A stretch of 64,000 nt of DNA, from the NCBI GenBank assembly GCA_964647595.1, contig CAZYGH010000002.1, positions 3,599 through 67,598 on the forward strand, given 5' to 3'. The DNA comes from an uncultured Verrucomicrobiota bacterium (GTDB lineage: Bacteria > Verrucomicrobiota > Kiritimatiellia > CAIQIC01 > Lenti-01). Made by a program: the position numbers and the translations under genes. A model generated the notes under the pieces. The model worked only from the letters and a program-made list of their open reading frames with translations, ran no database searches and was not told the DNA's origin. How positions within the stretch are numbered: position 1 is the stretch's first letter; the number at the start of each line of letters is the position of its first letter. Positions 1-64,000 of the stretch are shown here, in pieces.

Positions 1-360
1 CTTTGCCCTTGTCCATGTCGATCTCACCGAATCCGGCCTCCACCGCCTCTCTTGGAACAGCGTCTCTGGCTTGAGTTATTCCATTGAAGCCAGCCTCACT
101 CCCTCCTCTCGGTATGAAACCGTGTCCACGGACCTCGCCGCCACCCCTCCCCGCAACAGTTGGACCAACCCCGCCGCCCCCCCGGCGCCCCTCTACTACC
201 GCGTCACCATCCCTCCCTTTCTGCCGTAGCCTCCTTCTTCCGCCCCTTTCCAAGCCCGCCACCGCAGGAGACAAAGCCAGCGAAACAATCCCCGCAGAAA
301 AAGAAAAGGTGCATTTCTCCCCATGCGTGGTATGAACAACCCAACAACATACAAGGAGAC

Positions 361-522
361 CGCATGGCCAAGACCAACTACTCGTTCGCAAAGCACCAAA
401 GAGAAGTCGCCAAAAAGCAAAAGAAAGAAGAAAAACGCCAACGAAAAGCAGGCGCTCTTCCAAAAACCGACTCAACGGAACCCGCCGAAGCACAAACGAC
501 GGCAGCCCCAAAAACTCCTTAG
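361..522 (+). CDS. Candidate small basic protein (53 aa, Lys/Arg/Glu-rich N-terminus), internal ATG of the 160..522 ORF
   Basis: AAGGAG Shine-Dalgarno 7 nt upstream of ATG at 361 (caaggagaccgcATG). Highly charged MAKTNYSFAKHQREVAKKQKKEEKRQRK start. The rest of 1-600 is Pro-rich and looks non-coding. Confidence 0.25.
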   Translation, partial: RMAKTNYSFAKHQREVAKKQKKEEKRQRKAGALPKTDSTEPAEAQTTAAPKTP

Positions 523-640
523 TTTGTTCCCGTCCACCAAGGAACACATTCTGGCGGATTTTTTTCTTTTTTTGCACCACCTCCTGTTTTAATTTATTCC
601 CATGGGCAAAAATAACGACGCCCTTCATAAAGGATATCCC

Positions 641-1327
641 ATGAAAAAACAGATGGTTGTGTTCGCCGCCCTGTTGCTCGCCGCTACTCTCGTTCGCGCC
701 CAAGACGATGCCGATGTCATCCCGGCCGCCCCCACCCCCTTGTCCAACTTCAGTCTCGGCGCCCACCTGTCGTATTGGGACGCCAAGGATCTCGACGATC
801 TGGATTTGGAGGGCACCTTCGGCCTCGGCGTCATCGGCCAATACCGCGTCATCCCCCTCCTCGCGCTTGAAATGCGCATCAGCGGCTATATCGCCGGAGA
901 ATCCGAAGACATGTACGTGGATGGCGAAGGCTGGTATGACAACGACACCACCCTCGTGGTGGCCCCCTTCGAAGCCGGCCTCGTCGGCTTCCTGCCCCTC
1001 ACCCAAAAAATCAGCCTCTATGCCGGCCCCGGCGTGGGCTACTACTTCTTCGATGGCGAAGCCACCCTCTCCCAAGGCCCGCTCGACATCACCTATGACC
1101 TCGACATGGATGACGAAGTCGGCTTCTACGCCTTGGCCGGCGCCCGCGCCCAACTCGCCCGCAACGTCGCCCTTTTCCTCGAAGGCAAATACACCTGGGT
1201 TGAAACCAACCTGAAGCACGATGTCATCGCCTTCAACGCCCTGCGCGAAATCCACATTGCCGATGTCGATGAGGATATCGACTTCAGCGGCCTCTCCATC
1301 GAAGCCGGCATGATCTTCACGTTCTAG
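641..1327 (+). CDS. Secreted outer-membrane beta-barrel-like protein
   Basis: Signal peptide MKKQMVVFAALLLAATLVRAQ. Alternating hydrophobic pattern and C-terminal ...GMIFTF aromatic terminus typical of OMP beta-barrels. aagga RBS 8 nt upstream of the internal ATG. Confidence 0.5.
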   Translation: MKKQMVVFAALLLAATLVRAQDDADVIPAAPTPLSNFSLGAHLSYWDAKDLDDLDLEGTFGLGVIGQYRVIPLLALEMRISGYIAGESEDMYVDGEGWYDNDTTLVVAPFEAGLVGFLPLTQKISLYAGPGVGYYFFDGEATLSQGPLDITYDLDMDDEVGFYALAGARAQLARNVALFLEGKYTWVETNLKHDVIAFNALREIHIADVDEDIDFSGLSIEAGMIFTF

Positions 1328-1340
1328 CTCAGGAAGTCCC

Positions 1341-1649
1341 ATGGTCAAACACATCGTCGCATGGCGGCTCAAAGAGTCCGCTCACGGAAACGACAAAGCC
1401 ACCAACGCCCGCCTCATCCGCGAAAAACTCGAAGCCCTGCGCGGCCAAATCCCCGGCCTCCTTCACATCGAAGTCGGGGTCGATTTCTCCGCCACCGAAA
1501 CCAGCGCCGACCTCGTCCTCCTCACCGAGTTCGAATCCCGCGCCGACCTCGCCACCTATTATCCCCACCCCGCCCACCAAGCCGTCGCCGCCTTCGTCCG
1601 CGAAGCCGTCTGCGAACGCCGCCTCATCGACTACGAAATCACCCCCTAG
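1341..1649 (+). CDS. Dabb-family stress-responsive alpha/beta-barrel protein
   Basis: 102 aa. MVKHIVAWRLKE...LLHIEVGVDF...HPAHQAV pattern characteristic of the Dabb domain. Confidence 0.7.
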   Translation: MVKHIVAWRLKESAHGNDKATNARLIREKLEALRGQIPGLLHIEVGVDFSATETSADLVLLTEFESRADLATYYPHPAHQAVAAFVREAVCERRLIDYEITP

Positions 1650-1787
1650 ATCCCGCTTCCCCGTCCCATCTCAACGGCTTCTGAGCGCGCCCATCTAACC
1701 CGTCAAACTCAGCCTCCCCCCTCCCCTTCTTCATTCATAATTTTTAATTCTTAATTCTTCATTCACTTCCTTCACTCCCCCTCCCCC

Positions 1788-2495
1788 ATGCTCCCCCTCC
1801 CCTCTCCCACCGAAATCCGCGAAATCCTCCGCACTCACCTCGAACAACTGCTACGCCCTACGCTAGACCCCGTCGCCGCTGAAGCTATCACAACCGCCGT
1901 TGTTCAGTATCTCGCCGACCAACACCTCTCCCCCCCCCTCCCCGACGACTATCTCCACATGATGATCTACCGCGCCCTCCGCGCCCTTCATCAAGACGAT
2001 GCCGCCCGCACGTGGGCCGCCACCCATCTTCCCGGCAGCGACGACCTCCCTGTCTTCGATCCCGATGTCTGGCCCGGCCCCGTCCCCCTCCTCGTTTGGC
2101 AACTCTTCGCCTCCCGCCTCGTCCGCCCCGCCCGCACCCTCACCGCCGAAGGTTGCATCCTCTGGACGCTCGACTTCCGCCGCATCCGCCAGGAACAAGC
2201 CGGCTGGCTCGAAATCACTCTCCTCCCCGGCCTGCGCGCCCTCCTCGAACAACTCGCTCCCGCGTGGGACGACACCGCCGGCGCCGGACTCCTCGGCCTC
2301 CGCGGCCTCTACGCCGCCGGGTTCGCCCCCACCCCGCGACGCCCCCGCAAAGCCAAATCCCCCGCCGACTACGCCCCCCTCGATGCCGCTGCCATCCGCT
2401 CCTACTGTCTCCGCGTCATGACCCACCTCCAAACCGCCCGCCACTGGCGCTCCACCCCCGAAGTCCTCTACCTCGATTTTCCCCCGCGAAAATAA
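1788..2495 (+). CDS. Hypothetical protein
   Basis: 235-aa ORF with balanced composition. No recognisable motif. Confidence 0.45.
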   Translation: MLPLPSPTEIREILRTHLEQLLRPTLDPVAAEAITTAVVQYLADQHLSPPLPDDYLHMMIYRALRALHQDDAARTWAATHLPGSDDLPVFDPDVWPGPVPLLVWQLFASRLVRPARTLTAEGCILWTLDFRRIRQEQAGWLEITLLPGLRALLEQLAPAWDDTAGAGLLGLRGLYAAGFAPTPRRPRKAKSPADYAPLDAAAIRSYCLRVMTHLQTARHWRSTPEVLYLDFPPRK

Positions 2496-2533
2496 GTTCC
2501 CAAAATGGGACTCCGTTACAAAAGTCAGAGCTT

Positions 2534-3580
2534 CTACATAAATCGTTCCATGTCCGCCTGTACCATCTCCAAGGCGGGAAGCGAACGGCATCTCTGGACT
2601 TGAATACCCAGCTCCCCGCAGATGGGGGACAGAATCATTTGAAGCCACGCGTTGTTCACCAACAGGGTGGAAGGCTTAATCTTATGGTTCATCAGAGCTT
2701 TCACGACCCGTCCAGGCAACTGTTCCCACATGGCTTGGAGGGTGGTTTCCACGGTCATCATGTCGAACCCAAAAGAAAAGGCCGATTCGGATTCCACGAG
2801 AATCAGAAAATATGGAAACCGAGGGCGTTCACCCGGGTTTCCGATGAGGTGGGGAATCAGGGAAACACCCAATTCGACGCACATATCCGTTACAGGGATG
2901 AACCGCATGGCATCAACAATCGACTGGGGAATGGTAATCCGCAAGTGCTGCGGTTCTTGGGGATATTCCCGCACCTCTTCCCTCCAGACCGTATGACCAT
3001 CCTGGACTTCCTGAATCCGGACCCAAAATCGACCCTTGGAGCCGATTTCCGGAAGAATGGACGGATCCTTTTTGAAGCGCGGGGCGAATTCCAGCAGTTG
3101 CTCCATGGCAAGCAAGAGGGGGGAGACTTCGCTAGGTTCAATATACCACGGCGCATATCCCGCCCGAAAACTTTTGTACTGCGGCCATGCCGCTCGACCC
3201 CGGGGGGAAATCCCAAGCGATTTGACGACTTTTTTTTCTTCGGGGCACAAATCGGTTGCCGAACCGAAAATAGCTTGGAGATGGGGTGTTTCCAAAACCT
3301 CATCCATCCGCTTATTGTCGGTATTTTTTTGGAGGTGCAAAATTTGGTGCATGGCCAAAGGAGATTCATAGAGCGCCATGGAATGATAATCCCCGAGTGC
3401 GCCCATGACGCTGATGAAAGACGGAAGCTCAGCTCCGATCGGCTGAATGCCAAAGACATCGGATTCTTCCATCCACGTCCACGGCTTCATTTCTGCGATG
3501 CGCAGGGAGGCCTCCATCAAGGTTTTCCATTGTTCCATGGAGATGGCAGAGAGCGGATGGTTGTGTTTTTTTCGTGGCAT
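2534..3580 (-). CDS. Conserved hypothetical protein (348 aa)
   Basis: Balanced, non-repetitive composition. The opposite-strand Arg/Pro-rich 526-aa ORF is a typical high-GC artefact. Confidence 0.55.
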   Translation of the reverse strand: MPRKKHNHPLSAISMEQWKTLMEASLRIAEMKPWTWMEESDVFGIQPIGAELPSFISVMGALGDYHSMALYESPLAMHQILHLQKNTDNKRMDEVLETPHLQAIFGSATDLCPEEKKVVKSLGISPRGRAAWPQYKSFRAGYAPWYIEPSEVSPLLLAMEQLLEFAPRFKKDPSILPEIGSKGRFWVRIQEVQDGHTVWREEVREYPQEPQHLRITIPQSIVDAMRFIPVTDMCVELGVSLIPHLIGNPGERPRFPYFLILVESESAFSFGFDMMTVETTLQAMWEQLPGRVVKALMNHKIKPSTLLVNNAWLQMILSPICGELGIQVQRCRSLPALEMVQADMERFM

Positions 3581-3770
3581 GGGCTATCCTGAAGTGGATT
3601 GTTGAAACGGCCTTCACACTATCTCTAAAACCGAGCACCCAATCAAGCCCTGTCCGTTAAGTTAGTCACAGCTACTCCAAGACCCCCGCGACCTGGGCCA
3701 CCCCTTGGGCTCATCCTCGTTTCATTGACTTCAATCTTCCGACTCCTCCCTCTCCGTGAATCTCCGTGCC

Positions 3771-3803
3771 CTCTGTGAGAGAAATTCCATCCCTCTCACA
3801 GAG
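3771..3803. promoter_or_regulatory. Perfect 11-bp inverted repeat (ctctgtgagag-N11-ctctcacagag) in the divergent promoter region upstream of pgl
   Basis: Read directly from sequence. Lies between the divergent 2534..3580(-) gene and the pgl-zwf-gnd operon. Confidence 0.4.
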
Positions 3804-3894
3804 TCCACAGGGGAACACAGAGTCTCCTCCTATCAAAATTCCCGTCTCATCCCCCCTCTCATTTTCTAAAAGAGCGGTGGCAAAAGCCTCCCAC

Positions 3895-4632
3895 ATGAGC
3901 GATAGTATCCTGTCTATGAAGCCGAACCTCGAGATTCTGGAAAATCGCAAAACCCTCGCACTCGCCTTGGCCACGCGCCTCTCGACTCTCGCCAACGAAT
4001 CTCTCACCGCTCACGGTACTTTCCGCCTCGTCCTTCCCGGCGGCTCGGTTGTCTCCCTCCTCGCACAAGGGCTGGCACACCACCCCGTTGATGCCTCTCG
4101 TTGGGAACTCTTTTGGACCGATGAACGCTGCGTGCCACTCACCCATCCCGACAGCAATTTTCTTCTCGCCCAAACCCACCTCTTCCCCGTGTTGCAAATT
4201 TCTCCCTCCCGCATTCACCCCATCCAAGGCCATCTCGGTCCCGAAGCCGCCGCCCTTGCCTATGAAGCCGAACTAGCAAATGCGTTGACTCCATTCGATC
4301 TGATTCTGCTGGGCGTGGGCGAGGACGGACACATCGCTTCGCTGTTTCCCGAAAATCTCGCGCTTCTCGAAACCTCCCGTACCGTGGTTCCCGTGCGCCA
4401 CGCACCCAAGCCCCCACCCGAACGCGTGACTCTCACCCTGCCCACCCTCCTCCACGCCCGCCACGTTTGGGTCGTGGCGGCCGGCGAAGGAAAACAATCC
4501 ATTCTGCAACACGTGTTTTCTCCCGTCTCCAGCGCATCTTCCTTGCCCGCTCAACTCCTGCAGGCCTCCCACGGAACCGTCACGTGGATGATCGATCGCG
4601 CCGCCGCCCCCACCGCAAAGGATCCCTCATGA
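3895..4632 (+). CDS. pgl: 6-phosphogluconolactonase
   Basis: FRLVLPGGS...[12 protein letters not shown]...[17 protein letters not shown] motifs. Stop overlaps the zwf start (ATGA). Start could alternatively be at 3916. Confidence 0.8.
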
Positions 4633-6077
4633 GCCACACCCCTCCCAAAGCCGACAGCACTACCATCGTCATTTTTGGAGCCTCGGGCGACCTCACCCAC
4701 CGCAAGCTCATTCCCGCCCTCTATCGCAATCTCAAAAAAGGACGCCTGAAAGATCAAACCCGCATCGTGGGCGTCGCCCGCCGCGACTGGAGCAACGACG
4801 TTTTCCGCGAGCGTCTCCTCGACGGCGTTAAACGGTTCGGCGGCACGTTCGATGATGCCGCATGGGCCGATTTCTCCCAGCGCATCCATTATGTGCGCGG
4901 CGATCTGGAAGTGGCCGCCGACTATGCCCATGTCGATGCCCGCCTGCGCGAAATCGAAGCCGGTCCCGCCAATCGGTTGTATTACTTGGCCACCGCTCCT
5001 GAATTTTATGGCCCCGCCTGCGATCACCTCGCCGCTGCCGGAATGAACACCGAAACCGAAGGCTGGCGCCGCGTCATCATCGAAAAACCGTTTGGCCACG
5101 ATCTCGCCTCTGCCGTCGCGCTGAATGAGCGCGTGCATGACTCTTTCCGAGAACATCAGGTCTACCGCATCGACCACTATCTGGGAAAAGAAACTGCTCA
5201 AAACATCATGTTTTTGCGTTTCGCCAATACGTTGTTCGAGCCCGTGTGGAATCGCCGCTATGTCTCCAATGTTCAAATCACCGTGGCCGAAGATGTCGAT
5301 GTCGGCAGTCGCGGCGGCTACTACGACACCGCCGGCGTCCTGCGCGATATGTTCCAAAACCATTTGCTTCAACTGCTCTCGCTCGTCGCCATGGAACCCC
5401 CCGCCTCCCTCGATGCCAATGCCGTCCGCAACGAGAAAGCCAAAGTGCTCGGCAACATCCGCCTCATTCGGCTCACCGATACCGTCCGCGCCCAATATGA
5501 AGGCTATCGCTCTTCCGAACGCGTCGGCCCCGATTCGCAAACGCCCACCTTCGCCGCTCTCAAACTGTACATCGACAACTGGCGCTGGAAGGGCGTCCCG
5601 TTTTATCTGCGCTCCGGCAAAGCCATGCCCTCGCGCACCAGCACCATCATTGTGGAATTCCAAGCCCCCCCCGACATCATGTTCGGCCTCGCCCGCAAAA
5701 AAGCGTTCACCCCCAACATGCTCACTATCTGCATCCAGCCCGAGGAAGGAGTCCATCTGCGCTTCGAAACCAAAGTGCCCGACACCATCGCCGATTCCAA
5801 ATCCGCCAAAATGGATTTCAGCTATCGCGAAGCGTTCCCCGATGTCGTCCTGCCCGATGCCTACGAACGCCTCCTCCTCGATGCGCTCAAAGGCGATGCC
5901 TCCCTGTTTGCCCGTAACGATGCCATCGAATTGGCCTGGCGCTTGATCGACCCCATCCTGTTCGGATGGAACAAAGCTCCCGAAATTTCTCCCCTGCGCA
6001 CCTACGCTAAAGGCTCGTGGGGCCCCGAACAATCCAACGAACTCGTAGCCCGCGATGATCATGTCTGGCGGCTATGA
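4629..6077 (+). CDS. zwf: Glucose-6-phosphate 1-dehydrogenase
   Basis: [24 protein letters not shown]-binding motif, RIDHYLGKE active-site motif, full-length ~480 aa. Confidence 0.9.
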
Positions 6078-6102
6078 CGAACCCCAACGAAGGAAAACCA
6101 AA

Positions 6103-7560
6103 ATGAAAACAAAAGCAGATATCGGTGTCGTCGGCTTGGCCGTCATGGGCGAAAACCTCATTCTTAACATGGAAAGCAAAGGCTTCACCGTCGCCTGCTT
6201 CAATCGCACCACCGCCAAAGTGGACGCCTTCATCCACGGCCGCGGCAAAGACAAAAATCTGATCGGTTGCCACTCCCCCGCCGAGCTTGTCGTCGCTCTC
6301 GAACGTCCGCGCAAAGTCATGATGATGGTCCGCGCCGGCCGCGCCGTCGATGAACTCATCCACGAACTCATTCCCCTGCTGGAACCCGGCGATATCTTGA
6401 TCGATGGCGGCAACAGCTATTATCCCGACACCATCCGCCGTTGCGCCGACATCGAAAAGCATGGCCTTCTCTATGTCGGCACCGGCGTCTCCGGCGGCGA
6501 AGAAGGCGCCCTCAAAGGCCCTTCCATCATGCCCGGCGGAAATGCCAACGCGTGGCCCGCCCTTCGCCCCATCTTCCAAGCCATCGCCGCCAAAGTGGAC
6601 GATGGCTCCCCCTGCTGCGAATGGCTCGGCCCCGACGGTGCCGGCCACTTCGTGAAAATGGTCCACAACGGAATTGAATACGGCGACATGCAACTCATTG
6701 GCGAAGCCTATCACCTCATGTCCCAAGGTCTCGGCATGTCGCCCGCCGAAATGTCCGATGTCTTCCGCCGCTGGAACCATGGCGTGCTGGATTCGTATCT
6801 CATCGAAATCACCGCCGACATTCTCGCCAAGACCGACGACGAAACCGGCAAGCCCCTCGTCGATGTCATCCTCGATGCCGCCGGACAAAAAGGCACCGGC
6901 AAATGGACCTCACAAGCCGGACTCGATCTCGGCGTCGGCATTCCCCAAATCGCCGAAGCCGTCTTTGCCCGTTGCCTGTCCGCCATCAAAGAAGAACGAG
7001 TCGCCGCCGCTCCCCACCTCGTTGGCCCCAATCAACAATTCTCTGGCGACAAAACGGCTTTCCTCGCCGACCTCGAACAAGCCGTCTACGCCGCCAAAAT
7101 TTGCTCCTACGCCCAAGGCTATCAACTTCTCCGCGCCGCATCCGAGGAACACGACTGGAAGTTGAACTACGGCAACATCGCCCTCCTCTGGCGCGGCGGC
7201 TGCATCATCCGCGCGCAATTCCTCGGGAAAATCAAAGAAGCATTTGATGCCAACCCCGCCCTCGCCAATCTCCTCCTCGCGCCATACTTCAAAGACGTCA
7301 TCGCCCACGCACAATCCTCCTGGCGACGCGTCATCAAAACCGCCATCGATCTCGGCATCCCCCTCCCCGCCATCTCCACTGCACTGAGCTACTACGACGC
7401 CTACCGTTGTGAACGCCTCCCCGCCAACCTGCTCCAAGCCCAACGCGATTACTTCGGCGCCCACACCTACGAACGCACCGACAAACCCCGCAACGAATTC
7501 TTCCACACCAACTGGACCGGCCAAGGCGGCACCACCGCCTCCACCAGCTACGGCGTCTAA
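6103..7560 (+). CDS. gnd: 6-phosphogluconate dehydrogenase, decarboxylating
   Basis: IGVVGLAVMGENLILN Rossmann motif, MVHNGIEYGDMQLI, full-length ~485 aa. aaggaaaa RBS. Confidence 0.9.
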   Translation: MKTKADIGVVGLAVMGENLILNMESKGFTVACFNRTTAKVDAFIHGRGKDKNLIGCHSPAELVVALERPRKVMMMVRAGRAVDELIHELIPLLEPGDILIDGGNSYYPDTIRRCADIEKHGLLYVGTGVSGGEEGALKGPSIMPGGNANAWPALRPIFQAIAAKVDDGSPCCEWLGPDGAGHFVKMVHNGIEYGDMQLIGEAYHLMSQGLGMSPAEMSDVFRRWNHGVLDSYLIEITADILAKTDDETGKPLVDVILDAAGQKGTGKWTSQAGLDLGVGIPQIAEAVFARCLSAIKEERVAAAPHLVGPNQQFSGDKTAFLADLEQAVYAAKICSYAQGYQLLRAASEEHDWKLNYGNIALLWRGGCIIRAQFLGKIKEAFDANPALANLLLAPYFKDVIAHAQSSWRRVIKTAIDLGIPLPAISTALSYYDAYRCERLPANLLQAQRDYFGAHTYERTDKPRNEFFHTNWTGQGGTTASTSYGV

Positions 7561-7605
7561 CCCCTCCTCCCCGCCCCGCCGGAGCCCATATCTTCCCAAA
7601 AGGTA

Positions 7606-7630
7606 GGGACGGTTCTACGAACCGTCCGCT
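7606..7630 (+). terminator. 9-bp perfect hairpin (ggacggttc-tac-gaaccgtcc) downstream of gnd, weak T-tract
   Basis: Read from sequence. No strong U-run follows, so Rho-independent function is uncertain. Confidence 0.3.
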
Positions 7631-8180
7631 CTATTCTTCCCAAAAAACGGACGCCTCATAGAGGCGACCCTACCTAAACCCAATCCCAAGGAGTCGGACT
7701 TGCTTCACCCCCCACCCCTTTCCTCCAAATAGTGAAAACTATAGGATCCATTCAAGATCATTTAATGAAAGTGACCCCTTTTTGGATCGCTGCGGCTGCT
7801 TATCCATCTGTCGACTCTCGACTTCGGCCGTAGCCTACCCGCCCCCCGTCTATCAAACAAGTATATTGCTCCATTTTCTCAGATGGATCAAACCTTTGTT
7901 CACGCCGTTTTATTAGCATCAATGCCCACCCAGCACCCCATGAATCCGGGCACCAAGTGCTGGAGTGATTGAGTGACCGATGTTTTTGGCTACTGTCCGT
8001 AGCGTTTTCTTGGTTTGCACCGCGCACAGCGGTCGGCCACAAGGAATGTTCGCTTTGAGCCGATGAGGGGCGCACGGTGTCATACGCTGGAGTAGAGAGC
8101 CGAGGGCTTCGGAGGGAAGCCCGAGCGAAGGCAGATGCGCCCCAGTTTATTGACCAGAGCGCATCGAAATATTCAATGGA

Positions 8181-9527
8181 TCAGGGTCGCTGTTCCCAAG
8201 TCCCAGCCGTCATGTTCCGGAACCAACGAGGGTTGGTGGCCCCATTGTACCACAGCCACGCGCTATCACTGGCGCGATACAGGAAAGGATACAGCGTGCT
8301 ACTCGTATACAGCCACCCCATGTCCTGCGCATAAAACCAAATGTTCTGCTGTGTGCTACTGGGCGCGGGATACCAGAACCCTTGTTTGTTATGCCAGATC
8401 CAGCCGTCACTGCCCATCGGCACGTAATCCCCAAACCACGTCAACCGGCGCCAGCTTGCATCAAGGAGTACAAGCCCGTAGTTCCAAGTGTTGTCCGAGA
8501 CCCCATTCCACAATACCGTCGGGCGAAGCTGCCATAAGTCGCCAATCGTGCCAAAGCCAGTGGCCCCAGCAAGGCGATATACCGTTACATTGTTAGAAAT
8601 GTAACTGTATTCGCTAGAATACGAAAACATGCTGTTATCACTCGTGGCCGGTGCATTGCCAAGGAAGTAAACTCGAGCCAAACTGATGCAATTTTGAAAC
8701 ACCATGGCATTCATAACGGTGACATTGGTGGGAATCGTCACGCTGGTCAGGCTATAGCAACTTATGAACATACCCCATTGGATATAGGTAAGACTGGAGG
8801 GGATTGTCACGGCGGTCAAATTGTGGCTTTCCGCAAACGACATGCTCGGACTAGAGGTGACTCCATCCGGAATCGAATAGCTTCCGGACCGAGCTTCTGG
8901 ATATTGGATAAGCTCGGATTTGTTTTTGTTGAACAGAACCCCCTCCGCACTACTGCTAAAGGCCGGATTGTTCGAATCCACGGTGATCGCAAGAATGTCC
9001 GGGCTGAATCCAAATGCCCGGCCTCCGATGATTGTTACGCCAGCGTGGATTGTCACGCCGGTGAGTCCGTTGCACCTTCCAAACGCACCACCCGCGATGG
9101 TAGTGACATTGGAGGGAATCGTATAGCTTCCGGCCCGCAAACCGGGATAGCGGATAAGCGTGGTGGGAGGGTTGTTGAACAGAATGCCATCCTCACTGCT
9201 AAAGGCCGGATTGTTCGAATCTACGGTGAAGGCCGTAATGGCACAGCCGCGGAACGGTTCGTCCCCAATGTTGGTGACGCTGGCGGGAATGGACACGCTG
9301 GACAACCCCGCGTACGAGAACACCCCTTCATCAATGGCAGTGACAGGATATACGCCCAGTGTGTCGGGGATATCGAGTACGACGTTCTCGTTTGTGGAGT
9401 CGTAGACCGTGATAGTGGCATTCCCATTCGTGACTGTATAGGTGTAGGGACCTTCTTGTTGCGCCGTTGCGGCAAGCGGACTTGAGATCGAGGCGGATAG
9501 AGCTAGTAATGCGAGCAGACGTTTCAT
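8181..9527 (-). CDS. Secreted BspA-type leucine-rich-repeat surface protein
   Basis: Signal peptide MKRLLALLALSASISSPLAATAQ. Repeated ~23-aa units (IP.SVT.IG..AF..C..LTSVTIP), the Treponema/Bacteroides BspA-like LRR pattern. Lies in a lower-GC segment. Confidence 0.75.
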   Translation of the reverse strand: MKRLLALLALSASISSPLAATAQQEGPYTYTVTNGNATITVYDSTNENVVLDIPDTLGVYPVTAIDEGVFSYAGLSSVSIPASVTNIGDEPFRGCAITAFTVDSNNPAFSSEDGILFNNPPTTLIRYPGLRAGSYTIPSNVTTIAGGAFGRCNGLTGVTIHAGVTIIGGRAFGFSPDILAITVDSNNPAFSSSAEGVLFNKNKSELIQYPEARSGSYSIPDGVTSSPSMSFAESHNLTAVTIPSSLTYIQWGMFISCYSLTSVTIPTNVTVMNAMVFQNCISLARVYFLGNAPATSDNSMFSYSSEYSYISNNVTVYRLAGATGFGTIGDLWQLRPTVLWNGVSDNTWNYGLVLLDASWRRLTWFGDYVPMGSDGWIWHNKQGFWYPAPSSTQQNIWFYAQDMGWLYTSSTLYPFLYRASDSAWLWYNGATNPRWFRNMTAGTWEQRP

Positions 9528-10443
9528 GGCTTCTCCTTCGTGGGTTATTCAGACGCTTCAACGAAGGTCATAATGTGCTATTAGCTGAGTAACGCAACCT
9601 TTCCTTTTACCCATTACCCCAATCATTAGCGCTGGCCATCCCACAACCCATCGCCGTCCCGCCAAGGGGTCAGTCCTTGCATTGTAGCATTCTATGAAAG
9701 GGTCCGTTTCATATACTGATATTTTCCATCCCTCCCACAGTTTCGGATTTCCAATATCCTTTCGGATCGAAACCGGTTGAGGAGGAGTACAACCGGACGT
9801 CAAAACTCCTCCGCGTCTCCGCGACTTTGCGAAAAAATCGGCTGTTCCTCTTCCATCTTTAACCCCATCCCCGATCTATTCTCCCGCAGAGGCGCAGCGA
9901 ATCTATGAGGGAGTCAAATCCTCGCATCAGGGTTGGGACATATCTATGAAATGTCTTCTCGATTTTACCGGACGGTTCATCGCGCCGTCCCTACCCGCCC
10001 CAATCCGTACAAGAACCCTCCCCTTTCATATTTTTCTTGGCACGTTTTCTACGCTGCCATAGTCATAAGTTTCTCCGTGACAATGGCGGAAATCAAACAA
10101 CCGTTGTCTCTCGCCAAGGACGCAAAGAGGGGCATGCCCATGCAACACCCCCCGTTCTGTTGCGCCTGTTTAAATGACCCTTTTCTAGTCCGTGGAAGTT
10201 TCGGATTTTTCCCGGTTGCCTTCGTACGCGGCTTGGCCGCAAAGCAGTCAGGCACCTCTCCGCGCCTCTGCGCGAAAACATGGTTGCCCGGATCGGCGTT
10301 TGCGTTCCTTTTGCGCCCATTGCGCCTCTTGCGTTAAATGGATCGAAAGATTGGGTTGCGGCTCTGCCGCGCTGTGTCCATCCGTGGTTCTTACAACTCA
10401 GCGTTTGCGAGAAGTTGAGGCAAGACGTTGCGATACTTTATCC

Positions 10444-13400
10444 TTATGGGATTGTTGAATCTCGTCGCAACACCACCTCGCAAAGAGGAATTCCCCAGCG
10501 TTTCGCCGCACACGTCTTGCGCCATTCGGGTTCGGCATCTTCCTTCCGCCAACCATAAATGCCCAACACGCGAATCTCGTCCACCCGGTCGGCGGATTGG
10601 ATAAATCGGCGAGTCCCGTCCCTCGATAACAGTGCCAAGACCGTCCCATCCGCTTTCAGCGCAATTCCCGACCGTGTCTCCTCCCAGCCCAACCGATCCC
10701 CCACACGAACCTGACTCATCCCATTGGCAATCCGCTCTACACGATCCACGTCTCCCCGCCCCGCAAAGGACAAATCAAAATCGGCGGGTCCCAACACTCG
10801 ATACCTCTTCAAGGGCAACAGCCCAACGGGCGCAGTCCCCTTTTCCCGAACCACCGCTTCGGCCCCTCTCAATGGCTCCAGAATGGGACAGCGATCCCCG
10901 CTCCAATCCACCACCGCCAACGCACGCTTGGCACGCGTCATGCCCACATACAACAAGCGATGCGCCTCTTCCGAATCCTTGCGCCACAGATTCTGCCAAC
11001 GCCCCGCAACCGCCACACACCCATGCTCCGTGCCCTTGGCGGCGTGAAGAGTCGAAAGCCAAACGCCATCATTTCCCAATCGGCCATCCCGACGAAACCC
11101 GGCACAACTTTCATAAAAATGCTCGATCCACTCTTCTGCAACCGCCTCCCCCTCTGGAAAATCATCCACCATTCCCGCTAGCAAATCCGGCCACCGTCCA
11201 TCGCCACACGCATGGCGAATACGGCTCATCGCTTCTTCCATCATTCCGCGCGAGACCCGTTGCCCGGCCTGAGCCTGAAGTTTTTCCAACAGCATCATGC
11301 ACTCGCGCAACCGCCACAAAGCAGGCAACCCCGTTCCCCGTTGTCCCTCCATCGGCGAAATCCGCACATTCAACGGAATGCGCTCGGCCTCCGCCACCGA
11401 CCGGAACGCATCCAAATCTTCATGGTTCACCCCCAGCACCGCCATATCCTTCCAATCCACTCCCGCCTTACGCCAATTCTTCACCTGCTCCATAAGTCCC
11501 AGTGCCTGCGACTCCAAGCCATCCACCTCCAGCAACCGAACCGGCTCACCAACCGGCTCCTTGCTTCGCCGCCGATCCACATGAATCGGCATTTCGGCTT
11601 TCATCCGACCTCGATTTTCCTCAATCACTCGCCCCGCCGCATCCAAAATGGCCTTGCTCGACCGATAGTTCGACGTCAGGCCGCACATCTCCGCCTCATA
11701 GTCTTTTTCAAAGCGCCGAATGAAGCGTACATCGGCTCCACGAAACCCATAAATACTCTGGTCATCGTCGCCCACCGCCAAAAGGCCAAGCTTGGCATCC
11801 GGATCTTTCAACGTGCGGCCCGCCAACGCCGAAATCAGCTCATATTGCACCTCATCCACATCCTGATATTCATCCACCAAGATAAAACGAAAGCCCGCCA
11901 ACAACCGATCGCGCGCTTCATCCCGCTCACCGGGCTCCATCGCCAAATCTCCCCTCAAAAGACGTATTGCATCTCGAAGCGGCTGCTCAAAATCTAGTTC
12001 ACCCGACACCTTCACTCCCGCCCCCGAACGCCCGGCCATGGCGGAATAGGATGTCCCCGTGAGCCGCATCGCCAACCCGTGATACGTCATCACCGTCACC
12101 CCTCGCGCCGCATCCCCCGCCAACGCACGCAAACGGCGACGCAACTGAACCGCCGCCTCGTGATTGAAACACAGCCCCAAAATGGACTGCGCGGGCACAT
12201 GCTGTATTTTCAACAACCACGCCATCCGGTGCACCACCGTCTGAGTCTTGCCCGAGCCAGGCCCCGCCAACACCAGCCAATTCTGCTCGGGATTGGCCTC
12301 CACTACCCGCCGCTGCTCTTCGTCGCCCAGCTCTTCCACCACCTTCCGATAAGCCTCCGCCGTGGCCGCCCGCTCCAGTTCCTTCTTGCGCCCCGGAAAA
12401 TAGCGCTCACTAAACTGCCGTTTCTCGAGTCGAAAGTAATCGAGCACCAACGACAACGCCGCGGGCATGTTCTGCAATCCGCGCAGGGCATACTCCATCA
12501 TCACGTGAACTTGAAACGTCTTCTCCTCGTAGTACAACCCCAACGGGGCATACTCCTTCACGCCATACCCTCGAGAGGGCTCCGCCTCCACTCGAATCGT
12601 CATAGCCGTACGGAATAGCGCCAATCCACGCTGCAACCGGATGACCTGCAAATCGTGCAACCACAACAGCGCGCGTTCAGCAGCCACAGAGGCATTCGTT
12701 GGACCCGTCTGCAACAGCGATCCCGATTCAATCGCCTCACATAATTGATCCATCGTGAATTCCGCCAGTACATCTTTGCTCCCCGGCGTCTCGTGCGGAA
12801 TCTGCGCCAAGATCGTCTCTAACACGCGCGCCGCCTCGTCCCGACGCCGAGCCGCCAGCTCCACCACCATCGGCATCTCCACATTCAATCGAACACGGTG
12901 ACGCGTGGCGCTTCCCGGACGAATCTCCACCAGCCTCTTCCCCCCTTCCTCCAAACCCGACAACGATTGTGCCATTCTTTCGAAATCCTGCAAACTCGTC
13001 CCGCTTTCGCCTTCGTCTTTCAGCCGCTGATTCAACACGGTCGTATCCAGCACCAGCTCCTCCCCCGCCGAAGCCCCCTGCTCAATCAACAACTCATGAA
13101 ACCGTTTTTCAGCACGTGACAATCGCTCCAGACGCAAATGCGAGGGATCTGAAACCTTATGCCGCACATAAGCCGACATCGCCGTGCATTCCTTCAGCAC
13201 CTTTGCCTTCGACATCGCACGCAACTCACCAAACAACAGCCCATGCAGGCGAGCGGGTTCCCGTGGCCACTCTTGCTTCCGGTTCCACCCCTCCAGCGAG
13301 GGCAACGTCAGCAACCGATCCGCATCAATTCCCGCATCCGCTCGGGCAAACACAAATTCATTCAGAATGTCGCCCCACAATTTCTGACGCTCCGGCGGCT

Positions 13401-15606
13401 CCCCCAATTCAAACGCCCGAGCTTCCGCCTCATTCCGAGTCCGCGCAACAGGACGCGCCTGAAACACACTCACCACATTATCGTCGCGCTTCAAATAGTG
13501 TGCGCGCTCCAACCACGAAATCGCCGTTTTCACTTTGGTGTTTAGCCCGCGATCCTCCGGATCCAACACCTCTTGCAACCGCGTATCCTGCATCAACTCG
13601 CCCACCGTCACCACCAGCGAATCCCCATCTTTTCGCTTATGCTTTCTCAGCGCTCGCAGAATCTCCGCAATCTCGCGCCGCCCCAGCCGATTCATCCCAT
13701 TGAGATTGAATTGCCAATCCGCATCGTTGTCATCGAACAACAAAACACAGTCCGCCGCTCGACGGTCTCGCCCCGCTCGCCCCGCCTCCTGAAGATAATT
13801 CTCAACCGATCCCGGCATGTCACCGTGAATCACCACCCGCACATCTTCTTTGTCTACGCCCATGCCAAATGCATTCGTCGCCGCGATGACCTGCAAATCG
13901 CCCGCGATGAATCGATCCTGCACTTCTTTTTTTTCTTCCGGCGGAAGCCCCGCATGATAGTGAGCCGCTTTCCATCCGGCCTGTTGCAGACACTCCGATG
14001 TCTCCCGGGCCTTGGCCCGCGTGGATCGAAAGACAATCGCCCCGCCCCTTCCATACTCGCCCATGCGCTCCGACAGAATCTCGGATATTTTCTGCAACCG
14101 CTCAAAACCCGCTGCCACCTTCACCACCTCAAACTTCAGGCCCGGACGTTCCACCGAGGATTCAAACAGCGGCAACTCCCGCGAGCCCGTCATCGCTTCA
14201 TGAAAAGAACGAATTTCGTCCAGTACCTCGCTCTTGGCCGTGGCCGTCACATACATCACCGGCGGCACCGGCGTCCCCATTCGTTCGCGAATGAACCGCT
14301 CGGCATACAGATAATCCGTGCGAAAATCATGCCCCCATTTCGAGAGGCAATGGGCCTCATCAAACACCCACGCCCCAATCTCACGCTGCGAAATCGCCTT
14401 GGCAAACGATCGGCTCCTCAACTGCTCCGGTGCAATGTAGAGCAACGAAACATCCCCCATCGCAATTCGATGCAACACATCGCGCCGTTCCAACGGCGAC
14501 AGCAACCCATTCAGCGCCGCCGCACACCCCAGCGCCGCCGGCACACGCTTGGCCAACTGATCCACCTGATCTTTCATCAAGGATTGCAACGGCGAAAGAA
14601 TGATCGTCAGCATCCCCCGCCGCTCCATCCGAGCCAACGCTGGAAGCTGGAAGCACAACGATTTTCCACCCCCCGTCGGCAAAATCGCCATCAACGATTT
14701 CCCCGCCAACGCCGTCTCCACAATTTCCCGCTGCAAGCTACGCCCATTTTCATCCACGCGGAAATCCGAAAACTCCGGAAACCAGCGATGCAAACGCTCG
14801 CGCGCATCAAATTGCGTTCGGCACCAAACACACTTCGAATCTCCGCAAGGCACATCCCGCAACTGAGCTGCCAGCTCCCGGCTTTTCGGAAATTGTTTCC
14901 ACACCCAGCCCGGCAATACAGATCGGCAATCGCCCGCCACCGAAAGCCACGCCAGCACATACGCCAGCGCCATCCGCTCTTCCCTCAACAACGGAATCTC
15001 GAACCGTTTCGCCGCCGTCCCACATCCATTCCGACCCGCACATTCACGGATGGCATCAACAACGCTTTCTTCCGAAGGCAACGATCCGCCAAATACCAGC
15101 GCATAGCCCCTCTCCAAGCGCCCCTCTCCCGTGGCGCAAAGCCCGTGGATCGCGCGATGAAACTTCGGATCTCGCTCCCGCCATTCGCTCAACACCTCTC
15201 GCTCCCGACGAAACAACTGGCGCGCCAAAACCGCATCGCCCAACGGATCGTTTTCCTCGCGCCCCGTCGGCTTGTAGTCTTTCTCCAACGCGTGATACGG
15301 ATTTCGCGGAAAACACAACGGTGATAACTCCAACGTATCCACCACCGGCAGTTTTTCCAACAGAGCCAAATTCGGAAATTGCTTCGCCAACACCGGCAGA
15401 TCATGCCGCCAAATGTTGTGTCCCGATATCGCCACCGCGCCAAACAGCGCATCATCCAAGCGGCCTTGCAATAGAGGCTTGGGCTGCGACTCCCCCCACA
15501 ACCACGCCATGCCCCCATTCAGCGACTCGATGCAAAGTCCCGCCTTGGAAATACAATCCCCCTTCAGATTGGTTTCCAAATCCAGGAACAGCATCCGCTC
15601 GATCAT
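10444..15606 (-). CDS. Tri-domain nuclease/helicase (1720 aa): N-terminal DEDDh (DnaQ-like) 3'-5' exonuclease, RecQ-family SF2 helicase, C-terminal UvrD/PcrA-family SF1 helicase
   Basis: Exonuclease motifs FLDLETN, GHNIWRHDLPVL, VVDTLEL, YHALEKD (aa 1-175). RecQ motifs ILPTGGGKSLCFQLPAL, VFDEAHCLSKWGHDFR, YHAGL, ATNAFGMGVDKEDVRVVIH, QEAGRAGRD (aa ~285-640). UvrD motifs LAGPGSGKT, LVDEYQDV, VGDDDQSIYGFRGA, NYRS, TLHAAKGTE, VGMTRAKRAL (aa ~1085-1700). Single uninterrupted frame. Confidence 0.85.
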   Translation of the reverse strand: MIERMLFLDLETNLKGDCISKAGLCIESLNGGMAWLWGESQPKPLLQGRLDDALFGAVAISGHNIWRHDLPVLAKQFPNLALLEKLPVVDTLELSPLCFPRNPYHALEKDYKPTGREENDPLGDAVLARQLFRREREVLSEWRERDPKFHRAIHGLCATGEGRLERGYALVFGGSLPSEESVVDAIRECAGRNGCGTAAKRFEIPLLREERMALAYVLAWLSVAGDCRSVLPGWVWKQFPKSRELAAQLRDVPCGDSKCVWCRTQFDARERLHRWFPEFSDFRVDENGRSLQREIVETALAGKSLMAILPTGGGKSLCFQLPALARMERRGMLTIILSPLQSLMKDQVDQLAKRVPAALGCAAALNGLLSPLERRDVLHRIAMGDVSLLYIAPEQLRSRSFAKAISQREIGAWVFDEAHCLSKWGHDFRTDYLYAERFIRERMGTPVPPVMYVTATAKSEVLDEIRSFHEAMTGSRELPLFESSVERPGLKFEVVKVAAGFERLQKISEILSERMGEYGRGGAIVFRSTRAKARETSECLQQAGWKAAHYHAGLPPEEKKEVQDRFIAGDLQVIAATNAFGMGVDKEDVRVVIHGDMPGSVENYLQEAGRAGRDRRAADCVLLFDDNDADWQFNLNGMNRLGRREIAEILRALRKHKRKDGDSLVVTVGELMQDTRLQEVLDPEDRGLNTKVKTAISWLERAHYLKRDDNVVSVFQARPVARTRNEAEARAFELGEPPERQKLWGDILNEFVFARADAGIDADRLLTLPSLEGWNRKQEWPREPARLHGLLFGELRAMSKAKVLKECTAMSAYVRHKVSDPSHLRLERLSRAEKRFHELLIEQGASAGEELVLDTTVLNQRLKDEGESGTSLQDFERMAQSLSGLEEGGKRLVEIRPGSATRHRVRLNVEMPMVVELAARRRDEAARVLETILAQIPHETPGSKDVLAEFTMDQLCEAIESGSLLQTGPTNASVAAERALLWLHDLQVIRLQRGLALFRTAMTIRVEAEPSRGYGVKEYAPLGLYYEEKTFQVHVMMEYALRGLQNMPAALSLVLDYFRLEKRQFSERYFPGRKKELERAATAEAYRKVVEELGDEEQRRVVEANPEQNWLVLAGPGSGKTQTVVHRMAWLLKIQHVPAQSILGLCFNHEAAVQLRRRLRALAGDAARGVTVMTYHGLAMRLTGTSYSAMAGRSGAGVKVSGELDFEQPLRDAIRLLRGDLAMEPGERDEARDRLLAGFRFILVDEYQDVDEVQYELISALAGRTLKDPDAKLGLLAVGDDDQSIYGFRGADVRFIRRFEKDYEAEMCGLTSNYRSSKAILDAAGRVIEENRGRMKAEMPIHVDRRRSKEPVGEPVRLLEVDGLESQALGLMEQVKNWRKAGVDWKDMAVLGVNHEDLDAFRSVAEAERIPLNVRISPMEGQRGTGLPALWRLRECMMLLEKLQAQAGQRVSRGMMEEAMSRIRHACGDGRWPDLLAGMVDDFPEGEAVAEEWIEHFYESCAGFRRDGRLGNDGVWLSTLHAAKGTEHGCVAVAGRWQNLWRKDSEEAHRLLYVGMTRAKRALAVVDWSGDRCPILEPLRGAEAVVREKGTAPVGLLPLKRYRVLGPADFDLSFAGRGDVDRVERIANGMSQVRVGDRLGWEETRSGIALKADGTVLALLSRDGTRRFIQSADRVDEIRVLGIYGWRKEDAEPEWRKTCAAKRWGIPLCEVVLRRDSTIP

Positions 15607-15623
15607 ACATCACCCAACACGTT

Positions 15624-16385
15624 TCAAATCAGCCCCCGAATTAATCGATAGGCAACCGAACCTTCCGGCGGAATCAGAGGCAATTCCGACGGATCAAACC
15701 AACGCGCCTCCGACAGCTCATCCGCTTGAAGGCATATTTCTCCCGATTTCCATTTTGCCTTGAACGCCAACATCAGTTGGTTTGGATACGGCCAATGTTG
15801 GCTCCCCGCGTAGCGAATCTCATCCACCTCAATACCCGCTTCTTCCAACACTTCGCGGCGCACGCACTCTTCCAGTGTTTCCCCCACTTCAACATATCCC
15901 GCCAAACAAGTGAAAATTTCTTGAATGCGATGCACATGCCGTGCCAATAAAATTTTTCCCTCTTTTTCCACCCGCACAATCACGGCCGGATAGACGCTCG
16001 GATAATCCGTGTGCCCGCACGCCTCACAGTGATGAGCCACCTCCTTGGGATGCTCCACCATCTGGGTCCCACACACGCCACAAAATTTGTGCTTCGCGCG
16101 CCAGTTCAGCAGCCCCAGCGTACGGCACACCGCCGTTCCATCCGGCGAATTCTCCGCAATCAACTGCCGTACCCTCACCCACGCAAAACCGCCCGGCGGA
16201 TTTTCTGCCGCCCCAGACACCTCCGTCCCGACATATCCCTGTGGCCGCACCATGAAGGTATCCTTAACCTCCCGCGTCTTTTGCAATTCCGACAGCCCTT
16301 CTGCAAGACACGCCGGCTCCAAGCCACCCGCCCGCACCAGCAATTGGCCGTCGCAAAAGATATACTCCTTCTCTCGGCCTTTCAC
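15624..16385 (-). CDS. nudC: NAD-capped RNA hydrolase / NADH pyrophosphatase NudC (Nudix)
   Basis: C4 zinc motif CGVCG...CEACGH, Nudix box GYVEVGETLEECVRREVLEEAGI, NudC-type SQHWPYPNQLMLAF. 18 nt upstream of the helicase on the same strand. Confidence 0.8.
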   Translation of the reverse strand: MKGREKEYIFCDGQLLVRAGGLEPACLAEGLSELQKTREVKDTFMVRPQGYVGTEVSGAAENPPGGFAWVRVRQLIAENSPDGTAVCRTLGLLNWRAKHKFCGVCGTQMVEHPKEVAHHCEACGHTDYPSVYPAVIVRVEKEGKILLARHVHRIQEIFTCLAGYVEVGETLEECVRREVLEEAGIEVDEIRYAGSQHWPYPNQLMLAFKAKWKSGEICLQADELSEARWFDPSELPLIPPEGSVAYRLIRGLI

Positions 16386-17179
16386 TTCCCGTCCCTGCCT
16401 TCCAGTCGCCCCAAAAAGGCTCTCGTACGGTCTTGTTGAGGCCGAGAAATCACATCATCCGCCATGCCCCGCTCCACCACCACGCCATGATCCATAAAAA
16501 TAATGTGATCCGCCAAATCCCGCGCAAAGGCCATTTCATGCGTCACCACCACCATCGTCATTTTTTCAGCCGCCAACGCACGAATCACTTTTAGAATTTC
16601 GCCCGTCAGCTCGGGATCCAACGCGCTTGTGGGCTCATCAAAACACAACACCTCCGGCCTCAGCGCCAGTGCCCGCGCAATGGAAACTCGCTGCTGTTGA
16701 CCGCCCGAAAGCTGAAACGGATAGGCTTCCGCCTTTTCCAAAAGACCCATCTTGGCGAGCAATTCTTCTGCCGTTTTACGCGCCTCCACACGCGAAATTC
16801 TCAACACATGAATTTGCGCTTCCGTCAAATTGCGCATCACCGAAAAATGCGGAAACAAATTAAAATTCTGGAACACCAAACCAATTCGCAAACCAATTTT
16901 CCGAAGCATGCTCTTGTGCGCATAACGCGGTTTGTCTGGATGACACGGATGCGGCTCCACCAAGGTGTCCCCGCACACCCGGATCGTCCCATTGGCCACC
17001 GTGTCCAGTTGCGCCAAACATCTCAAGAGCGTCGATTTCCCCGAACCCGATGGACCAATCACGCCCAGCACTTCGCCCTTTCGAACCGTGAAGGTAATGT
17101 CTTTCAGCACCTCGAGCGTTCCAAAGGATTTGCTCACATGCTCCACACCAATCACTTCCATGCCCAATTCCGCGCTCAT
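16382..17179 (-). CDS. Polar amino-acid ABC transporter ATP-binding protein
   Basis: Walker A GPSGSGKST, signature LSGGQQQRVSIARAL, Walker B VLCFDEPTSALD. ATG at 17179 overlaps the permease stop by 4 nt. The ORF-track start at 17233 is likely an N-terminal over-extension. Confidence 0.85.
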   Translation of the reverse strand: MSAELGMEVIGVEHVSKSFGTLEVLKDITFTVRKGEVLGVIGPSGSGKSTLLRCLAQLDTVANGTIRVCGDTLVEPHPCHPDKPRYAHKSMLRKIGLRIGLVFQNFNLFPHFSVMRNLTEAQIHVLRISRVEARKTAEELLAKMGLLEKAEAYPFQLSGGQQQRVSIARALALRPEVLCFDEPTSALDPELTGEILKVIRALAAEKMTMVVVTHEMAFARDLADHIIFMDHGVVVERGMADDVISRPQQDRTRAFLGRLEGRDGK

Positions 17180-17829
17180 CGGTAATAATCCAATTTCTTT
17201 TCGAACCGCGCAAAGGCAAACGCCACACCCCAATTCATCACGAAATAAAACACCCCGGCCACAAAAATGGGCAACGTGGAAAATTGCCGCGAGCTGGCCG
17301 TCTGCGCCACGCGAAACAATTCCGCCACGCCAATGGTCTGCGCCAACGCCGTATCCTTCACCAGCGTGATCACTTCATTCCCCATCGCCGGAAGAATGCG
17401 TTTCACCACTTGCGGCAACACGATTCGGAAAAAAACCTGCGGCCGCGTGAATCCCAACACTTTTCCCGCCTCATGCTGGCCCGCCGGAATCGCCTCGATC
17501 CCGCCCCGAAAAATTTCCGCAAAATACGCCGCATAGTTGACCGCAAAAGCCACCACCGCCGCCGTGAAGCGATCATACGAAAGACCAAACAAGTAATACG
17601 GCGCAAAATATATGAAGATCAACTGCAAGATCAGCGGTGTGCCCCGCATCACCAGCAAATACACATGCACCGCCCCGCTCAGCCAGCGATTCCTCGACAT
17701 CCGCCCGAACGCCACCCCTAGCCCCAACGGCAGCGCGAACAAGAGCGTCAGCAGAAAAATCTCGAGGGAGACAACCGTCCCCTCCAGCATTTGCATCAGC
17801 ATCTTGTCCACGCCCGTGGCTCCGCCCAA
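17176..17829 (-). CDS. Amino-acid ABC transporter permease (HisM/GlnP family)
   Basis: Five TM segments and conserved EAA-like loop (AQTIGVAELFRVAQ). Confidence 0.85.
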   Translation of the reverse strand: MGGATGVDKMLMQMLEGTVVSLEIFLLTLLFALPLGLGVAFGRMSRNRWLSGAVHVYLLVMRGTPLILQLIFIYFAPYYLFGLSYDRFTAAVVAFAVNYAAYFAEIFRGGIEAIPAGQHEAGKVLGFTRPQVFFRIVLPQVVKRILPAMGNEVITLVKDTALAQTIGVAELFRVAQTASSRQFSTLPIFVAGVFYFVMNWGVAFAFARFEKKLDYYR

Positions 17830-17838
17830 TCGGGCGAA

Positions 17839-18648
17839 CTACTTCACAATCGTGATGTTGGCCCCAAACCAATGCACCGCGATTTCAGCCAGCGACCCAT
17901 CCTTCGCCATCGCCGACATCTGCGCCTGAACCGCATCCCTCAACGCCTGATCGTTCTTGCGGAACGCCACACCATATTCCTCCGGCGCCAGCTTCTCTTC
18001 CAGAATGCGATACGCCTTGCCTGACCTCGAAATGTTGTCGTTCGCCACCAGTAAATCCATCACCACCGCATCCACGCCGCGCGCCTCCAAATCCATCAGC
18101 GCTGTCAGGTTGTCCTTAAACTCCACCACCTTCGCCAGCGTCGCCTTGAATTCGGCCGCCGCCTCCAGCGCATCCGCCGCGCTCGACCCCGCCTGCAACC
18201 CCACCTGCTTACCGGCCAATTCGGTCAGCTTAGAGATCGGCACATCCGCCTTCACCACCAAGACCTGCGCATTGCCCACATACGGCTCGGTGAAATTCAG
18301 TTGCTCCTGCCGCGCCGGCGTAATCGTCAACCCGTTCCAGATGCAATCAATCTTGCCCGTATTCAGCTCCTGCTCCTTCGCATTCCAGTCGATCGGCTGC
18401 GGGACCAGCTCGATGCCCAAGCGCTTGCACACTTCCCTCGCCACATCGATGTCAAAGCCAACAATCTCGTTGTTGTCGTTTCGGAATCCCATCGGCGGAA
18501 ACGCATCATCCAATCCCAACACCAGCGTCTTCTTGTCCAGCACTTTTTGAAGCGACACATCGCCCGCGGCTTTCTCCTTCGCGCAACCCGCGAACAAAAG
18601 CAGAGCACCCACCATCGCCCCAACCATCACCACTTGAATTTTCTTCAT
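17839..18648 (-). CDS. Amino-acid ABC transporter substrate-binding protein (family 3)
   Basis: Signal peptide MKKIQVVMVGAMVGALLLFAGC (possible lipobox), GFDIDVAREVCKRLG, QPIDWNAKEQELNTGKIDCIWNGLTIT. Start placed at the internal ATG (MKKIQ). Confidence 0.8.
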   Translation of the reverse strand: MKKIQVVMVGAMVGALLLFAGCAKEKAAGDVSLQKVLDKKTLVLGLDDAFPPMGFRNDNNEIVGFDIDVAREVCKRLGIELVPQPIDWNAKEQELNTGKIDCIWNGLTITPARQEQLNFTEPYVGNAQVLVVKADVPISKLTELAGKQVGLQAGSSAADALEAAAEFKATLAKVVEFKDNLTALMDLEARGVDAVVMDLLVANDNISRSGKAYRILEEKLAPEEYGVAFRKNDQALRDAVQAQMSAMAKDGSLAEIAVHWFGANITIVK

Positions 18649-18981
18649 ACGTCTCCTTGTTGGTAAAAGCTCCTTCATACACCCATCCCCTCCACCCGAA
18701 AAGCCATTTCCATCCGGCCGCCCCACCCGCCCACTTATTACAATAACTGAATTCACTATCGGTACTTGGATGTTGAACATTGAACATTGGATATTCCTCC
18801 ATCTGTGAATGGGTTGCGTGACAACCGCTTTAGATCAATGAAATGGGGATGCGCCCATGCGTCCGGGACATGGTCAATTATTGTTTACTCCGCCCAACGC
18901 CTCGCCCATAATTTGGACATGAGAGAGCAAATGAGAACAGGGAAGAGCCGCGTTCTGATTCGCTGAAAATGGAGGCCGATC

Positions 18982-21900
18982 GTGAACTTATTGCCGGGCG
19001 TTGGATGTGGACTGGCCTTTCTGGTGTATTTCGCAACCGGAATCGTGGCCCAGCCCATCGATTTCTTCTATGTCGGCCACGACGTGGTGGACTACGCTCT
19101 CAACGTGTATGCCGACCCCGCAGGCGGGCCTGCGTACCAGATCGATTGCTGCCCCGATTGCCCCACCAACACCTGGACCAAAGTGGAGATCTACCGCGAC
19201 GACGTGCTCCTCACCGCCTTGCCCGAAGCCAAATTGACCTCCCGGCAGATCCGCCACAACCTCTCGGACGCTACGGTCCTGCCCGATCAGCTCCACGCCT
19301 ACCGGCGGCGAGACTACATCCGCAATCCCTGCACCGGCGGCCAGTGGGTGGAAACCAACCCTTCCACCCTTTCGCAGACCGTCGATACCTCGCGCTGCTC
19401 CGGCGCTCTGTACAACGACGGCACCTTTCCCCGCGACCCCATCCACTGGAGCGGCAACGTGCAGGTCCGCGACGTGCGCGTGGAAATGGGCGTTTTGGAA
19501 GTCCAGCCCGGTTCCGTCGTCACCATCGAGAACGTCCTTTATACCGCCATCTACAATCCGGGGGCGCCGTCCGATGGCAGCCTGCAGGCCATCGCCGCAA
19601 CCTTCCGGGGCGGCAACACCAACGGATTGCCCAGCTTGATGATCCTCGATACCGAAGCCTCCGCTCGCCCGGCCCTCAGCCAATGCACGCTGAACGACGT
19701 CCATCTCTGCGTAAGGAACAATGCCCGCAACGTCGAGTTGATCGACAACGTCTTCACCGGAAATTCCAAGCTGGAAATCAGCGGGCGCAACGGCGTCTGC
19801 AGCGGCACCCGCGGCATCGACCTTCTCGGATTTGGCGGCGCGGACTACCTCGTAGCCAGCAATGTGGCCAACTCCATCGAGGTGGGTTCCTCGAACTGCG
19901 TCGTGCGGGACAACGTCTGCGAGGACTTGATCGTATACTCCGGTGGAAACCAAATCGTGGGCAACCGCGCCATTTCGCTGTCCGTACACGGAAAAGGAAA
20001 TCTCATCCACGGCAACCAGATCGACAGCACCGACAAGCCCAACTACGCAGGCATGAGTATTCGCGGCAGCCACCACGACGTTCGCTCCAACCTCTTTCGC
20101 TCATCGGGCATGAGCCTCGGCGGCGCCAGCAACGTGGTGTCCGGAAACCGCTTCGAAGGGTTCATCCAGCCCGTCGTATGGACCAACCATTCGCTCTTCG
20201 TCAACGGCCGCGGCCATCTCATCTACAACAACTACTTCGGCGGCTGGGGACACAGCGTCGGCGGCTGGGACTACCAAGGCTCCAATCGCTGGTCCATCGA
20301 TAAATCGCCCGGCCCCAATATCGTCGGCGGCCCCTTTCTCGGCGGCAACTACTGGGCGCGCCAAACCGCCGCCGATGCCAACGGCGACGGACTGGGCGAT
20401 ACCCCGCATGTCGTGCCCGGCCAAGCCGGCGCCCAAGACCTGTTGCCCCTCATTGGCCCCGGCGAGCTGGAACTCCACGCCGGCACAGCCAATCCCAATG
20501 GCTCCACCTTCAACCCCGCCGGACAACCCTTCCCCGTCGCCCAAATCTTGCTGCGCGCAGGCGACACCCTCTCCGACGACGCCGTTGTCAATTCCATGAC
20601 CTTCACCTTCCAAGGCGACACCCAGCGCCTCGCGTCCGTCCGCAGCGCCCAGTTGTACTCCGGCACCTCCCACTTCTTGCTGGACTTGACCCTTCTCGCC
20701 GAAGCGCCGTTCTCCGGCAACCGCGTCACATTCGTCCTCAACGAACGCCTTCCTCCGGGTTCCCAGCGCCACTACACCGTCTTCTACGTGTTCCACTACG
20801 TCGACGAATACGCCGCGCCCCCGCCCGCCGCCGCCGCCTCCAAAATCCGCTTCGGTGCCTCCATCCAACCGGAAGACGTGTCCACGCCGTCCGTACTCGT
20901 GACCGGCAGCGCAAAGCCGGGCTGGGTTCGTCCGCTCCACCTTCGCTATCTCACCGCCTTCATGCCGGGTGCCCCCGCCTCCGTGGGCTCGGCCATCGAA
21001 TCCTCCGCCGAAGTGCTCTTCGCCTGGTCGCTCTACGGCGACGTCTGCGCCAACCCCAATCTCCGCATCCTGCGCGACGTGGGTTCCGCCGAACAGCCCT
21101 GGACCCTGTGGATCAAGGACCGCGACGCCGTCCACGCCCTGTCCTCCTTCGCCAACCGGCCCACGTTCCGCACCTTCGATTGCGCAGGCGCCTCCACCGA
21201 AAACCTCGCCTTGCCCACCGTCGAAGCGCTGGATTCCTACGTCGACGACGATGGGCGGCTGTTCTGGGCGCCCGGCTTGGCCTTCGACGACCCGTATGCC
21301 AACGCCGATTTCCTCTTCGCGGGCGAAGTCGATCTAACCGTCGCCGCCACGCGCGGAGATTACGCCGGCTTCCTGCGCGACGTCGCCACCCCGCTGCGCA
21401 ACGCATTCGGCGGAGCCGACAACGTCCTCGTCTCCAGCTACTCGGCCGAAGGCGACGGCTACCTCGCCACCCTCCGCATCCTCACCCGCCAAAGCGCCTC
21501 GCGCGTCCGGGCCGCCCTCCTGCCGGGCGCCAGCGTCCTCGACATGCGCGGCCGCACCCTCTCTGTCCGCTACGCCCATTCCCACGGCAGCGACGCCATG
21601 CGCTCGCCCGGCGCGTTCCTCGAAGTGCAACCCCAACTCGACTTCGGCCACGTCACCGTCGACCAAACCGCTACGCGCCGCCTGCTCCTCCGCGAACGCA
21701 ACGGACAAGAGCCCCTGCACGTTTCCGCCATCCTCGCCTCCGGCCCCTTCCGCTCCGACTGGAGCGGAACCATCCCCGCCGGTGGCCAAACCAACGTCCC
21801 CGTGTCCTTTTCTCCCCTCTCCCCCGACGCCCAGATCGGATTTCTCCGCGTCGTTTCCGACGCCGCCTCCGGACCCTGCGAAACGCTCTGCTCCGGACAA

Positions 21901-22269
21901 GGCACCGCGCTGGAAATCGACGAAGCCTACCGCGACGTCCACGGACTCCCCCTCGATGGCTCCGGCGACTACGAAGACTCCGACGACGATGGGTTCAGCA
22001 ACTGGGAAGAATGGCTCTGCGGCACCGACCCCAACGACCCCGCCTCCCATCTGCTCGTCTCCCCCTCATCTGAAGGCAGTCTCCTGACCTGGCCCAGCCA
22101 AGCCGGACGCCGCTACAACGTCTATCGATCAACAGACCTGACCCGCGCCGTTCCCTTCCTCTTCTTGGAATCCATCGTCGGCCAAGCCGGAGAATCATCC
22201 TTCGAAGATAGCGACCCCATGCCCGCCCCCCTGCGCATCTATCGCGTGGAAATCCAGCCAGACGAGTAA
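18982..22269 (+). CDS. Large secreted right-handed parallel beta-helix repeat protein (1095 aa) with C-terminal TSP3-like calcium-binding motif
   Basis: N-terminal signal/TM. Many NxxG/beta-helix repeats (NVxxxNxxxxNG...). DSDDDGFSNWEEWLCGTDPNDPAS motif near C-terminus. The antisense ORFs in this span are high-GC artefacts. Confidence 0.7.
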   Translation: MNLLPGVGCGLAFLVYFATGIVAQPIDFFYVGHDVVDYALNVYADPAGGPAYQIDCCPDCPTNTWTKVEIYRDDVLLTALPEAKLTSRQIRHNLSDATVLPDQLHAYRRRDYIRNPCTGGQWVETNPSTLSQTVDTSRCSGALYNDGTFPRDPIHWSGNVQVRDVRVEMGVLEVQPGSVVTIENVLYTAIYNPGAPSDGSLQAIAATFRGGNTNGLPSLMILDTEASARPALSQCTLNDVHLCVRNNARNVELIDNVFTGNSKLEISGRNGVCSGTRGIDLLGFGGADYLVASNVANSIEVGSSNCVVRDNVCEDLIVYSGGNQIVGNRAISLSVHGKGNLIHGNQIDSTDKPNYAGMSIRGSHHDVRSNLFRSSGMSLGGASNVVSGNRFEGFIQPVVWTNHSLFVNGRGHLIYNNYFGGWGHSVGGWDYQGSNRWSIDKSPGPNIVGGPFLGGNYWARQTAADANGDGLGDTPHVVPGQAGAQDLLPLIGPGELELHAGTANPNGSTFNPAGQPFPVAQILLRAGDTLSDDAVVNSMTFTFQGDTQRLASVRSAQLYSGTSHFLLDLTLLAEAPFSGNRVTFVLNERLPPGSQRHYTVFYVFHYVDEYAAPPPAAAASKIRFGASIQPEDVSTPSVLVTGSAKPGWVRPLHLRYLTAFMPGAPASVGSAIESSAEVLFAWSLYGDVCANPNLRILRDVGSAEQPWTLWIKDRDAVHALSSFANRPTFRTFDCAGASTENLALPTVEALDSYVDDDGRLFWAPGLAFDDPYANADFLFAGEVDLTVAATRGDYAGFLRDVATPLRNAFGGADNVLVSSYSAEGDGYLATLRILTRQSASRVRAALLPGASVLDMRGRTLSVRYAHSHGSDAMRSPGAFLEVQPQLDFGHVTVDQTATRRLLLRERNGQEPLHVSAILASGPFRSDWSGTIPAGGQTNVPVSFSPLSPDAQIGFLRVVSDAASGPCETLCSGQGTALEIDEAYRDVHGLPLDGSGDYEDSDDDGFSNWEEWLCGTDPNDPASHLLVSPSSEGSLLTWPSQAGRRYNVYRSTDLTRAVPFLFLESIVGQAGESSFEDSDPMPAPLRIYRVEIQPDE

Positions 22270-22365
22270 CCCCATCTCTCGCCTCATGGAAATGTACCTG
22301 CGCAGCAAATCCAACGATGGCTTGATACCCGTTGAAAAGGACATTGCCATATTTTTGACACAAAA

Positions 22366-22398
22366 AACGGCTTGGAAAGACATTCGCAAGCCGTTTTT
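22366..22398 (+). terminator. Rho-independent terminator (aacggcttg-loop-caagccgtt followed by TTTTTG)
   Basis: 9-bp stem plus T-run immediately after the beta-helix gene. Confidence 0.55.
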
Positions 22399-22468
22399 GT
22401 GAAAACAGACACCCATAAAAAATCCCCCGCAAAAGTGGCATTTCTGCCGTATTTACCGGGGGTTAAGG

Positions 22469-22544
22469 TGGTGAGACGGGCGGGGCTCGAACCCGCGACC
22501 ACAAGCTTAAAAGGCTCGTGCTCTACCGACTGAGCTACCGTCCC
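22469..22544 (-). tRNA. tRNA-Lys (anticodon TTT)
   Basis: Reverse complement folds as a canonical cloverleaf. Acceptor GGGACGG/CCGTCTC, D-arm GCTCAGTCGGTAGAGC, anticodon loop CTTTTAA, T-arm GCGGGTTCGAGCCCCGC, encoded CCA. Confidence 0.85.
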
Positions 22545-22697
22545 ACAATTTTCAATCCCTCCAAAATGTCTGCCGTTTCTACGCTACTCGACCCTCTTCG
22601 TACAAGCAAAAACGGGTCCTCTTAAACGAGTTTGATTTCTACGGCCCCATTTTCGGATATTGCGGTGTCTCGGGTTTGGGTGTATCAAACGCCGCAC

Positions 22698-24083
22698 ATG
22701 TCTTTCCCATATTCATCCGATACCATTGCCGCCATCGCCACCGCCCCCGGAGAAGGAGCCATTGCGATTGTCCGTGTTTCCGGCCCCGAAACCTATGCCT
22801 TGGCCGATCTCTTGTTTCGCGTCTCCCCTCCCCTCCCCTCGTCCCGAGTAGCCGGTACGTTTGCGCATGGCTCCGTTGTGCACCCGTCCACGGGTGAGGT
22901 ATTGGATGAGGCCATCTGTCTCTTCTTTCGCACTCCCCATTCCTATACCGGCGAAGATTCGATCGAAATTCAATGCCATGGCGGATCCCAAGTCGCCCGG
23001 CGCATTCTTCATGCTCTGATTTCTGCAGGCGCACGCCAAGCCGAACCGGGAGAATTCACCAAACGCGCTTTTCTGAATGATAAACTGAATCTGACTCAAG
23101 CAGAGGCCGTCCTGGATCTAATCCATGCCCGATCCGAACGGGCCGCACGCCTGGCCACCGCTCAACTCGAAGACGCCCTCGGCCTGCGCGTTCGAACCCT
23201 TTACGATACACTCCTTTCGACTTCTGCGGATCTTGAGGCCATGCTTGATTTTCCAGATGATGAACTGCCGCAATCGGTTCCGACTGAATTGATTCAACGC
23301 CTTTCCACACTGGCCACCCAAATCAACGCCTTGTTAGATACGTGGAAGGAAGGGAGAGTCCTCCGTGAGGGCGCACGCATGGTGATTGCAGGAGCCCCCA
23401 ACGTCGGAAAATCCACCTTACTCAATCGCCTCGCCGGTCGCGACCGAGCGATTGTATCCCCACTCCCCGGCACCACACGAGATACCATTGAAGAAACGGT
23501 AACCTTGAGGGGCTATTCCATGCAAGTAATCGATACCGCGGGCTTGCGAAAAGCCCCTTGTGAAATTGAACAAGAAGGCATTCGTCGCACCTACCATGCC
23601 CTTTCCCAGGCCGATCTCTGCCTCAGCCTTGTTGATAGCTCCCGTCCGATCACAGACGATGAAGTCCAATTTATTTCAGCTCAGAACCCCAACAACACTC
23701 TCTTAATCCTAAATAAATCCGACCTAGGAACTCACCTTTCTGTCAAGGACTTCCCTGGCTTCACCTGTCTCTCCTATTCACTACAGAATGCCCCTTCTGT
23801 AGACCCCATCGTGGACCACATTCTCTCCCTCCTTCTCCAGAATCCGTCCGAAAGCGATCACGGCTTGTGGGCCATCTCCGAACGTCATCATTCTTCTCTT
23901 TCCATTGCATTAGAGGAGATTATGTTATCCATTTCCTGCCTTCAAAGCGGAAAGGAACAGGATTTTCTGCCCGCGGCAACCCATGCTCGAATAGCGCTTG
24001 AACACGTCGGAAATATTTTGGGGAGAAATTGCTCGGATGAGATAATCAATTCCATTTTTTCAAGGTTTTGTGTTGGAAAATAA
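22698..24083 (+). CDS. mnmE: tRNA modification GTPase MnmE
   Basis: N-terminal THF-binding domain, G-domain GAPNVGKSTLLN...PGTTRD, C-terminal C[IV]GK motif (FCVGK). Confidence 0.9.
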   Translation: MSFPYSSDTIAAIATAPGEGAIAIVRVSGPETYALADLLFRVSPPLPSSRVAGTFAHGSVVHPSTGEVLDEAICLFFRTPHSYTGEDSIEIQCHGGSQVARRILHALISAGARQAEPGEFTKRAFLNDKLNLTQAEAVLDLIHARSERAARLATAQLEDALGLRVRTLYDTLLSTSADLEAMLDFPDDELPQSVPTELIQRLSTLATQINALLDTWKEGRVLREGARMVIAGAPNVGKSTLLNRLAGRDRAIVSPLPGTTRDTIEETVTLRGYSMQVIDTAGLRKAPCEIEQEGIRRTYHALSQADLCLSLVDSSRPITDDEVQFISAQNPNNTLLILNKSDLGTHLSVKDFPGFTCLSYSLQNAPSVDPIVDHILSLLLQNPSESDHGLWAISERHHSSLSIALEEIMLSISCLQSGKEQDFLPAATHARIALEHVGNILGRNCSDEIINSIFSRFCVGK

Positions 24084-24153
24084 GGTTCATTTCCTAGAGA
24101 TGGCACTATTTATTGTGATTTTAATTCACATTATAATTTAATCGACACTTTTC

Positions 24154-26067
24154 ATGAACTCAGTTGAACTTATTGTCATCGGGGCTGGCCATGCGGGCTG
24201 TGAGGCGGCCCTAGCAGCCGCACGAATGGGTGTTCGGACCGCGCTTGTCACGATGGACCTACGCGCTGTTGCGAGAATGTCCTGCAACCCTTCCATCGGT
24301 GGGATCGCCAAATCTCATATGGTGTTCGAACTGGATGCCCTTGGTGGCGAAATGGCCTTGAATACCGACTGCACGGGGATTCAGTTTCGGGTTCTCAATA
24401 TGCGCAAGGGTCCGGCTGTACGAGCCAACCGGGCACAATGCGACAAGCCCGCCTATTCCGCCCGCATGAGCGCCGTCCTCCAGACCCAAGACCATCTGAC
24501 CTTGATCGAGGATCAAATCGAGTCCATTGCCGTGCAACAGGATCAGATTCGCGGCGTTTGGGGGCAAAAATCAGGCTACCTCGAGGCTCCAGCCGTCATT
24601 TTGACGGCTGGGACCTTCTTGAGGGGAAAGATCTTCATTGGAAAACAAGTCGTGAGTGGTGGGCGGCTTCAGGAGCCCTCCGAGGAAAACCTGAGCCTTC
24701 AATTGAATCAGATGGGATTCCGAATGGAGCGACTCAAAACCGGCACCCCGCCCCGTTTGCACAAGGACAGTCTGGATTATTCTAAAATGTCCATCCAACC
24801 CGGCGAAACCCCACCTCCGTTCTTTGGATGGCAGTGCCGAGCCTCGGCAGGCATGTTCCACGTGGAACAGTCTGCTTCCGACCCTTTCCCACCGCCTGCT
24901 TCCGTTGTTCCACGTGGAACATCCATTCCACTACCTCCCTTTGCACCGTGGATTCCAGGAAGTCAGCAACTCCCGTGCTGGCTGACCCATACGAATGAGA
25001 AGACCATTCAGATCATTTCCGACCACTTGGATGATTCCGCCTTGTACGGCGGTCTAATCGAAGGCACCGGGGCTCGATACTGCCCCTCCATTGAAGACAA
25101 AGTAGTGAAGTTCTCCAGCCACAGCAATCACCATGTCTTTGTGGAGCCCGAGGGGAGGGGGGTGCTGGAAATGTATCCCAATGGAACCTCCAACAGCCTA
25201 CCGCTGGACGTTCAACTCGATATGATCCATTCGATTGCGGGCCTCGAAAAGGCGGAGTTTTTGGCACCGGCCTATGCCATTGAATATGATTTCTTTGATC
25301 CCACTCAACTCTTCCACACCTTGGAAACCAAACGGATCCAAGGACTCTATTTTGCTGGCCAAGTGAATGGAACCACGGGATACGAAGAAGCAGCAGCGCA
25401 GGGCTTTATGGCGGGAGTCAATGCCGCCCTGCGCCTCCGCAACCAAGAGCCGCTGACTCTCAAGCGCCATGAAGCCTATATCGGGGTCATGATCGATGAC
25501 CTCGTGACCAAAGGCACCAACGAGCCCTATCGAATGTTTACCTCCCGAGCCGAACACCGCCTTCTGTTACGGCAAGACAACGCCCCCTTTCGGTTGTCAT
25601 CTCAAGCGAAACGTCTGGGAATCGTCCCCGTCCATCGGCGACAAGAAATTCAGAACATGGAACGAGAAATCGCCCAAGAAATTGACCGCCTGAACCAAAC
25701 CTACCGCGATGGTTCCTCCTTGGCCCAATGGCTGAAACGTCCAGAGGTCCAGTATGCAACCTTGCCCGGTCATCGGGATGACCTCTCAGCTGAAGTTGTC
25801 GAACAGATTGAATTTTCCCTCAAGTATGAAGGCTATATTGAACGGGAGTGGCGACAGATTGAAAAATCAGAACAAGTCGCCAAGCAACGCATTCCAGAAG
25901 ACTTCAATTATCAGACCCTCTCCGCTCTCCGCTACGAATCACGAGAAAAACTATCCGCGATTCGTCCGCGCGATTTAGGGCAAGCTTCGCGCATTTCCGG
26001 TGTTACCCCAGCGGATATTTCTATCCTCTCCGTGTGGCTGAAAAGGACAACTCCGACTCCTCGTTGA
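24154..26067 (+). CDS. mnmG: tRNA uridine 5-carboxymethylaminomethyl modification enzyme MnmG (GidA)
   Basis: FAD motif [13 protein letters not shown], full-length 637 aa, adjacent to mnmE. Confidence 0.9.
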
Positions 26068-26145
26068 TTTATAATATATTGTATCCTATTCTAGCAGATG
26101 TTGTTATGTACATTTAACAAAATAGGTTCACCACGTCCGTGCCCT

Positions 26146-26853
26146 CTATTGCTTCAGGATCTCAATCGCCGCCTGAGTCACAGGTCCACCCGCCTCCGCC
26201 CAACGGGTGGGAAAAGAATCCGGGTGGGCGAGGCAATTGTTCAGCTTGGCCATTTGTACTTCGGACGGGAAATGAGAAGCCGCGAGAGAGGCGGCGGACC
26301 TCCATCTCGGGTCCGCATCCGGCAACCGGGCAGCCGCTTCTAAAGCCCTTCCCGCTAGATATTGGGTGAATCGAATCCCGGTTCCGTCCGAATCAAAACG
26401 ACCATCCGGATGTTGCAAACGAATAAGATGCTCCATTCCCGCTCGAATCGATGACACCTGATGGTCCTTCCATCCAGAAGACGGAGAACGAATGAGCGCA
26501 ATCAAAGCCAGTGCGGTGACTCCCGTGTCATAGCGTGTGTGCAAGGAAGAAGGACCGGCCGACCAGGCACCATCTTCGCGCTGAGCCGACATCAGTATTT
26601 CAACCGGGGTGGGGGATTCCGCCCTTCGAACAGGTTGCAACAGCCACAAGCCAGCGCCCAGCAGAAGAGCCAGTCCTGCCACACCCCGCAGAAATGGGAA
26701 TGCCAACATCCTCTGAGACCCGGTCGGAGTCTGGATGCGTTGTCGAACGCGATCGGTAAAATCTGTGGAACCTGTCGGCCTGTTCTGATCGCGCAACAGG
26801 GATATCAGGCTCGAAAAGCGTGGATCTTTCAGCGGATCGCTAGGGGTTTTCAT
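26146..26853 (-). CDS. Putative anti-sigma factor with periplasmic prenyltransferase/squalene-oxidase-like repeats
   Basis: Overlaps the ECF sigma gene. Cytoplasmic N-terminus, single TM (VAGLALLLGAGLWLL), QREDGAW and HPDGRF repeat motifs. Confidence 0.45.
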   Translation of the reverse strand: MKTPSDPLKDPRFSSLISLLRDQNRPTGSTDFTDRVRQRIQTPTGSQRMLAFPFLRGVAGLALLLGAGLWLLQPVRRAESPTPVEILMSAQREDGAWSAGPSSLHTRYDTGVTALALIALIRSPSSGWKDHQVSSIRAGMEHLIRLQHPDGRFDSDGTGIRFTQYLAGRALEAAARLPDADPRWRSAASLAASHFPSEVQMAKLNNCLAHPDSFPTRWAEAGGPVTQAAIEILKQ

Positions 26854-27397
26854 CGAACATTTCCTGTAGTGTTGACAACGCATTGAACACGCGTGATTTT
26901 ACGGTACCAATTGGTATAGAAAGGATTACAGATATTTCTTCGTAGGAGAGACCCTGATGAATAGAGAGAATCAACACCTCTCGCAACTTGGGGGAGAGTT
27001 TCTCGAGCGCGGCCTGAACATCGATTTTCTTTTGAACCGCGCCGATGCCACCATCGGTGGATACCGGCATTTCTTCCCGATAGCGGTCGGAAAACAGTCG
27101 AAATCGAACGTGTCGACGAACCGAATCGACCCACACATGTCGAGCCAAGGTATAGAGAAAAGTCGTAAACTTGGCCGATGGTTTGTATTTTTTCCGATAG
27201 TTCCATAGCCGAATGAATGTCTCCTGCGCAAGGTCGTCGCCAGACATAGAAGCGCCCATGCGGGCAAAATAGTTCAATATGGGTCGTTGATGGCGAGAAA
27301 CCAGCATACCAAAGGCTTCCTCGTTATCATTTTTGACCTGAACCATGAGCGCAAGGTCATCCGTTTCGGGCTGGATGGAATCGGACATAACTGGCAT
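26840..27397 (-). CDS. ECF-subfamily RNA polymerase sigma-70 factor
   Basis: Region 2 (ETFIRLWNY...FTTFLYTLARH) and region 4 (LSYEEISVILSIPIGTVKSR) motifs. Confidence 0.8.
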   Translation of the reverse strand: MPVMSDSIQPETDDLALMVQVKNDNEEAFGMLVSRHQRPILNYFARMGASMSGDDLAQETFIRLWNYRKKYKPSAKFTTFLYTLARHVWVDSVRRHVRFRLFSDRYREEMPVSTDGGIGAVQKKIDVQAALEKLSPKLREVLILSIHQGLSYEEISVILSIPIGTVKSRVFNALSTLQEMFDENP

Positions 27398-27527
27398 TGT
27401 TGAATGGTTCGCTCAGAAAAGAAAAGCCTTTTGAGCGCTATGTAATTAATCGCAAACCGGATGAACCATTTCGTCTGTTGCATCGTTTATAGACGAAACA
27501 CATGAAAGTTCAAAAGAGGCACATGAA

Positions 27528-28658
27528 ATGAGCAAATGGATAACAGGTTGTTTGGTGGGATGGCTATGGACGGGCGTGACAGGAGGCGCCGTCTTGCCTC
27601 CTGAATTGGAAGGGGAAGCCCGAGCCGCCCTGAATCGAGGAGCCGCATGGCTGGCCGCACAACAGCAACCGGCTGGCTTTTGGGCCATTGAAGACTCGCC
27701 GGCCCTGACGGGTCTCTCGATGTGGGCCCTTCAACAAGCCGATCCTGCGGCTCATCGTTCCGCGATCGATCGCGCCATGGTTTTCATTTTGACCAGCGTG
27801 CAAGAAGATGGCTCGATCTGGCGCAAGCCGGCCCTTCAGCGCAAGGGTGGGGGACTGGCCAATTACAACACAGCCGTCTGCATGACCGCCCTTCACGCGT
27901 TGAACCGCCCTGAACTGCTTTCCGTGGTTCAACAAGCGCGCACCTACCTGTCAAAAATGCAATATCTGGACCCGAGCGTCTATCGAGGCGGAATGGGCTA
28001 CGATGCCGACCAAGGAAGGCCCTACACCGATCTCTCGAATTCCTACATGGCCTATGAAGCCATGCGCCTCACGCAGGATGTGGAAGATTTGCGCGCGGCG
28101 GGCGAACCCAAAGCCGATCTGGATTGGAAGGCGGCTCAGGAATTTTTGTCGCAGGTGCAAAATCTGGCGACGGTCAACACCAACTATTGGATTAGCGAAA
28201 GTCTGGACGACCAAGGCGGCTTTGCCTATTCCCCCGGCGCTGGCGCATCGACCACCAACGCAGAGGGCAAGGTGAGCCTGCGTTCTTACGGGAGTATGAC
28301 CTATGCCGGCCTGCTCGCGCTGATCTACTCCCAAGTGGATGCACAAGATGAGCGCGTGCAAGCCGCCAAAGACTGGGCCACCCGCCATTGGTCGCTGGAT
28401 GAAAACCCCGGCATGGAGCAGGAGGGGATCTACTATTTCTTTAATGTGCTCACCAAATCCCTTGCCGCTGTGGGCGATGAAACCCTGACACTTCCCGATG
28501 GCCTCACCGTTTCCTGGCGCGAAGAAGTGGTGCGCAAACTCATCGCTCTTCAGAAGCCAGAGGGTTTTTGGGTGAATGAAAACAATCGCTGGTGGGAAGC
28601 CGATCCCAATCTAGTGACCGCCTACACCCTGTTGGCCTTGTCTGCGGCCCTTCAATAA
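27528..28658 (+). CDS. Secreted prenyltransferase/squalene-oxidase repeat (terpenoid-cyclase-fold) protein
   Basis: Signal peptide. Repeats with QxxDG(S/G)(W/F) motifs (QQPAGFW, QEDGSIW, DQGGFAYS, KPEGFW). Confidence 0.65.
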   Translation: MSKWITGCLVGWLWTGVTGGAVLPPELEGEARAALNRGAAWLAAQQQPAGFWAIEDSPALTGLSMWALQQADPAAHRSAIDRAMVFILTSVQEDGSIWRKPALQRKGGGLANYNTAVCMTALHALNRPELLSVVQQARTYLSKMQYLDPSVYRGGMGYDADQGRPYTDLSNSYMAYEAMRLTQDVEDLRAAGEPKADLDWKAAQEFLSQVQNLATVNTNYWISESLDDQGGFAYSPGAGASTTNAEGKVSLRSYGSMTYAGLLALIYSQVDAQDERVQAAKDWATRHWSLDENPGMEQEGIYYFFNVLTKSLAAVGDETLTLPDGLTVSWREEVVRKLIALQKPEGFWVNENNRWWEADPNLVTAYTLLALSAALQ

Positions 28659-28689
28659 GGAATCGCCCGGCGCACTTACTTGCGGCTTC

Positions 28690-28895
28690 ACGCCGCCAAC
28701 GCGGTTTTCCACAGTGTGGAAACATTTCTTCCATTGTGTGGAAAGCGCGCGTCCCGCGCACGGATTGCCGAAGGCAAGTTCCGCTTCGGAACGAGGGCCA
28801 AACGTGGCCCGAAGCCCAATCGCGAAAAAATCTTCCATTCTATGGAAAACTTTTGCAACGGCGGCTATCACAGTTAATTAATTGTGATAGTCGTT
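28690..28895. promoter_or_regulatory. Cluster of palindromes in a convergent intergenic region: TTTCCACAGTGTGGAAA, TTCCATtgTGTGGAA, TTCCATtctATGGAA, ctatcacagTTAATTAAttgtgatag, plus two short hairpins
   Basis: Read from sequence between 28659 and 28900. Lies between the 3' ends of two convergent genes. Confidence 0.4.
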
Positions 28896-28900
28896 CGGCT

Positions 28901-29722
28901 TTATCGTCCGAATCGATCAAGGAAGGCTTCGAGTTCTGCGTTGCCAGCCCCGCCGGGAGTAAACCAGGAGCTGTCTTCGTGCTTGCCCGACAAGAGGACA
29001 AATGTTTTCGGAGATGCAGCGGCAGCATGCAAAATACGGCCACTTTGAAAAGGAACCACTTCATCCGTTGTGCTATGGGCAAACAGTTTGGGCATCCCAT
29101 TCAAGGTGGCCACTTTGGCGGCCGAATCGTACGAAACAGAAAGCAGGCGATCGAGGGGAAGGGAAGGGTACCACCGTTTGGCCATGTCGGCAGCGGAGGA
29201 AAAAGCGCCTTCCACAATCAGGGCGGCCGCCGGACGGTCTGTGGCCAATTGAATTGCTACGGCCGATCCCATCGACAAGCCGTAGACTACGATAGGCAAC
29301 TTGCCACTCATGGCAGCGGCAGCATCATACGCCGCACGGGCATCATCATAAAAACCGGCCTCGGATGGGCGGCCGCCGCTTCGACCATACCCTCTGTAAT
29401 CCCATAGTAGAACATTGAATCTTCTCTTAAAAAAATGGGGCGCCAAATAGGCAATGTCGCCGATATTTCCAGAATTTCCGTGGCAATAGACAATGGTTCC
29501 TCGTGGGCGATTGGCGGGAACCCACCAGCCATTCAGCGAGGTTCCATCGGACGCAACAAATTGGACATCCTGATAGCGAAGCTGAAACTGGGCGGGGGTG
29601 GTCGAAATTTCTGCTGTGGGGTGATAAAGCGCGGCAAATTCAAATCGGCGCAGATATACCCAGCCAAAGGCTATGGCCATCACCAGAATGCATACGATGG
29701 AGAGAAAGATTTTTTTCATCAC
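28901..29722 (-). CDS. Alpha/beta-hydrolase (S9/BEM46-like), membrane-anchored
   Basis: N-terminal TM, HGNSGNIGD, nucleophile elbow GLSMGSA. Confidence 0.75.
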   Translation of the reverse strand: MMKKIFLSIVCILVMAIAFGWVYLRRFEFAALYHPTAEISTTPAQFQLRYQDVQFVASDGTSLNGWWVPANRPRGTIVYCHGNSGNIGDIAYLAPHFFKRRFNVLLWDYRGYGRSGGRPSEAGFYDDARAAYDAAAAMSGKLPIVVYGLSMGSAVAIQLATDRPAAALIVEGAFSSAADMAKRWYPSLPLDRLLSVSYDSAAKVATLNGMPKLFAHSTTDEVVPFQSGRILHAAAASPKTFVLLSGKHEDSSWFTPGGAGNAELEAFLDRFGR

Positions 29723-30852
29723 CGTGTAGTTTCTAGTGTTTTAGGGAAGGTGGCGAGTACTTTGTGCCCCTTGCGTGTCACAACCACGGTGTCTTCGATG
29801 CGAACGCCACCGAGCCCAGGATAGTATAGCCCTGGTTCCACGGTGACAACATTGCCCTCCGAAAGACAACCGGGCTCGTTGCGTAAACCGGGCGACTCAT
29901 GAATATCAAGGCCCACGCCATGACCCACACTGTGGATGAATCCGCATTCCTTGCCGGCGGGAGAAAGACGCGTCTCGTGCCCAGCAGCGCGGAAGAAGTC
30001 TTCCACCGCATATTGAACGGCACTGGATTCCACACCGGGACGCACCATGGACAAAGCGAGTTTTTGCGCAGCAAGCACATCGCGATGCAACCGACGAACG
30101 GCATCGGTGGCACGACCCCGGACGACGGTGCGCGTGATATCGCCCCAGTAGCCGGTTATCTTGTCACGCGGAAAAATATCGATGACGATGGGCACGCCCG
30201 CCCGAAGCGGACCGGAGCCGACATCATGAGGTCGCGCGCCTTGAGGCCCAATGGCCACAATGGTTCCCTCGGCGGTACAATGCCGTTCCAACAGAGTGCG
30301 CTCAATCAAATCCTTCAGAAATTCCGAGGTCAGCGTCTTTCCGTCCACCTTCAATAGACCCGACGAAGAAATCGATGCCTCCCGAATGCAGGTTGTGGCC
30401 GCCCGCATCGCTGCAACAGCCGAACGCTGCGATTGGGTAATGAATCTCACTTCCCGGGCCGTCTTCACCGCACGGTTTGGAAAGGCGGAGTGGTGGGTCA
30501 CCTCCACCGTCACGCCTTGTTCTTCCAAGGAACGGGCAATACCCACAGGAAAAAACGGACCCACATCAACGGAAGAAAACCCAAGTGTTTTCAGAAGAAC
30601 AATCAGTTGGTCGCTGATGGATCGCCGCTTGGGAATTGCATCTCTAAAAAGCTGGGCTGGGGTGTGAAGAATAGCAGAAGGGCAGGTTTTCTTCGCACGG
30701 GAGGCTTCCAGCGCAGAAACGAGCAAATGGAGGCGGGAATCGACCACCAACAGGCAAAAAGGATCGGTCGCTACAAGGCCCGTGGCATAGCGCACATCAT
30801 TTTCTTCAAGGCCAGTGGCTATCAAAAGGCGGGGGACTGTTGATTTCTTCAT
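29719..30852 (-). CDS. Xaa-Pro aminopeptidase (peptidase M24)
   Basis: HSVGHGVGLDIHESP metal-binding motif, pita-bread fold signature. The ORF-track start at 30924 is a TTG. ATG at 30852 (MKKST...) is preferred. Confidence 0.8.
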   Translation of the reverse strand: MKKSTVPRLLIATGLEENDVRYATGLVATDPFCLLVVDSRLHLLVSALEASRAKKTCPSAILHTPAQLFRDAIPKRRSISDQLIVLLKTLGFSSVDVGPFFPVGIARSLEEQGVTVEVTHHSAFPNRAVKTAREVRFITQSQRSAVAAMRAATTCIREASISSSGLLKVDGKTLTSEFLKDLIERTLLERHCTAEGTIVAIGPQGARPHDVGSGPLRAGVPIVIDIFPRDKITGYWGDITRTVVRGRATDAVRRLHRDVLAAQKLALSMVRPGVESSAVQYAVEDFFRAAGHETRLSPAGKECGFIHSVGHGVGLDIHESPGLRNEPGCLSEGNVVTVEPGLYYPGLGGVRIEDTVVVTRKGHKVLATFPKTLETTR

Positions 30853-31139
30853 GTTTTTTGCGAATTTCGGCTCCGGGTGACTTGTTAATGAGCGAATTCT
30901 CAAGGGGTTAAGACCGCTTGACAATCACAAAATTCCTTGTCAAGGGGGGGGAGGACGGAAAAATTTAAAATCGAATAAGACACATCATATGGGATAAAGA
31001 GGGATTGAGACATCCATATGTGGTAGGATTCAAGATGCACGAGAGGAAAGTCTCACATGAACCTTGTCCTAGAGGAAGGGGACCCCTATAGTCGCAGACG
31101 TTTTAGGAGCCGAGAATCAAAAGACAGTTGTTAATAAAC

Positions 31140-31148
31140 TGTGGATAA
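31140..31148. promoter_or_regulatory. Consensus DnaA box (TGTGGATAA = TTATCCACA) upstream of dnaA
   Basis: Exact 9-mer in the 354-bp region upstream of dnaA. Weaker variants nearby (TGGGATAAA, TGTGGTAGG). Confidence 0.6.
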
Positions 31149-31278
31149 GTGGTTCAAAGGCCTGTCCTGCCGAGTCCAAATGGAGACGCGGGGAGGGCGG
31201 ATTTCCGGTGATATTTAAATTGTGCAGGCCGATTGGAAGTGAGAAACTGTCCGACCGAGTCAGGAAGAGGAATTTGTA

Positions 31279-32661
31279 GTGGAAACGACCCAGGCAAAAC
31301 AGATTTGGACAAAGGCATGCGAGTTCCTCTCGTCTGCCATTTCTGCGGACATCTATAACCGATGGATTGGCGTGATCGAAGCCATCGGCGACGACATGCC
31401 CGGACAGTTGACCCTAACGGTGCCGAACGGATTCTATCAGGACTGGCTTGAAGAGCATTACCTGTCCATGATCCACAAAGCCATTGAAGCATCGGGCGCA
31501 GAAAATGTGACGACTAGTTTTGTGGTGGACGGAGCGCGCCCTCCCGTCGAATCGCTTTCCACTCCACCACCACCGAGAGAAGAGAAAGAAACCGGCTCCA
31601 AGCGCCGTGTTTTGAAGTCGTGTAATGTGGGCGGCGTACTCAATCCACGCCACACGTTCGACAACTTTGTGGTGGGGCCCTCCAATAGTTTTGCCCATGC
31701 CGCTGCCTTGGCGGTGGTGGAGGCGCCAGGACGCGCTTACAACCCTTTGTTCATCCATGGCGGCACGGGACTCGGCAAGACTCATCTGATCCAAGCCATG
31801 GGCCAGGAAGTGCTCAAGCGGGGGAAGGGGACCGTCTGCTACGTCTCCTGCGAATCCTTCACAAATGAATACATTCAAGCTCTGAAGCAAAATGAAATTT
31901 CCGCCTTCCGAAAGAAATACCGCACAATCGACCTATTGCTGATTGATGACATCCATTTCCTCGCCGGCAAAGAAAGCACGCAGGAGGAATTCTTCCATAC
32001 ATTTAATACCCTGTATGAAAACCAAAAGCAGATCGTATTGACCAGCGATCGGCCCGTCAGCGAAATTGGGAATCTTCAAAAGCGTCTGGTTTCCCGATTT
32101 GAGTGGGGCCTAGGCACTGAGATGGAAATGGCCGACCTCGAAACCCGAGTGGCCATCCTTCGCAGACAGCGCGACCAATTGAACATTCATCTTCCGGACG
32201 ACACCCTGTTCTTTATTGCCGAACACGTGCGCTCCAACATTCGGAAGCTGGAAGGCTCGCTCCTTCGGGCCGCCTCCTATGCTTCCTTAACCCGCAAGCC
32301 CCTAACCACGGAAGCGCTCGAATATCTCCTGCGCGATACCATCGAACAGGAAAAACAGACCGCATTGACGATCGAAGGCATCCAGCGGACCGTCGCGGAA
32401 TACTACGACATCCGGTTGGGCGACATGACCAGCAAGCAACGGCCACAAAATATCGCGTTCCCCCGGCAGGTCGCCATGTATCTCTGCCGCGAGATGACCG
32501 ACCAATCCCTGCCCGCCATCGGAAATGGATTTGGCCGAAACCACGCCACCGTTCTTCATGCCCATCGCTCGGTGGGCGAAAAGATGAAGACCGACACCGG
32601 GCTTCGACAAACCATTCTTTCTCTTCAGCAACGGTTGGGCGGAGTGTCCGCCCCCGCGTGA
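31279..32661 (+). CDS. dnaA: Chromosomal replication initiator protein DnaA
   Basis: AAA+ Walker [11 protein letters not shown], sensor motifs, C-terminal DNA-binding domain (NHATVLHA). GTG start with aggaagagg RBS. Confidence 0.92.
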
Positions 32662-32726
32662 GATGATTGGCCTCGCACTGGATTCTGCCAAGGGATTTTC
32701 ACAGGAAGCTCAGACTCAAGCGAGAC

Positions 32727-32735
32727 TGTGGATAA
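32727..32735. promoter_or_regulatory. Consensus DnaA box (TGTGGATAA) 66 nt downstream of dnaA stop
   Basis: Exact match. Followed by the TGTGGACAA, GTCCACACA and ATCCACAGA variants inside the repeat. Confidence 0.6.
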
Positions 32736-32777
32736 CCCTGTGGGAATCGCTGGATTTCCTGTTCATAAACCATAATC

Positions 32778-32952
32778 CGTGTGGACAATCCCAAGTTGTC
32801 ACCTTTCCCCACAGGCAGGAGGGGGCCGTTCTCGACAGGTCCACACACGATAAAAGGCCCGTCTGGATTGATCGTTCAAGGATATGCACACGATCCACAG
32901 AACCTATTAATAATGCTTATTTAAACTTCTATATAAAAAAGAATAGAAGTAG
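32778..32952. repeat. Direct repeat copy 1 (~175 bp): DnaA-box-like motifs plus 45-bp AT-rich DUE-like tail
   Basis: ~90% identical to 33850..34023. The last ~107 bp are identical in both copies. Confidence 0.85.
32904..32950. promoter_or_regulatory. AT-rich putative DNA unwinding element (cctattaataatgcttatttaaacttctatataaaaaagaatagaag)
   Basis: ~80% AT in a ~60% GC genome, immediately 3' of the DnaA-box cluster. Confidence 0.5.
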
Positions 32953-32973
32953 AAGGCCATCTTCCGTATTTTC

Positions 32974-33189
32974 ATGCCGATGAAATCCATGGCCAAAATT
33001 GAAATACTCCGAAAGATGAAATCCAGTGCGGCATGGAAACGTGCGGAAGCCTATGGCATCGATATGTCCCTGTTGGAATCAAATCTTCGGCATACCGTTG
33101 CGGAACGTCTGCGTCAACACGATGCCGCCTTGCAAACCCTTCTCGCTTTGCGCGAAGCCGTGAAAAAGAAACATGCCACAACCGTCTGA
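32974..33189 (+). CDS. Small all-helical protein (71 aa), putative partner or antitoxin of the downstream nucleotidyltransferase
   Basis: ATG start. 17-nt overlap with the downstream gene. Charged helical sequence. Confidence 0.45.
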   Translation: MPMKSMAKIEILRKMKSSAAWKRAEAYGIDMSLLESNLRHTVAERLRQHDAALQTLLALREAVKKKHATTV

Positions 33190-33658
33190 CATTTTAAGAC
33201 TATTGAGTACACACGGTGTGGATTTCGTCGTGGTCGGCGGATATGCCGTCGTTGCCCACGGTGGAACCATGGTTACTCAAGATGTCGATGTCTGCTGCTG
33301 CTTTTCTCAAGAAAATCTCCTGCGCGTTCAGGATGCGCTCAAAGACGTCCATCCTGTTCATCGCATGACCCCAAAGCGGCTGCCGCTGCAGTTGACGGCG
33401 GATCATGGCCAAGGCCTTAAAAACATCTACCTAGACACAGATATCGGCCAGCTCGATTGCCTGAGCACGATTCTCGGAGTCGGCGATTTTCAGGAAGTGA
33501 AAAAACGAAGTTTTATGGTCAACATGAACGGCTACGAACTGCGACTGCTGGAATTGGATGCCCTCATCGCAGCAAAAAAAGCTATGACCCGACCTCGCGA
33601 CAGAGAAGCTGTCATTCAACTCGAGGCGTTGCGGGACGGCGGAAAAGAAGGGGAATAA
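33173..33658 (+). CDS. Pol-beta-superfamily minimal nucleotidyltransferase (AbiEii/MNT-like, DUF6036-like)
   Basis: VVGGYAVVAHGGTMVTQDVDVCC matches the hG[GS]x9-13Dh[DE]h NTase motif. 161 aa. Confidence 0.6.
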   Translation: MPQPSDILRLLSTHGVDFVVVGGYAVVAHGGTMVTQDVDVCCCFSQENLLRVQDALKDVHPVHRMTPKRLPLQLTADHGQGLKNIYLDTDIGQLDCLSTILGVGDFQEVKKRSFMVNMNGYELRLLELDALIAAKKAMTRPRDREAVIQLEALRDGGKEGE

Positions 33659-33849
33659 CATGCCTGACCTCGCACAATTCCAACTTTTAAAATGCCTTTG
33701 TCCTAAAGGCATCTATTAGAAGAAGAGGGAACATCCTCCATATGTTCATGGCGCGACTACCCTCCCTCAAGGAATTGGAAAATTTCTGCCCAAAAAGATG
33801 AATTTGAAACTAACTACAACAATATTAGATTATAGGCCTGACCCCATTT

Positions 33850-34023
33850 CGTGTGGACAATCCCCAGTGATCCCCTTTCCCCACAGGCAGGAGGGGGCCG
33901 TTCTCGACAGGTCCACACACGAAAAATGCCGACCTGGATTGATCGTTCAAGGATATGCACACGATCCACAGAACCTATTAATAATGCTTATTTAAACTTC
34001 TATATAAAAAAGAATAGAAGTAG
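33850..34023. repeat. Direct repeat copy 2 (174 bp) with its own AT-rich DUE-like tail (33975..34021)
   Basis: Aligned by eye to copy 1. Ends 42 nt before the wzx ATG. Confidence 0.85.
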
Positions 34024-34065
34024 TAGGTGGGCCTTCGTTCCTTTTTTTAATGATAGTTCAATCTC

Positions 34066-35424
34066 ATGACGTATTTCCAGCGTATCTTCCGTAGCTTAAG
34101 TTCGACACAGCAAAAAGTCGCATCCAATGTCTATTGGGCTGTTGTGGGGCATATGGCTCGGATTCTCTCCGAGCTACTGGTCGGCATACTCGTGGCACGC
34201 TATCTCGGTCCAGAACAATACGGACTGATGAGCTATGTCATCAGCTTTGTTTCCATTTTTTCTATTTTGGCTACTTTTGGTTTAGACCATATCGAGGTGC
34301 GCGAACTGGCGGGGGACAAACTGCCGAAAGAAGCCGTGCTTGGGACGGCCTTCCGGCTACGACTGATTTTCGCGCTCCTCACGATGGGGATCGTCCTTCT
34401 CACGGTTCAGGCCTTTGAAGTCGACGCCTCCGTCCGATTGCTGATTCTTGTGTATTCGTTTTCTATTATTCTGAACAGCTTCTATGTCATCCGGAACTAC
34501 TTCACGGCGATCGTGAGAAACAAATTTGTGGTCAAGGCCGAGATCACAAGAATTGTGTTCGGTGCAATTATCAAGATTCTCCTGATGCTGTTGCGAGCTC
34601 CCCTTCTGTGGTTTGTAGTTGCGGTGACATTTGATTTCCTCCTGCTTGCGACTGGATATGTGTATGCGTACCGTTCACAGGTTGGCTCGCTCCGCGAATG
34701 GCGGTTTGATAGGAGCATCGCCCACTTTCTCATTCGCCAGTCCTTCCCGTTGCTACTCTCTGGTGCGGCGGTCATTGTTTACCAGCGCATTGATCAGATC
34801 ATGCTCCGTAACATGCTGAACAATGCGTCGGCAGGCTACTTTTCGACTGCGGATAAATTCGCAAATCTTGTCATGTTTATTCCCTTGATTCTCACTCAAA
34901 CGATCAGTCCTTTGCTTGTGAAGACGAGAGCAGATAACCCAGAGCTGTATCGTAAGCGCAGACAACAATTTGTGGGTACGGTCTTGTGGGTAACCATCGG
35001 ACTATCCATTGTGATCAGCATCTTCTCTCACGCACTGATTGCGATGACATTCGGGAAGCAGTTCTTGAGTGCTGTGCCTGTTTTGAAGGTTCTTTCATTC
35101 CGGGCAGTCGGAATGGCTCTGTCTGCCGCCTCTGGACAACTGATCATCATCGAGGATATTCAAAAGTGGGCGTACATAAGAAATGTGATTGGATGTTGTG
35201 TCTGCGTCATCATCAATCTCTTGGCTATTCCGCGCTATGGGATTGTTGGAGCGGCATGGGCCTCTGTAATTACTGTTCTTGCGAGTGGTTTTTTTGCGAA
35301 CTTTGTAATTCCAAAGTACCGGGCGATCGCATGGATTCAATTATCAAGCCTGCTTATCGGTTGGCGTGACCTATTTGATTCCTGTATCAACGTATTCAGA
35401 AATATGAGGGAAAAGAGAACATGA
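34066..35424 (+). CDS. wzx: Polysaccharide biosynthesis protein / O-unit flippase Wzx
   Basis: ~12 TM segments, PST-family N-terminus. First gene of the polysaccharide locus. Confidence 0.7.
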   Translation: MTYFQRIFRSLSSTQQKVASNVYWAVVGHMARILSELLVGILVARYLGPEQYGLMSYVISFVSIFSILATFGLDHIEVRELAGDKLPKEAVLGTAFRLRLIFALLTMGIVLLTVQAFEVDASVRLLILVYSFSIILNSFYVIRNYFTAIVRNKFVVKAEITRIVFGAIIKILLMLLRAPLLWFVVAVTFDFLLLATGYVYAYRSQVGSLREWRFDRSIAHFLIRQSFPLLLSGAAVIVYQRIDQIMLRNMLNNASAGYFSTADKFANLVMFIPLILTQTISPLLVKTRADNPELYRKRRQQFVGTVLWVTIGLSIVISIFSHALIAMTFGKQFLSAVPVLKVLSFRAVGMALSAASGQLIIIEDIQKWAYIRNVIGCCVCVIINLLAIPRYGIVGAAWASVITVLASGFFANFVIPKYRAIAWIQLSSLLIGWRDLFDSCINVFRNMREKRT

Positions 35425-36395
35425 CAATACGAAGATGTTTGTCTTCTCTAAAAATCAAATGGTTGCTTGCCAAAGAGATCTTTTCGTTTTGGAAGTTGAT
35501 TCGTCGACACAACGCATCCGTGGCATCAGAGAAAAGTAGCAATAAAATGCGTTATTCACTGTTGCGAGATACACATGTAATTGAAAAGGCCATGTCCCTG
35601 AGGAATCCACGCAGGGGCTTCGGGCAACAGAAGATCTTGGGGATATTGGACAAAATCGAGGTATATTTGAAATACCCCGAGAACGACATCGAGTTTGTTA
35701 AGTATCCGTTAGCTGTTATTAAGAGTTATATTGATTATACCCAGACAATCGGAGTGAACATACACCAGATCGAGGATCGGTATCGTCATCTGCTTTCCAA
35801 GGTGAATGGTGAAAAAATTTCGTTCGTAAGCGGTGTTACACACATCACTCGAAAAGAAATTATTGAACAATCCGGTAAATCTTTTGAGTCGTTCTTGTAC
35901 AGCCGTCACTCTGTCCGATATTTTACATCCGTAGTGCCAGATCGCGAACAGATTGAGAGGGCACTACTGATGGCGCAGCAAACACCATCCGCTTGCAATA
36001 GACAAGGGTGGCGAACGCACCTATTTTTTGGAGAGAGTAGTTATCAATTGGTTCGTTGGCAGCAAGGGGCAAATGGATTTGAAGATGAGGTGCATTGCTC
36101 CATTCTTGTGACGGCTGATCTTAATGCTTTCTTCTCACATGAGGTTCATCAGGCATATGTTGACGGGGGCATGTATGCGATGACATTGATCCATGCGCTT
36201 CATTCGTTAGGTTTAGGTACGATACCTCTTTCTTGTGGAGTATATTGCGACAGACTATATAAATTAAAAGAGCTGTTTGCCATACCCGATAATGAGGTAC
36301 CCATCTTGATTATCGGAACTGGAAATATGGAGGACTCTTTCAGGGTCGCTGTTTCGGCAAGAAAAGAGGTTTCAGAAACAAATACCTACCACTGA
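35421..36395 (+). CDS. Nitroreductase-family protein with ~130-aa N-terminal extension
   Basis: SRHSVRYFT and QQTPSACNRQGW nitroreductase motifs. Low GC (~43%). Confidence 0.65.
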   Translation: MTIRRCLSSLKIKWLLAKEIFSFWKLIRRHNASVASEKSSNKMRYSLLRDTHVIEKAMSLRNPRRGFGQQKILGILDKIEVYLKYPENDIEFVKYPLAVIKSYIDYTQTIGVNIHQIEDRYRHLLSKVNGEKISFVSGVTHITRKEIIEQSGKSFESFLYSRHSVRYFTSVVPDREQIERALLMAQQTPSACNRQGWRTHLFFGESSYQLVRWQQGANGFEDEVHCSILVTADLNAFFSHEVHQAYVDGGMYAMTLIHALHSLGLGTIPLSCGVYCDRLYKLKELFAIPDNEVPILIIGTGNMEDSFRVAVSARKEVSETNTYH

Positions 36396-36432
36396 AAATG
36401 CCAGTTAGAAAAACAGATAAGGTTCGCCAGTT

Positions 36433-37653
36433 ATGAAAATCTTGCTTATTAACCAGCCGATTGAAAATCGTGGCGATGAATCGGCGCATCGTGGTTTAGT
36501 GCGTGCGCTGGTTGGAAGCATACCGGCTGTGCAGATTGTGTGCGTCTTTCTAGGGGCTCGGGCTGAAAGCGTGAGACAAATGGCGGTGAGCAGTCCAAAC
36601 GTGAAGTATGTGATTATACCGATGCGTCGTGGAACCTATCGCCTGCCTGCCTTGGCACTCCAAACGCACCTGTGGAGGCCTGTGGCGGCTTTGCATCCAG
36701 CCTACCGTCAACTAAAACAGTACATGAGAGATGCTGATTATGTGATTAATGCACCGGGTGGCATTTGTATGGGCGGATTTCAGAGTTGGGGGCACATCCT
36801 CTACTTGATGTTGGCGAGAGAAGCCGGGAAGCCAACGGCCTACTATTCGAGATCATTTGGTCCCTTTCGTATCGCTACCCGGACGGATCGGCTTTTCAAG
36901 CGTTACAGCCTATCGCTTCTGAAGTCATTTGACTTCCTGTCTATTCGTGATCAGAAAACCATGGAGCTTGCGGACAACCTCGGTCTACACTACGTTCCGG
37001 CCATTGATACCGCATTTTTGCATGTTCCGGAGGTCGTCATTCCGACAGAAGTGAGGGAGGCCACAGGTACGGACTACACTGTTTTTGTGCCCAATTCCTT
37101 GGTTTGGCATACGGATTATCACCGATCGGATTCTTCTCGCATCAATAATTTCTTCTTAAAAACGCTCGACTTGTTGCTTGCAAAACGACCAGAGTCCAAG
37201 ATTGTCATGCTTCCTCAATTGTACAACCTAGGCGATCTTGGTGATGAACCCTATTTTGAGAGTTTGCGATGCCGGAGTTCACTGCCGGAACGGATTGTTG
37301 TATTGCCGGACTCCATCGGGTCGGACATTCAGCAGGCCATCATCGCCAAGGCCGGATTCGTGGTCGGCGCCCGTTATCACACAATTGTTTTTGCGATCAA
37401 CAATCGGGTGCCGTTCGTCGCTTTCACCTATGAGCATAAGATTGCTGGATTGTTGGATGTATTACATCTCGAAGATCGGCAGATCGACATAGGCGACCTC
37501 GGAAAATCGACATTCGATGACTCGGCCACCTTCAATGCGCTTACACGATTGTTGAATCATTCAAAACCACTCGATGTGGCGGCCAATCGGGCACGAAAAA
37601 TTGCCAATGACTGTTTTCAAGCCCTTATCACTCGCCTCACGGTTGCACTATGA
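36433..37653 (+). CDS. Polysaccharide pyruvyl transferase family protein (CsaB/WcaK-like)
   Basis: MKILLINQPIENRGDE N-terminus, size and cluster context. Confidence 0.6.
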   Translation: MKILLINQPIENRGDESAHRGLVRALVGSIPAVQIVCVFLGARAESVRQMAVSSPNVKYVIIPMRRGTYRLPALALQTHLWRPVAALHPAYRQLKQYMRDADYVINAPGGICMGGFQSWGHILYLMLAREAGKPTAYYSRSFGPFRIATRTDRLFKRYSLSLLKSFDFLSIRDQKTMELADNLGLHYVPAIDTAFLHVPEVVIPTEVREATGTDYTVFVPNSLVWHTDYHRSDSSRINNFFLKTLDLLLAKRPESKIVMLPQLYNLGDLGDEPYFESLRCRSSLPERIVVLPDSIGSDIQQAIIAKAGFVVGARYHTIVFAINNRVPFVAFTYEHKIAGLLDVLHLEDRQIDIGDLGKSTFDDSATFNALTRLLNHSKPLDVAANRARKIANDCFQALITRLTVAL

Positions 37654-38933
37654 TTGTAAATATTATTCCCATTCTTATTTTTGCCGTACTCTGTACGGTC
37701 ACCGCCTGGCGCATGTGGCAACCGCAACAAGGGCGGCGGCTCGGCGCCTATGTTATGTTGTTGTACGGGTTGATTGCGATCGCCGGTATGGGTTGTGCCT
37801 TGCGTTTTTTCCCAGCCTTCTCTGCTCCAGAGATTCTACCCCTTCTTCATATTTATCTTATGATCCTTTTGCTTACGTTGCCGATTTACAGATTTAGCGA
37901 AGGTACTATTCGGGTAATTGACTTTTCTTCTCGCCGTGTATTTTTAGGGTTTGCCTATGGCATTGCTGTGGTTACGGTGGTCGGATATCTTGCGTATATT
38001 CCCGATGCATTCGCCAACGCATCCGATGCATTTAGGTTCGACTCTTTTAAGGAGACATATTCTGACCAGCGTGTGGATGGAAGCCTGAAGACGGGCTTGA
38101 GCATGGCCAATATTCCACTGGTAATTGCGAATTCATTTAGCGAGGTGGTTCCGTTTCTTTTGGCTTGTCTCCTTGGCTTCAAACGGCATCTTCTATTGAA
38201 ATATTTGCTTTTAACTTCTATCTTGTGTTCTCTTCTAATGGTGACGGGTTCGGCGGGCCGTAACGGCCTGGTTTTTTTCTGTTTGGTCATCGTGGGGACG
38301 ATCATGCTTTTCTGGAATTTGTTATCTACTCAAACTAGGCGAAGGTTCCTTATGGGATCAGCGGCCTTAGTCATATTCCTTTTCGTTATCGTTGTGAGGA
38401 TCACACTGAGCCGATTTGGTACCCGCGAGGATATGACCCCGATGGATTCTGTCTTAATCTACGCGGGGCAGCCCTTGCTGAACTTCGGTGAGTTCATCTA
38501 TAATGCACGGATGACCTGCAACGGCGATATGAACTTTCCGCTGTTTCGGGCAATGTTGGGGCTGGATTACTCCGCATCGCTTGATATTCGAACTCAGGTA
38601 TGGGAAATGCCCTTGGGGGTTCCTCTGGGTGTATTCTATACGATATTCGGTGATTTGATTCTAGACTTTGGTTCCATGATTACGACGGTACTTGTTCTGG
38701 CCTTGGCATTCTTTATCATGTGCAATGCGGGCCACAGTGGCAAAAACACTCAGGTTCACAGGCTATTCTTGGTGTATGTGTTATTTCTGATTGTGAGTAA
38801 AGGTATCTTCTACTATCCCTACAAGACCATTACCGGAAACCTGCAAGTCCTATGCATGATAGCGATCTATCTGTTCTTTCGCTTTACGGCGAAAGAAACG
38901 AGTCAGCACAATGATTTGGAAGGGGTGCCATGA
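37650..38933 (+). CDS. Wzy-like oligosaccharide repeat-unit polymerase (polytopic membrane protein)
   Basis: ~10-12 TM helices, no soluble domain, positioned between transferases. Confidence 0.5.
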   Translation: MIVNIIPILIFAVLCTVTAWRMWQPQQGRRLGAYVMLLYGLIAIAGMGCALRFFPAFSAPEILPLLHIYLMILLLTLPIYRFSEGTIRVIDFSSRRVFLGFAYGIAVVTVVGYLAYIPDAFANASDAFRFDSFKETYSDQRVDGSLKTGLSMANIPLVIANSFSEVVPFLLACLLGFKRHLLLKYLLLTSILCSLLMVTGSAGRNGLVFFCLVIVGTIMLFWNLLSTQTRRRFLMGSAALVIFLFVIVVRITLSRFGTREDMTPMDSVLIYAGQPLLNFGEFIYNARMTCNGDMNFPLFRAMLGLDYSASLDIRTQVWEMPLGVPLGVFYTIFGDLILDFGSMITTVLVLALAFFIMCNAGHSGKNTQVHRLFLVYVLFLIVSKGIFYYPYKTITGNLQVLCMIAIYLFFRFTAKETSQHNDLEGVP

Positions 38934-40087
38934 CCGCGCGCGTGATTGCCTTTTATCTGCCGCAGTTCCATCCGATTCCAGAGAATGATCGTTGGTGGGG
39001 AAAAGGCTTCACAGAGTGGACGAATGTGGCGAAGGCCCGTCCACTGTTCCGAAGGCACTATCAGCCCCGCATACCGGCTGATCTTGGCTTCTACGACCTA
39101 CGGTTAGCTGAAGTGCGCGAACAGCAGGCTGAACTGGCGAAAGAAGCTGGCATTGAGGGATTTTGCTATTGGCATTATTGGTTTGGAAATGGAAGGCGTA
39201 TTCTGGAGCGTCCGTTCAACGATGTTCTTGCGTCCGGTCGTCCAGACTTTCCGTTTTGTTTGGCCTGGGCCAATCACTCATGGTCAAGTAAGACGTGGAT
39301 TCAATCAGGGAAGAATTCTGAACTGTTAATCGAACAGATCTATGATGGGGAAGAGGACTACCGGGCTCATTATGATGCAGTTCTTCCTGCCTTTAAGGAT
39401 GAGCGGTATATTCGCGTCGATGGAAAACCATTGTTCGTTATCTATGATATAAGAGCTATTCCTGATGTATCCTTCTTTCTTAATTTGTGGCGTCATCTTG
39501 CTGAGAAAGACAATTTACCCGGAATCCATTTTGTTGCTTTTAGCGAATCGACATCAAGCTGGCGAGTTTTGCCAAATGGAGAAAAGCATCGAGTGATTCC
39601 AAAACCAGATATGGCAACTGAAGTGTTCACCAGTCTATTCGCTTTGGGCGTCGATGCAATTGCATCGTCTGGAAAGAATAGGGCGGAGATGCTGACAAAA
39701 GGAAGGTATTCAAGATTCTTCAGCATTCTACTCCACCTTCTTGGCTGGGATAGAATGCAAAAACCATACGATTATCGGCGCATTATTGATCACTTTTTCG
39801 TGAAAGAAGATTCATGGGAAAACGTTTATCCTTCAATCCTTCCCCAGTGGGACAGGAGTCCGCGAACTGGCAGCACGTACGATGTGTATGTTGGATCTAC
39901 GCCCGCCCTATTTCGCGAATTTGCTGTTAGGGCTATCTCGCAGGTTAAGAACAAGAAGCATGAGCATCAGATACTATTCTTGCGATCGTGGAACGAGTGG
40001 GCCGAAGGGAATTATATGGAACCGGACCAGAAATTTGGTAGAGAATATATTCAGGCATTACGCTCTGCGTTAGACACAATCGTGTAA
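38930..40087 (+). CDS. WbsX-family glycosyltransferase (GH99-like fold)
   Basis: FYLPQFHPIPENDRWWGKGFTEWTNV N-terminal signature of PF14307. Confidence 0.8.
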   Translation: MTARVIAFYLPQFHPIPENDRWWGKGFTEWTNVAKARPLFRRHYQPRIPADLGFYDLRLAEVREQQAELAKEAGIEGFCYWHYWFGNGRRILERPFNDVLASGRPDFPFCLAWANHSWSSKTWIQSGKNSELLIEQIYDGEEDYRAHYDAVLPAFKDERYIRVDGKPLFVIYDIRAIPDVSFFLNLWRHLAEKDNLPGIHFVAFSESTSSWRVLPNGEKHRVIPKPDMATEVFTSLFALGVDAIASSGKNRAEMLTKGRYSRFFSILLHLLGWDRMQKPYDYRRIIDHFFVKEDSWENVYPSILPQWDRSPRTGSTYDVYVGSTPALFREFAVRAISQVKNKKHEHQILFLRSWNEWAEGNYMEPDQKFGREYIQALRSALDTIV

Positions 40088-40348
40088 AAACAATTATAGC
40101 CCCTCCAGAACTGCAAAAATGGATCATCTTCTCCCTTGGAGGGACGACATCTGCGTCGTACGGGTATGTTTTGAAAGTGCCTCGAAGTAGATGATCTATT
40201 TGTTTAGACGTGAAATGATAGAAAACGTAATAATTTCTCAGGATGTGGTTGCCAATGAAGATCAGGACTATCTTGGTAGACGAACAGAATGCATTTGGTT
40301 CAAGAGCTTGGTCAGGTGGAAAAGAAGAATGAGTGCATAGGAACAGGC

Positions 40349-41545
40349 ATGGGGAATTCAAATAGGCATCTATGCCGCATCTCTTCCATTGGGAGAGTCG
40401 AATATACTCGCAATTATGCGTTGCTCTCGACGCTAGTTAAGCAAGGGTATCGTGTGTCGTCGATCTCCCCTGGATCGCTCGCCGGTAGTACGCAAGAGTC
40501 TGAGATTCGCCATTATGCCGTACCCGCACCGAGCGAGAATTTCTGGCATGAAAACAGGATTTCAACGACATTGAGGGCGATCAGGCAACGCCTGATCATT
40601 ATACGCCATGTCGCGCATTTGTTGGAAGAAGTCCAGCCTGATATCATCTTATGTTCGGAACCGGATGCTTGGACGCTAGCCGTTCATATCCGTAAAAAAA
40701 GGCGTTGCCGGATTATCGTTGATTTGCAGGAGTTTTATGAAGATAGAGTGTTGTCGTTGCCGAGGTTCGTGAGACCTCTAGCAAGACTCGTGATGAGATG
40801 CTGGTTACGCCATTTGGCCCGGAATTCTGATTTGATCATTCATGTAAGTTCAGAACGTCAGGCGGAGTATGCATATTTATGCGAGCCTGGGATTGTTGTT
40901 GGCAATTATCCGAATCTTTCCGATTTCCCTGATATCAAGCCAATATGGACTCAGACAACGGCACCATCCGGAAACATTGTGTTTCTACACGCGGGGGCCT
41001 TAAGACCGAGTTATGCTTCCGATCAATTGATAGAAGCGATCGATATCGCCGCTCTGCGCGATTCGCGTGTGCGCCTTCTGGTGCTTGGTGGAATTGCTGG
41101 AAATCTAATCAATCGCAACCTGATTCAACGTTTAATCGAAAGCGGAACGATCGAAATCAAGGAGCAAGTACCCCATCGCGATGTTCGGCAGCATATGCTG
41201 GCTTGTCATGTAGGAGTGTCTCTTGTCTTACCGATCGACACGGCGCACCGACTTGCGGCACCCCAAAAACTCTACGAGTATTTCGCGGCTGGCCTGCCAG
41301 TTCTGGTGGCGGACGTTCCCACATTACGCCGCGTGATTACTGAACATGAGTGTGGAATTCTTGTCGATCCCTATAGCCCAGAATCTATTGCCGATGGACT
41401 CTTGCGCATGGTTCAGGATCCGGCACGGTTACTTCAGATGGCGGATCGTGGGCGGCGCGCATTTGTGCAAGATTATAACTGGGAACGCCAAGAAACTTTA
41501 CTCTGTGGTGCCGTTAATTACGCTTTGGGACGTCCAAGACCGTGA
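40349..41545 (+). CDS. Glycosyltransferase family 4
   Basis: C-terminal GT-B motif EYFAAGLPVLVADVPTLRRVITEHECGILV. Start uncertain (ORF begins 40289). Confidence 0.65.
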   Translation: MGNSNRHLCRISSIGRVEYTRNYALLSTLVKQGYRVSSISPGSLAGSTQESEIRHYAVPAPSENFWHENRISTTLRAIRQRLIIIRHVAHLLEEVQPDIILCSEPDAWTLAVHIRKKRRCRIIVDLQEFYEDRVLSLPRFVRPLARLVMRCWLRHLARNSDLIIHVSSERQAEYAYLCEPGIVVGNYPNLSDFPDIKPIWTQTTAPSGNIVFLHAGALRPSYASDQLIEAIDIAALRDSRVRLLVLGGIAGNLINRNLIQRLIESGTIEIKEQVPHRDVRQHMLACHVGVSLVLPIDTAHRLAAPQKLYEYFAAGLPVLVADVPTLRRVITEHECGILVDPYSPESIADGLLRMVQDPARLLQMADRGRRAFVQDYNWERQETLLCGAVNYALGRPRP

Positions 41546-42789
41546 ATATCGCAATTGTCTCCGCCGTCTACCCGCCCGAGCCCGTGGTCTCGGCTCAGAT
41601 GGGGCGGGATTTGGCTGTGCATCTAGCTAAACAGGGGCACAGGGTTCAGGTGATGTGCCCATCGCCATCTAGGCCAATCGGTGCGAATTATGACGATTTG
41701 AAAGCTACACAGGGGCCGCTGGTACGCATGGAAGAAGGGGTTGAGGTTGTTCGGCTACCTTCCTTCACGGCACCGGAATCGAAGTTTCTTCTGCGGATGC
41801 GGGAAAGTGCCAGTTTCGGACGGCATGTTGTTCGTTATATGGGCGCGATGCGTGAGAAGCCCGACGTGGTCTATATGAACGCATGGCCATTATTCGCTCA
41901 GGCAGGTATCTCTAATTTCTGCTTCCGTTACGGCATTCCTCTGATTCTGCAGGTGATGGATATCTATCCCGAGTCCCTGCTTCAAAAGTTGCCCGCATGT
42001 GTCCGCAGGATGGTGAAGGCCCCATTGTTGTGGATGGATCGCCGAATAGCCAGGCGGGTGAATCATGTGGTCGTGATTTCCCATTCGATGCGTCGATATT
42101 TCGCTCAAACCAGATGTCTTGACCTGCAGAAAATTTCGATGATTCATACATGGTGCGATGATGCGCAATTTGCAGAAATGCCCGAGAGAACGGTTTGTTT
42201 TGACCGTTACAAGATGCGATCGGATCGGTTCACGTTCCTCTTTCTCGGAAATATTGGTCCCGTAGCCGGAGTGGAGTTGCTTGAGCGGGCTTTTCACAGC
42301 GCAAAGTTGCAGAATGCGCAACTGATTATTGCCGGTGACGGTTCTGCAAAAGAAGAATGCATTCGTCTTAAAGAACGACTCGGCTTAACCGACACCTTTT
42401 TCATTTCTGATCCGGATGTCACCCATACGCCATATTTGCTTGGCATGGCGGATGCGTGTCTTCTTCCAATGCAGATGGGGTGCGCAAATAGCTCGATACC
42501 CTCCAAGCTGATGGCGTATATGCTTTCTGGACGGCCGATCATCTCATCTGTCGACCGCGACAGTGACACCGCACAATGTATTCGAGATGCCGATAATGGT
42601 TGGGTTGGGGAGCCAGAGAATGTTCATTGGCTTGCTGACAAGATGCGGGAGGTGGCGGCAATGCCCATTGAGGACTTGGCGTGGCTTGGAAGTAATGGTC
42701 AAAACTATGGAATAAGACACTTTGGCAAGACCTCCGGGGTCTCCAAGCTAGCCCAGATTACCAACGATTCGGTCTGTGTGGTTCGGTGA
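41542..42789 (+). CDS. Glycosyltransferase family 4 (WcaI/WbuB-like)
   Basis: MNIAIVSAVYPPEPVVSAQ N-terminus, GT-B C-terminal domain. 4-nt overlap with upstream GT. Confidence 0.75.
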   Translation: MNIAIVSAVYPPEPVVSAQMGRDLAVHLAKQGHRVQVMCPSPSRPIGANYDDLKATQGPLVRMEEGVEVVRLPSFTAPESKFLLRMRESASFGRHVVRYMGAMREKPDVVYMNAWPLFAQAGISNFCFRYGIPLILQVMDIYPESLLQKLPACVRRMVKAPLLWMDRRIARRVNHVVVISHSMRRYFAQTRCLDLQKISMIHTWCDDAQFAEMPERTVCFDRYKMRSDRFTFLFLGNIGPVAGVELLERAFHSAKLQNAQLIIAGDGSAKEECIRLKERLGLTDTFFISDPDVTHTPYLLGMADACLLPMQMGCANSSIPSKLMAYMLSGRPIISSVDRDSDTAQCIRDADNGWVGEPENVHWLADKMREVAAMPIEDLAWLGSNGQNYGIRHFGKTSGVSKLAQITNDSVCVVR

Positions 42790-42802
42790 GTGAAAGAGTA
42801 TT

Positions 42803-44227
42803 ATGAAGATGATGATGGGAAAACGTATGAAAAATCTGGTTCCGGTTGATGAAGTAACCCAAATACGGCAAGTTCATAAGGAATTTCGTGATGATGCAGA
42901 TTCCAAGTGTTGTGACGATAATGCCGTGAGTTTTCAGGGAATGAAGCGGGTTGAAGCGATTACTCAGGAAACGCTGAATATGCTCGGAGTTGACCGCCGG
43001 ATTGGCGAACTTGACATTCTCGATGTCGGGTGTGGAAACGGTCATTGGCTTAAACGATGGCAGTCGTGGGGAGCGTCCGCCGGGCGGCTAACCGGCGTGG
43101 ATTTGAGAGAGTCCGACATCGATTTTGCACGGCAAAATTTTTCCGAATCACATTTTGTGACGATGCGTGGTGGTGAGCTACCTTTTCCGGATGCGTCGTT
43201 CGATATTGTTTTTCAGAATTGCGCATTTTCTTCCATTCTTTCGACGGATCTCCGGAAAAAAGTGGCCGCAGAGATCAAGCGTGTTCTGAAACCATGCGGG
43301 CTATTTTTGAGTTGGGATCTAGCCATGAATAGTCCGAATAATCCTACTGCTATGGCGTTGCGAAAGCAGGATTTATCCATGCTCTTTCCAGAGATGGACT
43401 TCATTCGTGATGTCCGCATAACGCTGGCTCCGCACCTTGCCAACTGGTTGGCTTCCCGATCGATCAAGGTCGCAGGCTTCTTTGAAACCGCATTTCCTTT
43501 TCTGAGGACACATTTGTTTGATGTGCTTCAAAAAAGGCCAGCCGTTCGGGATGGGATATCCATCCGAGTAGCCGTGAAAGCGGATGTCGATGCGTTGGTG
43601 GAACTACATCTATCTTCGTTTACTCCTGACAATCATTTGGGTATGCTTCTTGGAGCGGATTTTGTTCGGGCATCGTATTATTGGCATCTTGCCGATAAGA
43701 GAGGATACGTGATCGTTGCGGAATTGAATGGAAGATTGGCCGGATTGCTTGGTATGTGTGATGGACCATTTACCATTCCTATGCTCTGGGCTTGCAGATG
43801 GACCTTTTTGAGGGCACTTTTGCGTCATCCTAGATTACTCACAGATAGGCGTCTGTGGCGGCGATTGAAAAGGGAAAAAGTAAGTGTAAAATGGGTGTCT
43901 GAGTTTTGTTCATGGCCCAACGTTTCGCAAATGACGATTGGTGCTGTAGCGGCTACGGCGCGAGGGCACAACGTATTTCCTCTTATGATAAAGCATTGTG
44001 ATGAAATCAATAAGGCGCATGGGGTAGCAGCAACAAGAGCAGGCGTCTATCGAGAAAACTTGTCTTGTCAACGCGCCTTTGTGAAAAGTGGGTGGACGGA
44101 AATTCCCGAACTTGGTTCTTCGGAGACCGTGTACTTTGTTCGTGTCTTTAGTTCTGATTTGTTGAAGAGATTTCCTGATTTGGTACTTGCCGGGGTAAAA
44201 GAAGCAAAGAATGAAAAGGACATTTGA
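42803..44227 (+). CDS. Bifunctional class-I SAM methyltransferase / GNAT-like acyltransferase domain protein
   Basis: LDVGCGNGHW SAM motif in N-terminal half. C-terminal half is GNAT-like (VIVAELNGRLAGLLGM). Confidence 0.5.
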   Translation: MKMMMGKRMKNLVPVDEVTQIRQVHKEFRDDADSKCCDDNAVSFQGMKRVEAITQETLNMLGVDRRIGELDILDVGCGNGHWLKRWQSWGASAGRLTGVDLRESDIDFARQNFSESHFVTMRGGELPFPDASFDIVFQNCAFSSILSTDLRKKVAAEIKRVLKPCGLFLSWDLAMNSPNNPTAMALRKQDLSMLFPEMDFIRDVRITLAPHLANWLASRSIKVAGFFETAFPFLRTHLFDVLQKRPAVRDGISIRVAVKADVDALVELHLSSFTPDNHLGMLLGADFVRASYYWHLADKRGYVIVAELNGRLAGLLGMCDGPFTIPMLWACRWTFLRALLRHPRLLTDRRLWRRLKREKVSVKWVSEFCSWPNVSQMTIGAVAATARGHNVFPLMIKHCDEINKAHGVAATRAGVYRENLSCQRAFVKSGWTEIPELGSSETVYFVRVFSSDLLKRFPDLVLAGVKEAKNEKDI

Positions 44228-44810
44228 TGTTTTCGTGGCAGGCGCCGGGGTGGTCGTGCTCTTGCCGCTTTTTCTGCTCTTGGCGTGGTTGGTTCGAATA
44301 AGTATGGGAAGTCCTGTGTTGTTTACTCAGTTGCGGGTGGGTCTTTGGGGAAGGGATTTTACACTCTTCAAATTTCGGACGATGACGGTTCGGCGAGGTG
44401 CGGATCAGGGGACTTTTGATGTCGGAGACCGTACACGCGTGACAAGGATGGGCAAGATTCTGCGCAAGACCAAGTTGGACGAGTTGCCACAACTGTGGAA
44501 TGTGATTCGCGGGGATATGTCGCTGGTGGGGCCACGGCCTGAAGTGCGCAAGTGGGTAGAGGCTTTTCCTTCGCGCTGGAAGACTGTGTTGACGGTTCGT
44601 CCAGGAATTACGGATCCGGCAGCCATTGAGTTTCGGAATGAGGAAGAGCTTCTTGTTGCCGTGCCTGATCCGGAAGCCTATTACCGAGATGTGGTGTTGT
44701 CTAGAAAGCTAGATCTATATGAACAGTATGTGAAAACGAGGAGTTTTTGGGGTGATGTGGGGATCTTGTTCAGGACCATAGGGGTGGTTGTTGGAAAAAC
44801 AAAAGTGTAA
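44211..44810 (+). CDS. Small (PglC-type) polyprenyl-phosphate sugar-1-phosphate transferase (initiating enzyme)
   Basis: Single N-terminal [29 protein letters not shown] motifs. Confidence 0.85.
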
Positions 44811-44814
44811 AACA

Positions 44815-45960
44815 ATGAATATTCCTTTTTCAAAAGTGGATTGCTCGGGCCATGAGTTGGCGTATGTCACCGAAGTGTTAAAGAGCGGGTGGCTCACAAC
44901 GGCGGGCAAGTGTGCAGAATTCGAAAAGCGGTTTGCCGAGACGGTTGGAGCGAAATATGCCTGTGCGGTCAATTCGGCTACGGCGGCCCTGCATTTGGCA
45001 GTTGAAGCTATCGGCATTTGCCCGGGCGACAAGGTTTTTGTTCCCACCATGACGTTTACGGCCTCTGCGGAAGTCATCCGGTACATGGGGGCGGATCCCA
45101 TATTTTTGGATGTTGAATATGGCACGTGCCTTGTCACGCCTGAAATATTGGAACAAGCCATTGCTCGCCATCCGGATGCGAAGGCGCTTCTATTGGTTCA
45201 CTTTGGTGGTCAGGCGGCACAAATGGACGGCTTGATGGGGCTTTGCCGGAAGCACGGGTTGAGATTGATTGAAGATGCCGCGCATGCGTTTCCAACGCGG
45301 TTTGGAGGCCGCAAGATCGGAACTTTCGGAGACGCCACATGCTTTAGTTTCTATGCCAACAAAACGATTACGACGGGGGAGGGGGGGATGTTGGTGACAA
45401 ATGACGAAAGGATTTACAAGCGCGCCAAAGTGATGCGACTTCATGGAATCAACCGGGATATATGGGACCGATTTACGGCCAAGAAGGCGAACTGGGAATA
45501 TGACGTTGTGGCGCCTGGCTTCAAATACAACCTTCCGGATGTGGCTGCCGCGATTGGATTGGCGCAACTGGAGCGTGCGGAGGAGTTTCGAATTCAGAGG
45601 CAACGATGTGCGGAGTATTATTATTCGCACTTGGAGGCGATCGAGGTGTTGGATCTCCCCCTGTATCGAGGGAAGCGTGAAGAGCATTCGTGGCATTTGT
45701 TTTATGTTGTGCTGAACGAAACGTGTTCCATGGATCGCAACGCAGGCATCGAGTGTCTTCAGGAGGCGGGAATTGGAACCTCCGTGCATTACAAGCCCCT
45801 ACACCGTATGACGTATTATCGGGACCGTTACGACCTGAGTCCGAATCAGTATCCGAATGCAGAACGCCATTGGAAGGGTGTGATTTCTCTGCCGATTTAC
45901 CCATCGCTTTCTACGGAAGAATTGGCGTATGTGTGTGAAACCCTATCCAAATTCCACTAA
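44815..45960 (+). CDS. DegT/DnrJ/EryC1/StrS-family PLP aminotransferase (nucleotide-sugar 4-aminotransferase, PglE-like)
   Basis: Fold-type I signature, SFYANKTITTGEGG lysine motif. Confidence 0.85.
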   Translation: MNIPFSKVDCSGHELAYVTEVLKSGWLTTAGKCAEFEKRFAETVGAKYACAVNSATAALHLAVEAIGICPGDKVFVPTMTFTASAEVIRYMGADPIFLDVEYGTCLVTPEILEQAIARHPDAKALLLVHFGGQAAQMDGLMGLCRKHGLRLIEDAAHAFPTRFGGRKIGTFGDATCFSFYANKTITTGEGGMLVTNDERIYKRAKVMRLHGINRDIWDRFTAKKANWEYDVVAPGFKYNLPDVAAAIGLAQLERAEEFRIQRQRCAEYYYSHLEAIEVLDLPLYRGKREEHSWHLFYVVLNETCSMDRNAGIECLQEAGIGTSVHYKPLHRMTYYRDRYDLSPNQYPNAERHWKGVISLPIYPSLSTEELAYVCETLSKFH

Positions 45961-46376
45961 TGAGAAAGCTAGGCGTGGCCATTTCGGTTCGACGGCGGAT
46001 TTGTGCGACGTATCTGATGGTGCTGGCCGCATTGTCCCTTATGCCGATGTGGCTGTTTCCACCGTCGATTTCGCAAATTTTTGGCATAGACAAGCTCATT
46101 CACGTGGGCCTATACGGTATTTTGGGCGCGTTATTGAGGTGGGCGGTGGAGGAGGAGAAGAAGGGGTGGACGCGGGGGTGGATTCTTCCTTTGGCGGGCG
46201 CGGGATACGGATGGTTGATGGAATGTTGTCAATACGGATTCAGCGGGGGGGCGCGTTCGTTCAGTTGGGGGGATGCAGGAGCTAATTTGCTGGGCGTGAT
46301 GTTGTTCTGGGGGTGGGCGGGTCAGAAAATAAGTTCTAGGAAAGTTTGTCCTGTTGCGGGACGAAATGGCGACTGA
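45960..46376 (+). CDS. VanZ-like family membrane protein
   Basis: DKLIHVGLYGILGALL signature. Confidence 0.6.
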   Translation: MRKLGVAISVRRRICATYLMVLAALSLMPMWLFPPSISQIFGIDKLIHVGLYGILGALLRWAVEEEKKGWTRGWILPLAGAGYGWLMECCQYGFSGGARSFSWGDAGANLLGVMLFWGWAGQKISSRKVCPVAGRNGD

Positions 46377-46390
46377 TACAGTCGGGCGTA

Positions 46391-48373
46391 ATGAGTAAGT
46401 GGATTCCAGTTCTAAAAGTATCTCCCGGGCGTTCGGCGCAGTTTGCCATCGATTTGATGCTGATGAGCGGGGTGTATGTGGTGGCGTATCTGTTGCGCTT
46501 TGAATTTGCCATACCGCGCCAGATGGCGAGCTATATGTTCCAGCAGCTTCCGTTTGTGGTGGGGTTGCAGTGGTGCCTGCTTGTGTTATTGGGGGCGTAT
46601 CGCCGGATTTGGCGATTCATTAGTCTGGTGGATATTCCCCCGTTCTTGGCGGCGTGTCTGCTGACGATGATCCCGTTTATGCTGATCCGAGCGGGGATGC
46701 GACCCGAACATGAATCGTTTCGCGTTCCCTATTCCGTATCGATGATGTATGCGACATTTTCTTTTCTGGTTCTGATGGGAATTCGCGTTATGCGCCGTAT
46801 TTCGATCGAGCGCGGGCAGAAGCAGGCGATAGATTTTTCGGAGGGAACGGGACCGCGCCGGGACCAGCCCAGTCGCGTTGTGTTGATGGGCGCGGGGCGT
46901 GCGGGGGTGATGGCGGCGCGCGAGCTGACGGGGCGGTCGAATGTCACGATGCGGGTGGTGGGATTTTTGGATGACGATCCATCCAAGCGGGGTGCCGTGA
47001 TATCCGGAATTCCGGTGCTCGGTGACATGGGGGAGATCAAACGGTTGGCGGAGACGAAGCAAGTGGATGGGGCGATCATTACGATTGCCAATGCGCCAAG
47101 GGAACAGATTTATCGAATCGTACATCTGTGCGAGGATTGTCATGTGCCGACGCGGATTATTCCGGCCCTTCATGAAATTTTGAGCGGTGCTGTATCCGTG
47201 GCAACACTTCGTCCGGTACAGATTGAAGATTTGCTGGGGCGGGAGGTGGTGCATCTGGATGTTCGTTCCATCAACCAATTTGTGGCGGGCAAGCGGATTC
47301 TGGTGACGGGAGCCGGTGGGTCGATTGGTTCTGAAATGGTCCGGCAACTGAGTGGATTCGGGCCGTCTGAGATTTTGTTGGTGGAACGGTGCGAATTCGG
47401 GTTGTACGAAATCAATCGCGAAATGATGGCCAAAACCAAGTCGGTTCGCTTTGTTCCCGTGGTGGCCGACATCACCGATGTTGGGCGCATGGGTGACGTG
47501 TTCGCCACGTATCATCCTCATGTGGTGGTTCATGCGGCGGCCTATAAGCATGTTCCGTTGATGGAAGTCAACGAAGTGGAGGCTATTCGCAATAACACGC
47601 TGGGGACGCATCGCCTAGCTGATTTGGCCGGCCAAAACGGGGTGGAGGTGTTTGTATTGATTTCGACGGACAAGGCGGTGAATCCCACATCGGTCATGGG
47701 GGCGTCCAAGCGGCTGGCGGAGATTGCCATGCAAAACCTGTGCACTCGCCATGTCGGCACCCGTTTTGTCGCGGTTCGGTTTGGCAATGTACTGGGGTCT
47801 ACGGGTTCTGTGATTCCTCTATTCCGGGAGCAGATCCGTAAAGGAGGGCCTGTCACGGTGACCCATCCAGACATGCAACGCTATTTTATGACGATACCAG
47901 AAGCTTCTCAGCTGGTATTGCAGGCCGCATCCATGGGGCGCGGGGGGGAGATTTTTGTGTTGGACATGGGACAACCGGTGAAAATTGTGGATTTGGCTCG
48001 GGATATGATCCGGTTGTCGGGGTTGGAACCCGATCTCGACATACGCATAGAATTTACGGGGTTGCGTCCGGGCGAAAAGATGTTTGAGGAGCTTCACAAC
48101 GACTCGGAGAATGTGGAACGGACGAGGCACCCGATGATTTTCATTGGCAAGATTCCAGTCTATCCGGCACAATCGGTCGAGTCTGTGCTGGCGAATTGTG
48201 ATACATTAAGCCAGTCGGGAGACGCCGATGGCATTCGCAACCTTATTCAACACATGTTGCCGGAAGCCAAATTGGAGAATGTAGCTCCCAGAACGGTACA
48301 CAATCAGGGGTGGAAAAAAGTGTTGAAACATGATGATTTTCATTTGACTTCCTCGGGGAATGTGAAAAAGTAG
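46391..48373 (+). CDS. Membrane-anchored UDP-GlcNAc 4,6-dehydratase (PglF/WbpM/CapD family)
   Basis: 4 N-terminal TMs, two Rossmann domains, ILVTGAGGSIGSE, YKHVPLME catalytic region. Start taken at MSKWIP. Confidence 0.8.
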   Translation: MSKWIPVLKVSPGRSAQFAIDLMLMSGVYVVAYLLRFEFAIPRQMASYMFQQLPFVVGLQWCLLVLLGAYRRIWRFISLVDIPPFLAACLLTMIPFMLIRAGMRPEHESFRVPYSVSMMYATFSFLVLMGIRVMRRISIERGQKQAIDFSEGTGPRRDQPSRVVLMGAGRAGVMAARELTGRSNVTMRVVGFLDDDPSKRGAVISGIPVLGDMGEIKRLAETKQVDGAIITIANAPREQIYRIVHLCEDCHVPTRIIPALHEILSGAVSVATLRPVQIEDLLGREVVHLDVRSINQFVAGKRILVTGAGGSIGSEMVRQLSGFGPSEILLVERCEFGLYEINREMMAKTKSVRFVPVVADITDVGRMGDVFATYHPHVVVHAAAYKHVPLMEVNEVEAIRNNTLGTHRLADLAGQNGVEVFVLISTDKAVNPTSVMGASKRLAEIAMQNLCTRHVGTRFVAVRFGNVLGSTGSVIPLFREQIRKGGPVTVTHPDMQRYFMTIPEASQLVLQAASMGRGGEIFVLDMGQPVKIVDLARDMIRLSGLEPDLDIRIEFTGLRPGEKMFEELHNDSENVERTRHPMIFIGKIPVYPAQSVESVLANCDTLSQSGDADGIRNLIQHMLPEAKLENVAPRTVHNQGWKKVLKHDDFHLTSSGNVKK

Positions 48374-48408
48374 AGTTGTTAGATGTATTTTCAGAAAGGG
48401 CAATGAAT

Positions 48409-49005
48409 ATGAAGAGCGTGAAATGGTTTGGAATGAGTTTAGCGGCTTGTCTTTTGATGTCCACGGTGGCGTGGGCGGCAGAGAAAGCCGAGCAGCCGGT
48501 GGTTTTCAAAGCGGGTGATATTTCGTTCACGATTTTGAAATCGGATGGCGAGACACCGGTCGATGGGGCCAAGATTAAATTGAGTCGTTCTGCGAAATCG
48601 AAGGTGTTGGCTGAAGCGGTGGCCAACAAGGATGGGCAGGCGGTTATTCCCATGGAAAACGGAAAGTATTTCTTGAAGGTAGAAGGTCGCAACATTTCGG
48701 AAATGAATGTGGCGGCGGATGGCACGATTGCAGAGTGCCGGGTGGTGCTGGATGACGACAAGGCCGGATTGGTTGTAGCTGGTGGTGCTGGAGCAGCGGC
48801 GGCGGGTGCGGCGGCGGCAGGCACGGGCGCGGCGGCAGCGGGAACCGGTGCGGCCGTTGCGGCGGGCACGGCGGCGACGATCGGTGCTGGAACCTTCACA
48901 ACGGTGGTTGTGGGTGGTGCGGCGGTTATGGTGGCGGCGGGCGGTGGTTATGCGATCTATGACCATAACAAATCGTCACCTCGTCCCAATCCGAGCGATC
49001 TGTAA
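48409..49005 (+). CDS. Secreted protein with CarbopepD_reg-like N-terminal region and Ala/Gly-rich hydrophobic C-terminal tail
   Basis: Signal peptide MKSVKWFGMSLAACLLMSTVAWA. Tandem GAAAAGTGAAAAGTGAAVAAGTAA low-complexity tract encoded by a GC-rich tandem nucleotide repeat. Confidence 0.5.
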   Translation: MKSVKWFGMSLAACLLMSTVAWAAEKAEQPVVFKAGDISFTILKSDGETPVDGAKIKLSRSAKSKVLAEAVANKDGQAVIPMENGKYFLKVEGRNISEMNVAADGTIAECRVVLDDDKAGLVVAGGAGAAAAGAAAAGTGAAAAGTGAAVAAGTAATIGAGTFTTVVVGGAAVMVAAGGGYAIYDHNKSSPRPNPSDL

Positions 49006-49126
49006 TCTGGGGCGAGGACGCAGTTCATCGTAATGCAGAGGGGCGCTTGGGAAATTGAATTTCCCGAGCGCCTTTTCTTTGATACGGGTTTGCTTGCGGC
49101 CAAGGAAACTGGATGTTGATTGAGAA

Positions 49127-50194
49127 ATGACAATGAAGGAAAGAACAGCCATGAACGTATTGTTGAAGCACAAGAAGTGGGGATCCATTGTGGTGTTGGC
49201 GTGTGTGCTGTCGGGGGCTGGGTGTGTGAGTCATTCGCAGTCGATGGCGATGACGTCGAATTTGCTTGGGGAGGGCGGGGGAGAGCCCGCGATGTTCAGC
49301 GATGAAACCAGTTTGAAGCAGGTGATGGAGACGAAGGAATTGTTGTCGCTTCAAAAGGAAGAGTACTTGGTGGGGCCGGATGATGTGCTGGAGGTGAGCA
49401 TTTTCGAATGGGAAGCCAATGACCAGACGAAGACCTTGCCCTTGCGAGTGTCGGAGACGGGCATTATTTCCCTGCCGACGGTAGGGCCGTTGCAGGTGGC
49501 GGGCAAGTCCATTCAAGATATTCAAAGTTCGATTGAAAAAGAGTTGGTGACTCGGAACGTATTGCAATCGCCGAGGGTGGGTGTGCGGGTGAGTGAGTTT
49601 CGTAGCCGCCAGATTTCTGTGATTGGGGCGGTGAATCAGCCGGGTTCGTATGCGATTCATCAGAATGTATCGACGTTGCTGAATATGCTGACGCTGGCGG
49701 GTGGGCCGCAAGAGAGCGCGGGAGCGATTGCGTATGTGATTCGCGAGGGAGAAGGAAAGACGTCGACACGAATCCAAATTGATCTGAGTGAACTGTTGGA
49801 AACAGGCGCTGGAAATCTGAATCCGGTGTTGAGTGCGGGGGATGTGGTGTATGTGCCGAAGGCGCCGTTAATTTATGTGTATGGCGAAGTGAAGCAGGCG
49901 GGCGCTTTCACCTTCCGAAAGAAATTGCGTGTGTTGGAGGCTATCGCGTTGGCCGGTGGCTTGGGCGATATGGCCAATCGGAGAGAGATTTCCCTCCTGC
50001 GGCGGTCTCCCACGGGAGAAGAAAATATGCACAAGTTGGATTTGGCCCGGATCGAGCGAGGGGAGACGACCAATATTTATTTGCGCGATGGTGATGTGGT
50101 GCATGTGCGAGCGTCCGGGGCCAAGATGGTCGGGGCTGAAATCTTGAATTTCGTCCGCGGCATCTTCACTTTCTCTTACTCGCTGAATAAATAA
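49127..50194 (+). CDS. wza: Outer-membrane polysaccharide export protein Wza
   Basis: Lipoprotein signal (LSGAGC), Poly_export domain (GPDDVLEVSIFEW...LPTVGPLQVAGKSIQDIQ), SLBB repeats. Confidence 0.8.
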   Translation: MTMKERTAMNVLLKHKKWGSIVVLACVLSGAGCVSHSQSMAMTSNLLGEGGGEPAMFSDETSLKQVMETKELLSLQKEEYLVGPDDVLEVSIFEWEANDQTKTLPLRVSETGIISLPTVGPLQVAGKSIQDIQSSIEKELVTRNVLQSPRVGVRVSEFRSRQISVIGAVNQPGSYAIHQNVSTLLNMLTLAGGPQESAGAIAYVIREGEGKTSTRIQIDLSELLETGAGNLNPVLSAGDVVYVPKAPLIYVYGEVKQAGAFTFRKKLRVLEAIALAGGLGDMANRREISLLRRSPTGEENMHKLDLARIERGETTNIYLRDGDVVHVRASGAKMVGAEILNFVRGIFTFSYSLNK

Positions 50195-50235
50195 CAAGCT
50201 GCACACGCCTCTATTTTGGAGGGATTGGGATACCT

Positions 50236-52419
50236 ATGGACGATTGGACAAACGAGGAAAGCCGTGGGCTTCATTTGTGGGATTATGTGGCAGTGGTGCA
50301 GCAGCGTCTGCCGATTGCGGCCGGCATTTTCCTATTGGTACTGCTGTTGACAGCCTTGTATGCCTGGACGCGGACGCCGCTGTATACGGCCACCTCCCGG
50401 CTTTTGATTGAAAGCGGGGGGGTGAATCTAACGGCGATGAAAGATGTCTACGATCCGATGCGATCGAGCATGATGCAACGGGATATCATTCAGACGCAGG
50501 TGCAACTCATCAAGTCGACTCCGGTGATGGAAGCGGTTCTTCAGCAGGGTTTTCTGATGCAGAATCCGCAATTTCAGGAAAGCAAGGATCCGGTGCGAAC
50601 CTTGGCGAATTCGATTGAAGTAGCTCCTGCGCGAAGCGGGTATGTGTTGGATGTGAGTTCCGAGCGGGCAGATCCGAGAGAGGCGGCCCAAATCGTCAAT
50701 GCGGTTGTGGACGCCTATTTGGCGGGAAACCGACAGCGTCGCATGGGCGTTTCGGACGATGGAATTCTGGAGTTGAAGAAAAAATCTGAAGAGTTGCGCT
50801 TGAGGTTGGATGCGGCGACGAAAGAGCTACATTCGCTGATGGTGACCAACAAGATGGTTTCGTTTGAGGATGCGCAGAATATCGTGGTGGAGAGGCTCAA
50901 GGGGCTAAACAACAATTTGATGACGGCGCAGCCCTTGCGGATTCAGGCCGAGGCGCGATACCGCACGGCAGAAGAGTCCCGGAAGACTGGAAATCCCATG
51001 GAAAGCATTCCCGGCGTCTTGGAATCGACGGTGATTGGTTCCTTGAAAATGGAATTGGCCCGTCAGGAGCAGCAATATTCGGAAATGCAGGCTCGCTTAG
51101 GAGAAAACCATCCCCAGCTACAAAGTGTGATCGCGCAAATCAACGCCTTGAAGGCCAAGTTGGAGTTGGAGTCGACCAACATCATGGATTCCTTGAGGGG
51201 GCGATACGAGCAGGCCCGCAACGAAGAAAAGATGCTGCGCGAAGAGTTGGCGAAGCAAGAAGAGAATGTGATGCGCTTCAATGAGCTGGCCTCACAATAC
51301 AACCTTCTTCGGCAGAGCCGGGATTCCGTGCAAGAGGCGTACTCGAGCATCATTCGGCGCATCGACGAGTTGAGTGTGAGCCAGTTGAGCGGGCAGGGCA
51401 ACAATGTGTTCGTGGTTTCGCGGGCGGAAGTGCCACAAATCCGATCTTGGCCTTCCCATGGGCGGATGATGTTAATCGGAATTTTCTTTGGTGGCTTATT
51501 GGCGGTGGGGTTTTGTTTCTTTCTGGATTACATGGATACGACGATCAAAGGAGAGGTGGACGTTCGGAATCTGCTCAATAGCCCTGTCATTAGCGGGGTT
51601 CCTTCGGCCGAGAAGGAAGCGGATGAGGAGATGTTTGACGATTTGTTTGCGTTGAAAAAGCCTCGTAGTCATTTTGCGGAAGCTTTCCGGACGGCGCGAA
51701 CAGCGTTGGCCTTTAGTTCAACGGACAAGCCCTTGCGGTCATTGGTGGTCACCAGCACGATGCCATCGGAGGGGAAGACCCTGACGGCGATCAACATTGC
51801 GATTGCCTATGCGCAAACCGGCAAGCGAACTCTTTTGGTGGACACGGATATGCGCAAGCCGCGTTTGCACAAGGTGTTCAAGGATGTTCACGAAATGGGC
51901 ATGTCCAACTTACTGGTTGCGGCTTCGGGTACGGTGTCACCGGAGCAAGTGATTGTTCCAACGGGAATTGACAATCTGTTTTTCCTGCCGACGGGACCCA
52001 TACCGCCCAATCCCGTTGAAATGCTCGATTCTGTGCGGTTTGCCCAACTGATGGACGATCTTTTGAAGCGTTTTGATCTATTGATTTTTGATGCGCCGCC
52101 GGTATTAAACTTGGTGGATGCTTTGGTGATTGGCAAGCGGGTGGACGGGCTGTTGCTGGTGGCGAGGACCTTTGTCACCAACAAGTATGCGGCTCAGCAG
52201 GTGGGCAAGCAGATTGCCATTTCGAAGGTAAAGATGCTCGGCGTGATTCTCAACAACGTGGATATGCCGGCGGGGACGTCCTATTATTATTCGTCGTACT
52301 ACAGCCGATATGGTTCCTATTACTACGCCGAGGAAGGCAAGGGCCACAAAGCCAAAAGAAGTAGTTGGCTGGGACGGCTTTCGGACAAAATGGGCTTGGG
52401 TCGAAAGCGGAAAACATGA
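50236..52419 (+). CDS. wzc: Wzc-type polysaccharide co-polymerase / bacterial tyrosine kinase (BY-kinase)
   Basis: Two TMs flanking a coiled-coil periplasmic domain. Walker A SEGKTLTAINIA, Walker B LLIFDAPPV. C-terminal Tyr cluster SYYYSSYYSRYGSYYY. Confidence 0.85.
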   Translation: MDDWTNEESRGLHLWDYVAVVQQRLPIAAGIFLLVLLLTALYAWTRTPLYTATSRLLIESGGVNLTAMKDVYDPMRSSMMQRDIIQTQVQLIKSTPVMEAVLQQGFLMQNPQFQESKDPVRTLANSIEVAPARSGYVLDVSSERADPREAAQIVNAVVDAYLAGNRQRRMGVSDDGILELKKKSEELRLRLDAATKELHSLMVTNKMVSFEDAQNIVVERLKGLNNNLMTAQPLRIQAEARYRTAEESRKTGNPMESIPGVLESTVIGSLKMELARQEQQYSEMQARLGENHPQLQSVIAQINALKAKLELESTNIMDSLRGRYEQARNEEKMLREELAKQEENVMRFNELASQYNLLRQSRDSVQEAYSSIIRRIDELSVSQLSGQGNNVFVVSRAEVPQIRSWPSHGRMMLIGIFFGGLLAVGFCFFLDYMDTTIKGEVDVRNLLNSPVISGVPSAEKEADEEMFDDLFALKKPRSHFAEAFRTARTALAFSSTDKPLRSLVVTSTMPSEGKTLTAINIAIAYAQTGKRTLLVDTDMRKPRLHKVFKDVHEMGMSNLLVAASGTVSPEQVIVPTGIDNLFFLPTGPIPPNPVEMLDSVRFAQLMDDLLKRFDLLIFDAPPVLNLVDALVIGKRVDGLLLVARTFVTNKYAAQQVGKQIAISKVKMLGVILNNVDMPAGTSYYYSSYYSRYGSYYYAEEGKGHKAKRSSWLGRLSDKMGLGRKRKT

Positions 52420-53132
52420 TTGATCTGCACACCCATGTCTTGCCGGGTCTGGACGATGGGGCGGCGGATGACGCTGTGGCGCTGGCGATGTGCCGCATGG
52501 CGGTGGCCGACGGTATTTCTACGATGGTGGCTACGCCGCATCTATTTGGTGGAGTGGGTGTAACGGACCCCGGTATCATACAGGGCGCGTTGGAACGATT
52601 GAAAAAGCTCTTGGTAGCGGAACAGGTGAATTTGGAACTCCGGTTTGCCGCGGAAATGCCCTTGATGGAACACGTGGTGGATCTCTATCGATCCGGAAGT
52701 TGGCCGACCTTCGATGCGGGGCGCCGGTATGTGCTTTTGGAAATGAGTTCCATGCGGAATGGGTTGGCCATCTTGCGCGACATTGTGTTTCGGTTGCGAA
52801 TCGAAGGGGTCACGCCGATCTTGGCTCATCCGGAGAGACTTGATTTTTTGGATGAGCCCGAGGCGATGGAGGGGTTGCAGATTCAGGGGGCTTTGGTGCA
52901 GATCACGGCCCATTGCCTATTTGGGACAAGAGAGAGGGAGCGATTGCGTGCCATCGAATGGCTGCAGCGGGGCTGGGTACATGTGGTGGCATCGGATGCG
53001 CATGATGTGGTACGTCGTCCTCCCTTGCTATCGCCCGCCCGGCGGTGGTTGGTTGAGCAACTGGGGGAGCAACGGGCGGAAGAACTGACGCGCGGGAATG
53101 CGCGGAAGATTCTTCAGGGAGTTTCGATCTGA
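52416..53132 (+). CDS. PHP-family (CpsB/CapC-type) manganese-dependent protein-tyrosine phosphatase
   Basis: MIDLHTHVLPGLDDGA and ATPHL motifs. 4-nt overlap with wzc stop. Confidence 0.75.
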   Translation: MIDLHTHVLPGLDDGAADDAVALAMCRMAVADGISTMVATPHLFGGVGVTDPGIIQGALERLKKLLVAEQVNLELRFAAEMPLMEHVVDLYRSGSWPTFDAGRRYVLLEMSSMRNGLAILRDIVFRLRIEGVTPILAHPERLDFLDEPEAMEGLQIQGALVQITAHCLFGTRERERLRAIEWLQRGWVHVVASDAHDVVRRPPLLSPARRWLVEQLGEQRAEELTRGNARKILQGVSI

Positions 53133-53137
53133 AGAGC

Positions 53138-56100
53138 ATGAGTCGTGGTGGGCATTCCAGGCGGCGGCGGGAGCGGAATTTCTTTGGGAAGTTCTTTGCG
53201 GGACTGGTCGTAGTATTCGCATTTGCGGCGACGATTCCTGTCGGTAGCGTTGGATTTGTGGCCATGCAGGGCGTGGCGGCATTGGCTTGGATGTTGGGGG
53301 TGATGGGAGTATGGGGAGGGAATTCACAGGATCCTGTAGAGTCGAAATCGGCAGGGAGAGTCTGGGGCGTGTCCGTGGGTCTCCTGTTGGGTTGGTGCGT
53401 CATCCAACTGATCCCTCTGCCGAAAAGTTGGGCGGGCGTCTTTTGGTTAGGCGATACTGAGTTATTGAAGTGGATTACGGTGGAGGCCCGTGGGTGGACG
53501 ATTGCGGTGGATCGCTTTGTTTCGTTGCATACGTTCTTGCTATGGAGCGGGCTTGGCGTGTTGGCGTGGGGGTGTTCGCGGCAGTCCAACGGTTCGTCGA
53601 CGCGGTCTTTCCTTCTGTTCGGGCTGATGTGGATCGGAATCCTTCAGTCCATTCTTGGCATTTTCTTTTTGAAAGCGCCGACTGGACGCATTTGCGGGAC
53701 TTTTGGCAGTCCGGATGCTTTAGGGGGCTTGTTGGCGATGACCTTACCGGTGACGGTGGGGCTGTTATTTTCACACATCCATTGGCGCGAGCGGAGGGGA
53801 TCGTCGATTCTGCATCGGCTGGGCTACGATTGGACGGTGTGGAGAAATGTACTGTTTGTGGCGGCCTTGGGGATTCAGTGTACCGCCTTGTATTTCACCG
53901 GATCCAGAGGGGCGGCCTTTGGAACCTTGGTGGCCATGAGCATATTGCTGATTTGGCTTGGAAAAGAGAGGGTCGAATTGCGGTCCCGCCTACTCCTTGC
54001 CGGGTTGGCTCTCTTGGGGCTCATGGTGGTGTTTGGCATTCAGGGGCAACGGGCGAATTTAATGGAGCGCACGTTTGGCCAGTCCGGGGAATTTCAACAG
54101 GCAAAAGCCTCGCGAATAGAGATTTGGCAATCGGCCATTACATTATGCACGAAGTTTCCGTTTGGAACCGGGCCGGGGGGAACGGTTTTGATGTTGCCGA
54201 TGTTTCAGACGGGGGCCTACGGACGATTTCGGTTGAATTATGCGCATAATGACTCCCTGCAATTTTTAGGCGATTTGGGATTGATTGGTTTTGGGGCGCT
54301 GGTGTGCGCCTTGGGTGTGGTGTTGGTTCGGGGTGTGCGGGGGTGCCGAAAAAACAGCCAAGGGCGGAGCGAATCCGTTTGGCTGATTCGCGGCACTTGG
54401 GCGGCGGTGTTGGCGGCTTTGTGCCATGCTCAAGTCGAATTCAATCTGAGCGGTAGGCCGGCCATTCAGGTGGCCTTTGCGGTTTTGTGTGGCCTCCTTT
54501 GGGGGGCAACGGTGGGCGGCGGCGTGACGGTCGAAACACCGGGCGGAACGGTGCGTAGAAACTGGTTGGTGCGAGTAGGGGTTCTGTTGCCGATTTGCGG
54601 GTTGGCTGTATTCTGTTCTGCCCGAGCCGCTTGGGCGTGGCGACTTCACGAGGGGGCTTCGGCGGCTCTGGGTCTTGCCTTGGACGAACATCTCTGGTTT
54701 GAGCGACCCGATGTGAGTCTTGAGGAAGCTCCTTCGGTATTGGAAAAAGCCAAGGAACTAGCGCCTGGATTTTCAAAAATCCACAGTACGGCGGCAGAAG
54801 CCCAACTGGTCTGGCAGGATCAACGAATCCAGCAAGCGGCGCGGGATATTGTGGCATCGTCGGATGAAAACGTGCCGGATGGTTGGTTGATGGACGCCCT
54901 TCTTCCGGCGCAAGAGGCGGCCTTGAAAATGGCTGGCTTGGCTCTGCGTGTGGAAGAAAGGACAACGATGGAGGCGGCTTTACACGAGGCCGATGAAGCC
55001 GTTCGTCTCGCTCCATGGGACTCGATGGCGCGGCTGATGAGGAGCAAGGTGTTATTCCGTGGGCATTCTCGAAAGCTGGGAGATGCGGATGCCGCTCGCC
55101 GTGCGAGGAACGATTTGGAATTGGTCACGAGCTTGTATCCGCTGGATGCGGGTGTGTTGGCAGATGCGTGTTTGGCGTTGTCAATGAGCGAGGACGATCC
55201 AGAAATCGTGGAGGATTTACTCCACTGGGGTGGGCGGGCGTTGGAGATGGATGCTTCGTTGTCGTTGACGGTCTTACGCGCGTGGCAAAGGGCTCAGATT
55301 CCCGTAGATCGCATGTTGGATATTCCACAGTTGCCGTTTTCCTTCCTCTGGAGTCTCTATACCCATCTTCAAAAGCAAAATCGGGATGAAGAGGCTGGGG
55401 ACTGTTTGCTTGCGCTGGAAAATGGCCTTGAAAGGGAACAGCCTCCCAGCGATTCCATTCTATGGACGGAGGCCCTCTGGAAAAACTGGAATATTCTGCG
55501 GGCTCAATATCGTCTTCAAATTGCCGCAGAGCGAATCAAACGATGCTTGCGGGCTGGTGATTGGGAGGGACTGCACAGGCTTTCAGAAACGCGTGCCACA
55601 CTGCGGCACGATCGATTTCAAATCGAATGGGATCGAATGGGGTTGTCCGAAACATCCTCCCCTGTTTTGCGTCGGTTGCGCTTGCGGGAATGGGAGGCGA
55701 AGCCGGGCCTTTTTCCGGAGTGGATTTTGGAATGGCATTTGCTCGAACTGGAATCGGGAATGTCGGCAAAATGGACGCAAGAAACACTGGTTGAAGTGAT
55801 ATTGATGGATGGAATTTCTTCTGAAAACCTGAAGCGGCTGAATGCCTGTCGATCCACCATGGCCGATGCAAAAATGTTGGAACGTTTGGTGGATGCGAAG
55901 AATGCGGAGTTGGTTGGAAAATCGGCCGAGGCGCTATCGATCTTGGGGGCGATCTTGAATCGAGAACAGATTCCGCCTCGATTTCATCACCGCATTTGGC
56001 TGTGGCGAGCGAAGTTGTTGGAACGAGATGGAGAGTCGACGGCTGCGGTGGAGGCTCTTCAAAAGGCCGCGTTGATTTGCCCGTCCGATCTCGATATTTT

Positions 56101-56554
56101 GGAAGCAATGGAACGGCTGGGATGTGCTCCTCAAGACGATTGGAGCGACCTGGGGCCGAAGTTGGACATTGGATTCAAAGGGGAACGATTGACGCTCAAG
56201 CAAGCCTATTTTTCAAGGGAGACGGAAGGAAACAAGGGCCTTCAGTTGCAATTGGTATGGCGTTTCAGGGGGGGACTTCCGCCGGATCTCAAGATAGAGG
56301 TTCGAATTCGGGGTCCACAAGGTCAGGTTTTGATGAGAAAAAACACGCTAGTGGATCAAGAAATGCTGGCCCGCTTTAACCGGGGAAATCCTATTCCGGG
56401 TTCTCAGTGGACATGGACGGTTCCGGTTCCGCCTAAGGCTGAAGAAGGGCAACGGGTGGAAATTCTGCTGTTGTCTGAAGACAAACTGATGACATCCGAT
56501 GAAGGATTGTCCTATGTGGAGCTGAATATGAAAAAATTGCCCCTCATTCCGTGA
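53138..56554 (+). CDS. O-antigen ligase (Wzy_C/WaaL) domain membrane protein fused to ~700-aa C-terminal helical/TPR-like domain
   Basis: ~12 TM helices with TGSRGAAFGTLVAM Wzy_C core in the first ~450 aa. Remainder soluble, Leu/Ala/Glu-rich. Confidence 0.65.
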   Translation: MSRGGHSRRRRERNFFGKFFAGLVVVFAFAATIPVGSVGFVAMQGVAALAWMLGVMGVWGGNSQDPVESKSAGRVWGVSVGLLLGWCVIQLIPLPKSWAGVFWLGDTELLKWITVEARGWTIAVDRFVSLHTFLLWSGLGVLAWGCSRQSNGSSTRSFLLFGLMWIGILQSILGIFFLKAPTGRICGTFGSPDALGGLLAMTLPVTVGLLFSHIHWRERRGSSILHRLGYDWTVWRNVLFVAALGIQCTALYFTGSRGAAFGTLVAMSILLIWLGKERVELRSRLLLAGLALLGLMVVFGIQGQRANLMERTFGQSGEFQQAKASRIEIWQSAITLCTKFPFGTGPGGTVLMLPMFQTGAYGRFRLNYAHNDSLQFLGDLGLIGFGALVCALGVVLVRGVRGCRKNSQGRSESVWLIRGTWAAVLAALCHAQVEFNLSGRPAIQVAFAVLCGLLWGATVGGGVTVETPGGTVRRNWLVRVGVLLPICGLAVFCSARAAWAWRLHEGASAALGLALDEHLWFERPDVSLEEAPSVLEKAKELAPGFSKIHSTAAEAQLVWQDQRIQQAARDIVASSDENVPDGWLMDALLPAQEAALKMAGLALRVEERTTMEAALHEADEAVRLAPWDSMARLMRSKVLFRGHSRKLGDADAARRARNDLELVTSLYPLDAGVLADACLALSMSEDDPEIVEDLLHWGGRALEMDASLSLTVLRAWQRAQIPVDRMLDIPQLPFSFLWSLYTHLQKQNRDEEAGDCLLALENGLEREQPPSDSILWTEALWKNWNILRAQYRLQIAAERIKRCLRAGDWEGLHRLSETRATLRHDRFQIEWDRMGLSETSSPVLRRLRLREWEAKPGLFPEWILEWHLLELESGMSAKWTQETLVEVILMDGISSENLKRLNACRSTMADAKMLERLVDAKNAELVGKSAEALSILGAILNREQIPPRFHHRIWLWRAKLLERDGESTAAVEALQKAALICPSDLDILEAMERLGCAPQDDWSDLGPKLDIGFKGERLTLKQAYFSRETEGNKGLQLQLVWRFRGGLPPDLKIEVRIRGPQGQVLMRKNTLVDQEMLARFNRGNPIPGSQWTWTVPVPPKAEEGQRVEILLLSEDKLMTSDEGLSYVELNMKKLPLIP

Positions 56555-56644
56555 AAAGGAGTGGTCGCAGGCTTGATTTTGCCCCCATCAACCAGCTAGA
56601 TTAGGAATGATTTTGGTTGAGGATGTTGAGGACGAGCACAGGAG

Positions 56645-58801
56645 ATGAAGATGAAGAGGATGATTCAAATTGGGTTGGCGGGATTGTGCTTGGCCGTCCA
56701 TAGTGCTTTCGGACAGGTTGCAGACGAGTTGCCGATGTTGTGGGAGGTGACGCTGGAGGGAGGGGTTCTTCAGCAAATGCCATTTTCGCCCAAGCCGATA
56801 CGGATTTCAACCGATGGGGGGAACTTGATCTTTCAGCCGAACGAGATGGTGAGAGTGGAATTTCCCATGATCGATCAATGTGTGGTCACGACAGTGGGTG
56901 GCGATCGCTGGATCTTTGCGGCAAGACCTCAAATTCTATTGAGCCTTGTGGAAGGCGAGAAAATACGATCGGCTTGGGATGCGGTGAAGTCCGTTACTTT
57001 TTTGAATCCAACCTCGCCGCCGGAATCGTCTGTGCTTTCCTGGAAGGTTGAACTTCAAAACGGGACGATGGTGAATGTGATTCCAGATGGGGAGATCATT
57101 CCGATTCAGACCACCTATGGGAAAGTCGATCTTCCTCTGGGCATGCTTCAGGGGGTGGAAACCGGCGAGGTGAATAGAATTGAAATTTCACCGGGCGGCT
57201 ATGCGTTGAAGGGCCTCGTTTCCGACTCCTCTCTTCTTGGAAAAGACTTCGGAGGACGGCAATTATCCATCCCTTGGAAATCAGTTGCAAGATTTTCGAG
57301 GCCCGAACGGTTGTCGCCCGAATCACTTCAATTTGAGCAGGAAGTCGCCGTGCGTTTGAAGGGGGGCGAAGAAGAGAGTACGAAAGTTCAGGTGATGATT
57401 CTATCGCTGGAAGGACGCGGTGGATCATGGGTTTTGCCTTCCACTCGCCTCTTGCAGATCCAAAATAATCTAGATGGAACCCATTCCATCCAAACCACGT
57501 TGGGTGAGTGGCTAACGGGAACCATTAAACCCAAAGAAATGACACGGGTGGAAGAGGGCGTGGAGACGAAAGTTTCGTTTTCGGATTGCATCTCCATGCG
57601 CTGGTCCAACAACAAACCGATGGACATGCCCACCAATAGTGTGGTGTGGCGACTGACCACGGGAGATTTACTGGTAGGGGAATGGAAGACCGATTCGATT
57701 GTGGTTCCGGATGGTTCTGCCAGCCTGATGAGGGTGCGAAACTCTGCTTCGGTAGCCGATTCCCGCCTGCCCGTTCAGGTGAATGGGAAGTGGACGGTTT
57801 CCTCCTTCCTTCTTCGACATGGATGGGATGGAGAATCCCTGAAAGTGTCCTCCGCTTTGGTAGAGGCCGTTCGTTTGGGGCCTATTTCGCAGATGCCTCC
57901 GACCCTTGTGGCGATGGGGCCCTCGGCGTTTTGGAGCGATGAAGTGCTGTTGCCGGGTGGATCGTTCCTCATGGGGCGCACACGAGGCGAGGGGGCCGAT
58001 GATGAGGTTCCGCCGGTGGAGCTTTTCTTGGAGCCCTTTTGGTTGGCATCGACACCGGTCACCGTTGCGCAATTTGCGGCCTATGTGCAAGCCACGCGTA
58101 CGGTGACGGATGCCGAGCGGATTCCTTCGGGGCCCTCTTGGCGGTCTCCCGGTTTTCCGCAACGTCCAGACGATCCCGTGGTTTGCATCTCGTGGCGGGA
58201 TGCCATTCGCTATTGCAATTGGCGTAGCAGCATGGCGAAGCGAACGCCCTGCTATGAGATCAGCAAGGATGCGCGCGAGATTGTGGTGTATCCCGACCGC
58301 AACGGATATCGCCTGCCGCTGGAGGTGGAACGTGAATATGCGGCGCGGTCCGGTGGGCTCGATGTCACATATCCGTGGGGTGAGGAGTCGGACATCGAGG
58401 TGGTCGTGGCCTTGGCCAACTTCCAGTATTCGGGGACGGGGATGGACCCGTGGCCTTGGACCAATCCGGTCAAAGCGTTTCCGCCGAACCCAGCCGGATT
58501 TTATGGCATGGGTGGCAACGTGTGGGAGTGGTGCCAAGACCTGTATCGGGCCGATGCCTATTCGGGTGCGTTGCGAGGCGAGGGATTGGAAAGCTGGCTC
58601 AATGCCACTCCAGGTCGTGACGAGCGGCGCGTCATGCGTGGAGGATCTTTCAACAACGCGCTTGACTACTTGCGGTGTTCAGCCCGCGGCTTCGGAATCG
58701 AGCGCATGAGCGCTTCACGCATCGGATTCCGCCTGGCTCGCAACAATCAGGCGGGTTTATCGGAGAAGGAGCCTTCGTGGCCTCGTTTTCGCTCCAATTG
58801 A
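56645..58801 (+). CDS. Secreted protein with C-terminal formylglycine-generating-enzyme (FGE/SUMF1) family domain and ~430-aa uncharacterised N-terminal region
   Basis: Signal peptide. C-terminal GGSFLMG..., GGNVWEWCQD, RVMRGGSF motifs of PF03781. Confidence 0.7.
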   Translation: MKMKRMIQIGLAGLCLAVHSAFGQVADELPMLWEVTLEGGVLQQMPFSPKPIRISTDGGNLIFQPNEMVRVEFPMIDQCVVTTVGGDRWIFAARPQILLSLVEGEKIRSAWDAVKSVTFLNPTSPPESSVLSWKVELQNGTMVNVIPDGEIIPIQTTYGKVDLPLGMLQGVETGEVNRIEISPGGYALKGLVSDSSLLGKDFGGRQLSIPWKSVARFSRPERLSPESLQFEQEVAVRLKGGEEESTKVQVMILSLEGRGGSWVLPSTRLLQIQNNLDGTHSIQTTLGEWLTGTIKPKEMTRVEEGVETKVSFSDCISMRWSNNKPMDMPTNSVVWRLTTGDLLVGEWKTDSIVVPDGSASLMRVRNSASVADSRLPVQVNGKWTVSSFLLRHGWDGESLKVSSALVEAVRLGPISQMPPTLVAMGPSAFWSDEVLLPGGSFLMGRTRGEGADDEVPPVELFLEPFWLASTPVTVAQFAAYVQATRTVTDAERIPSGPSWRSPGFPQRPDDPVVCISWRDAIRYCNWRSSMAKRTPCYEISKDAREIVVYPDRNGYRLPLEVEREYAARSGGLDVTYPWGEESDIEVVVALANFQYSGTGMDPWPWTNPVKAFPPNPAGFYGMGGNVWEWCQDLYRADAYSGALRGEGLESWLNATPGRDERRVMRGGSFNNALDYLRCSARGFGIERMSASRIGFRLARNNQAGLSEKEPSWPRFRSN

Positions 58802-58836
58802 CTTGCGCGGGAGATGCAGACGGGGTATAAAAAAAT

Positions 58837-59184
58837 ATGATTTGGCGGCGTCAAAATCCTTTGTTTCGAGCAGTACTTCTTGCATGGGCGGTTGGACTCT
58901 CGGTTCAGTGGGGAGTGGCTCAAGAACCCGTGGGGAAGATGGTGATTTTTGATTCTGTTGGGGAAAATCTCAAGGATCAGCGGGTTCAGGATCGTGTGAA
59001 AGATCGCCCGATTGGAATCACGGATGAAACGTTGAGAATCGATCGTGAATTGCGGCAGGGCGAGGCGGTGGTGACCACGCGTTCCATTAAGGCGGACCCC
59101 AATGCAGGGCCGCGTGTTCGGGCGCGTGCCACGGTGGATGAGGATCGGGCTCGTGTGAAGCGGGAGGTCGCCATATCGCAATAG
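58837..59184 (+). CDS. Small secreted hypothetical protein (115 aa)
   Basis: N-terminal signal peptide. No recognisable domain. Confidence 0.4.
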   Translation: MIWRRQNPLFRAVLLAWAVGLSVQWGVAQEPVGKMVIFDSVGENLKDQRVQDRVKDRPIGITDETLRIDRELRQGEAVVTTRSIKADPNAGPRVRARATVDEDRARVKREVAISQ

Positions 59185-59293
59185 GTTGCGATGTGAGAAG
59201 TCGATTCTGTTCTTGAAGTTCACCCTCCTGACAGGACATACTCAACAGAGTGAATTATGGAACGTCAATTAAGAGAACCAGCTAGGTGGCGGA

Positions 59294-60388
59294 ATGAAAA
59301 TTAAAGTCAATAAAGAGGCCATCATCGATTGCCTTCAGAAGGTTCAATCCGTTATCAATCCACGGAATGCCCTGCCGGTGCTTTCGAATATTTTGTTTAA
59401 GGCGGAGAATGGAAAGTTGGAGCTGACCGCGACCGATATGTCCATGACGGTTCGTGCCACTCTGGATGCCGAAGTGATCGAGCCTGGGTCTACGACACTA
59501 CCAGCCAAGCGAATTTTTGGTGTGTTCCGCGAATTGAGCGTGAGCGAAGCCGAGATGGAGGTCAACGAGGCCAATATCGCCTTTATTCATGCGGGCAGCG
59601 CGTATTTTCGAATTCATGGTATTTCCGAAGCGGATTATCCGAGCATGCCGGAAATGGAAGATGCCAAAGTGTATTCGTTGGATCAGTCCGCGTTTCGCAA
59701 CATGCTGAAGTTGACCTCGTATGCGGCCTCCACGGATGCGAATCGGCCGCTTCTCAATGGTGTCTTGCTTAGCTTCAAGGGCGGCAAGTTGAGCGTGGTG
59801 GCCACGGATAGCCGTCGGCTTGCGCTGGTCGAGCATGAGGTGGAATTTCCTGTGGATGCAGGAATGGATTTGATTGTTCCTCTCAAAACGGTGGATGAAT
59901 TGATTCGCACGCTGGGTGATATGGGCGGAATGAAAATTTTAGCCACGCCCAAGCAGATTGCCTTTGAGTTCGATGGCGTCTTGATCATTTCCAAACTGGT
60001 GGAAGGAAACTATCCCAATTTCCGACAGGTGATTCCGCAGGCCACAGGCGAACGGGTGGCGATGGAACGCGAAGCGTTGTTGACGGCCGTACGTCGCACG
60101 TCCCAATTGGTGAGCGATTCGGTTTCGGGTGTGAAGTTGACCTTTACCCAAAACCGCTTGGAAATTTTGGCTCAAGCCGCCGAGATTGGTGAAGGCCGCG
60201 AAACGATGGATGTGAAGTACAACGGGCCGGACATTAGCATTTCCTTCAATCCGGCCTTTGTGATGGACCCTTTGAAAACGTTGACGACGGACGAGGTGTT
60301 TCTGGATTTGTTGGATGACACCAGTCCGGGTGTAATGCGTTCGACCATTAGTTTTGTCTATGTGTTGATGCCGATTCGGGTCACCTGA
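59294..60388 (+). CDS. dnaN: DNA polymerase III beta sliding clamp
   Basis: MKIKVNKEAIIDCLQKVQ...LPVLSNILF...LELTATDM N-terminal signature, 364 aa, three-domain length. Confidence 0.9.
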   Translation: MKIKVNKEAIIDCLQKVQSVINPRNALPVLSNILFKAENGKLELTATDMSMTVRATLDAEVIEPGSTTLPAKRIFGVFRELSVSEAEMEVNEANIAFIHAGSAYFRIHGISEADYPSMPEMEDAKVYSLDQSAFRNMLKLTSYAASTDANRPLLNGVLLSFKGGKLSVVATDSRRLALVEHEVEFPVDAGMDLIVPLKTVDELIRTLGDMGGMKILATPKQIAFEFDGVLIISKLVEGNYPNFRQVIPQATGERVAMEREALLTAVRRTSQLVSDSVSGVKLTFTQNRLEILAQAAEIGEGRETMDVKYNGPDISISFNPAFVMDPLKTLTTDEVFLDLLDDTSPGVMRSTISFVYVLMPIRVT

Positions 60389-60430
60389 TTTGCGGAGAAG
60401 ACCGGGGAGGCGACGTTCCCCGAAACCTTA

Positions 60431-60462
60431 AAAGCCGTCTCCGTTCAAGAGGCGGCTTTTTG
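60431..60462 (+). terminator. Rho-independent terminator after dnaN (gccgtctc-loop-gaggcggc then TTTTT)
   Basis: 8-bp stem with 1 mismatch plus T5 run. Confidence 0.55.
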
Positions 60463-60467
60463 CAAAA

Positions 60468-60541
60468 TGGTTGCCCGACTAGGATTTGAACCTAGACAAA
60501 CAGCTCCAGAGGCTGCTGTGCTACCGTTACACCATCGGGCA
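60468..60541 (-). tRNA. tRNA-Gln (anticodon CTG)
   Basis: Reverse complement gives acceptor TGCCCGA/TCGGGCA, T-arm CTAGGTTCAAATCCTAG, anticodon loop CTCTGGA, encoded CCA. G at position 37 is atypical, so the isotype call is moderately confident. Confidence 0.7.
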
Positions 60542-60610
60542 GGAGAGACATGAAACGCGGAAGAAGGTACTTTTTTTAGAAATGAAGTCAAGCCTTGGCA
60601 TTCGTAAGGA

Positions 60611-62947
60611 GTGCGAGAGACTTCGAATGAATGGAAGATGAGCGATTTTCAAAAAGACAATGTGGCGTTGATGTGCGACATCGGGGAGCTGGTCGGGCTC
60701 TTCGATTTCGAGACGGGGCTAGACGCCTTTCTTACCAAGGCGGTTTCCACGGTGGCGTGGCATATGCGGGCTGCCGTCTGCTCCATCTATCTGTATGAGG
60801 CCGAGGCCCACGAGTTGGTGTTGCGCGCCAACCAAGGGTTGAACCCCACGCTCATCGGTCAGTTGCGGCTGAAAATTGGCGAAGGCATCACGGGAACGGC
60901 TCTGAAGGAAATGCGCCCCATTTGCGAGGCGCAGGCTACGGACAATCCGCATTTCAAATACATTCCGGGAAGCCAGGAAGAACGCTTTGTCTCCTTTTTG
61001 GCCGTTCCCATTTTGCGCAAGATGAATCCGGTGGGCGTGATTGTCACGCAGGATCCCCAGTGGAATTATTTTACGCCCAACGATATTCAGGCCCTGAAGG
61101 TCATTGCTTCGCAGTTGGCCGGTGTGATTGAAAATGCCCATCTGCTCATGCGAATTCACGGGGAGGCGGATGAGCTTTCCTCGCCGGCGATGGATACCTC
61201 GGATGCGGAATTTGCCCCCGGCACCCATTGCATTCGCGGTCTCGGTGCCTCCAGTGGAATGGGAATGGGATTTTCAACTCGTATCGGTCATTACCTGTTT
61301 CGCTCGATGGTGGAGTCCACCTGCCCACTGGGATTGACCGAGGCCGATTTCGACCGGGCTCTGTTGATGACCGAGCGGCAACTGATGGAATTGCAGCGGC
61401 GACTCGTGGATAAAATCCATGATGCCGCGTCCATGATTTTTGGTGCGCACGTTTTGATGCTCAAAGATGAGGCCTTTTCGGGCGAAATTCGTTCTAAAAT
61501 TCGCGCCGGAAAAAATCCATGGGCCGCCATTTTAGATGAAGTTCGGCGCTATGCGGACTTGTTCTCGCAAAGTCAAAACCCTGCCTTGCGCGAAAAGGTG
61601 TTGGATGTCGAGGATCTCGGACATCGATTGCTTCACAATTTATCTGCGCCGACCTCGGAGAATTCCAGCCCGGACTACACCGGGCAAATCATCATTGCGG
61701 AAGAATTGTTGCCCTCGGACATTTTGAAATTATCGGCCGAAGGCGCGGCCGGCTTGATTTTGCTGGGCGGTGGACAGCATTCGCACGTGGCGATTTTGGC
61801 CAAAGCCCTTCAGGTCCCGTTGGTGATTGTGTCGGATATGCGCCTGCTGAATCTTCCGGAAAACACGCCCATCTTGTTGGATGCCAAAGATGGGCAGATT
61901 GTGATTCGTCCCGGTCCCGAAGCCATTCAAATGATGAAAGAGCTGGTTCGCTCTTTAGCGGAATCCGAGCAAATGGCGGGGCGGGTCCGGGTGGAAACCC
62001 GGACGCAGGACAATGTCGAAATTCAATTGCTGGCGAATTTGAATTTGGTGAGCGAATTGGATGTAGCCTTGAGCGTGAAGGCCAAAGGCATCGGCTTGTA
62101 TCGCACGGAATTCCCTTTCATTGTGCGCAACACGTTCCCGACGGAAGAAGAACAATATCTGGGCTACAAGAGCGTGCTGGAGCGCATGCAAGGGCGTCCT
62201 GTTGTCTTTCGCACGCTGGACATTGGCGGCGACAAGGCTCTTTCGTATTTCCCCGTTCAGCATGAGAACAATCCGTTTTTGGGTTTGAGGGCGTTGCGCT
62301 TTTCGTTGCGAAATCCAGAAATCTTTAAGCAACAACTGCGGGCGATGCTTCGCGTGGCCTATGGAAATACGCAAACAAAAGTGATGTTCCCTCTGGTAGC
62401 TTCGTTGGACGAATTCATGGCCGCGCGGGATCTGGCGTGTATTTGTCAGCAAGAGCTGAATCGGGAAGGCGTACCCAATCGAATGCCCGAATTGGGCGTG
62501 ATGGTGGAGTTGCCTTCGGCGGCGGTGTTGGCTCCCGAGTTAGCTCGTGCGGCTGACTTTCTCAGCATTGGTAGCAATGATTTGATTCAATATTTGCTCG
62601 CGGTGGATCGAACCAATGACGAGGTGGCGGCCTTTTTCTCGCCGCATCACCCGGCGGTTCTTCGCCAGCTCAAGTGGATTGTGGAATCCGCCGAAAAGGC
62701 AGGAAAGCCTGTTTCGTTGTGCGGCAATTTGGGTGCAGATCCCCAGATGTTGCCGTTCCTGTTGGGGATTGGCTTGCGGTCGCTGAGTTTGGATCCGATG
62801 ACCCTTCCGCCGGTTCAGTCGCGGATCGAAAAAATTAATTTGTCCCATGCTCGTTGGCAGGCGCAACAAATGTTGTCGTTTGGCACGATTGAAGAGGTTG
62901 CCCGCTTTCTGAAAGAAGTGGAAGCCGCTGAATCTCGAAATGGATAG
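60611..62947 (+). CDS. ptsP: Phosphoenolpyruvate-protein phosphotransferase PtsP (EI-Ntr) with N-terminal GAF domain
   Basis: GAF region, then GGGQHSHVAILAKAL (active His), LGIGLYRTEFPF, SIGSNDLIQYLLAVDR PEP-utilising motifs. Confidence 0.85.
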   Translation: MRETSNEWKMSDFQKDNVALMCDIGELVGLFDFETGLDAFLTKAVSTVAWHMRAAVCSIYLYEAEAHELVLRANQGLNPTLIGQLRLKIGEGITGTALKEMRPICEAQATDNPHFKYIPGSQEERFVSFLAVPILRKMNPVGVIVTQDPQWNYFTPNDIQALKVIASQLAGVIENAHLLMRIHGEADELSSPAMDTSDAEFAPGTHCIRGLGASSGMGMGFSTRIGHYLFRSMVESTCPLGLTEADFDRALLMTERQLMELQRRLVDKIHDAASMIFGAHVLMLKDEAFSGEIRSKIRAGKNPWAAILDEVRRYADLFSQSQNPALREKVLDVEDLGHRLLHNLSAPTSENSSPDYTGQIIIAEELLPSDILKLSAEGAAGLILLGGGQHSHVAILAKALQVPLVIVSDMRLLNLPENTPILLDAKDGQIVIRPGPEAIQMMKELVRSLAESEQMAGRVRVETRTQDNVEIQLLANLNLVSELDVALSVKAKGIGLYRTEFPFIVRNTFPTEEEQYLGYKSVLERMQGRPVVFRTLDIGGDKALSYFPVQHENNPFLGLRALRFSLRNPEIFKQQLRAMLRVAYGNTQTKVMFPLVASLDEFMAARDLACICQQELNREGVPNRMPELGVMVELPSAAVLAPELARAADFLSIGSNDLIQYLLAVDRTNDEVAAFFSPHHPAVLRQLKWIVESAEKAGKPVSLCGNLGADPQMLPFLLGIGLRSLSLDPMTLPPVQSRIEKINLSHARWQAQQMLSFGTIEEVARFLKEVEAAESRNG

Positions 62948-62959
62948 AGAGGTGGCCGC

Positions 62960-63493
62960 ATGGATACCCTGTTCCATGGTGTACTGGGGGCGGCCCTGTG
63001 TAGCCGGACGGGACTAGCGGGAGGGCGGCGTGGTCCGGTGGATGAAAAGGGGCGCAGAACGTTTTCCGATTGGACCTTGTGGGCGGCATTTGGTTTTGGG
63101 GTACTTCCGGATTTGGCGTCGCTGGGGATTCACTTTGCTTTAGGATTGTTCAAAGGAAATGGGGTGCAGTGGCACGGCATTCCTGACTTTGTCTTTGTGC
63201 TCTACAACATCACGCACAGCGCGCTGGGAATAGCGGTTTGCATGGGACTGTTGGTGGCGTGGCGCCGCGCTCTATTTCTTCCGGCGCTGGCGTGGCCCTT
63301 GCATGTGCTGACGGATGTGCCTACGCACGGGAACGGGCATTTTCTGACACCCATTCTGTGGCCCTTTTCCGACTGGTCGTTTGTGGGTTGGAGTTGGTGG
63401 CTATTCCCCCGGCTCTTCTATGGCGGGTGGATTCTGGTGGGGTTGTTGATCGTTTTCATTTTGGTGCTACGCCTTTCGTGGAGGAAGCCATGA
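62960..63493 (+). CDS. DUF457-like membrane-bound metal-dependent hydrolase (YdjM-like)
   Basis: MDTLFHGVLG N-terminus, 4-5 TMs, conserved His residues. Confidence 0.5.
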   Translation: MDTLFHGVLGAALCSRTGLAGGRRGPVDEKGRRTFSDWTLWAAFGFGVLPDLASLGIHFALGLFKGNGVQWHGIPDFVFVLYNITHSALGIAVCMGLLVAWRRALFLPALAWPLHVLTDVPTHGNGHFLTPILWPFSDWSFVGWSWWLFPRLFYGGWILVGLLIVFILVLRLSWRKP

Positions 63494-64000
63494 CTTTTCT
63501 TGAACTGGTGAAGCGGCGTCAGAGTGTGCGTCAATATGTACCCGGCCGACCGATTCCTCGCGAGATACTAGACCGCTGCTTGGAGGCCGCACGGCTGGCG
63601 CCATCGGCGTGCAATTCGCAGCCGTGGTCGTTTGTAGTGGTGGACGATCTGGCTCAAGTCAAATCGTTGGCGGAAGACGTGTGTTGTCCACCGCCCTACG
63701 GGATGAACAAATTCACAGTGAACTCATCGGCCTTGATCGCCGTAGTGACGGAAAAAATGAAGTTGGCGGCGCGTCTGGGCGCGCAATTTCGTGGCGTGCA
63801 ATACAGCTTGGTCGATTTGGGAATTGCGTGTGAGCATCTGGTGTTACAGGCAGAAGAGGACGGCATCGGAAGTTGCTGGCTGGGCTGGTTCCATGAGAAG
63901 CGCCTCAAAAACCGTCTTCAGATACCGAAGGACAAAAAAGTCGATTTGTTGATTTGTTTGGGTTATCCCGTCGACAAAACCATTCGTCCAAAAGTTCGCC
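63490..64000 (+). CDS. Nitroreductase-family protein (3'-partial, runs off window)
   Basis: RRQSVRQYVP and LAPSACNSQPW motifs. ATG overlaps the upstream stop. Absent from the ORF track because it has no in-window stop. Confidence 0.6.
   Translation, partial: MTFLELVKRRQSVRQYVPGRPIPREILDRCLEAARLAPSACNSQPWSFVVVDDLAQVKSLAEDVCCPPPYGMNKFTVNSSALIAVVTEKMKLAARLGAQFRGVQYSLVDLGIACEHLVLQAEEDGIGSCWLGWFHEKRLKNRLQIPKDKKVDLLICLGYPVDKTIRPKVR

Follow-up and report, generated by a model that had tools for sequence, protein, structure and literature searches.

A probable dnaA-linked replication origin, duplicated and parted from dnaN by a polysaccharide locus, in an uncultured Kiritimatiellia-like bacterium

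The DNA analysed here, a stretch of 64 kb referred to as the window, very probably carries the DnaA-dependent chromosomal oriC of an uncultured Kiritimatiellia-like (PVC) bacterium, an origin of the ancestral dnaA-oriC-dnaN type. A preliminary description had placed an origin beside dnaA, and this placement is supported by a profile of the corresponding spacer in relatives, the flanking synteny and the published rules for a basal-unwinding-system (BUS) origin. That description had read a single origin module; the origin itself stands, but a second copy, the displacement of dnaN and a relic at 59200 had been missed. The locus is an ordinary oriC in kind, but its local rearrangement is unusual. 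The origin call provides a sound frame for reading the 64-kb window, in which forks would set out from about 33-34 kb and all genes further right, tRNA-Gln excepted, would be co-oriented with replication. No description of an origin in this lineage was met, the literature not having been searched for one specifically.

The conserved spacer downstream of dnaA

The dnaA gene (31279-32661, plus strand) starts with GTG and encodes a protein of 460 aa with the Pfam domains DnaA_N, Bac_DnaA and Bac_DnaA_C. This protein is 76-93% identical to its homologues in Kiritimatiellia/Verrucomicrobiota MAGs, and genome, metagenome and protein collections held no genome with a DnaA identity above 93%. The gene order mnmG ... 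M24 peptidase-dnaA-spacer-dnaN-ptsP is kept in at least 20 relatives. A profile built from the dnaA-dnaN spacers of 23 relatives found a single copy immediately downstream of dnaA in every one of about 45 related loci, and three matches in the window. The spacer, of about 300 bp, has a conserved layout of inverted left boxes, an abutting box pair, a 4-nt spacer, triplets resembling the DnaA-trio and an AT-rich run. Judged by this layout, the conserved dnaA-dnaN spacer is a predicted BUS origin, and 21 of 32 distinct relatives conform to the BUS rules. Comparison of the roughly 45 loci gives a clear view of a BUS-type origin in a PVC lineage and would extend the BUS model to phyla other than the cultured ones in which it has been tested. 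In 30800-34200, an Rfam E-value scan returned AsdA only, below threshold (22.7 bits against a gathering score of 52).

The complete copy of the origin in the window, copy A, lies at 32721-32956 on the plus strand (profile match of 114 bits, hmm positions 61-293) and is orthologous to the single origin of the relatives L165 and L163. Its left boxes, on the plus strand, are TGTGGATAA at 32727, TGTTCATAA at 32760 and TGTGGACAA at 32780. These are followed by boxes of opposite orientation, TTCCCCACA at 32805, TTCTCGACA at 32829 and AGGTCCACA at 32837, and by a AAGGCCCGTC motif at 32854. The unwinding module (32882-32949, plus strand) conforms to the BUS rules and consists of the abutting boxes ATATGCACA and CGATCCACA at 32882-32899, the spacer GAAC, the triplets CTA TTA ATA ATG CTT ATT at 32904-32921 and the AT-rich DUE at 32904-32949. 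On the complementary strand the triplets read 3'-GAT AAT TAT TAC GAA TAA-5'.

The rules applied are the published set (PMC8287927), which allows a box up to two mismatches, optionally followed within 3 bp by a tandem second box with up to four, and then asks for a spacer of at most 16 bp and at least three NAN triplets on the strand read 3'->5' away from the box. In both copies of the origin, ATATGCACA and the abutting CGATCCACA have two mismatches each, and six triplets begin after a spacer of 13 bp counted from the first box, or of 4 bp (GAAC) counted from the second. The strand and orientation of the triplets agree with those of the C. difficile oriC2 trio, 5'-CACCTACTACTATTACTACTATGA (PMC7561715). 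Firing most likely occurs mainly at copy A, which has all the left boxes and the conserved AAGGCCCGTC motif and whose orthologue is the only origin in the closest relatives.

The boxes exceed what is expected by chance in shuffles and Markov simulations. The exact box TTATCCACA occurs at two sites only in the 64 kb, 31140-31148 and 32727-32735, both on the minus strand; 0.26 sites are expected, and two or more were reached in 3 of 100 shuffles. These are the exact boxes reported earlier, and they flank dnaA on both sides. The variants TGTGGACAA, GTCCACACA and ATCCACAGA were likewise recovered at 32780, 32839 and 32893, together with second occurrences at 33852, 33911 and 33964 that had escaped the first reading. 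Four of the five TGTGGAHAA sites fall inside 2.7 kb, with 1.7 expected in 64 kb. In a scan of 240-bp windows for boxes with up to two mismatches, the densest cluster, of seven boxes, was copy A and the runner-up, of five, was copy B; none of 300 Markov simulations reached seven (simulated maximum at most six). The AT stretch said to follow the variant boxes corresponds to 32904-32949 (83% AT). At 83-85% AT, this segment and its counterpart at 33975-34020 have lower stability than any other 46-mer in the 64 kb.

The region upstream of dnaA

On its upstream side, dnaA has a single conserved pair of DnaA boxes, TGTTAATAA-ac-TGTGGATAA (31129-31148, plus strand), the second box of which is the exact consensus. 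This tandem pair, cTGTGAACAAgcTGTGGATAAg, lies about 135 nt ahead of the GTG start and is kept in all aligned relatives. A consensus scan found a putative dnaA promoter, TTGTCC-N17-TATAGT, at 31064-31092 on the plus strand, and the positions of both hexamers are kept in an alignment of 25 relatives. No AT-rich run lies beside the box pair. The upstream box had been counted as part of the origin; the box itself is genuine, but because the pair lies downstream of the putative promoter and has no AT-rich run, it more likely serves dnaA autoregulation, or as an accessory cluster, than as a site of unwinding. A bipartite origin, in which box clusters on either side of dnaA are needed, would have this pair as its only upstream cluster. 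A BUS-like pattern on the minus strand at this pair (31148, four triplets) was judged to be due to chance, as its flank is not AT-rich, the region is GC-rich in relatives and the triplets are not conserved.

GC skew and gene orientation

The change in strand composition noted previously holds over the window: GC skew is -0.24 at 1-23 kb, about zero at 26-35 kb and +0.10 to +0.22 further right, and the base counts quoted for 20041-20100 (G13/C22) and 55201-55260 (G24/C9) are exact. The flip is thus confirmed, but not as a single point at the origin, since the cumulative minimum is a 9-kb plateau at 25-35 kb. Co-directionality of the genes also holds in part. All protein genes of the right arm are on the plus strand (the tRNA-Gln gene at 60468-60541 is on the minus strand), but the left arm is mixed, with about 30% of its coding bases on the plus strand in a NosD-like gene (18982-22269), mnmE, mnmG and 27528-28658. 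Among 22 relatives, skew over 5 kb on each side of dnaA showed no consistent flip (mean +0.05 on the left and -0.02 on the right) and was judged uninformative.

The flip might in principle reflect the local composition of a foreign low-GC insert together with gene orientation, and not replication. The low-GC segment at 34-45 kb does start exactly at the proposed origin, and the right-arm genes lie on the plus strand, so transcription-coupled bias would act in the same direction. However, the strongest skews lie outside the low-GC part, namely the -0.24 of the left arm and the +0.22 of 45-59 kb, and skew is still +0.13 in the native DNA of 59.3-64 kb. Further, plus-strand genes of the left arm retain negative skew (-0.21 for 18982-22269 and -0.17 for mnmE). 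An artefact of the insert, which the preliminary description had named as a possible refutation, is not borne out in the native DNA on either side, and this explanation is hardly credible.

A second alternative is that the boxes are only transcriptional operators, for autoregulation of dnaA and for the promoter of the downstream operon, and that the true origin lies elsewhere, either in the AT-rich intergenic segments at 24107-24152 or 26066-26111 beside mnmG or outside the window. Several observations are in its favour. Cumulative skew has its absolute minimum at 26721, about 6 kb to the left of the proposed unwinding site, and only a second minimum near 34000; the AT-rich segments at 24107 and 26066 are the third and fourth least stable 46-mers of the window; the ancestral box pair lies between TTGATG and CATACT, a possible dnaN promoter; and the E. 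coli origin adjoins mnmG (gidA). Against it, the two skew minima (26.7 and 34 kb) differ by only 13 counts, and the best 240-bp window at 24-26 kb (start 23900) holds four boxes, close to the simulation mean of 3.9, where copy A holds seven. In addition, the spacer with its inverted boxes, triplets and AT run is kept in about 45 loci and conforms to the BUS rules. A purely regulatory role for the boxes is therefore very improbable, and an origin directly after dnaA is the preferred reading.

A second, truncated copy of the origin

Copy B of the origin (33851-34026, plus strand; profile match of 61 bits) also conforms to the BUS rules. It is truncated on the left, beginning at the box TGTGGACAA at 33852, so that the TGTGGATAA box and the degenerate second left box are absent, and its AAGGCCCGTC motif is mutated. 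Its box pair occupies 33953-33970, the triplets follow at 33975-33992, and the DUE spans 33975-34020. Each copy thus has a BUS pair, a set of triplets and a DUE, the two unwinding modules being 1,072 bp apart. As a direct repeat, the two copies are 90-95% identical; a core of about 90 nt (32832-32922) shows no differences, and beyond it there is at most one mismatch out to 32956. Altogether they differ by nine substitutions and one indel, each linked to the flank of its copy, and at these variant sites copy A has the state of the outgroup L165.

Copy B would be the younger duplicate, truncated at the left. It might still be bound by DnaA, and its main role may be that of a promoter region for the polysaccharide operon. 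The pattern of differences between the copies does not support selection on copy B, as their avoidance of conserved columns is not significant (Mann-Whitney p = 0.12). Since the closest relatives (93% identity in DnaA) have a single origin, the duplication is limited to this genome among those compared. Import of the right half of both copies from the L010/L012 lineage, which has a similar-looking DUE, was considered and found unsupported; pairwise identities of this half to all relatives are similar, about 72-78%.

Two overlapping small ORFs lie between the copies (32974-33658, plus strand; Pfam). The first (66-71 aa) runs from 32974 or 32989 to 33189, and the second (33173-33658, 161 aa) encodes a predicted nucleotidyltransferase of DUF6036/DUF2204. 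Their overlap resembles a toxin-antitoxin pair in arrangement only; DUF6036/DUF2204 was the only family matched, no recognised toxin or antitoxin family among them, and the cassette proteins had no match in NCBIfam, PADLOC or PDB. Homologues of the cassette at 75-81% nucleotide identity sit in other contexts (L166-L169), with no origin copies beside them. The closest relatives, L163/L164 and L165, have one origin followed by differing polysaccharide genes, without the cassette.

The order copy A-cassette-copy B rests on the assembly. Logan unitigs of SRR7760390 are 100% identical to 28798-32831 and 32923-33903 of the window and end at the repeat, and by themselves also fit one chromosomal origin plus a 1.07-kb circle. 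The chromosome might accordingly have one origin, in the order copy A left part, shared core, copy B right flank and flippase gene, with the 1,072-bp unit a separate or excised circle or a population variant threaded in by the assembler. That the short-read unitigs break exactly at the shared core, so that the graph permits both traversals, and that the closest relatives have one origin and no cassette are consistent with this; the direct repeats of about 190 bp would presumably also permit excision by homologous recombination. On the other hand, the exact core is only about 90 nt, which single reads of 150 nt or large k-mers can span with discriminating bases at either end, the window's assembly chose the tandem order, and each of the differences between the copies is linked to its flank. 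A single chromosomal origin is on this evidence unlikely, and the tandem arrangement is retained below.

It is also unlikely, though of interest, that both unwinding modules are competent, giving two DnaA-dependent initiation sites 1.07 kb apart, or that the 1,072-bp unit is a present or former circle. Such a circle, composed of an origin segment (box pair, triplets and DUE) and the toxin-antitoxin-like nucleotidyltransferase cassette, could have replicated through the captured oriC module and could have entered the chromosomal origin by homologous recombination of the Campbell type. The sequence pattern fits this model, with an outgroup-like left part in copy A, a divergent left part in copy B and an identical core. 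Should both copies fire, this bacterium would be, like P. aeruginosa, one of the rare natural examples of a bacterial chromosome with two origins.

The polysaccharide locus and the relic at dnaN

A polysaccharide locus of EPS or capsule type (34066-59184, plus strand; Pfam) lies between oriC and dnaN. Its low-GC part, at about 34-45 kb, varies among strains and encodes a flippase, nitroreductase, pyruvyl transferase, WbsX, GT1/GT4 glycosyltransferases and a methyltransferase. The conserved part, at about 44-59 kb, encodes a sugar transferase, DegT, CapD, Wza, Wzc, CpsB, Wzy_C, an FGE-sulfatase and a 115-aa ORF. The locus is absent from the dnaA-dnaN interval in at least 20 relatives, and synteny places the insertion at 32957-59200. 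A homologous EPS export cluster lies on another contig in a MAG with the ancestral arrangement. The conserved part also precedes dnaN in L160 and on the P0123 contig, and L163 and L165 have other variable polysaccharide genes after the origin. The strain-variable part abuts the DUE.

The gene dnaN (beta clamp; 59294-60388, plus strand; Pfam DNA_pol3_beta domains 1-3), ancestrally the right neighbour of oriC, is 26 kb from the origin in the window. It is 85-97% identical to the dnaN of relatives, which begins 15-20 nt past the AT-rich run. Directly upstream of it, the third profile match (59200-59293, plus strand; 25 bits, E 4e-6) represents a relic of the ancestral right half of oriC. In this relic, GATTCTGTTCTTGAAGTTCACCCTCCTGACAGGACATACT..., both box cores are mutated, with five mismatches each, so that it does not conform to the BUS rules. 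It also lacks AT richness (AT content is 68%), and it keeps TTGAAG-N18-CATACT and the dnaN RBS. The same relic with an identical left breakpoint is carried by L160, together with the conserved EPS genes and dnaN, and both insertion and relic are shared with the closest relatives.

Against a profile restricted to the right half, the relic scores 32 bits (49 in L160), copies A and B 23-25 bits and relatives 76-88 bits. Because copies A and B score lowest, the right half next to dnaA has diverged further than any other in the clade, and the view that the relic is simply more decayed than these copies was rejected on the same ground. At 40 highly conserved columns, the clade majority is matched by 31 positions of the relic and 29 of copy A. 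The locus is in this respect a natural experiment in which an ancestral element bearing both origin signals and dnaN-proximal signals was duplicated, with the copies keeping different features.

Proposed mechanism and history

A mechanism may be proposed from the sequence layout and published BUS work. DnaA would bind the three left boxes (TGTGGAHAA, plus strand) and the oppositely oriented boxes, the last two of which abut and are followed by the 4-nt G/C spacer, the 3'-NAN-5' triplets (the first being 3'-GAT-5') and the AT run of 83-85%. A DnaA oligomer would then grow from the box pair onto the triplet strand and open the AT-rich run, and forks would depart both ways, in keeping with the negative and positive arms of GC skew. 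The boxes upstream of dnaA probably autoregulate this gene.

Two events would account for the present arrangement. In the narrow lineage of this genome, the polysaccharide locus was probably inserted between origin and dnaN, and the right half of the origin duplicated, after which the dnaA-proximal copy would have retained boxes, triplets and AT run, and the dnaN-proximal copy would have lost its box cores and AT richness and retained a possible dnaN promoter and the RBS. In a second event, seen in this genome only, about 190 bp of the origin would have been duplicated around the 0.9-kb two-ORF nucleotidyltransferase cassette.

Comparison with known systems

The reference BUS origins are incC/oriC2 of B. 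subtilis and other Firmicutes (Richardson et al. 2016, 2019; Pelliciari et al. 2021, PMC8287927) and oriC2 of C. difficile (PMC7561715). Like these, the predicted origin described here lies directly after dnaA and, ancestrally, directly before dnaN, and it combines a tandem box pair, a short G/C spacer, at least three triplets with a middle A (3'->5') and an AT-rich DUE. In the window copies, the triplet series opens with the canonical 3'-GAT-5'. Unlike the Firmicutes origins, it belongs to a PVC lineage with a clade-specific box consensus, TTGTCCACA / TGTCCACA. Further, its two boxes abut without a gap, and the module is duplicated and no longer adjoins dnaN. The upstream side of dnaA also differs from that of B. 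subtilis, having two boxes only and no large cluster like incAB.

Dual origins are represented by oriC1 and oriC2 of P. aeruginosa and have been predicted in Halomonadaceae (Weigel 2025, bioRxiv 10.1101/2025.08.05.668638). The window resembles these cases in having two modules of boxes and DUE per chromosome, one of them apparently downgraded, as is proposed there for oriC1. In contrast, the window copies are young paralogues only 1.07 kb apart with 90-100% identity, and copy B lacks the leftmost boxes.

IS6110 insertions occur in the dnaA-dnaN region of M. tuberculosis. The oriC of E. coli is separated from dnaA (PMC8287927). In the window, as in these bacteria, the ancestral dnaA-oriC-dnaN unit was broken and viability was kept. 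The window differs from them in that the insert is a 25-kb polysaccharide locus whose strain-variable part abuts the DUE, and in that the break came with a duplication of the right half, the two halves apparently keeping different features.

Capsule and O-antigen loci generally combine conserved export genes with a hypervariable glycosyltransferase region that is exchanged among strains. Similarly, the locus in the window combines a conserved CapD-Wza-Wzc-CpsB-Wzy_C block with a low-GC variable block, which differs among relatives with 93% identical DnaA. Unlike in those loci, the left anchor of the variable block in the window is the replication origin itself.

The probable origin beside dnaA

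The dnaA gene (31279-32661, plus strand) encodes a protein with DnaA_N, Bac_DnaA and Bac_DnaA_C domains. The 64 kb contain only two exact copies of the consensus DnaA box TTATCCACA, against 0.26 expected from shuffled sequences. As the preliminary description had reported, the two lie on either side of dnaA. Both are on the minus strand, one at 31140-31148, 131 nt upstream of the dnaA start, and one at 32727-32735, 66 nt past its stop codon. The variant boxes quoted there were located at 32780, 32839 and 32893, and the AT-rich stretch said to follow the box cluster was recovered at 32904-32949, where it is 83% AT and forms the least stable 46-mer of the window. The densest 240-bp stretch of boxes in the window, with seven boxes of at most two mismatches, falls in the region of copy A, the complete oriC copy (32721-32956); this density was reached in none of 300 first-order Markov simulations. 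Together with a conserved spacer profile and the rules for a basal unwinding system (BUS), these box statistics and the AT-rich run support the proposal that oriC lies beside dnaA. Replication very probably initiates at 32.9-34.0 kb.

A search with DnaA identified about 25 genome and about 25 metagenome loci (76-93% identity), all from uncultured Kiritimatiellia/Verrucomicrobiota MAGs. In every relative with enough flanking sequence, dnaA is preceded by mnmG, a small gene and genes for an ECF sigma factor, a prenyltransferase-like protein, a hydrolase and an M24 peptidase; on its other side, dnaN lies across a spacer of about 300 bp, with ptsP-like and membrane protein genes beyond. The window agrees with this order on both sides, with dnaN displaced to 59294-60388, about 26.3 kb past the AT-rich run. 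The dnaA-dnaN spacers of the relatives align well and contain, in order, two or three boxes TGTGGA(C/A)AA, weaker boxes in the opposite orientation (TTGGGCACA, TTTTCGACA), the nearly invariant GATTCTTTTCTTGATGTCCACACTGTCCACAGGACATACTGATAAGACT, 25-40 nt of AT-rich sequence, and the dnaN ribosome-binding site and start codon. A profile built on the spacers of 23 relatives, leaving the window out, matched each relative locus exactly once (140-260 bits) and the window three times. The matches are copy A (32721-32953; 114 bits; profile positions 61-293), the left-truncated copy B (33851-34026; 61 bits; profile positions 119-295) and a right-half relic immediately upstream of dnaN (59200-59296; 25 bits, E 4e-6; profile positions 206-310).

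The region upstream of dnaA

A pair of boxes upstream of dnaA, cTGTGAACAAgcTGTGGATAAg, is conserved in all relatives and takes the form TGTTAATAA-ac-TGTGGATAA in the window (31129-31148). A conserved TTGTCC-N17-TATAGT (31064-31092) precedes the pair, which adjoins no AT-rich run and is read as a putative site of dnaA autoregulation, or possibly as an accessory cluster. Further upstream, ahead of the putative dnaA promoter, lies an inverted repeat based on CATATGG ... CCATATG, its arms separated by about 25 nt (30985-31030). Nearly all aligned relatives have the repeat in this position, the arms differing in sequence between species; it may bind a regulator or form a hairpin.

The motif AAGGCCYGTC occurs beside the upstream box pair (31157-31166) and inside copy A (32854-32863), with three matches in the window against 0.4 expected. 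Many relatives carry AGGCCCGTC at both equivalent positions, and the copy B version is mutated to AATGCCGACC. A second factor that binds the origin could recognise this motif.

In the intergenic region between convergent genes (28659-28900), an 18-nt palindrome is present three times (TTTTCCACAGTGTGGAAA, TCTTCCATTGTGTGGAAA and TCTTCCATTCTATGGAAA; 28705-28848), with halves that resemble DnaA boxes. One to four copies of TTCCA-N5-TGGAA are present in the same intergenic region in some of the relatives (L002, L006, L007, L019 and L028). A near-perfect palindrome of 32 nt, CGGCTATCACAGTTAA|TTAATTGTGATAGTCG (28862-28893), is located just ahead of the stop codon of the minus-strand hydrolase gene.

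Duplication of the origin

All the variant box motifs and the AT-rich run are present twice in the window, the second set having been missed in the preliminary description. The direct repeat is about 190 bp long (32769-32956 and 33841-34027), with 90% identity in its left part, 95% in its right part and one indel. Copy B is without the exact TGTGGATAA box, and its AAGGCCCGTC motif is mutated; in many relatives this motif is present at the equivalent place and again beside the upstream box pair. Between the copies lies a cassette of two overlapping plus-strand genes, a small ORF of 66-71 aa with no family match and a predicted nucleotidyltransferase of 161 aa (DUF6036/DUF2204). Comparison of the cassette proteins with NCBIfam, PADLOC and PDB added nothing.

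Logan unitigs from SRR7760390 match the window with 100% identity over 28798-32831 and 32923-33903 and confirm both junction sequences. They stop at the exact core of about 90 nt (32832-32922) that copies A and B have in common, the core being bounded by the unitig ends. Taken alone, the unitigs are also compatible with one chromosomal origin accompanied by a 1,072-bp circle in place of a tandem duplication. A core this short can be spanned by single reads, so the path from copy A through the cassette to copy B taken by the assembler is probably read-supported. The tandem duplication, 1.07 kb with its cassette, was seen in the window genome only. Where copies A and B differ, copy A agrees with L165, one of the closest relatives by DnaA; copy A is therefore the orthologous origin and copy B the derived one. 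The differences between the copies did not significantly avoid conserved columns (p = 0.12), and selection on copy B is thus not demonstrated.

In several unrelated contigs (L166, L167 and L168, twice in L167), the motif tt(t)ataggNctgacccc is present after the nucleotidyltransferase gene. In the window it lies at 33835-33850, directly abutting the start of copy B; a mobile cassette may end at this motif. In L167, a FitA-like RHH and PIN (VapBC-type) pair (109-1485) is directly upstream of the homologous pair of small ORF and nucleotidyltransferase, and both pairs are upstream of a polysaccharide flippase locus. This suggests that small cassettes pile up at the edges of such polysaccharide loci.

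Displacement of dnaN and the relic

A search with the FGE-sulfatase protein, whose gene comes last in the inserted block, identified the related contig L160, with dnaN 96.7% and PtsP 97.6% identical to those of the window. Its gene order is the same (Wza, Wzc, CpsB, Wzy_C, FGE-sulfatase, 115-aa ORF, relic, dnaN), and its relic has the same left breakpoint and is less decayed (47 bits, CTCCACA retained). Another contig of 32.9 kb, P0123, shares the gene order of L160 and encodes an FGE-sulfatase homologue of 78% identity. In L165, from the same sample as L160, and in L163/L164, from another sample, DnaA is 93% identical to that of the window, and dnaA is followed by one origin only, about 320 bp long (113 and 97 bits). 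Neither the cassette nor the origin duplication was found in L165 or L163/L164. The polysaccharide genes after the origin differ among L165, L163/L164 and the window. The origin-proximal part of the window locus, 34-45 kb, has 46-49% GC and is inferred to be strain-variable. MAG GCA_050176815.1 (L049) has kept the ancestral dnaA-oriC-dnaN arrangement and carries a homologous export cluster on another contig. In the proposed history, an older event in a narrow lineage would have placed the polysaccharide locus between the origin and dnaN, with duplication of the right half of the origin.

When the profile was restricted to the right half, the relic scored 32 bits and that of L160 49 bits, compared with 23-25 bits for copies A and B and 14-25 bits for the single origins of L165 and L163. 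At 40 highly conserved columns, the relic matches the clade majority in 31 and copy A in 29. The dnaN-proximal copy is thus nearer to the ancestral sequence overall. It retains TTGAAG-N18-CATACT, which could be the dnaN promoter; what it has lost is precisely its AT richness and its box cores. In the copy next to dnaA, boxes, triplets and AT-rich run have been retained and the remainder has diverged. This pattern suggests that two overlapping functions were partitioned after duplication.

GC skew and gene orientation

GC skew is -0.24 over 1-23 kb, near zero over 26-35 kb, +0.10 over 34-45 kb, +0.22 over 45-59 kb and +0.13 over 59.3-64 kb. The G and C counts quoted earlier were exact on recount. 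Within the window, the cumulative skew has a plateau minimum at 25-35 kb, with its lowest point at 26721 and a second minimum near 34000 just 13 counts higher. The -0.24 and +0.22 arms are set apart by about 9 kb of near-zero skew (26000-35000), so the sign does not change sharply at the origin.

The claim that genes are co-directional with the forks needs qualification on the left, where the plus strand carries a NosD-like gene (18982-22269, 1095 aa), mnmE, mnmG and the gene at 27528-28658. The claim holds on the right, save for tRNA-Gln(CTG) (60468-60541) between dnaN and the ptsP-like gene, the sole minus-strand gene right of dnaA. The plus-strand genes of the left arm keep a negative skew (-0.21 and -0.17), which argues that the strand bias tracks replication and not transcription. 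The NosD-like gene, head-on to the inferred fork and negative in skew, lies in a patch of 62-66% GC in surroundings of 53-58%. Also in the left arm, a single minus-strand ORF of 1720 aa (10444-15606) joins DEAD/Helicase_C and UvrD-helicase domains.

Proposed unwinding and comparison with known origins

Under the BUS rules, the DnaA box may have no more than two mismatches and an optional tandem second box no more than four; a spacer of up to 16 bp then leads to three or more triplets with a middle A on the strand read 3'->5' (PMC8287927). The invariant segment of the relatives consists of the abutting boxes ATGTCCACA|CTGTCCACA, GGAC, ATA CTG ATA and the AT-rich run. When scored against the E. 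coli consensus, 21 of 32 distinct relatives pass, the others being one mismatch short. Copies A and B both read ATATGCACA|CGATCCACA, GAAC and six triplets, CTA TTA ATA ATG CTT ATT, the first of them reading as the canonical 3'-GAT-5' on the complementary strand. The relic fails, with five mismatches in each box, two triplets only and 68% AT. On this basis the usual DnaA unwinding mechanism is proposed. DnaA bound at the box pair would seed an oligomer on the triplet strand and the AT-rich run would open; the left boxes, opposite in orientation, would complete the orisome.

The window triplets are alike in strand and orientation to the trio of Clostridioides difficile oriC2, 5'-CACCTACTACTATTACTACTATGA-3' in the dnaA-to-dnaN direction. 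A BUS oriC of the dnaA-dnaN type is likewise shared with Firmicutes and many other phyla (PMC8287927, PMC7561715), and as a kind of element the window oriC is ordinary. It is unlike known BUS origins in its clade-specific box consensus, its abutting boxes and its rearrangements (duplication, displaced dnaN). The duplicated origin, the relic beside the displaced dnaN and the direct contact of the DUE with a variable polysaccharide locus set it apart as a variant. According to Weigel (bioRxiv 10.1101/2025.08.05.668638), two functional origins on a single chromosome are known from one bacterium only, Pseudomonas aeruginosa, and Halomonadaceae are predicted to carry dual origins. In contrast to those origins, the pair in the window are young paralogues, 1 kb apart.

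Follow-up and report, generated by a model that had tools for sequence, protein, structure and literature searches.

The replication origin of an uncultured Kiritimatiellia-like bacterium, represented by contig Ga0207193_1000131 of JGI metagenome 3300020048, has probably been hit by two insertions, and the core of the ancestral oriC now stands duplicated around a cassette that resembles the MenAT toxin–antitoxin systems. We studied the locus in a 64-kb window (the whole stretch of DNA analysed), in which comparison with related genomes and a predicted protein structure establish the anatomy of the duplicated origin, its derived status and the fold of its cargo.

Anatomy of the duplicated origin

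The dnaA gene (31279..32661, + strand; 460 aa) was recognized by its Pfam domains DnaA_N, Bac_DnaA and Bac_DnaA_C (best E 2e-67), and its product is 76–93% identical to DnaA of Kiritimatiellia/Verrucomicrobiota MAGs. Alignment with the corresponding spacer of relatives, together with a scan for DnaA boxes, places the full oriC at 32727..32956 (+ strand), beginning 66 bp 3' of the dnaA stop codon. It holds seven DnaA-box-like sites: b1 (32727-32735, a perfect match), b2 (32760-32768) and b3 (32780-32788) on the minus strand, and b4 (32805-32813), b5 (32829-32837), b6 (32882-32890) and b7 (32891-32899) on the plus strand, the last two lying in tandem with two mismatches each. After a 4-nt spacer, b7 is followed by a trio-like tract (32904-32921) and then by an AT-rich tail that runs to 32956. 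As relatives we used 45 Kiritimatiellia-like MAGs with DnaA at least 75% identical; the same seven sites keep their positions in 29 distinct spacers of these genomes, and copy A of the repeat described below aligns end to end, column by column, with their single dnaA–dnaN spacer, which identifies it as the orthologous oriC.

All but the two left-hand boxes of this origin are present twice. Copy A (32778..32956, + strand, 179 nt) carries b3–b7, and copy B (33850..34027, + strand, 178 nt), which starts 1,072 bp downstream of the start of A, carries b3–b7, the trio-like tract (33975-33992) and the AT tail without b1 and b2. The first-pass annotation had reported a direct repeat at 32778..32952 and 33850..34023; the repeat is real and extends to 32956 and 34027, with weak similarity for a further 9 nt on the left. 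The copies are near-identical, as claimed, the identity being in fact higher than the ~90% first given (169 of 179 columns, 94.4%), while the 3' stretch said to be 100% identical over 107 bp shrinks to a longest identical run of 90 nt (32863-32952), which includes the box pair, the trio tract and the AT tail. Nine substitutions and one indel separate the copies, in two clusters (32793-32801 and 32851-32862) and a single SNP at 32953, so that the differences are confined to the b3–b4 spacer, the spacer between b5 and the 3' element, and the terminal SNP; all five shared boxes are the same in A and B. We considered whether the two clusters form a covarying stem, and rejected this since by eye they are not complementary. 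The tail, 81% AT in each copy, lacks sequence conservation among relatives; that it is perfectly identical in A and B may thus be due to a recent duplication or to gene conversion and not to selection.

Both copies bear the DnaA-box-like motifs and AT-rich tails first ascribed to them. DnaA-box-like 9-mers with at most two mismatches, counted over 230 bp, number seven in the copy A region and five in copy B, whereas the background is 2.8 per kb (Poisson P about 5e-6 and 6e-4, respectively), and the two copies are the top two such clusters of the window. Cumulative G-C falls until about 24–27 kb, levels off as far as 35 kb, and climbs across the island and dnaN; oriC thus adjoins dnaA at the GC-skew switch and holds a significant box cluster, and the turn of the skew at 24–35 kb argues for an active origin at A/B rather than at the decayed third copy, relic N, described below. 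Known RNA families searched for between 30.8 and 34.2 kb gave only a sub-threshold AsdA-like match inside dnaA (E 0.14, 22.7 versus 52 bits), which we took to be chance.

The right-hand end of each copy resembles the basal unwinding system (BUS), which consists of tandem DnaA boxes, a short spacer, DnaA-trios and AT-rich DNA (PMC8287927): a tandem box pair is followed by a 4-nt spacer, six triplets with a central A, and AT-rich DNA. Scored by hand against the published rules (boxes with at most two mismatches, a spacer of at most 16 bp, at least three NAN triplets; PMC8287927), A and B both show b6/b7 at two mismatches, the 4-nt spacer, six NAN triplets on the complementary strand and the 81% AT tail. 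Taken from the strand that has its 5' end on the side away from the boxes, the triplets are 3'-GAT AAT TAT TAC GAA TAA-5', whereas the consensus of the relatives has only three. This likeness was judged by eye rather than with the authors' program, and covers the sequence elements but not how the boxes are oriented in the Bacillus subtilis paradigm. Copy A is presumably the origin that fires. Copy B appears still to be under constraint, whether because it provides a second site of unwinding or DnaA binding, because it serves as a DnaA-regulated promoter of the exopolysaccharide (EPS) operon that follows it, or for both reasons.

A capsule locus between the origin and dnaN

The first-pass annotation had placed the cassette in the dnaA–dnaN origin region, flanked by duplicated origin sequence. 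The insertion and its bracketing by the origin core stand, although the site is not a dnaA–dnaN spacer in this genome: dnaN (59294..60388, + strand, 364 aa; found by tblastn with a relative's DnaN, 85% identity) lies 26.6 kb from dnaA, and the downstream synteny of the relatives resumes there. Between copy B and dnaN is a ~25-kb capsule/EPS locus (34066..59184, + strand), recognized from Pfam matches, which no relative has between dnaA and dnaN. It encodes Wzx, a nitroreductase, a pyruvyl transferase, glycosyltransferases, Bac_transf, DegT, VanZ, CapD, Wza, Wzc, CpsB, Wzy_C/TPR and an FGE-sulfatase, as well as a 115-aa secreted product of an ORF that we call H (58837-59184, + strand), and its left end has a GC content of 46–49%. 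Downstream of the H ORF in two other contigs, L166 and L175, there appears to be a hot spot at which cassettes of the kind described below stand without duplication. Searches of the EPS locus for integrase, transposase and recombinase domains found none. We rejected an integrase-mediated genomic island, given that there is no tyrosine or serine recombinase and that the flanks are diverged ~90-nt copies of the origin 3' element, 44% identical. The gene order in the window (cassette–EPS–FGE–H) and in L166 (FGE–H–(TA)–cassette–PS genes) suggests that a circularized island may have integrated after breaking between H and the cassette, a circular permutation for which the circle would have to carry two origin-like segments.

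The right-hand flank of the island, directly before dnaN, is relic N (59203..59293, + strand), a decayed third copy of the origin 3' element together with the dnaN leader and RBS, which aligns to the 3' element of the relatives. It has no DnaA-box-like site at two mismatches or fewer and is 63% AT. Conservation among relatives reaches 90% or more in 35 columns, of which N keeps 28 and A/B keep 23, and the sets kept are complementary, the boxes being retained in A/B and lost in N. The conserved bases that remain in N probably represent the promoter and leader of dnaN. Such complementary decay suggests that the ancestral 3' element had two overlapping functions, unwinding and dnaN expression, which were split after duplication.

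These retained bases also bear on an alternative view of what the copies do, in which the 3' element is a DnaA-regulated dnaN promoter, each inserted operon has kept or gained a copy of it, and B has no role in replication. A, B and N each lie directly upstream of a + strand operon, a sigma-70-like TGCACA-18-AATAAT occurs in both A and B, and N retains conserved non-box bases and the RBS. The promoter matches are weak, however (9/12), with none in N, and in B all five DnaA boxes and the complete AT tail are intact, more than a promoter would require. We regard this view as doubtful, if worth keeping in mind; it concerns function only, leaves the rise of the duplication unexplained, and is compatible with the two-insertion history that we prefer.

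The nucleotidyltransferase cassette and its insertion

The cassette between the copies (32957..33849, + strand, about 884–893 bp) consists of a short leader, two overlapping genes and a 3' non-coding region, and its homologues elsewhere share this segment only, not the flanks. As first described, the ~900 bp hold only a 71-aa and a 161-aa ORF, which overlap by 17 nt. The larger (33173..33658, + strand), a putative toxin, encodes a Pol-beta-type nucleotidyltransferase (NTase) with a MenT1-like fold and has 1,292 homologues; it matches DUF2204 (27.3 bits) and DUF6036 (25.7 bits) in Pfam, both above cut-off, and in its GG and DxD motifs residues G22, G23, D37, D39, D88 and D90 show little or no variation. 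The AF2 model of the protein (pLDDT 90) supports a fold like that of the MenT1 toxin: the top PDB matches in Foldseek are 8an5_B and 8an4_B, both of them MenT1 (E 7e-7, TM 0.63–0.68), of which 8an5_B (MenT1/the MenAT1 complex) is the best solved match (TM 0.68). A profile search of the PDB returned MenT1 only at E 0.62, Pfam did not assign the protein to DUF1814 (AbiEii/MenT), NCBIfam and PADLOC returned nothing for it, and a literature search for DUF6036 found nothing.

Directly upstream of the NTase gene, and always overlapping it in at least 10 other contigs, is the conserved 71-aa gene (32974..33189, + strand), a putative antitoxin with the core AWKRAEAYGIDxSLLExNLRxxxAERLRxHDAAL. It matched no family in Pfam, NCBIfam, PADLOC or PDB sequences and resembles no known antitoxin. 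MenT proteins are NTase toxins of the DUF1814/AbiEii superfamily (PMC10435456, PMC7450476). The cassette shares with MenAT a small NTase whose best structural match is MenT1, a small gene upstream that overlaps it, and the GG and DxD motifs; it differs in matching DUF2204/DUF6036 rather than DUF1814, in an identity to MenT1 of 19%, and in a partner with no detectable similarity to MenA1, so that a toxin role here is putative. The toxin–antitoxin-like label of the first-pass annotation accords with MenT1 as best solved fold match and with the conserved small partner. The cassette may, as was also suggested there, influence origin firing or be maintained by addiction. Reading the cassette as a defence system found no PADLOC match, and a plasmid or phage source for the region or the NTase was set aside after DNA and protein searches of PLSDB, INPHARED and IMG/VR gave no match.

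At the 3' end of the cassette a conserved motif, GATTATAGGCCTGACCCCAT (33829..33848, + strand), directly abuts copy B. In the form TTTATAGGACTGACCCCTT it occurs downstream of the NTase gene in contigs L174, L085–L087 and L089 and nowhere else in 179 loci, and CTGACCCC is found only once on the + strand of the window. No hairpin was predicted in the motif (z-scores 0.1–1.3). In L089, an otherwise unrelated contig, a cassette of the same family is flanked by a ~408-bp host duplication (126-~533 versus 1416-~1822, 87% identical), and the same motif abuts the second copy of a host segment different from oriC. The window and L089 agree in that the first host copy ends at the left edge of the cassette and the second begins at most 10 nt from the motif. 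L089 can also be read as a cassette between two tandem paralogues. Flanking duplication is present in only two of about 10 cassette contexts; in L088, L169 and L171 the cassette sits tightly within operons without it. Microhomology at the duplication boundaries was not convincing, with five of nine bases matching left of box 3 and no match in L089.

From these observations we propose the following order of events. The ancestral layout is that of the relatives, a ~230-bp module inside a ~300-bp dnaA–dnaN spacer, with three DnaA boxes pointing left and four pointing right, of which the final two are in tandem, followed by a short trio-like tract, an AT-rich unwinding tail and then the dnaN leader. 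Both insertions would have struck at one position, where the unwinding tail ends on its right-hand side. In the older event the 25-kb capsule/EPS locus would have parted dnaN from the origin, leaving before dnaN a second copy of the 3' element that later lost its boxes and AT-richness and kept flanking conserved bases. In the later event the ~0.9-kb MenAT-like NTase toxin–antitoxin cassette would have been inserted, bracketed by the 179-bp duplication of boxes 3–7 and the unwinding tail, so as to give a complete origin A and, 1 kb downstream, a 5'-truncated B whose box pair, trio tract and AT module match those of A exactly. We infer that the insertion itself generated the duplication, most likely by way of a recombination intermediate that carried both cassette and target and entered by a Campbell-type single crossover; the cassette would then be excisable by homologous recombination. 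Against this stand the findings that no insertion enzyme is present in or near the cassette and that no mechanism is known to yield target duplications of 180–410 bp.

The duplication may instead have come first, a 179-bp tandem duplication produced by origin instability, with the cassette arriving later at a neutral junction by a mechanistically unrelated event. Origin regions have been reported to be prone to duplication, as in DU1 of BCG (PMC6615170), the junction of a tandem duplication would be a safe site for insertion, and cassettes of the same family do insert without duplication, the region 3' of the H ORF in L166 and L175 being an apparent hot spot of that kind. Yet the window and L089 both have their duplication junctions at the cassette edges, a coincidence not expected of independent events, and no relative has a bare tandem duplication; we consider this order of events rather improbable. 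A simple tandem duplication of the 1,072-bp unit is ruled out, as the cassette is present only once.

A bolder proposal is that the cassette belongs to an undescribed, enzyme-less kind of mobile element, defined by the motif TTTATAGGACTGACCCCTT, the insertion of which creates 180–410-bp target duplications; here it would have copied the unwinding module of the origin to give two potentially active DnaA-box/trio/DUE units, or alternatively it would shed a 1,072-bp, origin-bearing circle stabilized by the toxin–antitoxin pair. This proposal is a long shot. Established classes of mobile DNA were also considered. An insertion sequence or transposon was rejected on the grounds that neither of the two ORFs is a transposase, there are no terminal inverted repeats, and the duplicated flanks differ in length, with 179 bp here and about 408 bp in L089; an integron gene cassette was rejected on the grounds that the 3' motif has no predicted hairpin and that the ORFs scanned from 27.5 to 60 kb include no integrase domain.

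Assembly support, related genomes and known systems

The locus is known as assembled sequence from a single metagenome contig, so that it was the JGI assembler which decided how the A- and B-specific variants are linked on either side of the 90-nt identical tract. The same junctions were found in the k=31 Logan assembly of SRR7760390, which is independent of the JGI assembly and contains all four junction types. Its contigs break exactly 30 nt beyond every A/B-specific variant: L082 stops at 32831, L081 covers 32923-33903 and L084 begins at 33994. An artefact of assembly or population would require a chromosome with a single origin copy of hybrid type, A-like in its left half and B-like at its right end, and the cassette with the other hybrid copy as a 1,072-bp circle, a tandem array or part of another strain, the two having been merged by the assembler. 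A k=31 de Bruijn graph cannot separate the integrated from the excised state, and the Logan contigs break at every shared tract. All data come from one sample, and an exact 24-mer of the repeat core had zero matches in a metagenome contig collection (from which the source contig itself was also not returned). However, the longest tract identical between the copies, at 90 nt, falls below typical read lengths and the largest k-mers of metagenome assemblers; the contig is unbroken over 124.9 kb; the four junction types of the integrated form are all present at k=31; and the analogous host–cassette–host structure in L089 has repeats only 87% identical, which cannot collapse or misjoin. An assembly artefact or an excised circle is thus an unlikely source of the repeat, and the hybrid-copy scenario in particular is very improbable. 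Searching with DnaA gave no closer strain (best full-length match 85%, plus one partial match at 91%); with neither a closer strain nor another contig carrying the repeat core, no intermediate, whether island without cassette or cassette without island, was recovered.

The dnaA–dnaN gap in the 45 relatives is about 285–329 bp (a larger value for L095 is a tblastn artefact), a second copy of the spacer was found within its own locus in 0 of the 43 tested, and the cassette module lies at none of their dnaA loci; the duplication and the insertion are therefore derived. The first-pass annotation had proposed such a comparison of dnaA-downstream regions, and its outcome is that a single copy is ancestral, the same duplication in relatives, which would have counted against an insertion, being seen in none of the 43. 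Bipartite origins exist in other bacteria, but a duplicated origin typical of this clade, with the intervening genes as normal residents, is refuted by the ~300-bp gaps, the single spacers and the module-free dnaA loci of the relatives, and has practically no chance of being right.

Origins are thought to be under tight control of copy number and architecture, and to our knowledge natural partial duplications of them are very few, DU1 of BCG being one. The locus is a rare natural case in which an origin has been taken apart and partly copied, a dissection into a complete copy A, a copy B without the two distal boxes, and a relic N without boxes or AT-richness that still precedes dnaN. The locus also indicates that the place where replication of a chromosome begins can accommodate both a toxin–antitoxin-like cassette and a whole capsule locus. 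Should long duplications of flanking host sequence prove to accompany this cassette family in general, they would indicate an unrecognized route of insertion.

DU1 comprises 7–30-kb head-to-tail duplications over oriC in Mycobacterium bovis BCG strains, including dnaA, dnaN and neighbouring genes, in a region prone to duplication (PMC6615170). Both are natural chromosomes with more than one near-identical origin copy in direct orientation (PMC6615170). DU1, however, has no foreign insert at its junction, whereas here only 179 bp of the core are repeated, no gene is duplicated, an inserted cassette is bracketed and B lacks two boxes; with dnaA and dnaN single-copy in the window and foreign DNA between the repeats, a duplication of the DU1 type was rejected. 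The tolerance of mobile DNA in the dnaA–dnaN origin spacer recalls IS6110, for which this spacer is a recurrent insertion hot spot. IS6110 has its own transposase, terminal inverted repeats and a short target duplication, all three of which the cassette lacks, its flanking duplication being 179 bp long and including the unwinding module. The locus is a variant of known origin-region rearrangements, in which the origin core is duplicated around a cassette, a 25-kb EPS locus has been inserted and a decayed third copy remains.

The repeated origin core

The dnaA gene lies at 31279-32661, and the core of oriC occurs twice in the same orientation, as copy A (32778-32956) and, 1,072 bp from it, copy B (33850-34027). 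Sequence reading and repeat detection thus bear out the direct duplication proposed in the first-pass annotation, as well as its observation that only two genes, overlapping + strand ORFs of 71 and 161 aa, lie in between. The copies match in 169 of 179 aligned columns. The differences fall in three places: 32793-32801 has four substitutions, 32851-32862 has another four plus the one indel, and 32953 has a lone SNP. This leaves 90 nt (32863-32952) as the longest stretch without a difference, shorter than the 107 nt first claimed for the 3' end.

With the adjoining 50 bp on its left included, copy A aligns with the whole conserved spacer module of relatives and carries seven DnaA-box-like sites (b1-b7) and an 81% AT tail, while copy B covers everything from the third box through the AT tail; the two are the densest box clusters in the whole window. 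On the 3' side of the tandem boxes b6/b7, a 4-nt spacer leads into six triplets that each have A as their middle base on the strand with its 5' end directed away from b6/b7; judged by hand and box orientation aside, this arrangement would fit the search rules for basal unwinding systems (PMC8287927). The B-copy substitutions are confined to two inter-box spacers and the terminal position, and touch neither the unwinding module nor any of the five boxes shared with copy A. All 10 differences fall in the other 89 positions, and the chance of finding none in the 90-nt tract is roughly e^-10 if rates are assumed equal. From the alignment, this unlikely absence indicates either that both copies are under constraint or that gene conversion has acted on them; the two are not separable because the AT tail lacks sequence conservation between species.

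The window is identical to a contig from JGI metagenome 3300020048 (Ga0207193_1000131, 124.9 kb). In a separate k=31 assembly (Logan, SRR7760390) the region comes out as three contigs, which end exactly 30 nt past each A- or B-specific variant, so all four junctions are present in reads. Junction order across the tracts shared by A and B is not resolvable in a k=31 graph; the assembled order is likely, though not proven, since the identical tract is just 90 nt long and the JGI contig passes straight through.

Other repeats lie to the left of dnaA. An 18-bp palindrome, TTTTCCACAGTGTGGAAA, which consists of two DnaA-box-like halves in inverted orientation, forms arrays at 28705-28722, 28727-28744 and 28831-28848 (also 25312-25327), and TTCCANNNNNTGGAAA has five matches in the window where 0.09 are expected. 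In relatives (e.g. L006 7521-7590, L001 17544-17613, L004 12870-12947 and L091 19034-19111) such arrays are found in the corresponding spacer on the left side of dnaA and recur about 6-8 kb to the right, with 22/31-nt spacing; candidate roles are origin-flanking parS-like sites or clusters of DnaA boxes. The gap between two converging genes holds a near-perfect 32-bp palindrome (CGGCTATCACAGTTAA/TTAATTGTGATAGTCG) at 28862-28893.

The ancestral spacer and the displaced dnaN

Searching one-genome-per-species and metagenome collections with DnaA recovered MAGs labelled Kiritimatiellia, Verrucomicrobiota or Lentisphaerae; upstream, these relatives share the gene order of the window (376-aa protein, hydrolase, M24 peptidase, dnaA). 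In the 45 loci whose DnaA has 75% identity or more, the dnaA-dnaN gap is about 285-329 bp, the one outlier being a tblastn artefact. Their aligned spacers begin with three TGTGGAcAA sites followed by TTGGGCACA and TTTTCGACA, continue through a variable stretch to the strongly conserved cgATTCTtttCTTGaTGTcCACActgTcCACAGGaCATACTgATAaGAC with two tandem boxes, and end in an AT-rich stretch and the dnaN ribosome-binding site. A second spacer copy was found in none of the 43 relatives tested, up to 10 kb on either side, which rules out a duplicated arrangement shared among relatives, and the two-gene module is in none of their dnaA loci; the single, gene-free copy is therefore ancestral, as the first-pass annotation had envisaged. 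The closest informative relative (L022, DnaA 90% identical) has this plain arrangement. In one locus (L112, DnaA 76% identical), arrays of a 9-bp CTAGAnnnn repeat (1229-1277 and 2690-2756) flank a 459-aa ORF and follow dnaA in place of dnaN; L024 and L110 likewise have no downstream dnaN.

The cassette does sit in the origin region, as had been supposed, but dnaN does not directly follow copy B: it lies at 59294-60388, where the downstream synteny of relatives picks up again. The 25 kb before it form a complete capsule/EPS locus, low in GC at its left end and containing no recombinase. Immediately before dnaN is a third, diverged copy of the origin 3' element (relic N, 59203-59293). Relic N retains 28 of the 35 columns whose conservation among relatives reaches 90% or more; those it has lost lie mostly within the two boxes. 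It is just 63% AT and contains no box-like sites at up to two mismatches. Copies A and B retain 23 of the 35, keeping both boxes and the AT tail and losing the flanking ATTCT..CTTGA and CATACT blocks. The ancestral element would have combined unwinding and dnaN-promoter functions, which may have been split after an older duplication accompanying insertion of the EPS locus; consensus promoter scans give matches too weak to establish such a split. GC skew, strongly negative to about 24 kb, flat until 35 kb and then positive, favours 33-34 kb over relic N as the position of the origin, and copy A, with its full box set, should be the one that fires.

The cassette and its insertion

The 161-aa protein matches DUF2204 and DUF6036 just above cut-offs and has about 1,300 homologues, each about 160 aa long; its GG and DxD motifs are invariant. 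Its AlphaFold model is confident (pLDDT 90, 29 homologues as input); the best solved matches are the M. tuberculosis MenT1 toxin and MenAT1 complex (E 7e-7, TM 0.68), followed by a Thermotoga nucleotidyltransferase (NTase) and antibiotic nucleotidyltransferases. The small upstream gene, which matches no known family, overlaps the NTase gene and is conserved wherever it occurs. Given the modelled fold, invariant motifs and conserved partner, the toxin-antitoxin-like label is supported, and the pair resembles MenAT/AbiE-type NTase toxin-antitoxins in its putative working, although by sequence it does not belong to DUF1814. JGI gene calls place two short minus-strand ORFs at 33200-33712 (L083 9135-9596), so the NTase is absent from that annotation.

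In every longer contig the gene pair is co-oriented and heads or lies within polysaccharide loci, often near other toxin-antitoxin pairs; in one (L088) it separates DegT and VanZ, which are neighbours in the window. The closest NTase cassettes carry at their 3' end a conserved linear motif, TTTATAGGACTGACCCCTT, which has no hairpin by folding and is restricted to these loci. It occurs 100-200 nt past the NTase stop, often twice (39-116 nt apart): L174 688-705, L085 1590-1607 and 1706-1722, L089 1396-1413, and window 33829-33848, where it directly adjoins copy B.

In L089, an unrelated contig, host DNA is likewise duplicated in direct orientation around the cassette (about 882 bp); the ~408-bp copies (126-~533 and 1416-~1822, also given as 126-548 and 1416-1829) are 87% identical, which excludes an assembly artefact. 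The duplicated DNA includes a promoter region and a 110-aa secreted ORF homologous to the 115-aa secreted ORF H (58837-59184) that ends the window's EPS locus. The first copy is cut off in its last codons, and the second starts directly behind the motif, which suggests that insertion and flanking duplication are coupled. However, most cassette contexts have no flanking duplication, and the L089 cassette could instead sit between tandem paralogues. We favour a Campbell-type recombination intermediate that would have carried cassette and target together. Alternatively, tandem duplication may have come first and the cassette been inserted later. A staggered break with fill-in at the unwound origin is a further alternative to the Campbell-type route. 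With 179-bp repeats that share a perfect core of 90 nt, RecA-dependent recombination has enough homology to delete the cassette.

The FGE-sulfatase/H order at 56645-59184 is circularly permuted relative to L166 1-3379 and L175 1-900: in other genomes these genes lie upstream of toxin-antitoxin cassettes and polysaccharide genes (in L166, FGE-sulfatase, H homologue, FitA/PIN, cassette and a CapD-like gene), but in the window they come last in the locus. The permutation is a hint of either a circular intermediate or a tandem arrangement of loci. In L171, intergenic repeats of ~90 nt (TTTTAACGA..TACCCCG..CGGGGAG..TTTTAACGAA; 3803-3886 and 6304-6391) lie upstream of two operon starts bracketing a four-gene block with the cassette.

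Comparison with known origin rearrangements

Tandem duplications spanning the origin are known from BCG DU1, where they cover 7-30 kb and include dnaA and dnaN (PMC6615170), and the dnaA-dnaN spacer of M. tuberculosis is a documented site of IS6110 insertion. In contrast to both, the duplication here is sub-kilobase and limited to the origin core, the repeat brackets a transposase-free, toxin-antitoxin-like cassette, and dnaN is displaced, with a decayed third copy present.

Follow-up and report, generated by a model that had tools for sequence, protein, structure and literature searches.

A small helical protein and a compact nucleotidyltransferase encoded beside dnaA: a putative MenAT1-like toxin–antitoxin module

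We report that two overlapping genes next to dnaA, in 64 kb of DNA from an uncultured Verrucomicrobiota bacterium (the whole stretch that was analysed, hereafter the window), form a conserved, self-contained two-gene module. The first gene (32974–33189, + strand, ATG start) encodes a small, basic, helical protein of 71 aa, a putative antitoxin or regulatory partner. The second (33173–33658, + strand, ATG start) encodes a compact nucleotidyltransferase (NTase) of 161 aa with a Pol-beta fold, DUF2204/DUF6036-like in sequence and MenT1-like in fold, a putative toxin. Because no characterised system is closer than MenA1–MenT1 in layout and in the fold of the toxin, we give a slight preference to reading the pair as a MenAT1-like toxin–antitoxin (TA) module in which the NTase would be the toxin and the small protein its antitoxin; as to which partner is toxic, the analysis leans towards the NTase. 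The module is widespread and uncharacterised, and it extends the known theme of NTase toxins held by short antitoxins rather than representing a new kind of biology.

Linkage and distribution of the two genes

Both open reading frames (ORFs) are genuine genes and not chance ORFs, as judged from their homologues: those of the NTase form at least 1292 clusters at 90% identity, and a profile search with the small protein yielded 922 clusters at 90% identity, with 1411 representatives at 50% clustering and lengths that nearly all fall between 50 and 115 aa. The true start of the small gene is uncertain. In another assembly the gene caller chose the ATG at 32989 (M6), which gives a protein of 66 aa (P0121), and conservation starts only near residue 19, in the protein alignment and the DNA comparison alike. 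The NTase gene is absent from at least one public annotation: on the ENA contig k141_332227, identical to positions 27279–36661 of the window, the 161-aa NTase is uncalled and two antisense ORFs (68 and 76 aa) are annotated in its place (locus coordinates 5922–6383 of L084), which, given the homology of the NTase, is an annotation error.

To follow the pair across genomes, we fetched 83 loci encoding relatives of the NTase. Co-occurrence in other genomes, whose absence the preliminary description of this DNA had named as part of a refuting outcome, proved to be strict: a homologue of the small ORF lies directly upstream of the NTase in 83 of 83 loci (extracted in 81, and seen by tblastn in the other two). 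The carriers belong to Planctomycetota (Phycisphaerae, Sedimentisphaerales and Pirellulales), Verrucomicrobiota, Kiritimatiellota and Lentisphaerota, with a few further metagenome-assembled genomes labelled Rokubacteria, Acidobacteriota or Aegiribacteria; cultured carriers are Pontiella sulfatireligans F21 (L025) and Pontiellaceae B12227 (L024). Among 185,579 species genomes, a scan with narrow patterns confirmed 412 matches, which makes the module accessory and its distribution patchy.

In the window the last 17 nt of the small gene (33173–33189, + strand) are also the first of the NTase gene, as first described. Among the 81 loci with an extracted small ORF, the overlap measures 4 nt in 47, 8 nt in 12, 14 nt in 8 and 17 nt in 7; it is 1, 38 or 44 nt in the remaining 7, where the 38- and 44-nt values may stem from the NTase start chosen in the analysis. 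An overlap of usually 4–17 nt fits translational coupling, which the gene arrangement would imply. The two proteins also diverge together, the Mantel correlation of their distance matrices being 0.746, a value reached by 0 of 2000 permutations. The small protein is the faster-diverging of the two (mean distance 0.60, against 0.43 for the NTase). Antitoxins usually outpace toxins in divergence.

The surroundings of the pair vary from locus to locus. No cluster of flanking genes is common to more than 6 loci, and the 121 nearest flanking proteins, mostly housekeeping enzymes, spread over 108 Pfam families with at most 5 proteins per family. Integrase, transposase, defence and mobile-element genes are not enriched among these 121 neighbours. 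DNA similarity between loci is confined to the two ORFs and ends at their borders. The pair thus has the generic layout of a type II-like TA operon, with small co-directional genes, coupled translation, strict co-occurrence, a less conserved upstream partner and a variable neighbourhood. The preliminary description had proposed a TA or abortive-infection-like pair. The TA-like anatomy stands, in the overlap, the co-divergence and the unrelated neighbours; the abortive-infection and defence part found no support, since neither protein matched a PADLOC model, searches of plasmid, phage and IMG/VR collections returned no relatives, and the neighbourhood has no excess of defence or mobile-element genes.

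We found no natural fusion of the small protein to the NTase, and the long matches turned out to be C-terminal extensions or miscalled starts. Two single instances of other architectures were seen: a 256-aa metagenomic protein (P0371) joins the small-protein domain (residues 5–54) to a Maf-like nucleoside-triphosphate pyrophosphatase domain, and a 115-aa protein (P0349) carries the small domain in two tandem copies. Both may be gene-call artefacts. In two of the closest related loci (L002 and L003) the pair sits amid sugar-nucleotide or polysaccharide genes, a setting that is not general across the loci.

The nucleotidyltransferase

The GG-x(n)-DVDV signature noted at the outset reads GG-x13-DVDV, at G22G23 and D37-V-D39-V within the segment DFVVVG22G23YAVVAHGGTMVT35QD37VD39VCC. 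The protein has the hallmarks of the Pol-beta NTase superfamily, namely hG[GS], a DxD on the next strand, a third acidic residue and an alpha-beta-alpha-beta-alpha-beta core. It matches DUF2204 (PF09970; 27.3 bits, Pfam cut-off 20.3), as do 25 of 29 family members, and DUF6036 (PF19502; 25.7 bits, cut-off 23.6), as do 28 of the 29. These margins are small (E 1e-5 to 1e-7, a few bits over the cut-off), and the NTase therefore represents a divergent clade. DUF6036 was one of four families named at the outset for hidden Markov model searches. Of the other three, PF08843 (DUF1814/AbiEii/MenT) was matched by 0 of 29 family members at E ≤ 10, nor by the NTase of the window at E ≤ 1; PF01909 (MNT) gave two weak, sub-threshold matches among the 29 (E about 0.12); and HEPN, sought in the partner, is taken up below. 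NCBIfam and PADLOC scans (PADLOC-DB 2.0, E ≤ 1) returned no match for either protein and a PDB sequence search nothing significant for either, and PHROGs gave weak matches only, to a generic nucleotidyltransferase phrog (E 2e-4) and to a phrog of unknown function (E 0.0085).

The structure model of the NTase (pLDDT 92.9, pTM 0.88) supports the description of the protein as a minimal Pol-beta NTase and places the MenT1 toxin first in both structural rankings. In one, MenT1 (8AN4) scored 12.7 over 134 residues at 20% identity; in Foldseek, MenT1 (8AN5_B) was the top match (E 3.8e-6, TM 0.60). Next came TM1012 (11.8; Foldseek E 3.4e-5, TM 0.59), LnuA (11.1; E 5.6e-5, TM 0.60), the Megavirus poly(A) polymerase (10.9; E 0.029, TM 0.53), ANT(2'')-Ia (10.6; E 6.3e-5, TM 0.53), TglT/MenT3 (9.9), JHP933 (9.8; E 5.4e-4, TM 0.43) and MenT4 (8.7), MenT3 and MenT4 not being among the 50 Foldseek matches listed. 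As TM1012, LnuA and ANT(2'') follow MenT1 within about one order of magnitude in Foldseek, the fold is best assigned to a compact MenT1/TM1012/LnuA/ANT(2'') class. Taken alone, the modelled fold is compatible with an RNA or a small-molecule substrate and decides for neither.

In a local profile alignment, gap-free over the catalytic motif, FVVVGGYA...T35-Q-D37-V-D39 falls on WALVGGFA...T-R-D-V-D of MenT1, so that T35, D37 and D39 align with T39, D41 and D43; the alignment is not significant alone (E 0.34) and is supported by the structural match. Both DUF1814 motifs I and II, hGG and [S/T]xDxD, are present, with an invariant T35 two residues before the first Asp. Twelve residues, G22, G23, T35, D37, D39, H63, R64, D90, D95, K135, R140 and D143, are conserved at 97% or more in 81 sequences, and this conservation of the catalytic set argues that selection keeps the NTase active. 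K135, R140 and D143 lie in C-terminal helices, as do K137, R146 and D149/D152 of MenT1, at a different spacing, and may correspond to DUF1814 motifs III (catalytic Lys) and IV (Asp).

These data bear on the possibility that the NTase acts on small molecules (antibiotics or metabolites) in the manner of LnuA and ANT(2''), with the small protein as a regulator or chaperone. The fold similarity to LnuA and ANT(2'')-Ia is real, and this alternative, like the two others considered below, is kept alive by the charge pattern of the pair, the invariant polar residues of the partner, the conservation of the NTase across phyla and the lack of a link to plasmids, phages or defence. We nevertheless regard it as very unlikely. 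PF10706 scores 14.8 bits against the NTase, below its cut-off of 21. LnuA and ANT(2'') have a His at the position of the invariant Thr. To our knowledge, the known antibiotic NTases are single, stand-alone genes that lack a translationally coupled, co-diverging partner, whereas the partner here is obligate. Finally, T35 precedes the first catalytic Asp by two residues, and a Ser or Thr so placed is a feature of MenT/DUF1814 proteins (PMC11375011).

The small partner and its possible roles

The all-helical character attributed to the partner was borne out by an AF2 model with four helices (residues 4–16, 19–26, 31–38 and 42–70; mean pLDDT 82.8). Its conserved core spans residues ~19–65, where D30, H49 and L59 are invariant and A24, G28, N37, E44, R45, A52 and L53 are at least 90% conserved; a conserved Tyr, Ser or Thr that could act as an acceptor is missing. 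The family is basic (median pI 10.1 in 81 loci), and the NTase family acidic (median pI 5.9 in the same number). Pfam, NCBIfam and PADLOC models gave no match to the small protein. The partner had also been judged to be neither a HEPN nor an AbiEi protein, and this held: HEPN is absent from the Pfam matches of 44 small proteins at E ≤ 10, the core of ~45 aa has R45-x3-H49 in place of the HEPN motif Rx4-6H, and neither a Pfam helix-turn-helix (HTH) match above noise nor a fold match links it to AbiEi/COG5340. The fold search likewise brought up no recognisable nucleic-acid-binding fold. The small-protein profile also matched k-cTRP5, a designed repeat protein (E 6e-15); because that score adds up five occurrences of one 28-residue match, with E 0.24 apiece, the match was dismissed as chance.

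Of the characterised systems, MenA1–MenT1 of M. tuberculosis (Rv0078B–Rv0078A; PDB 8AN4, 8AN5 and 8RR5) comes closest, with a short helical protein encoded upstream of an NTase, as here. MenA1, a helical antitoxin of 68 aa, has no DNA-binding domain; its gene lies upstream of that for the single-domain NTase toxin MenT1, which adds CMP to tRNA 3' ends; MenA1 neutralises MenT1 by direct asymmetric binding and by inducing autophosphorylation of T39 (PMC10435456, PMC11375011; background in PMC7450476). The suggestion that the pairing is undescribed thus holds in part: the architecture is known from MenA1 and MenT1 (PMC10435456), whereas these two sequence families are undescribed as a pair. The NTase here shares only ~20% identity with MenT1 over the structural alignment, does not match PF08843 and spaces its C-terminal motif differently, and no likeness of the small protein to MenA1 (Rv0078B) could be detected in sequence or in fold. 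The hosts differ as well, PVC bacteria here and Actinobacteria there, and the present pair is known from sequence and models. MenT1 itself is not toxic in E. coli.

Other systems stand further away. AbiEi–AbiEii, MenA3–MenT3 and MenA4–MenT4 combine a COG5340 antitoxin with a DUF1814 NTase toxin (type IV/VII TA, abortive infection). Their antitoxins are of ~200–290 aa, with a winged HTH and a C-terminal antitoxicity domain, whereas the partner here consists of ~70 aa of helices; the NTase is about half the size of MenT3 and MenT4 (290–292 aa), and neither a PADLOC AbiE match nor a phage-defence context was found. From DUF6036 (PF19502), DUF2204 (PF09970) and TM1012 (PDB 2EWR, 2FCL and 4HX0) the NTase is divergent. 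These families have no known function, and a literature search on them brought up no functional study; in the papers searched, DUF6036 goes unnamed and DUF2204 is named once, for an unrelated protein.

If the pair works like MenA1–MenT1, it would be an autonomous, horizontally mobile TA-type module built around an active Mg2+-dependent nucleotidyltransferase. Free NTase would extend a cellular nucleic acid by added nucleotides, most likely at tRNA 3' ends, and so arrest translation. The small protein (~66–71 aa) would be made at a fixed ratio to the NTase through translational coupling, and this basic protein would bind the acidic NTase directly and block its active site. A further effect may be to make the NTase phosphorylate itself at T35, which is positioned as the MenT1 phosphoacceptor T39 is. 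Toxicity, an RNA substrate, the identity of the toxin, physical binding and phosphorylation are what we infer from this analogy.

Several observations speak against the TA reading. The NTase is acidic and its partner basic, the reverse of what would be expected of a toxin that binds RNA and of its antitoxin. The invariant or nearly invariant polar set of the small protein (D30, N37, E44, R45 and H49) exceeds the needs of a simple plug. NTase identity across phyla, at 55–60%, is unusually high for a toxin. The NTase family is not detected by PF08843, and the small protein is unlike MenA1. Relatives were not found in the plasmid, phage and IMG/VR collections, nor a second copy of the pair within the 64-kb window.

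From the same polar residues and the basic charge of the partner one can argue for a second view, which we consider quite unlikely: rather than simply inhibiting, the partner would be built into a new two-component system of nucleotidyl transfer, as the nucleic-acid-binding or specificity subunit of an acidic NTase that is inert without it, or as a remodeller of the active site. The pair would then represent either a new heterodimeric class of RNA-modifying enzymes or NTase toxins under a new antitoxin fold, PVC-wide.

A related alternative dispenses with toxicity. Here the two proteins would form a two-subunit enzyme with a role such as RNA 3'-end tailing or repair, or in the stress response, and the small protein would not inhibit the NTase but be required by it, as a subunit that binds nucleic acid, confers specificity or activates the enzyme. 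The points listed above for a small-molecule NTase also keep this alternative alive, and we hold it to be unlikely on three counts. The 412 matches in 185,579 genomes, in ever-changing contexts, look like an accessory mobile module and not like a core function; the small protein lacks a recognisable nucleic-acid-binding fold; and MenT1, the best-characterised structural neighbour, is a toxin with exactly such a gene layout.

The roles could also be reversed, as in the type VII system HepT–MntA (HEPN/MNT), with toxicity residing in the small protein and the NTase neutralising it as an enzymatic antitoxin, by nucleotidylation. Antitoxin action by AMPylation of the partner is established for the MNT-type NTase of HepT–MntA, a system that shares with the present pair a minimal NTase and a small helical protein. 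The opposite charges would favour a tight enzyme–substrate complex, and H49 of the small protein is invariant, in addition to the points common to the other alternatives. The partner, however, has no HEPN features and no conserved Tyr, Ser or Thr acceptor, and we therefore consider a reversal extremely improbable. The NTase, moreover, lacks a proper match to the MNT models PF01909 and PF18765 (only the 2 sub-threshold PF01909 matches in 29 members) and has MenT-like fold neighbours, and the gene order is opposite to the usual mntA–hepT.

Should the pair be a TA system, as we slightly prefer, the MenT-type mechanism, in which nucleotides are added to tRNA ends to arrest translation under the control of a tiny helical antitoxin, possibly with induced autophosphorylation, would reach beyond DUF1814 into DUF6036/DUF2204 NTases and into PVC bacteria, a group with very few studied systems of this type. 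Two sizeable orphan families would thereby gain a function, the NTase with at least 1292 clusters at 90% identity and the small protein with 1411 at 50%. The family's invariant Thr, located where MenT carries its phosphoacceptor, also bears on how general antitoxin-induced NTase autophosphorylation may be.

Position of the pair beside dnaA

The gene pair adjoins dnaA (31279–32661). Cumulative GC skew reaches its minimum at ~24–34 kb of the window, where strongly negative values give way to positive ones. The 64 kb contain just two perfect DnaA boxes (TTATCCACA), one on either side of dnaA, at 31140–31148 and 32727–32735. On these grounds the window probably contains the chromosomal replication origin, with the pair inside that region. 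An Rfam search of 31–35 kb returned nothing beyond a sub-threshold match to AsdA, the antisense RNA of the dnaA mRNA, inside dnaA (31756–31817, − strand; 22.7 bits, gathering score 52, E 0.17), which is probably due to chance. No tRNA gene adjoins the pair.

A direct repeat of ~180 nt brackets the two genes. The upstream copy (32778–32956, + strand) precedes the small gene and holds a DnaA-box-like TTGTCCACA (32780–32788), an AT-rich stretch and a promoter-like site, TGCACA-18-AATAAT (32885–32914, + strand); it is the probable promoter region of the operon. The downstream copy (33850–34027, + strand) is 94% identical, lies just upstream of a Wzx-like gene that begins at 34066, and again holds the DnaA-box-like TTGTCCACA, the AT-rich stretch and a duplicate of the promoter-like site (33956–33985, + strand); it would mark the far boundary of an inserted or duplicated segment. 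Independent Logan contigs break inside the repeats, and none of the 83 related loci has the repeat. Third-position GC content (GC3) is 0.53–0.54 in the pair, against 0.65 in dnaA. The bracketing repeats with their promoter element, the contig breaks within them, the position in the origin region and the lower GC3 suggest that the cassette arrived by a recombination that duplicated a promoter/origin segment, which would now also serve the Wzx-like gene. An empty site lacking the cassette was not found: contigs that encode the exact DnaA protein either match the window at 100% identity or break off within the repeat.

Between the NTase gene and the downstream repeat, 34 nt past the NTase stop, lies a hairpin (33692–33712, + strand) with an 8-bp stem, a 5-nt loop and no U-tract. 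The segment 33659–33740 folds at −19.5 kcal/mol (z −2.3), and a terminator scan did not call the hairpin, which may form the transcript end or a stabiliser.

Right past the second repeat copy begins a stretch of lower GC content (window positions 34000–44000; 0.46–0.49, against 0.54 for the whole window). Its first gene encodes a Wzx-like flippase (34066–35424) and is followed by genes for a nitroreductase (35421–36395) and a polysaccharide pyruvyl transferase (36433–37653); together these first genes suggest polysaccharide biosynthesis.
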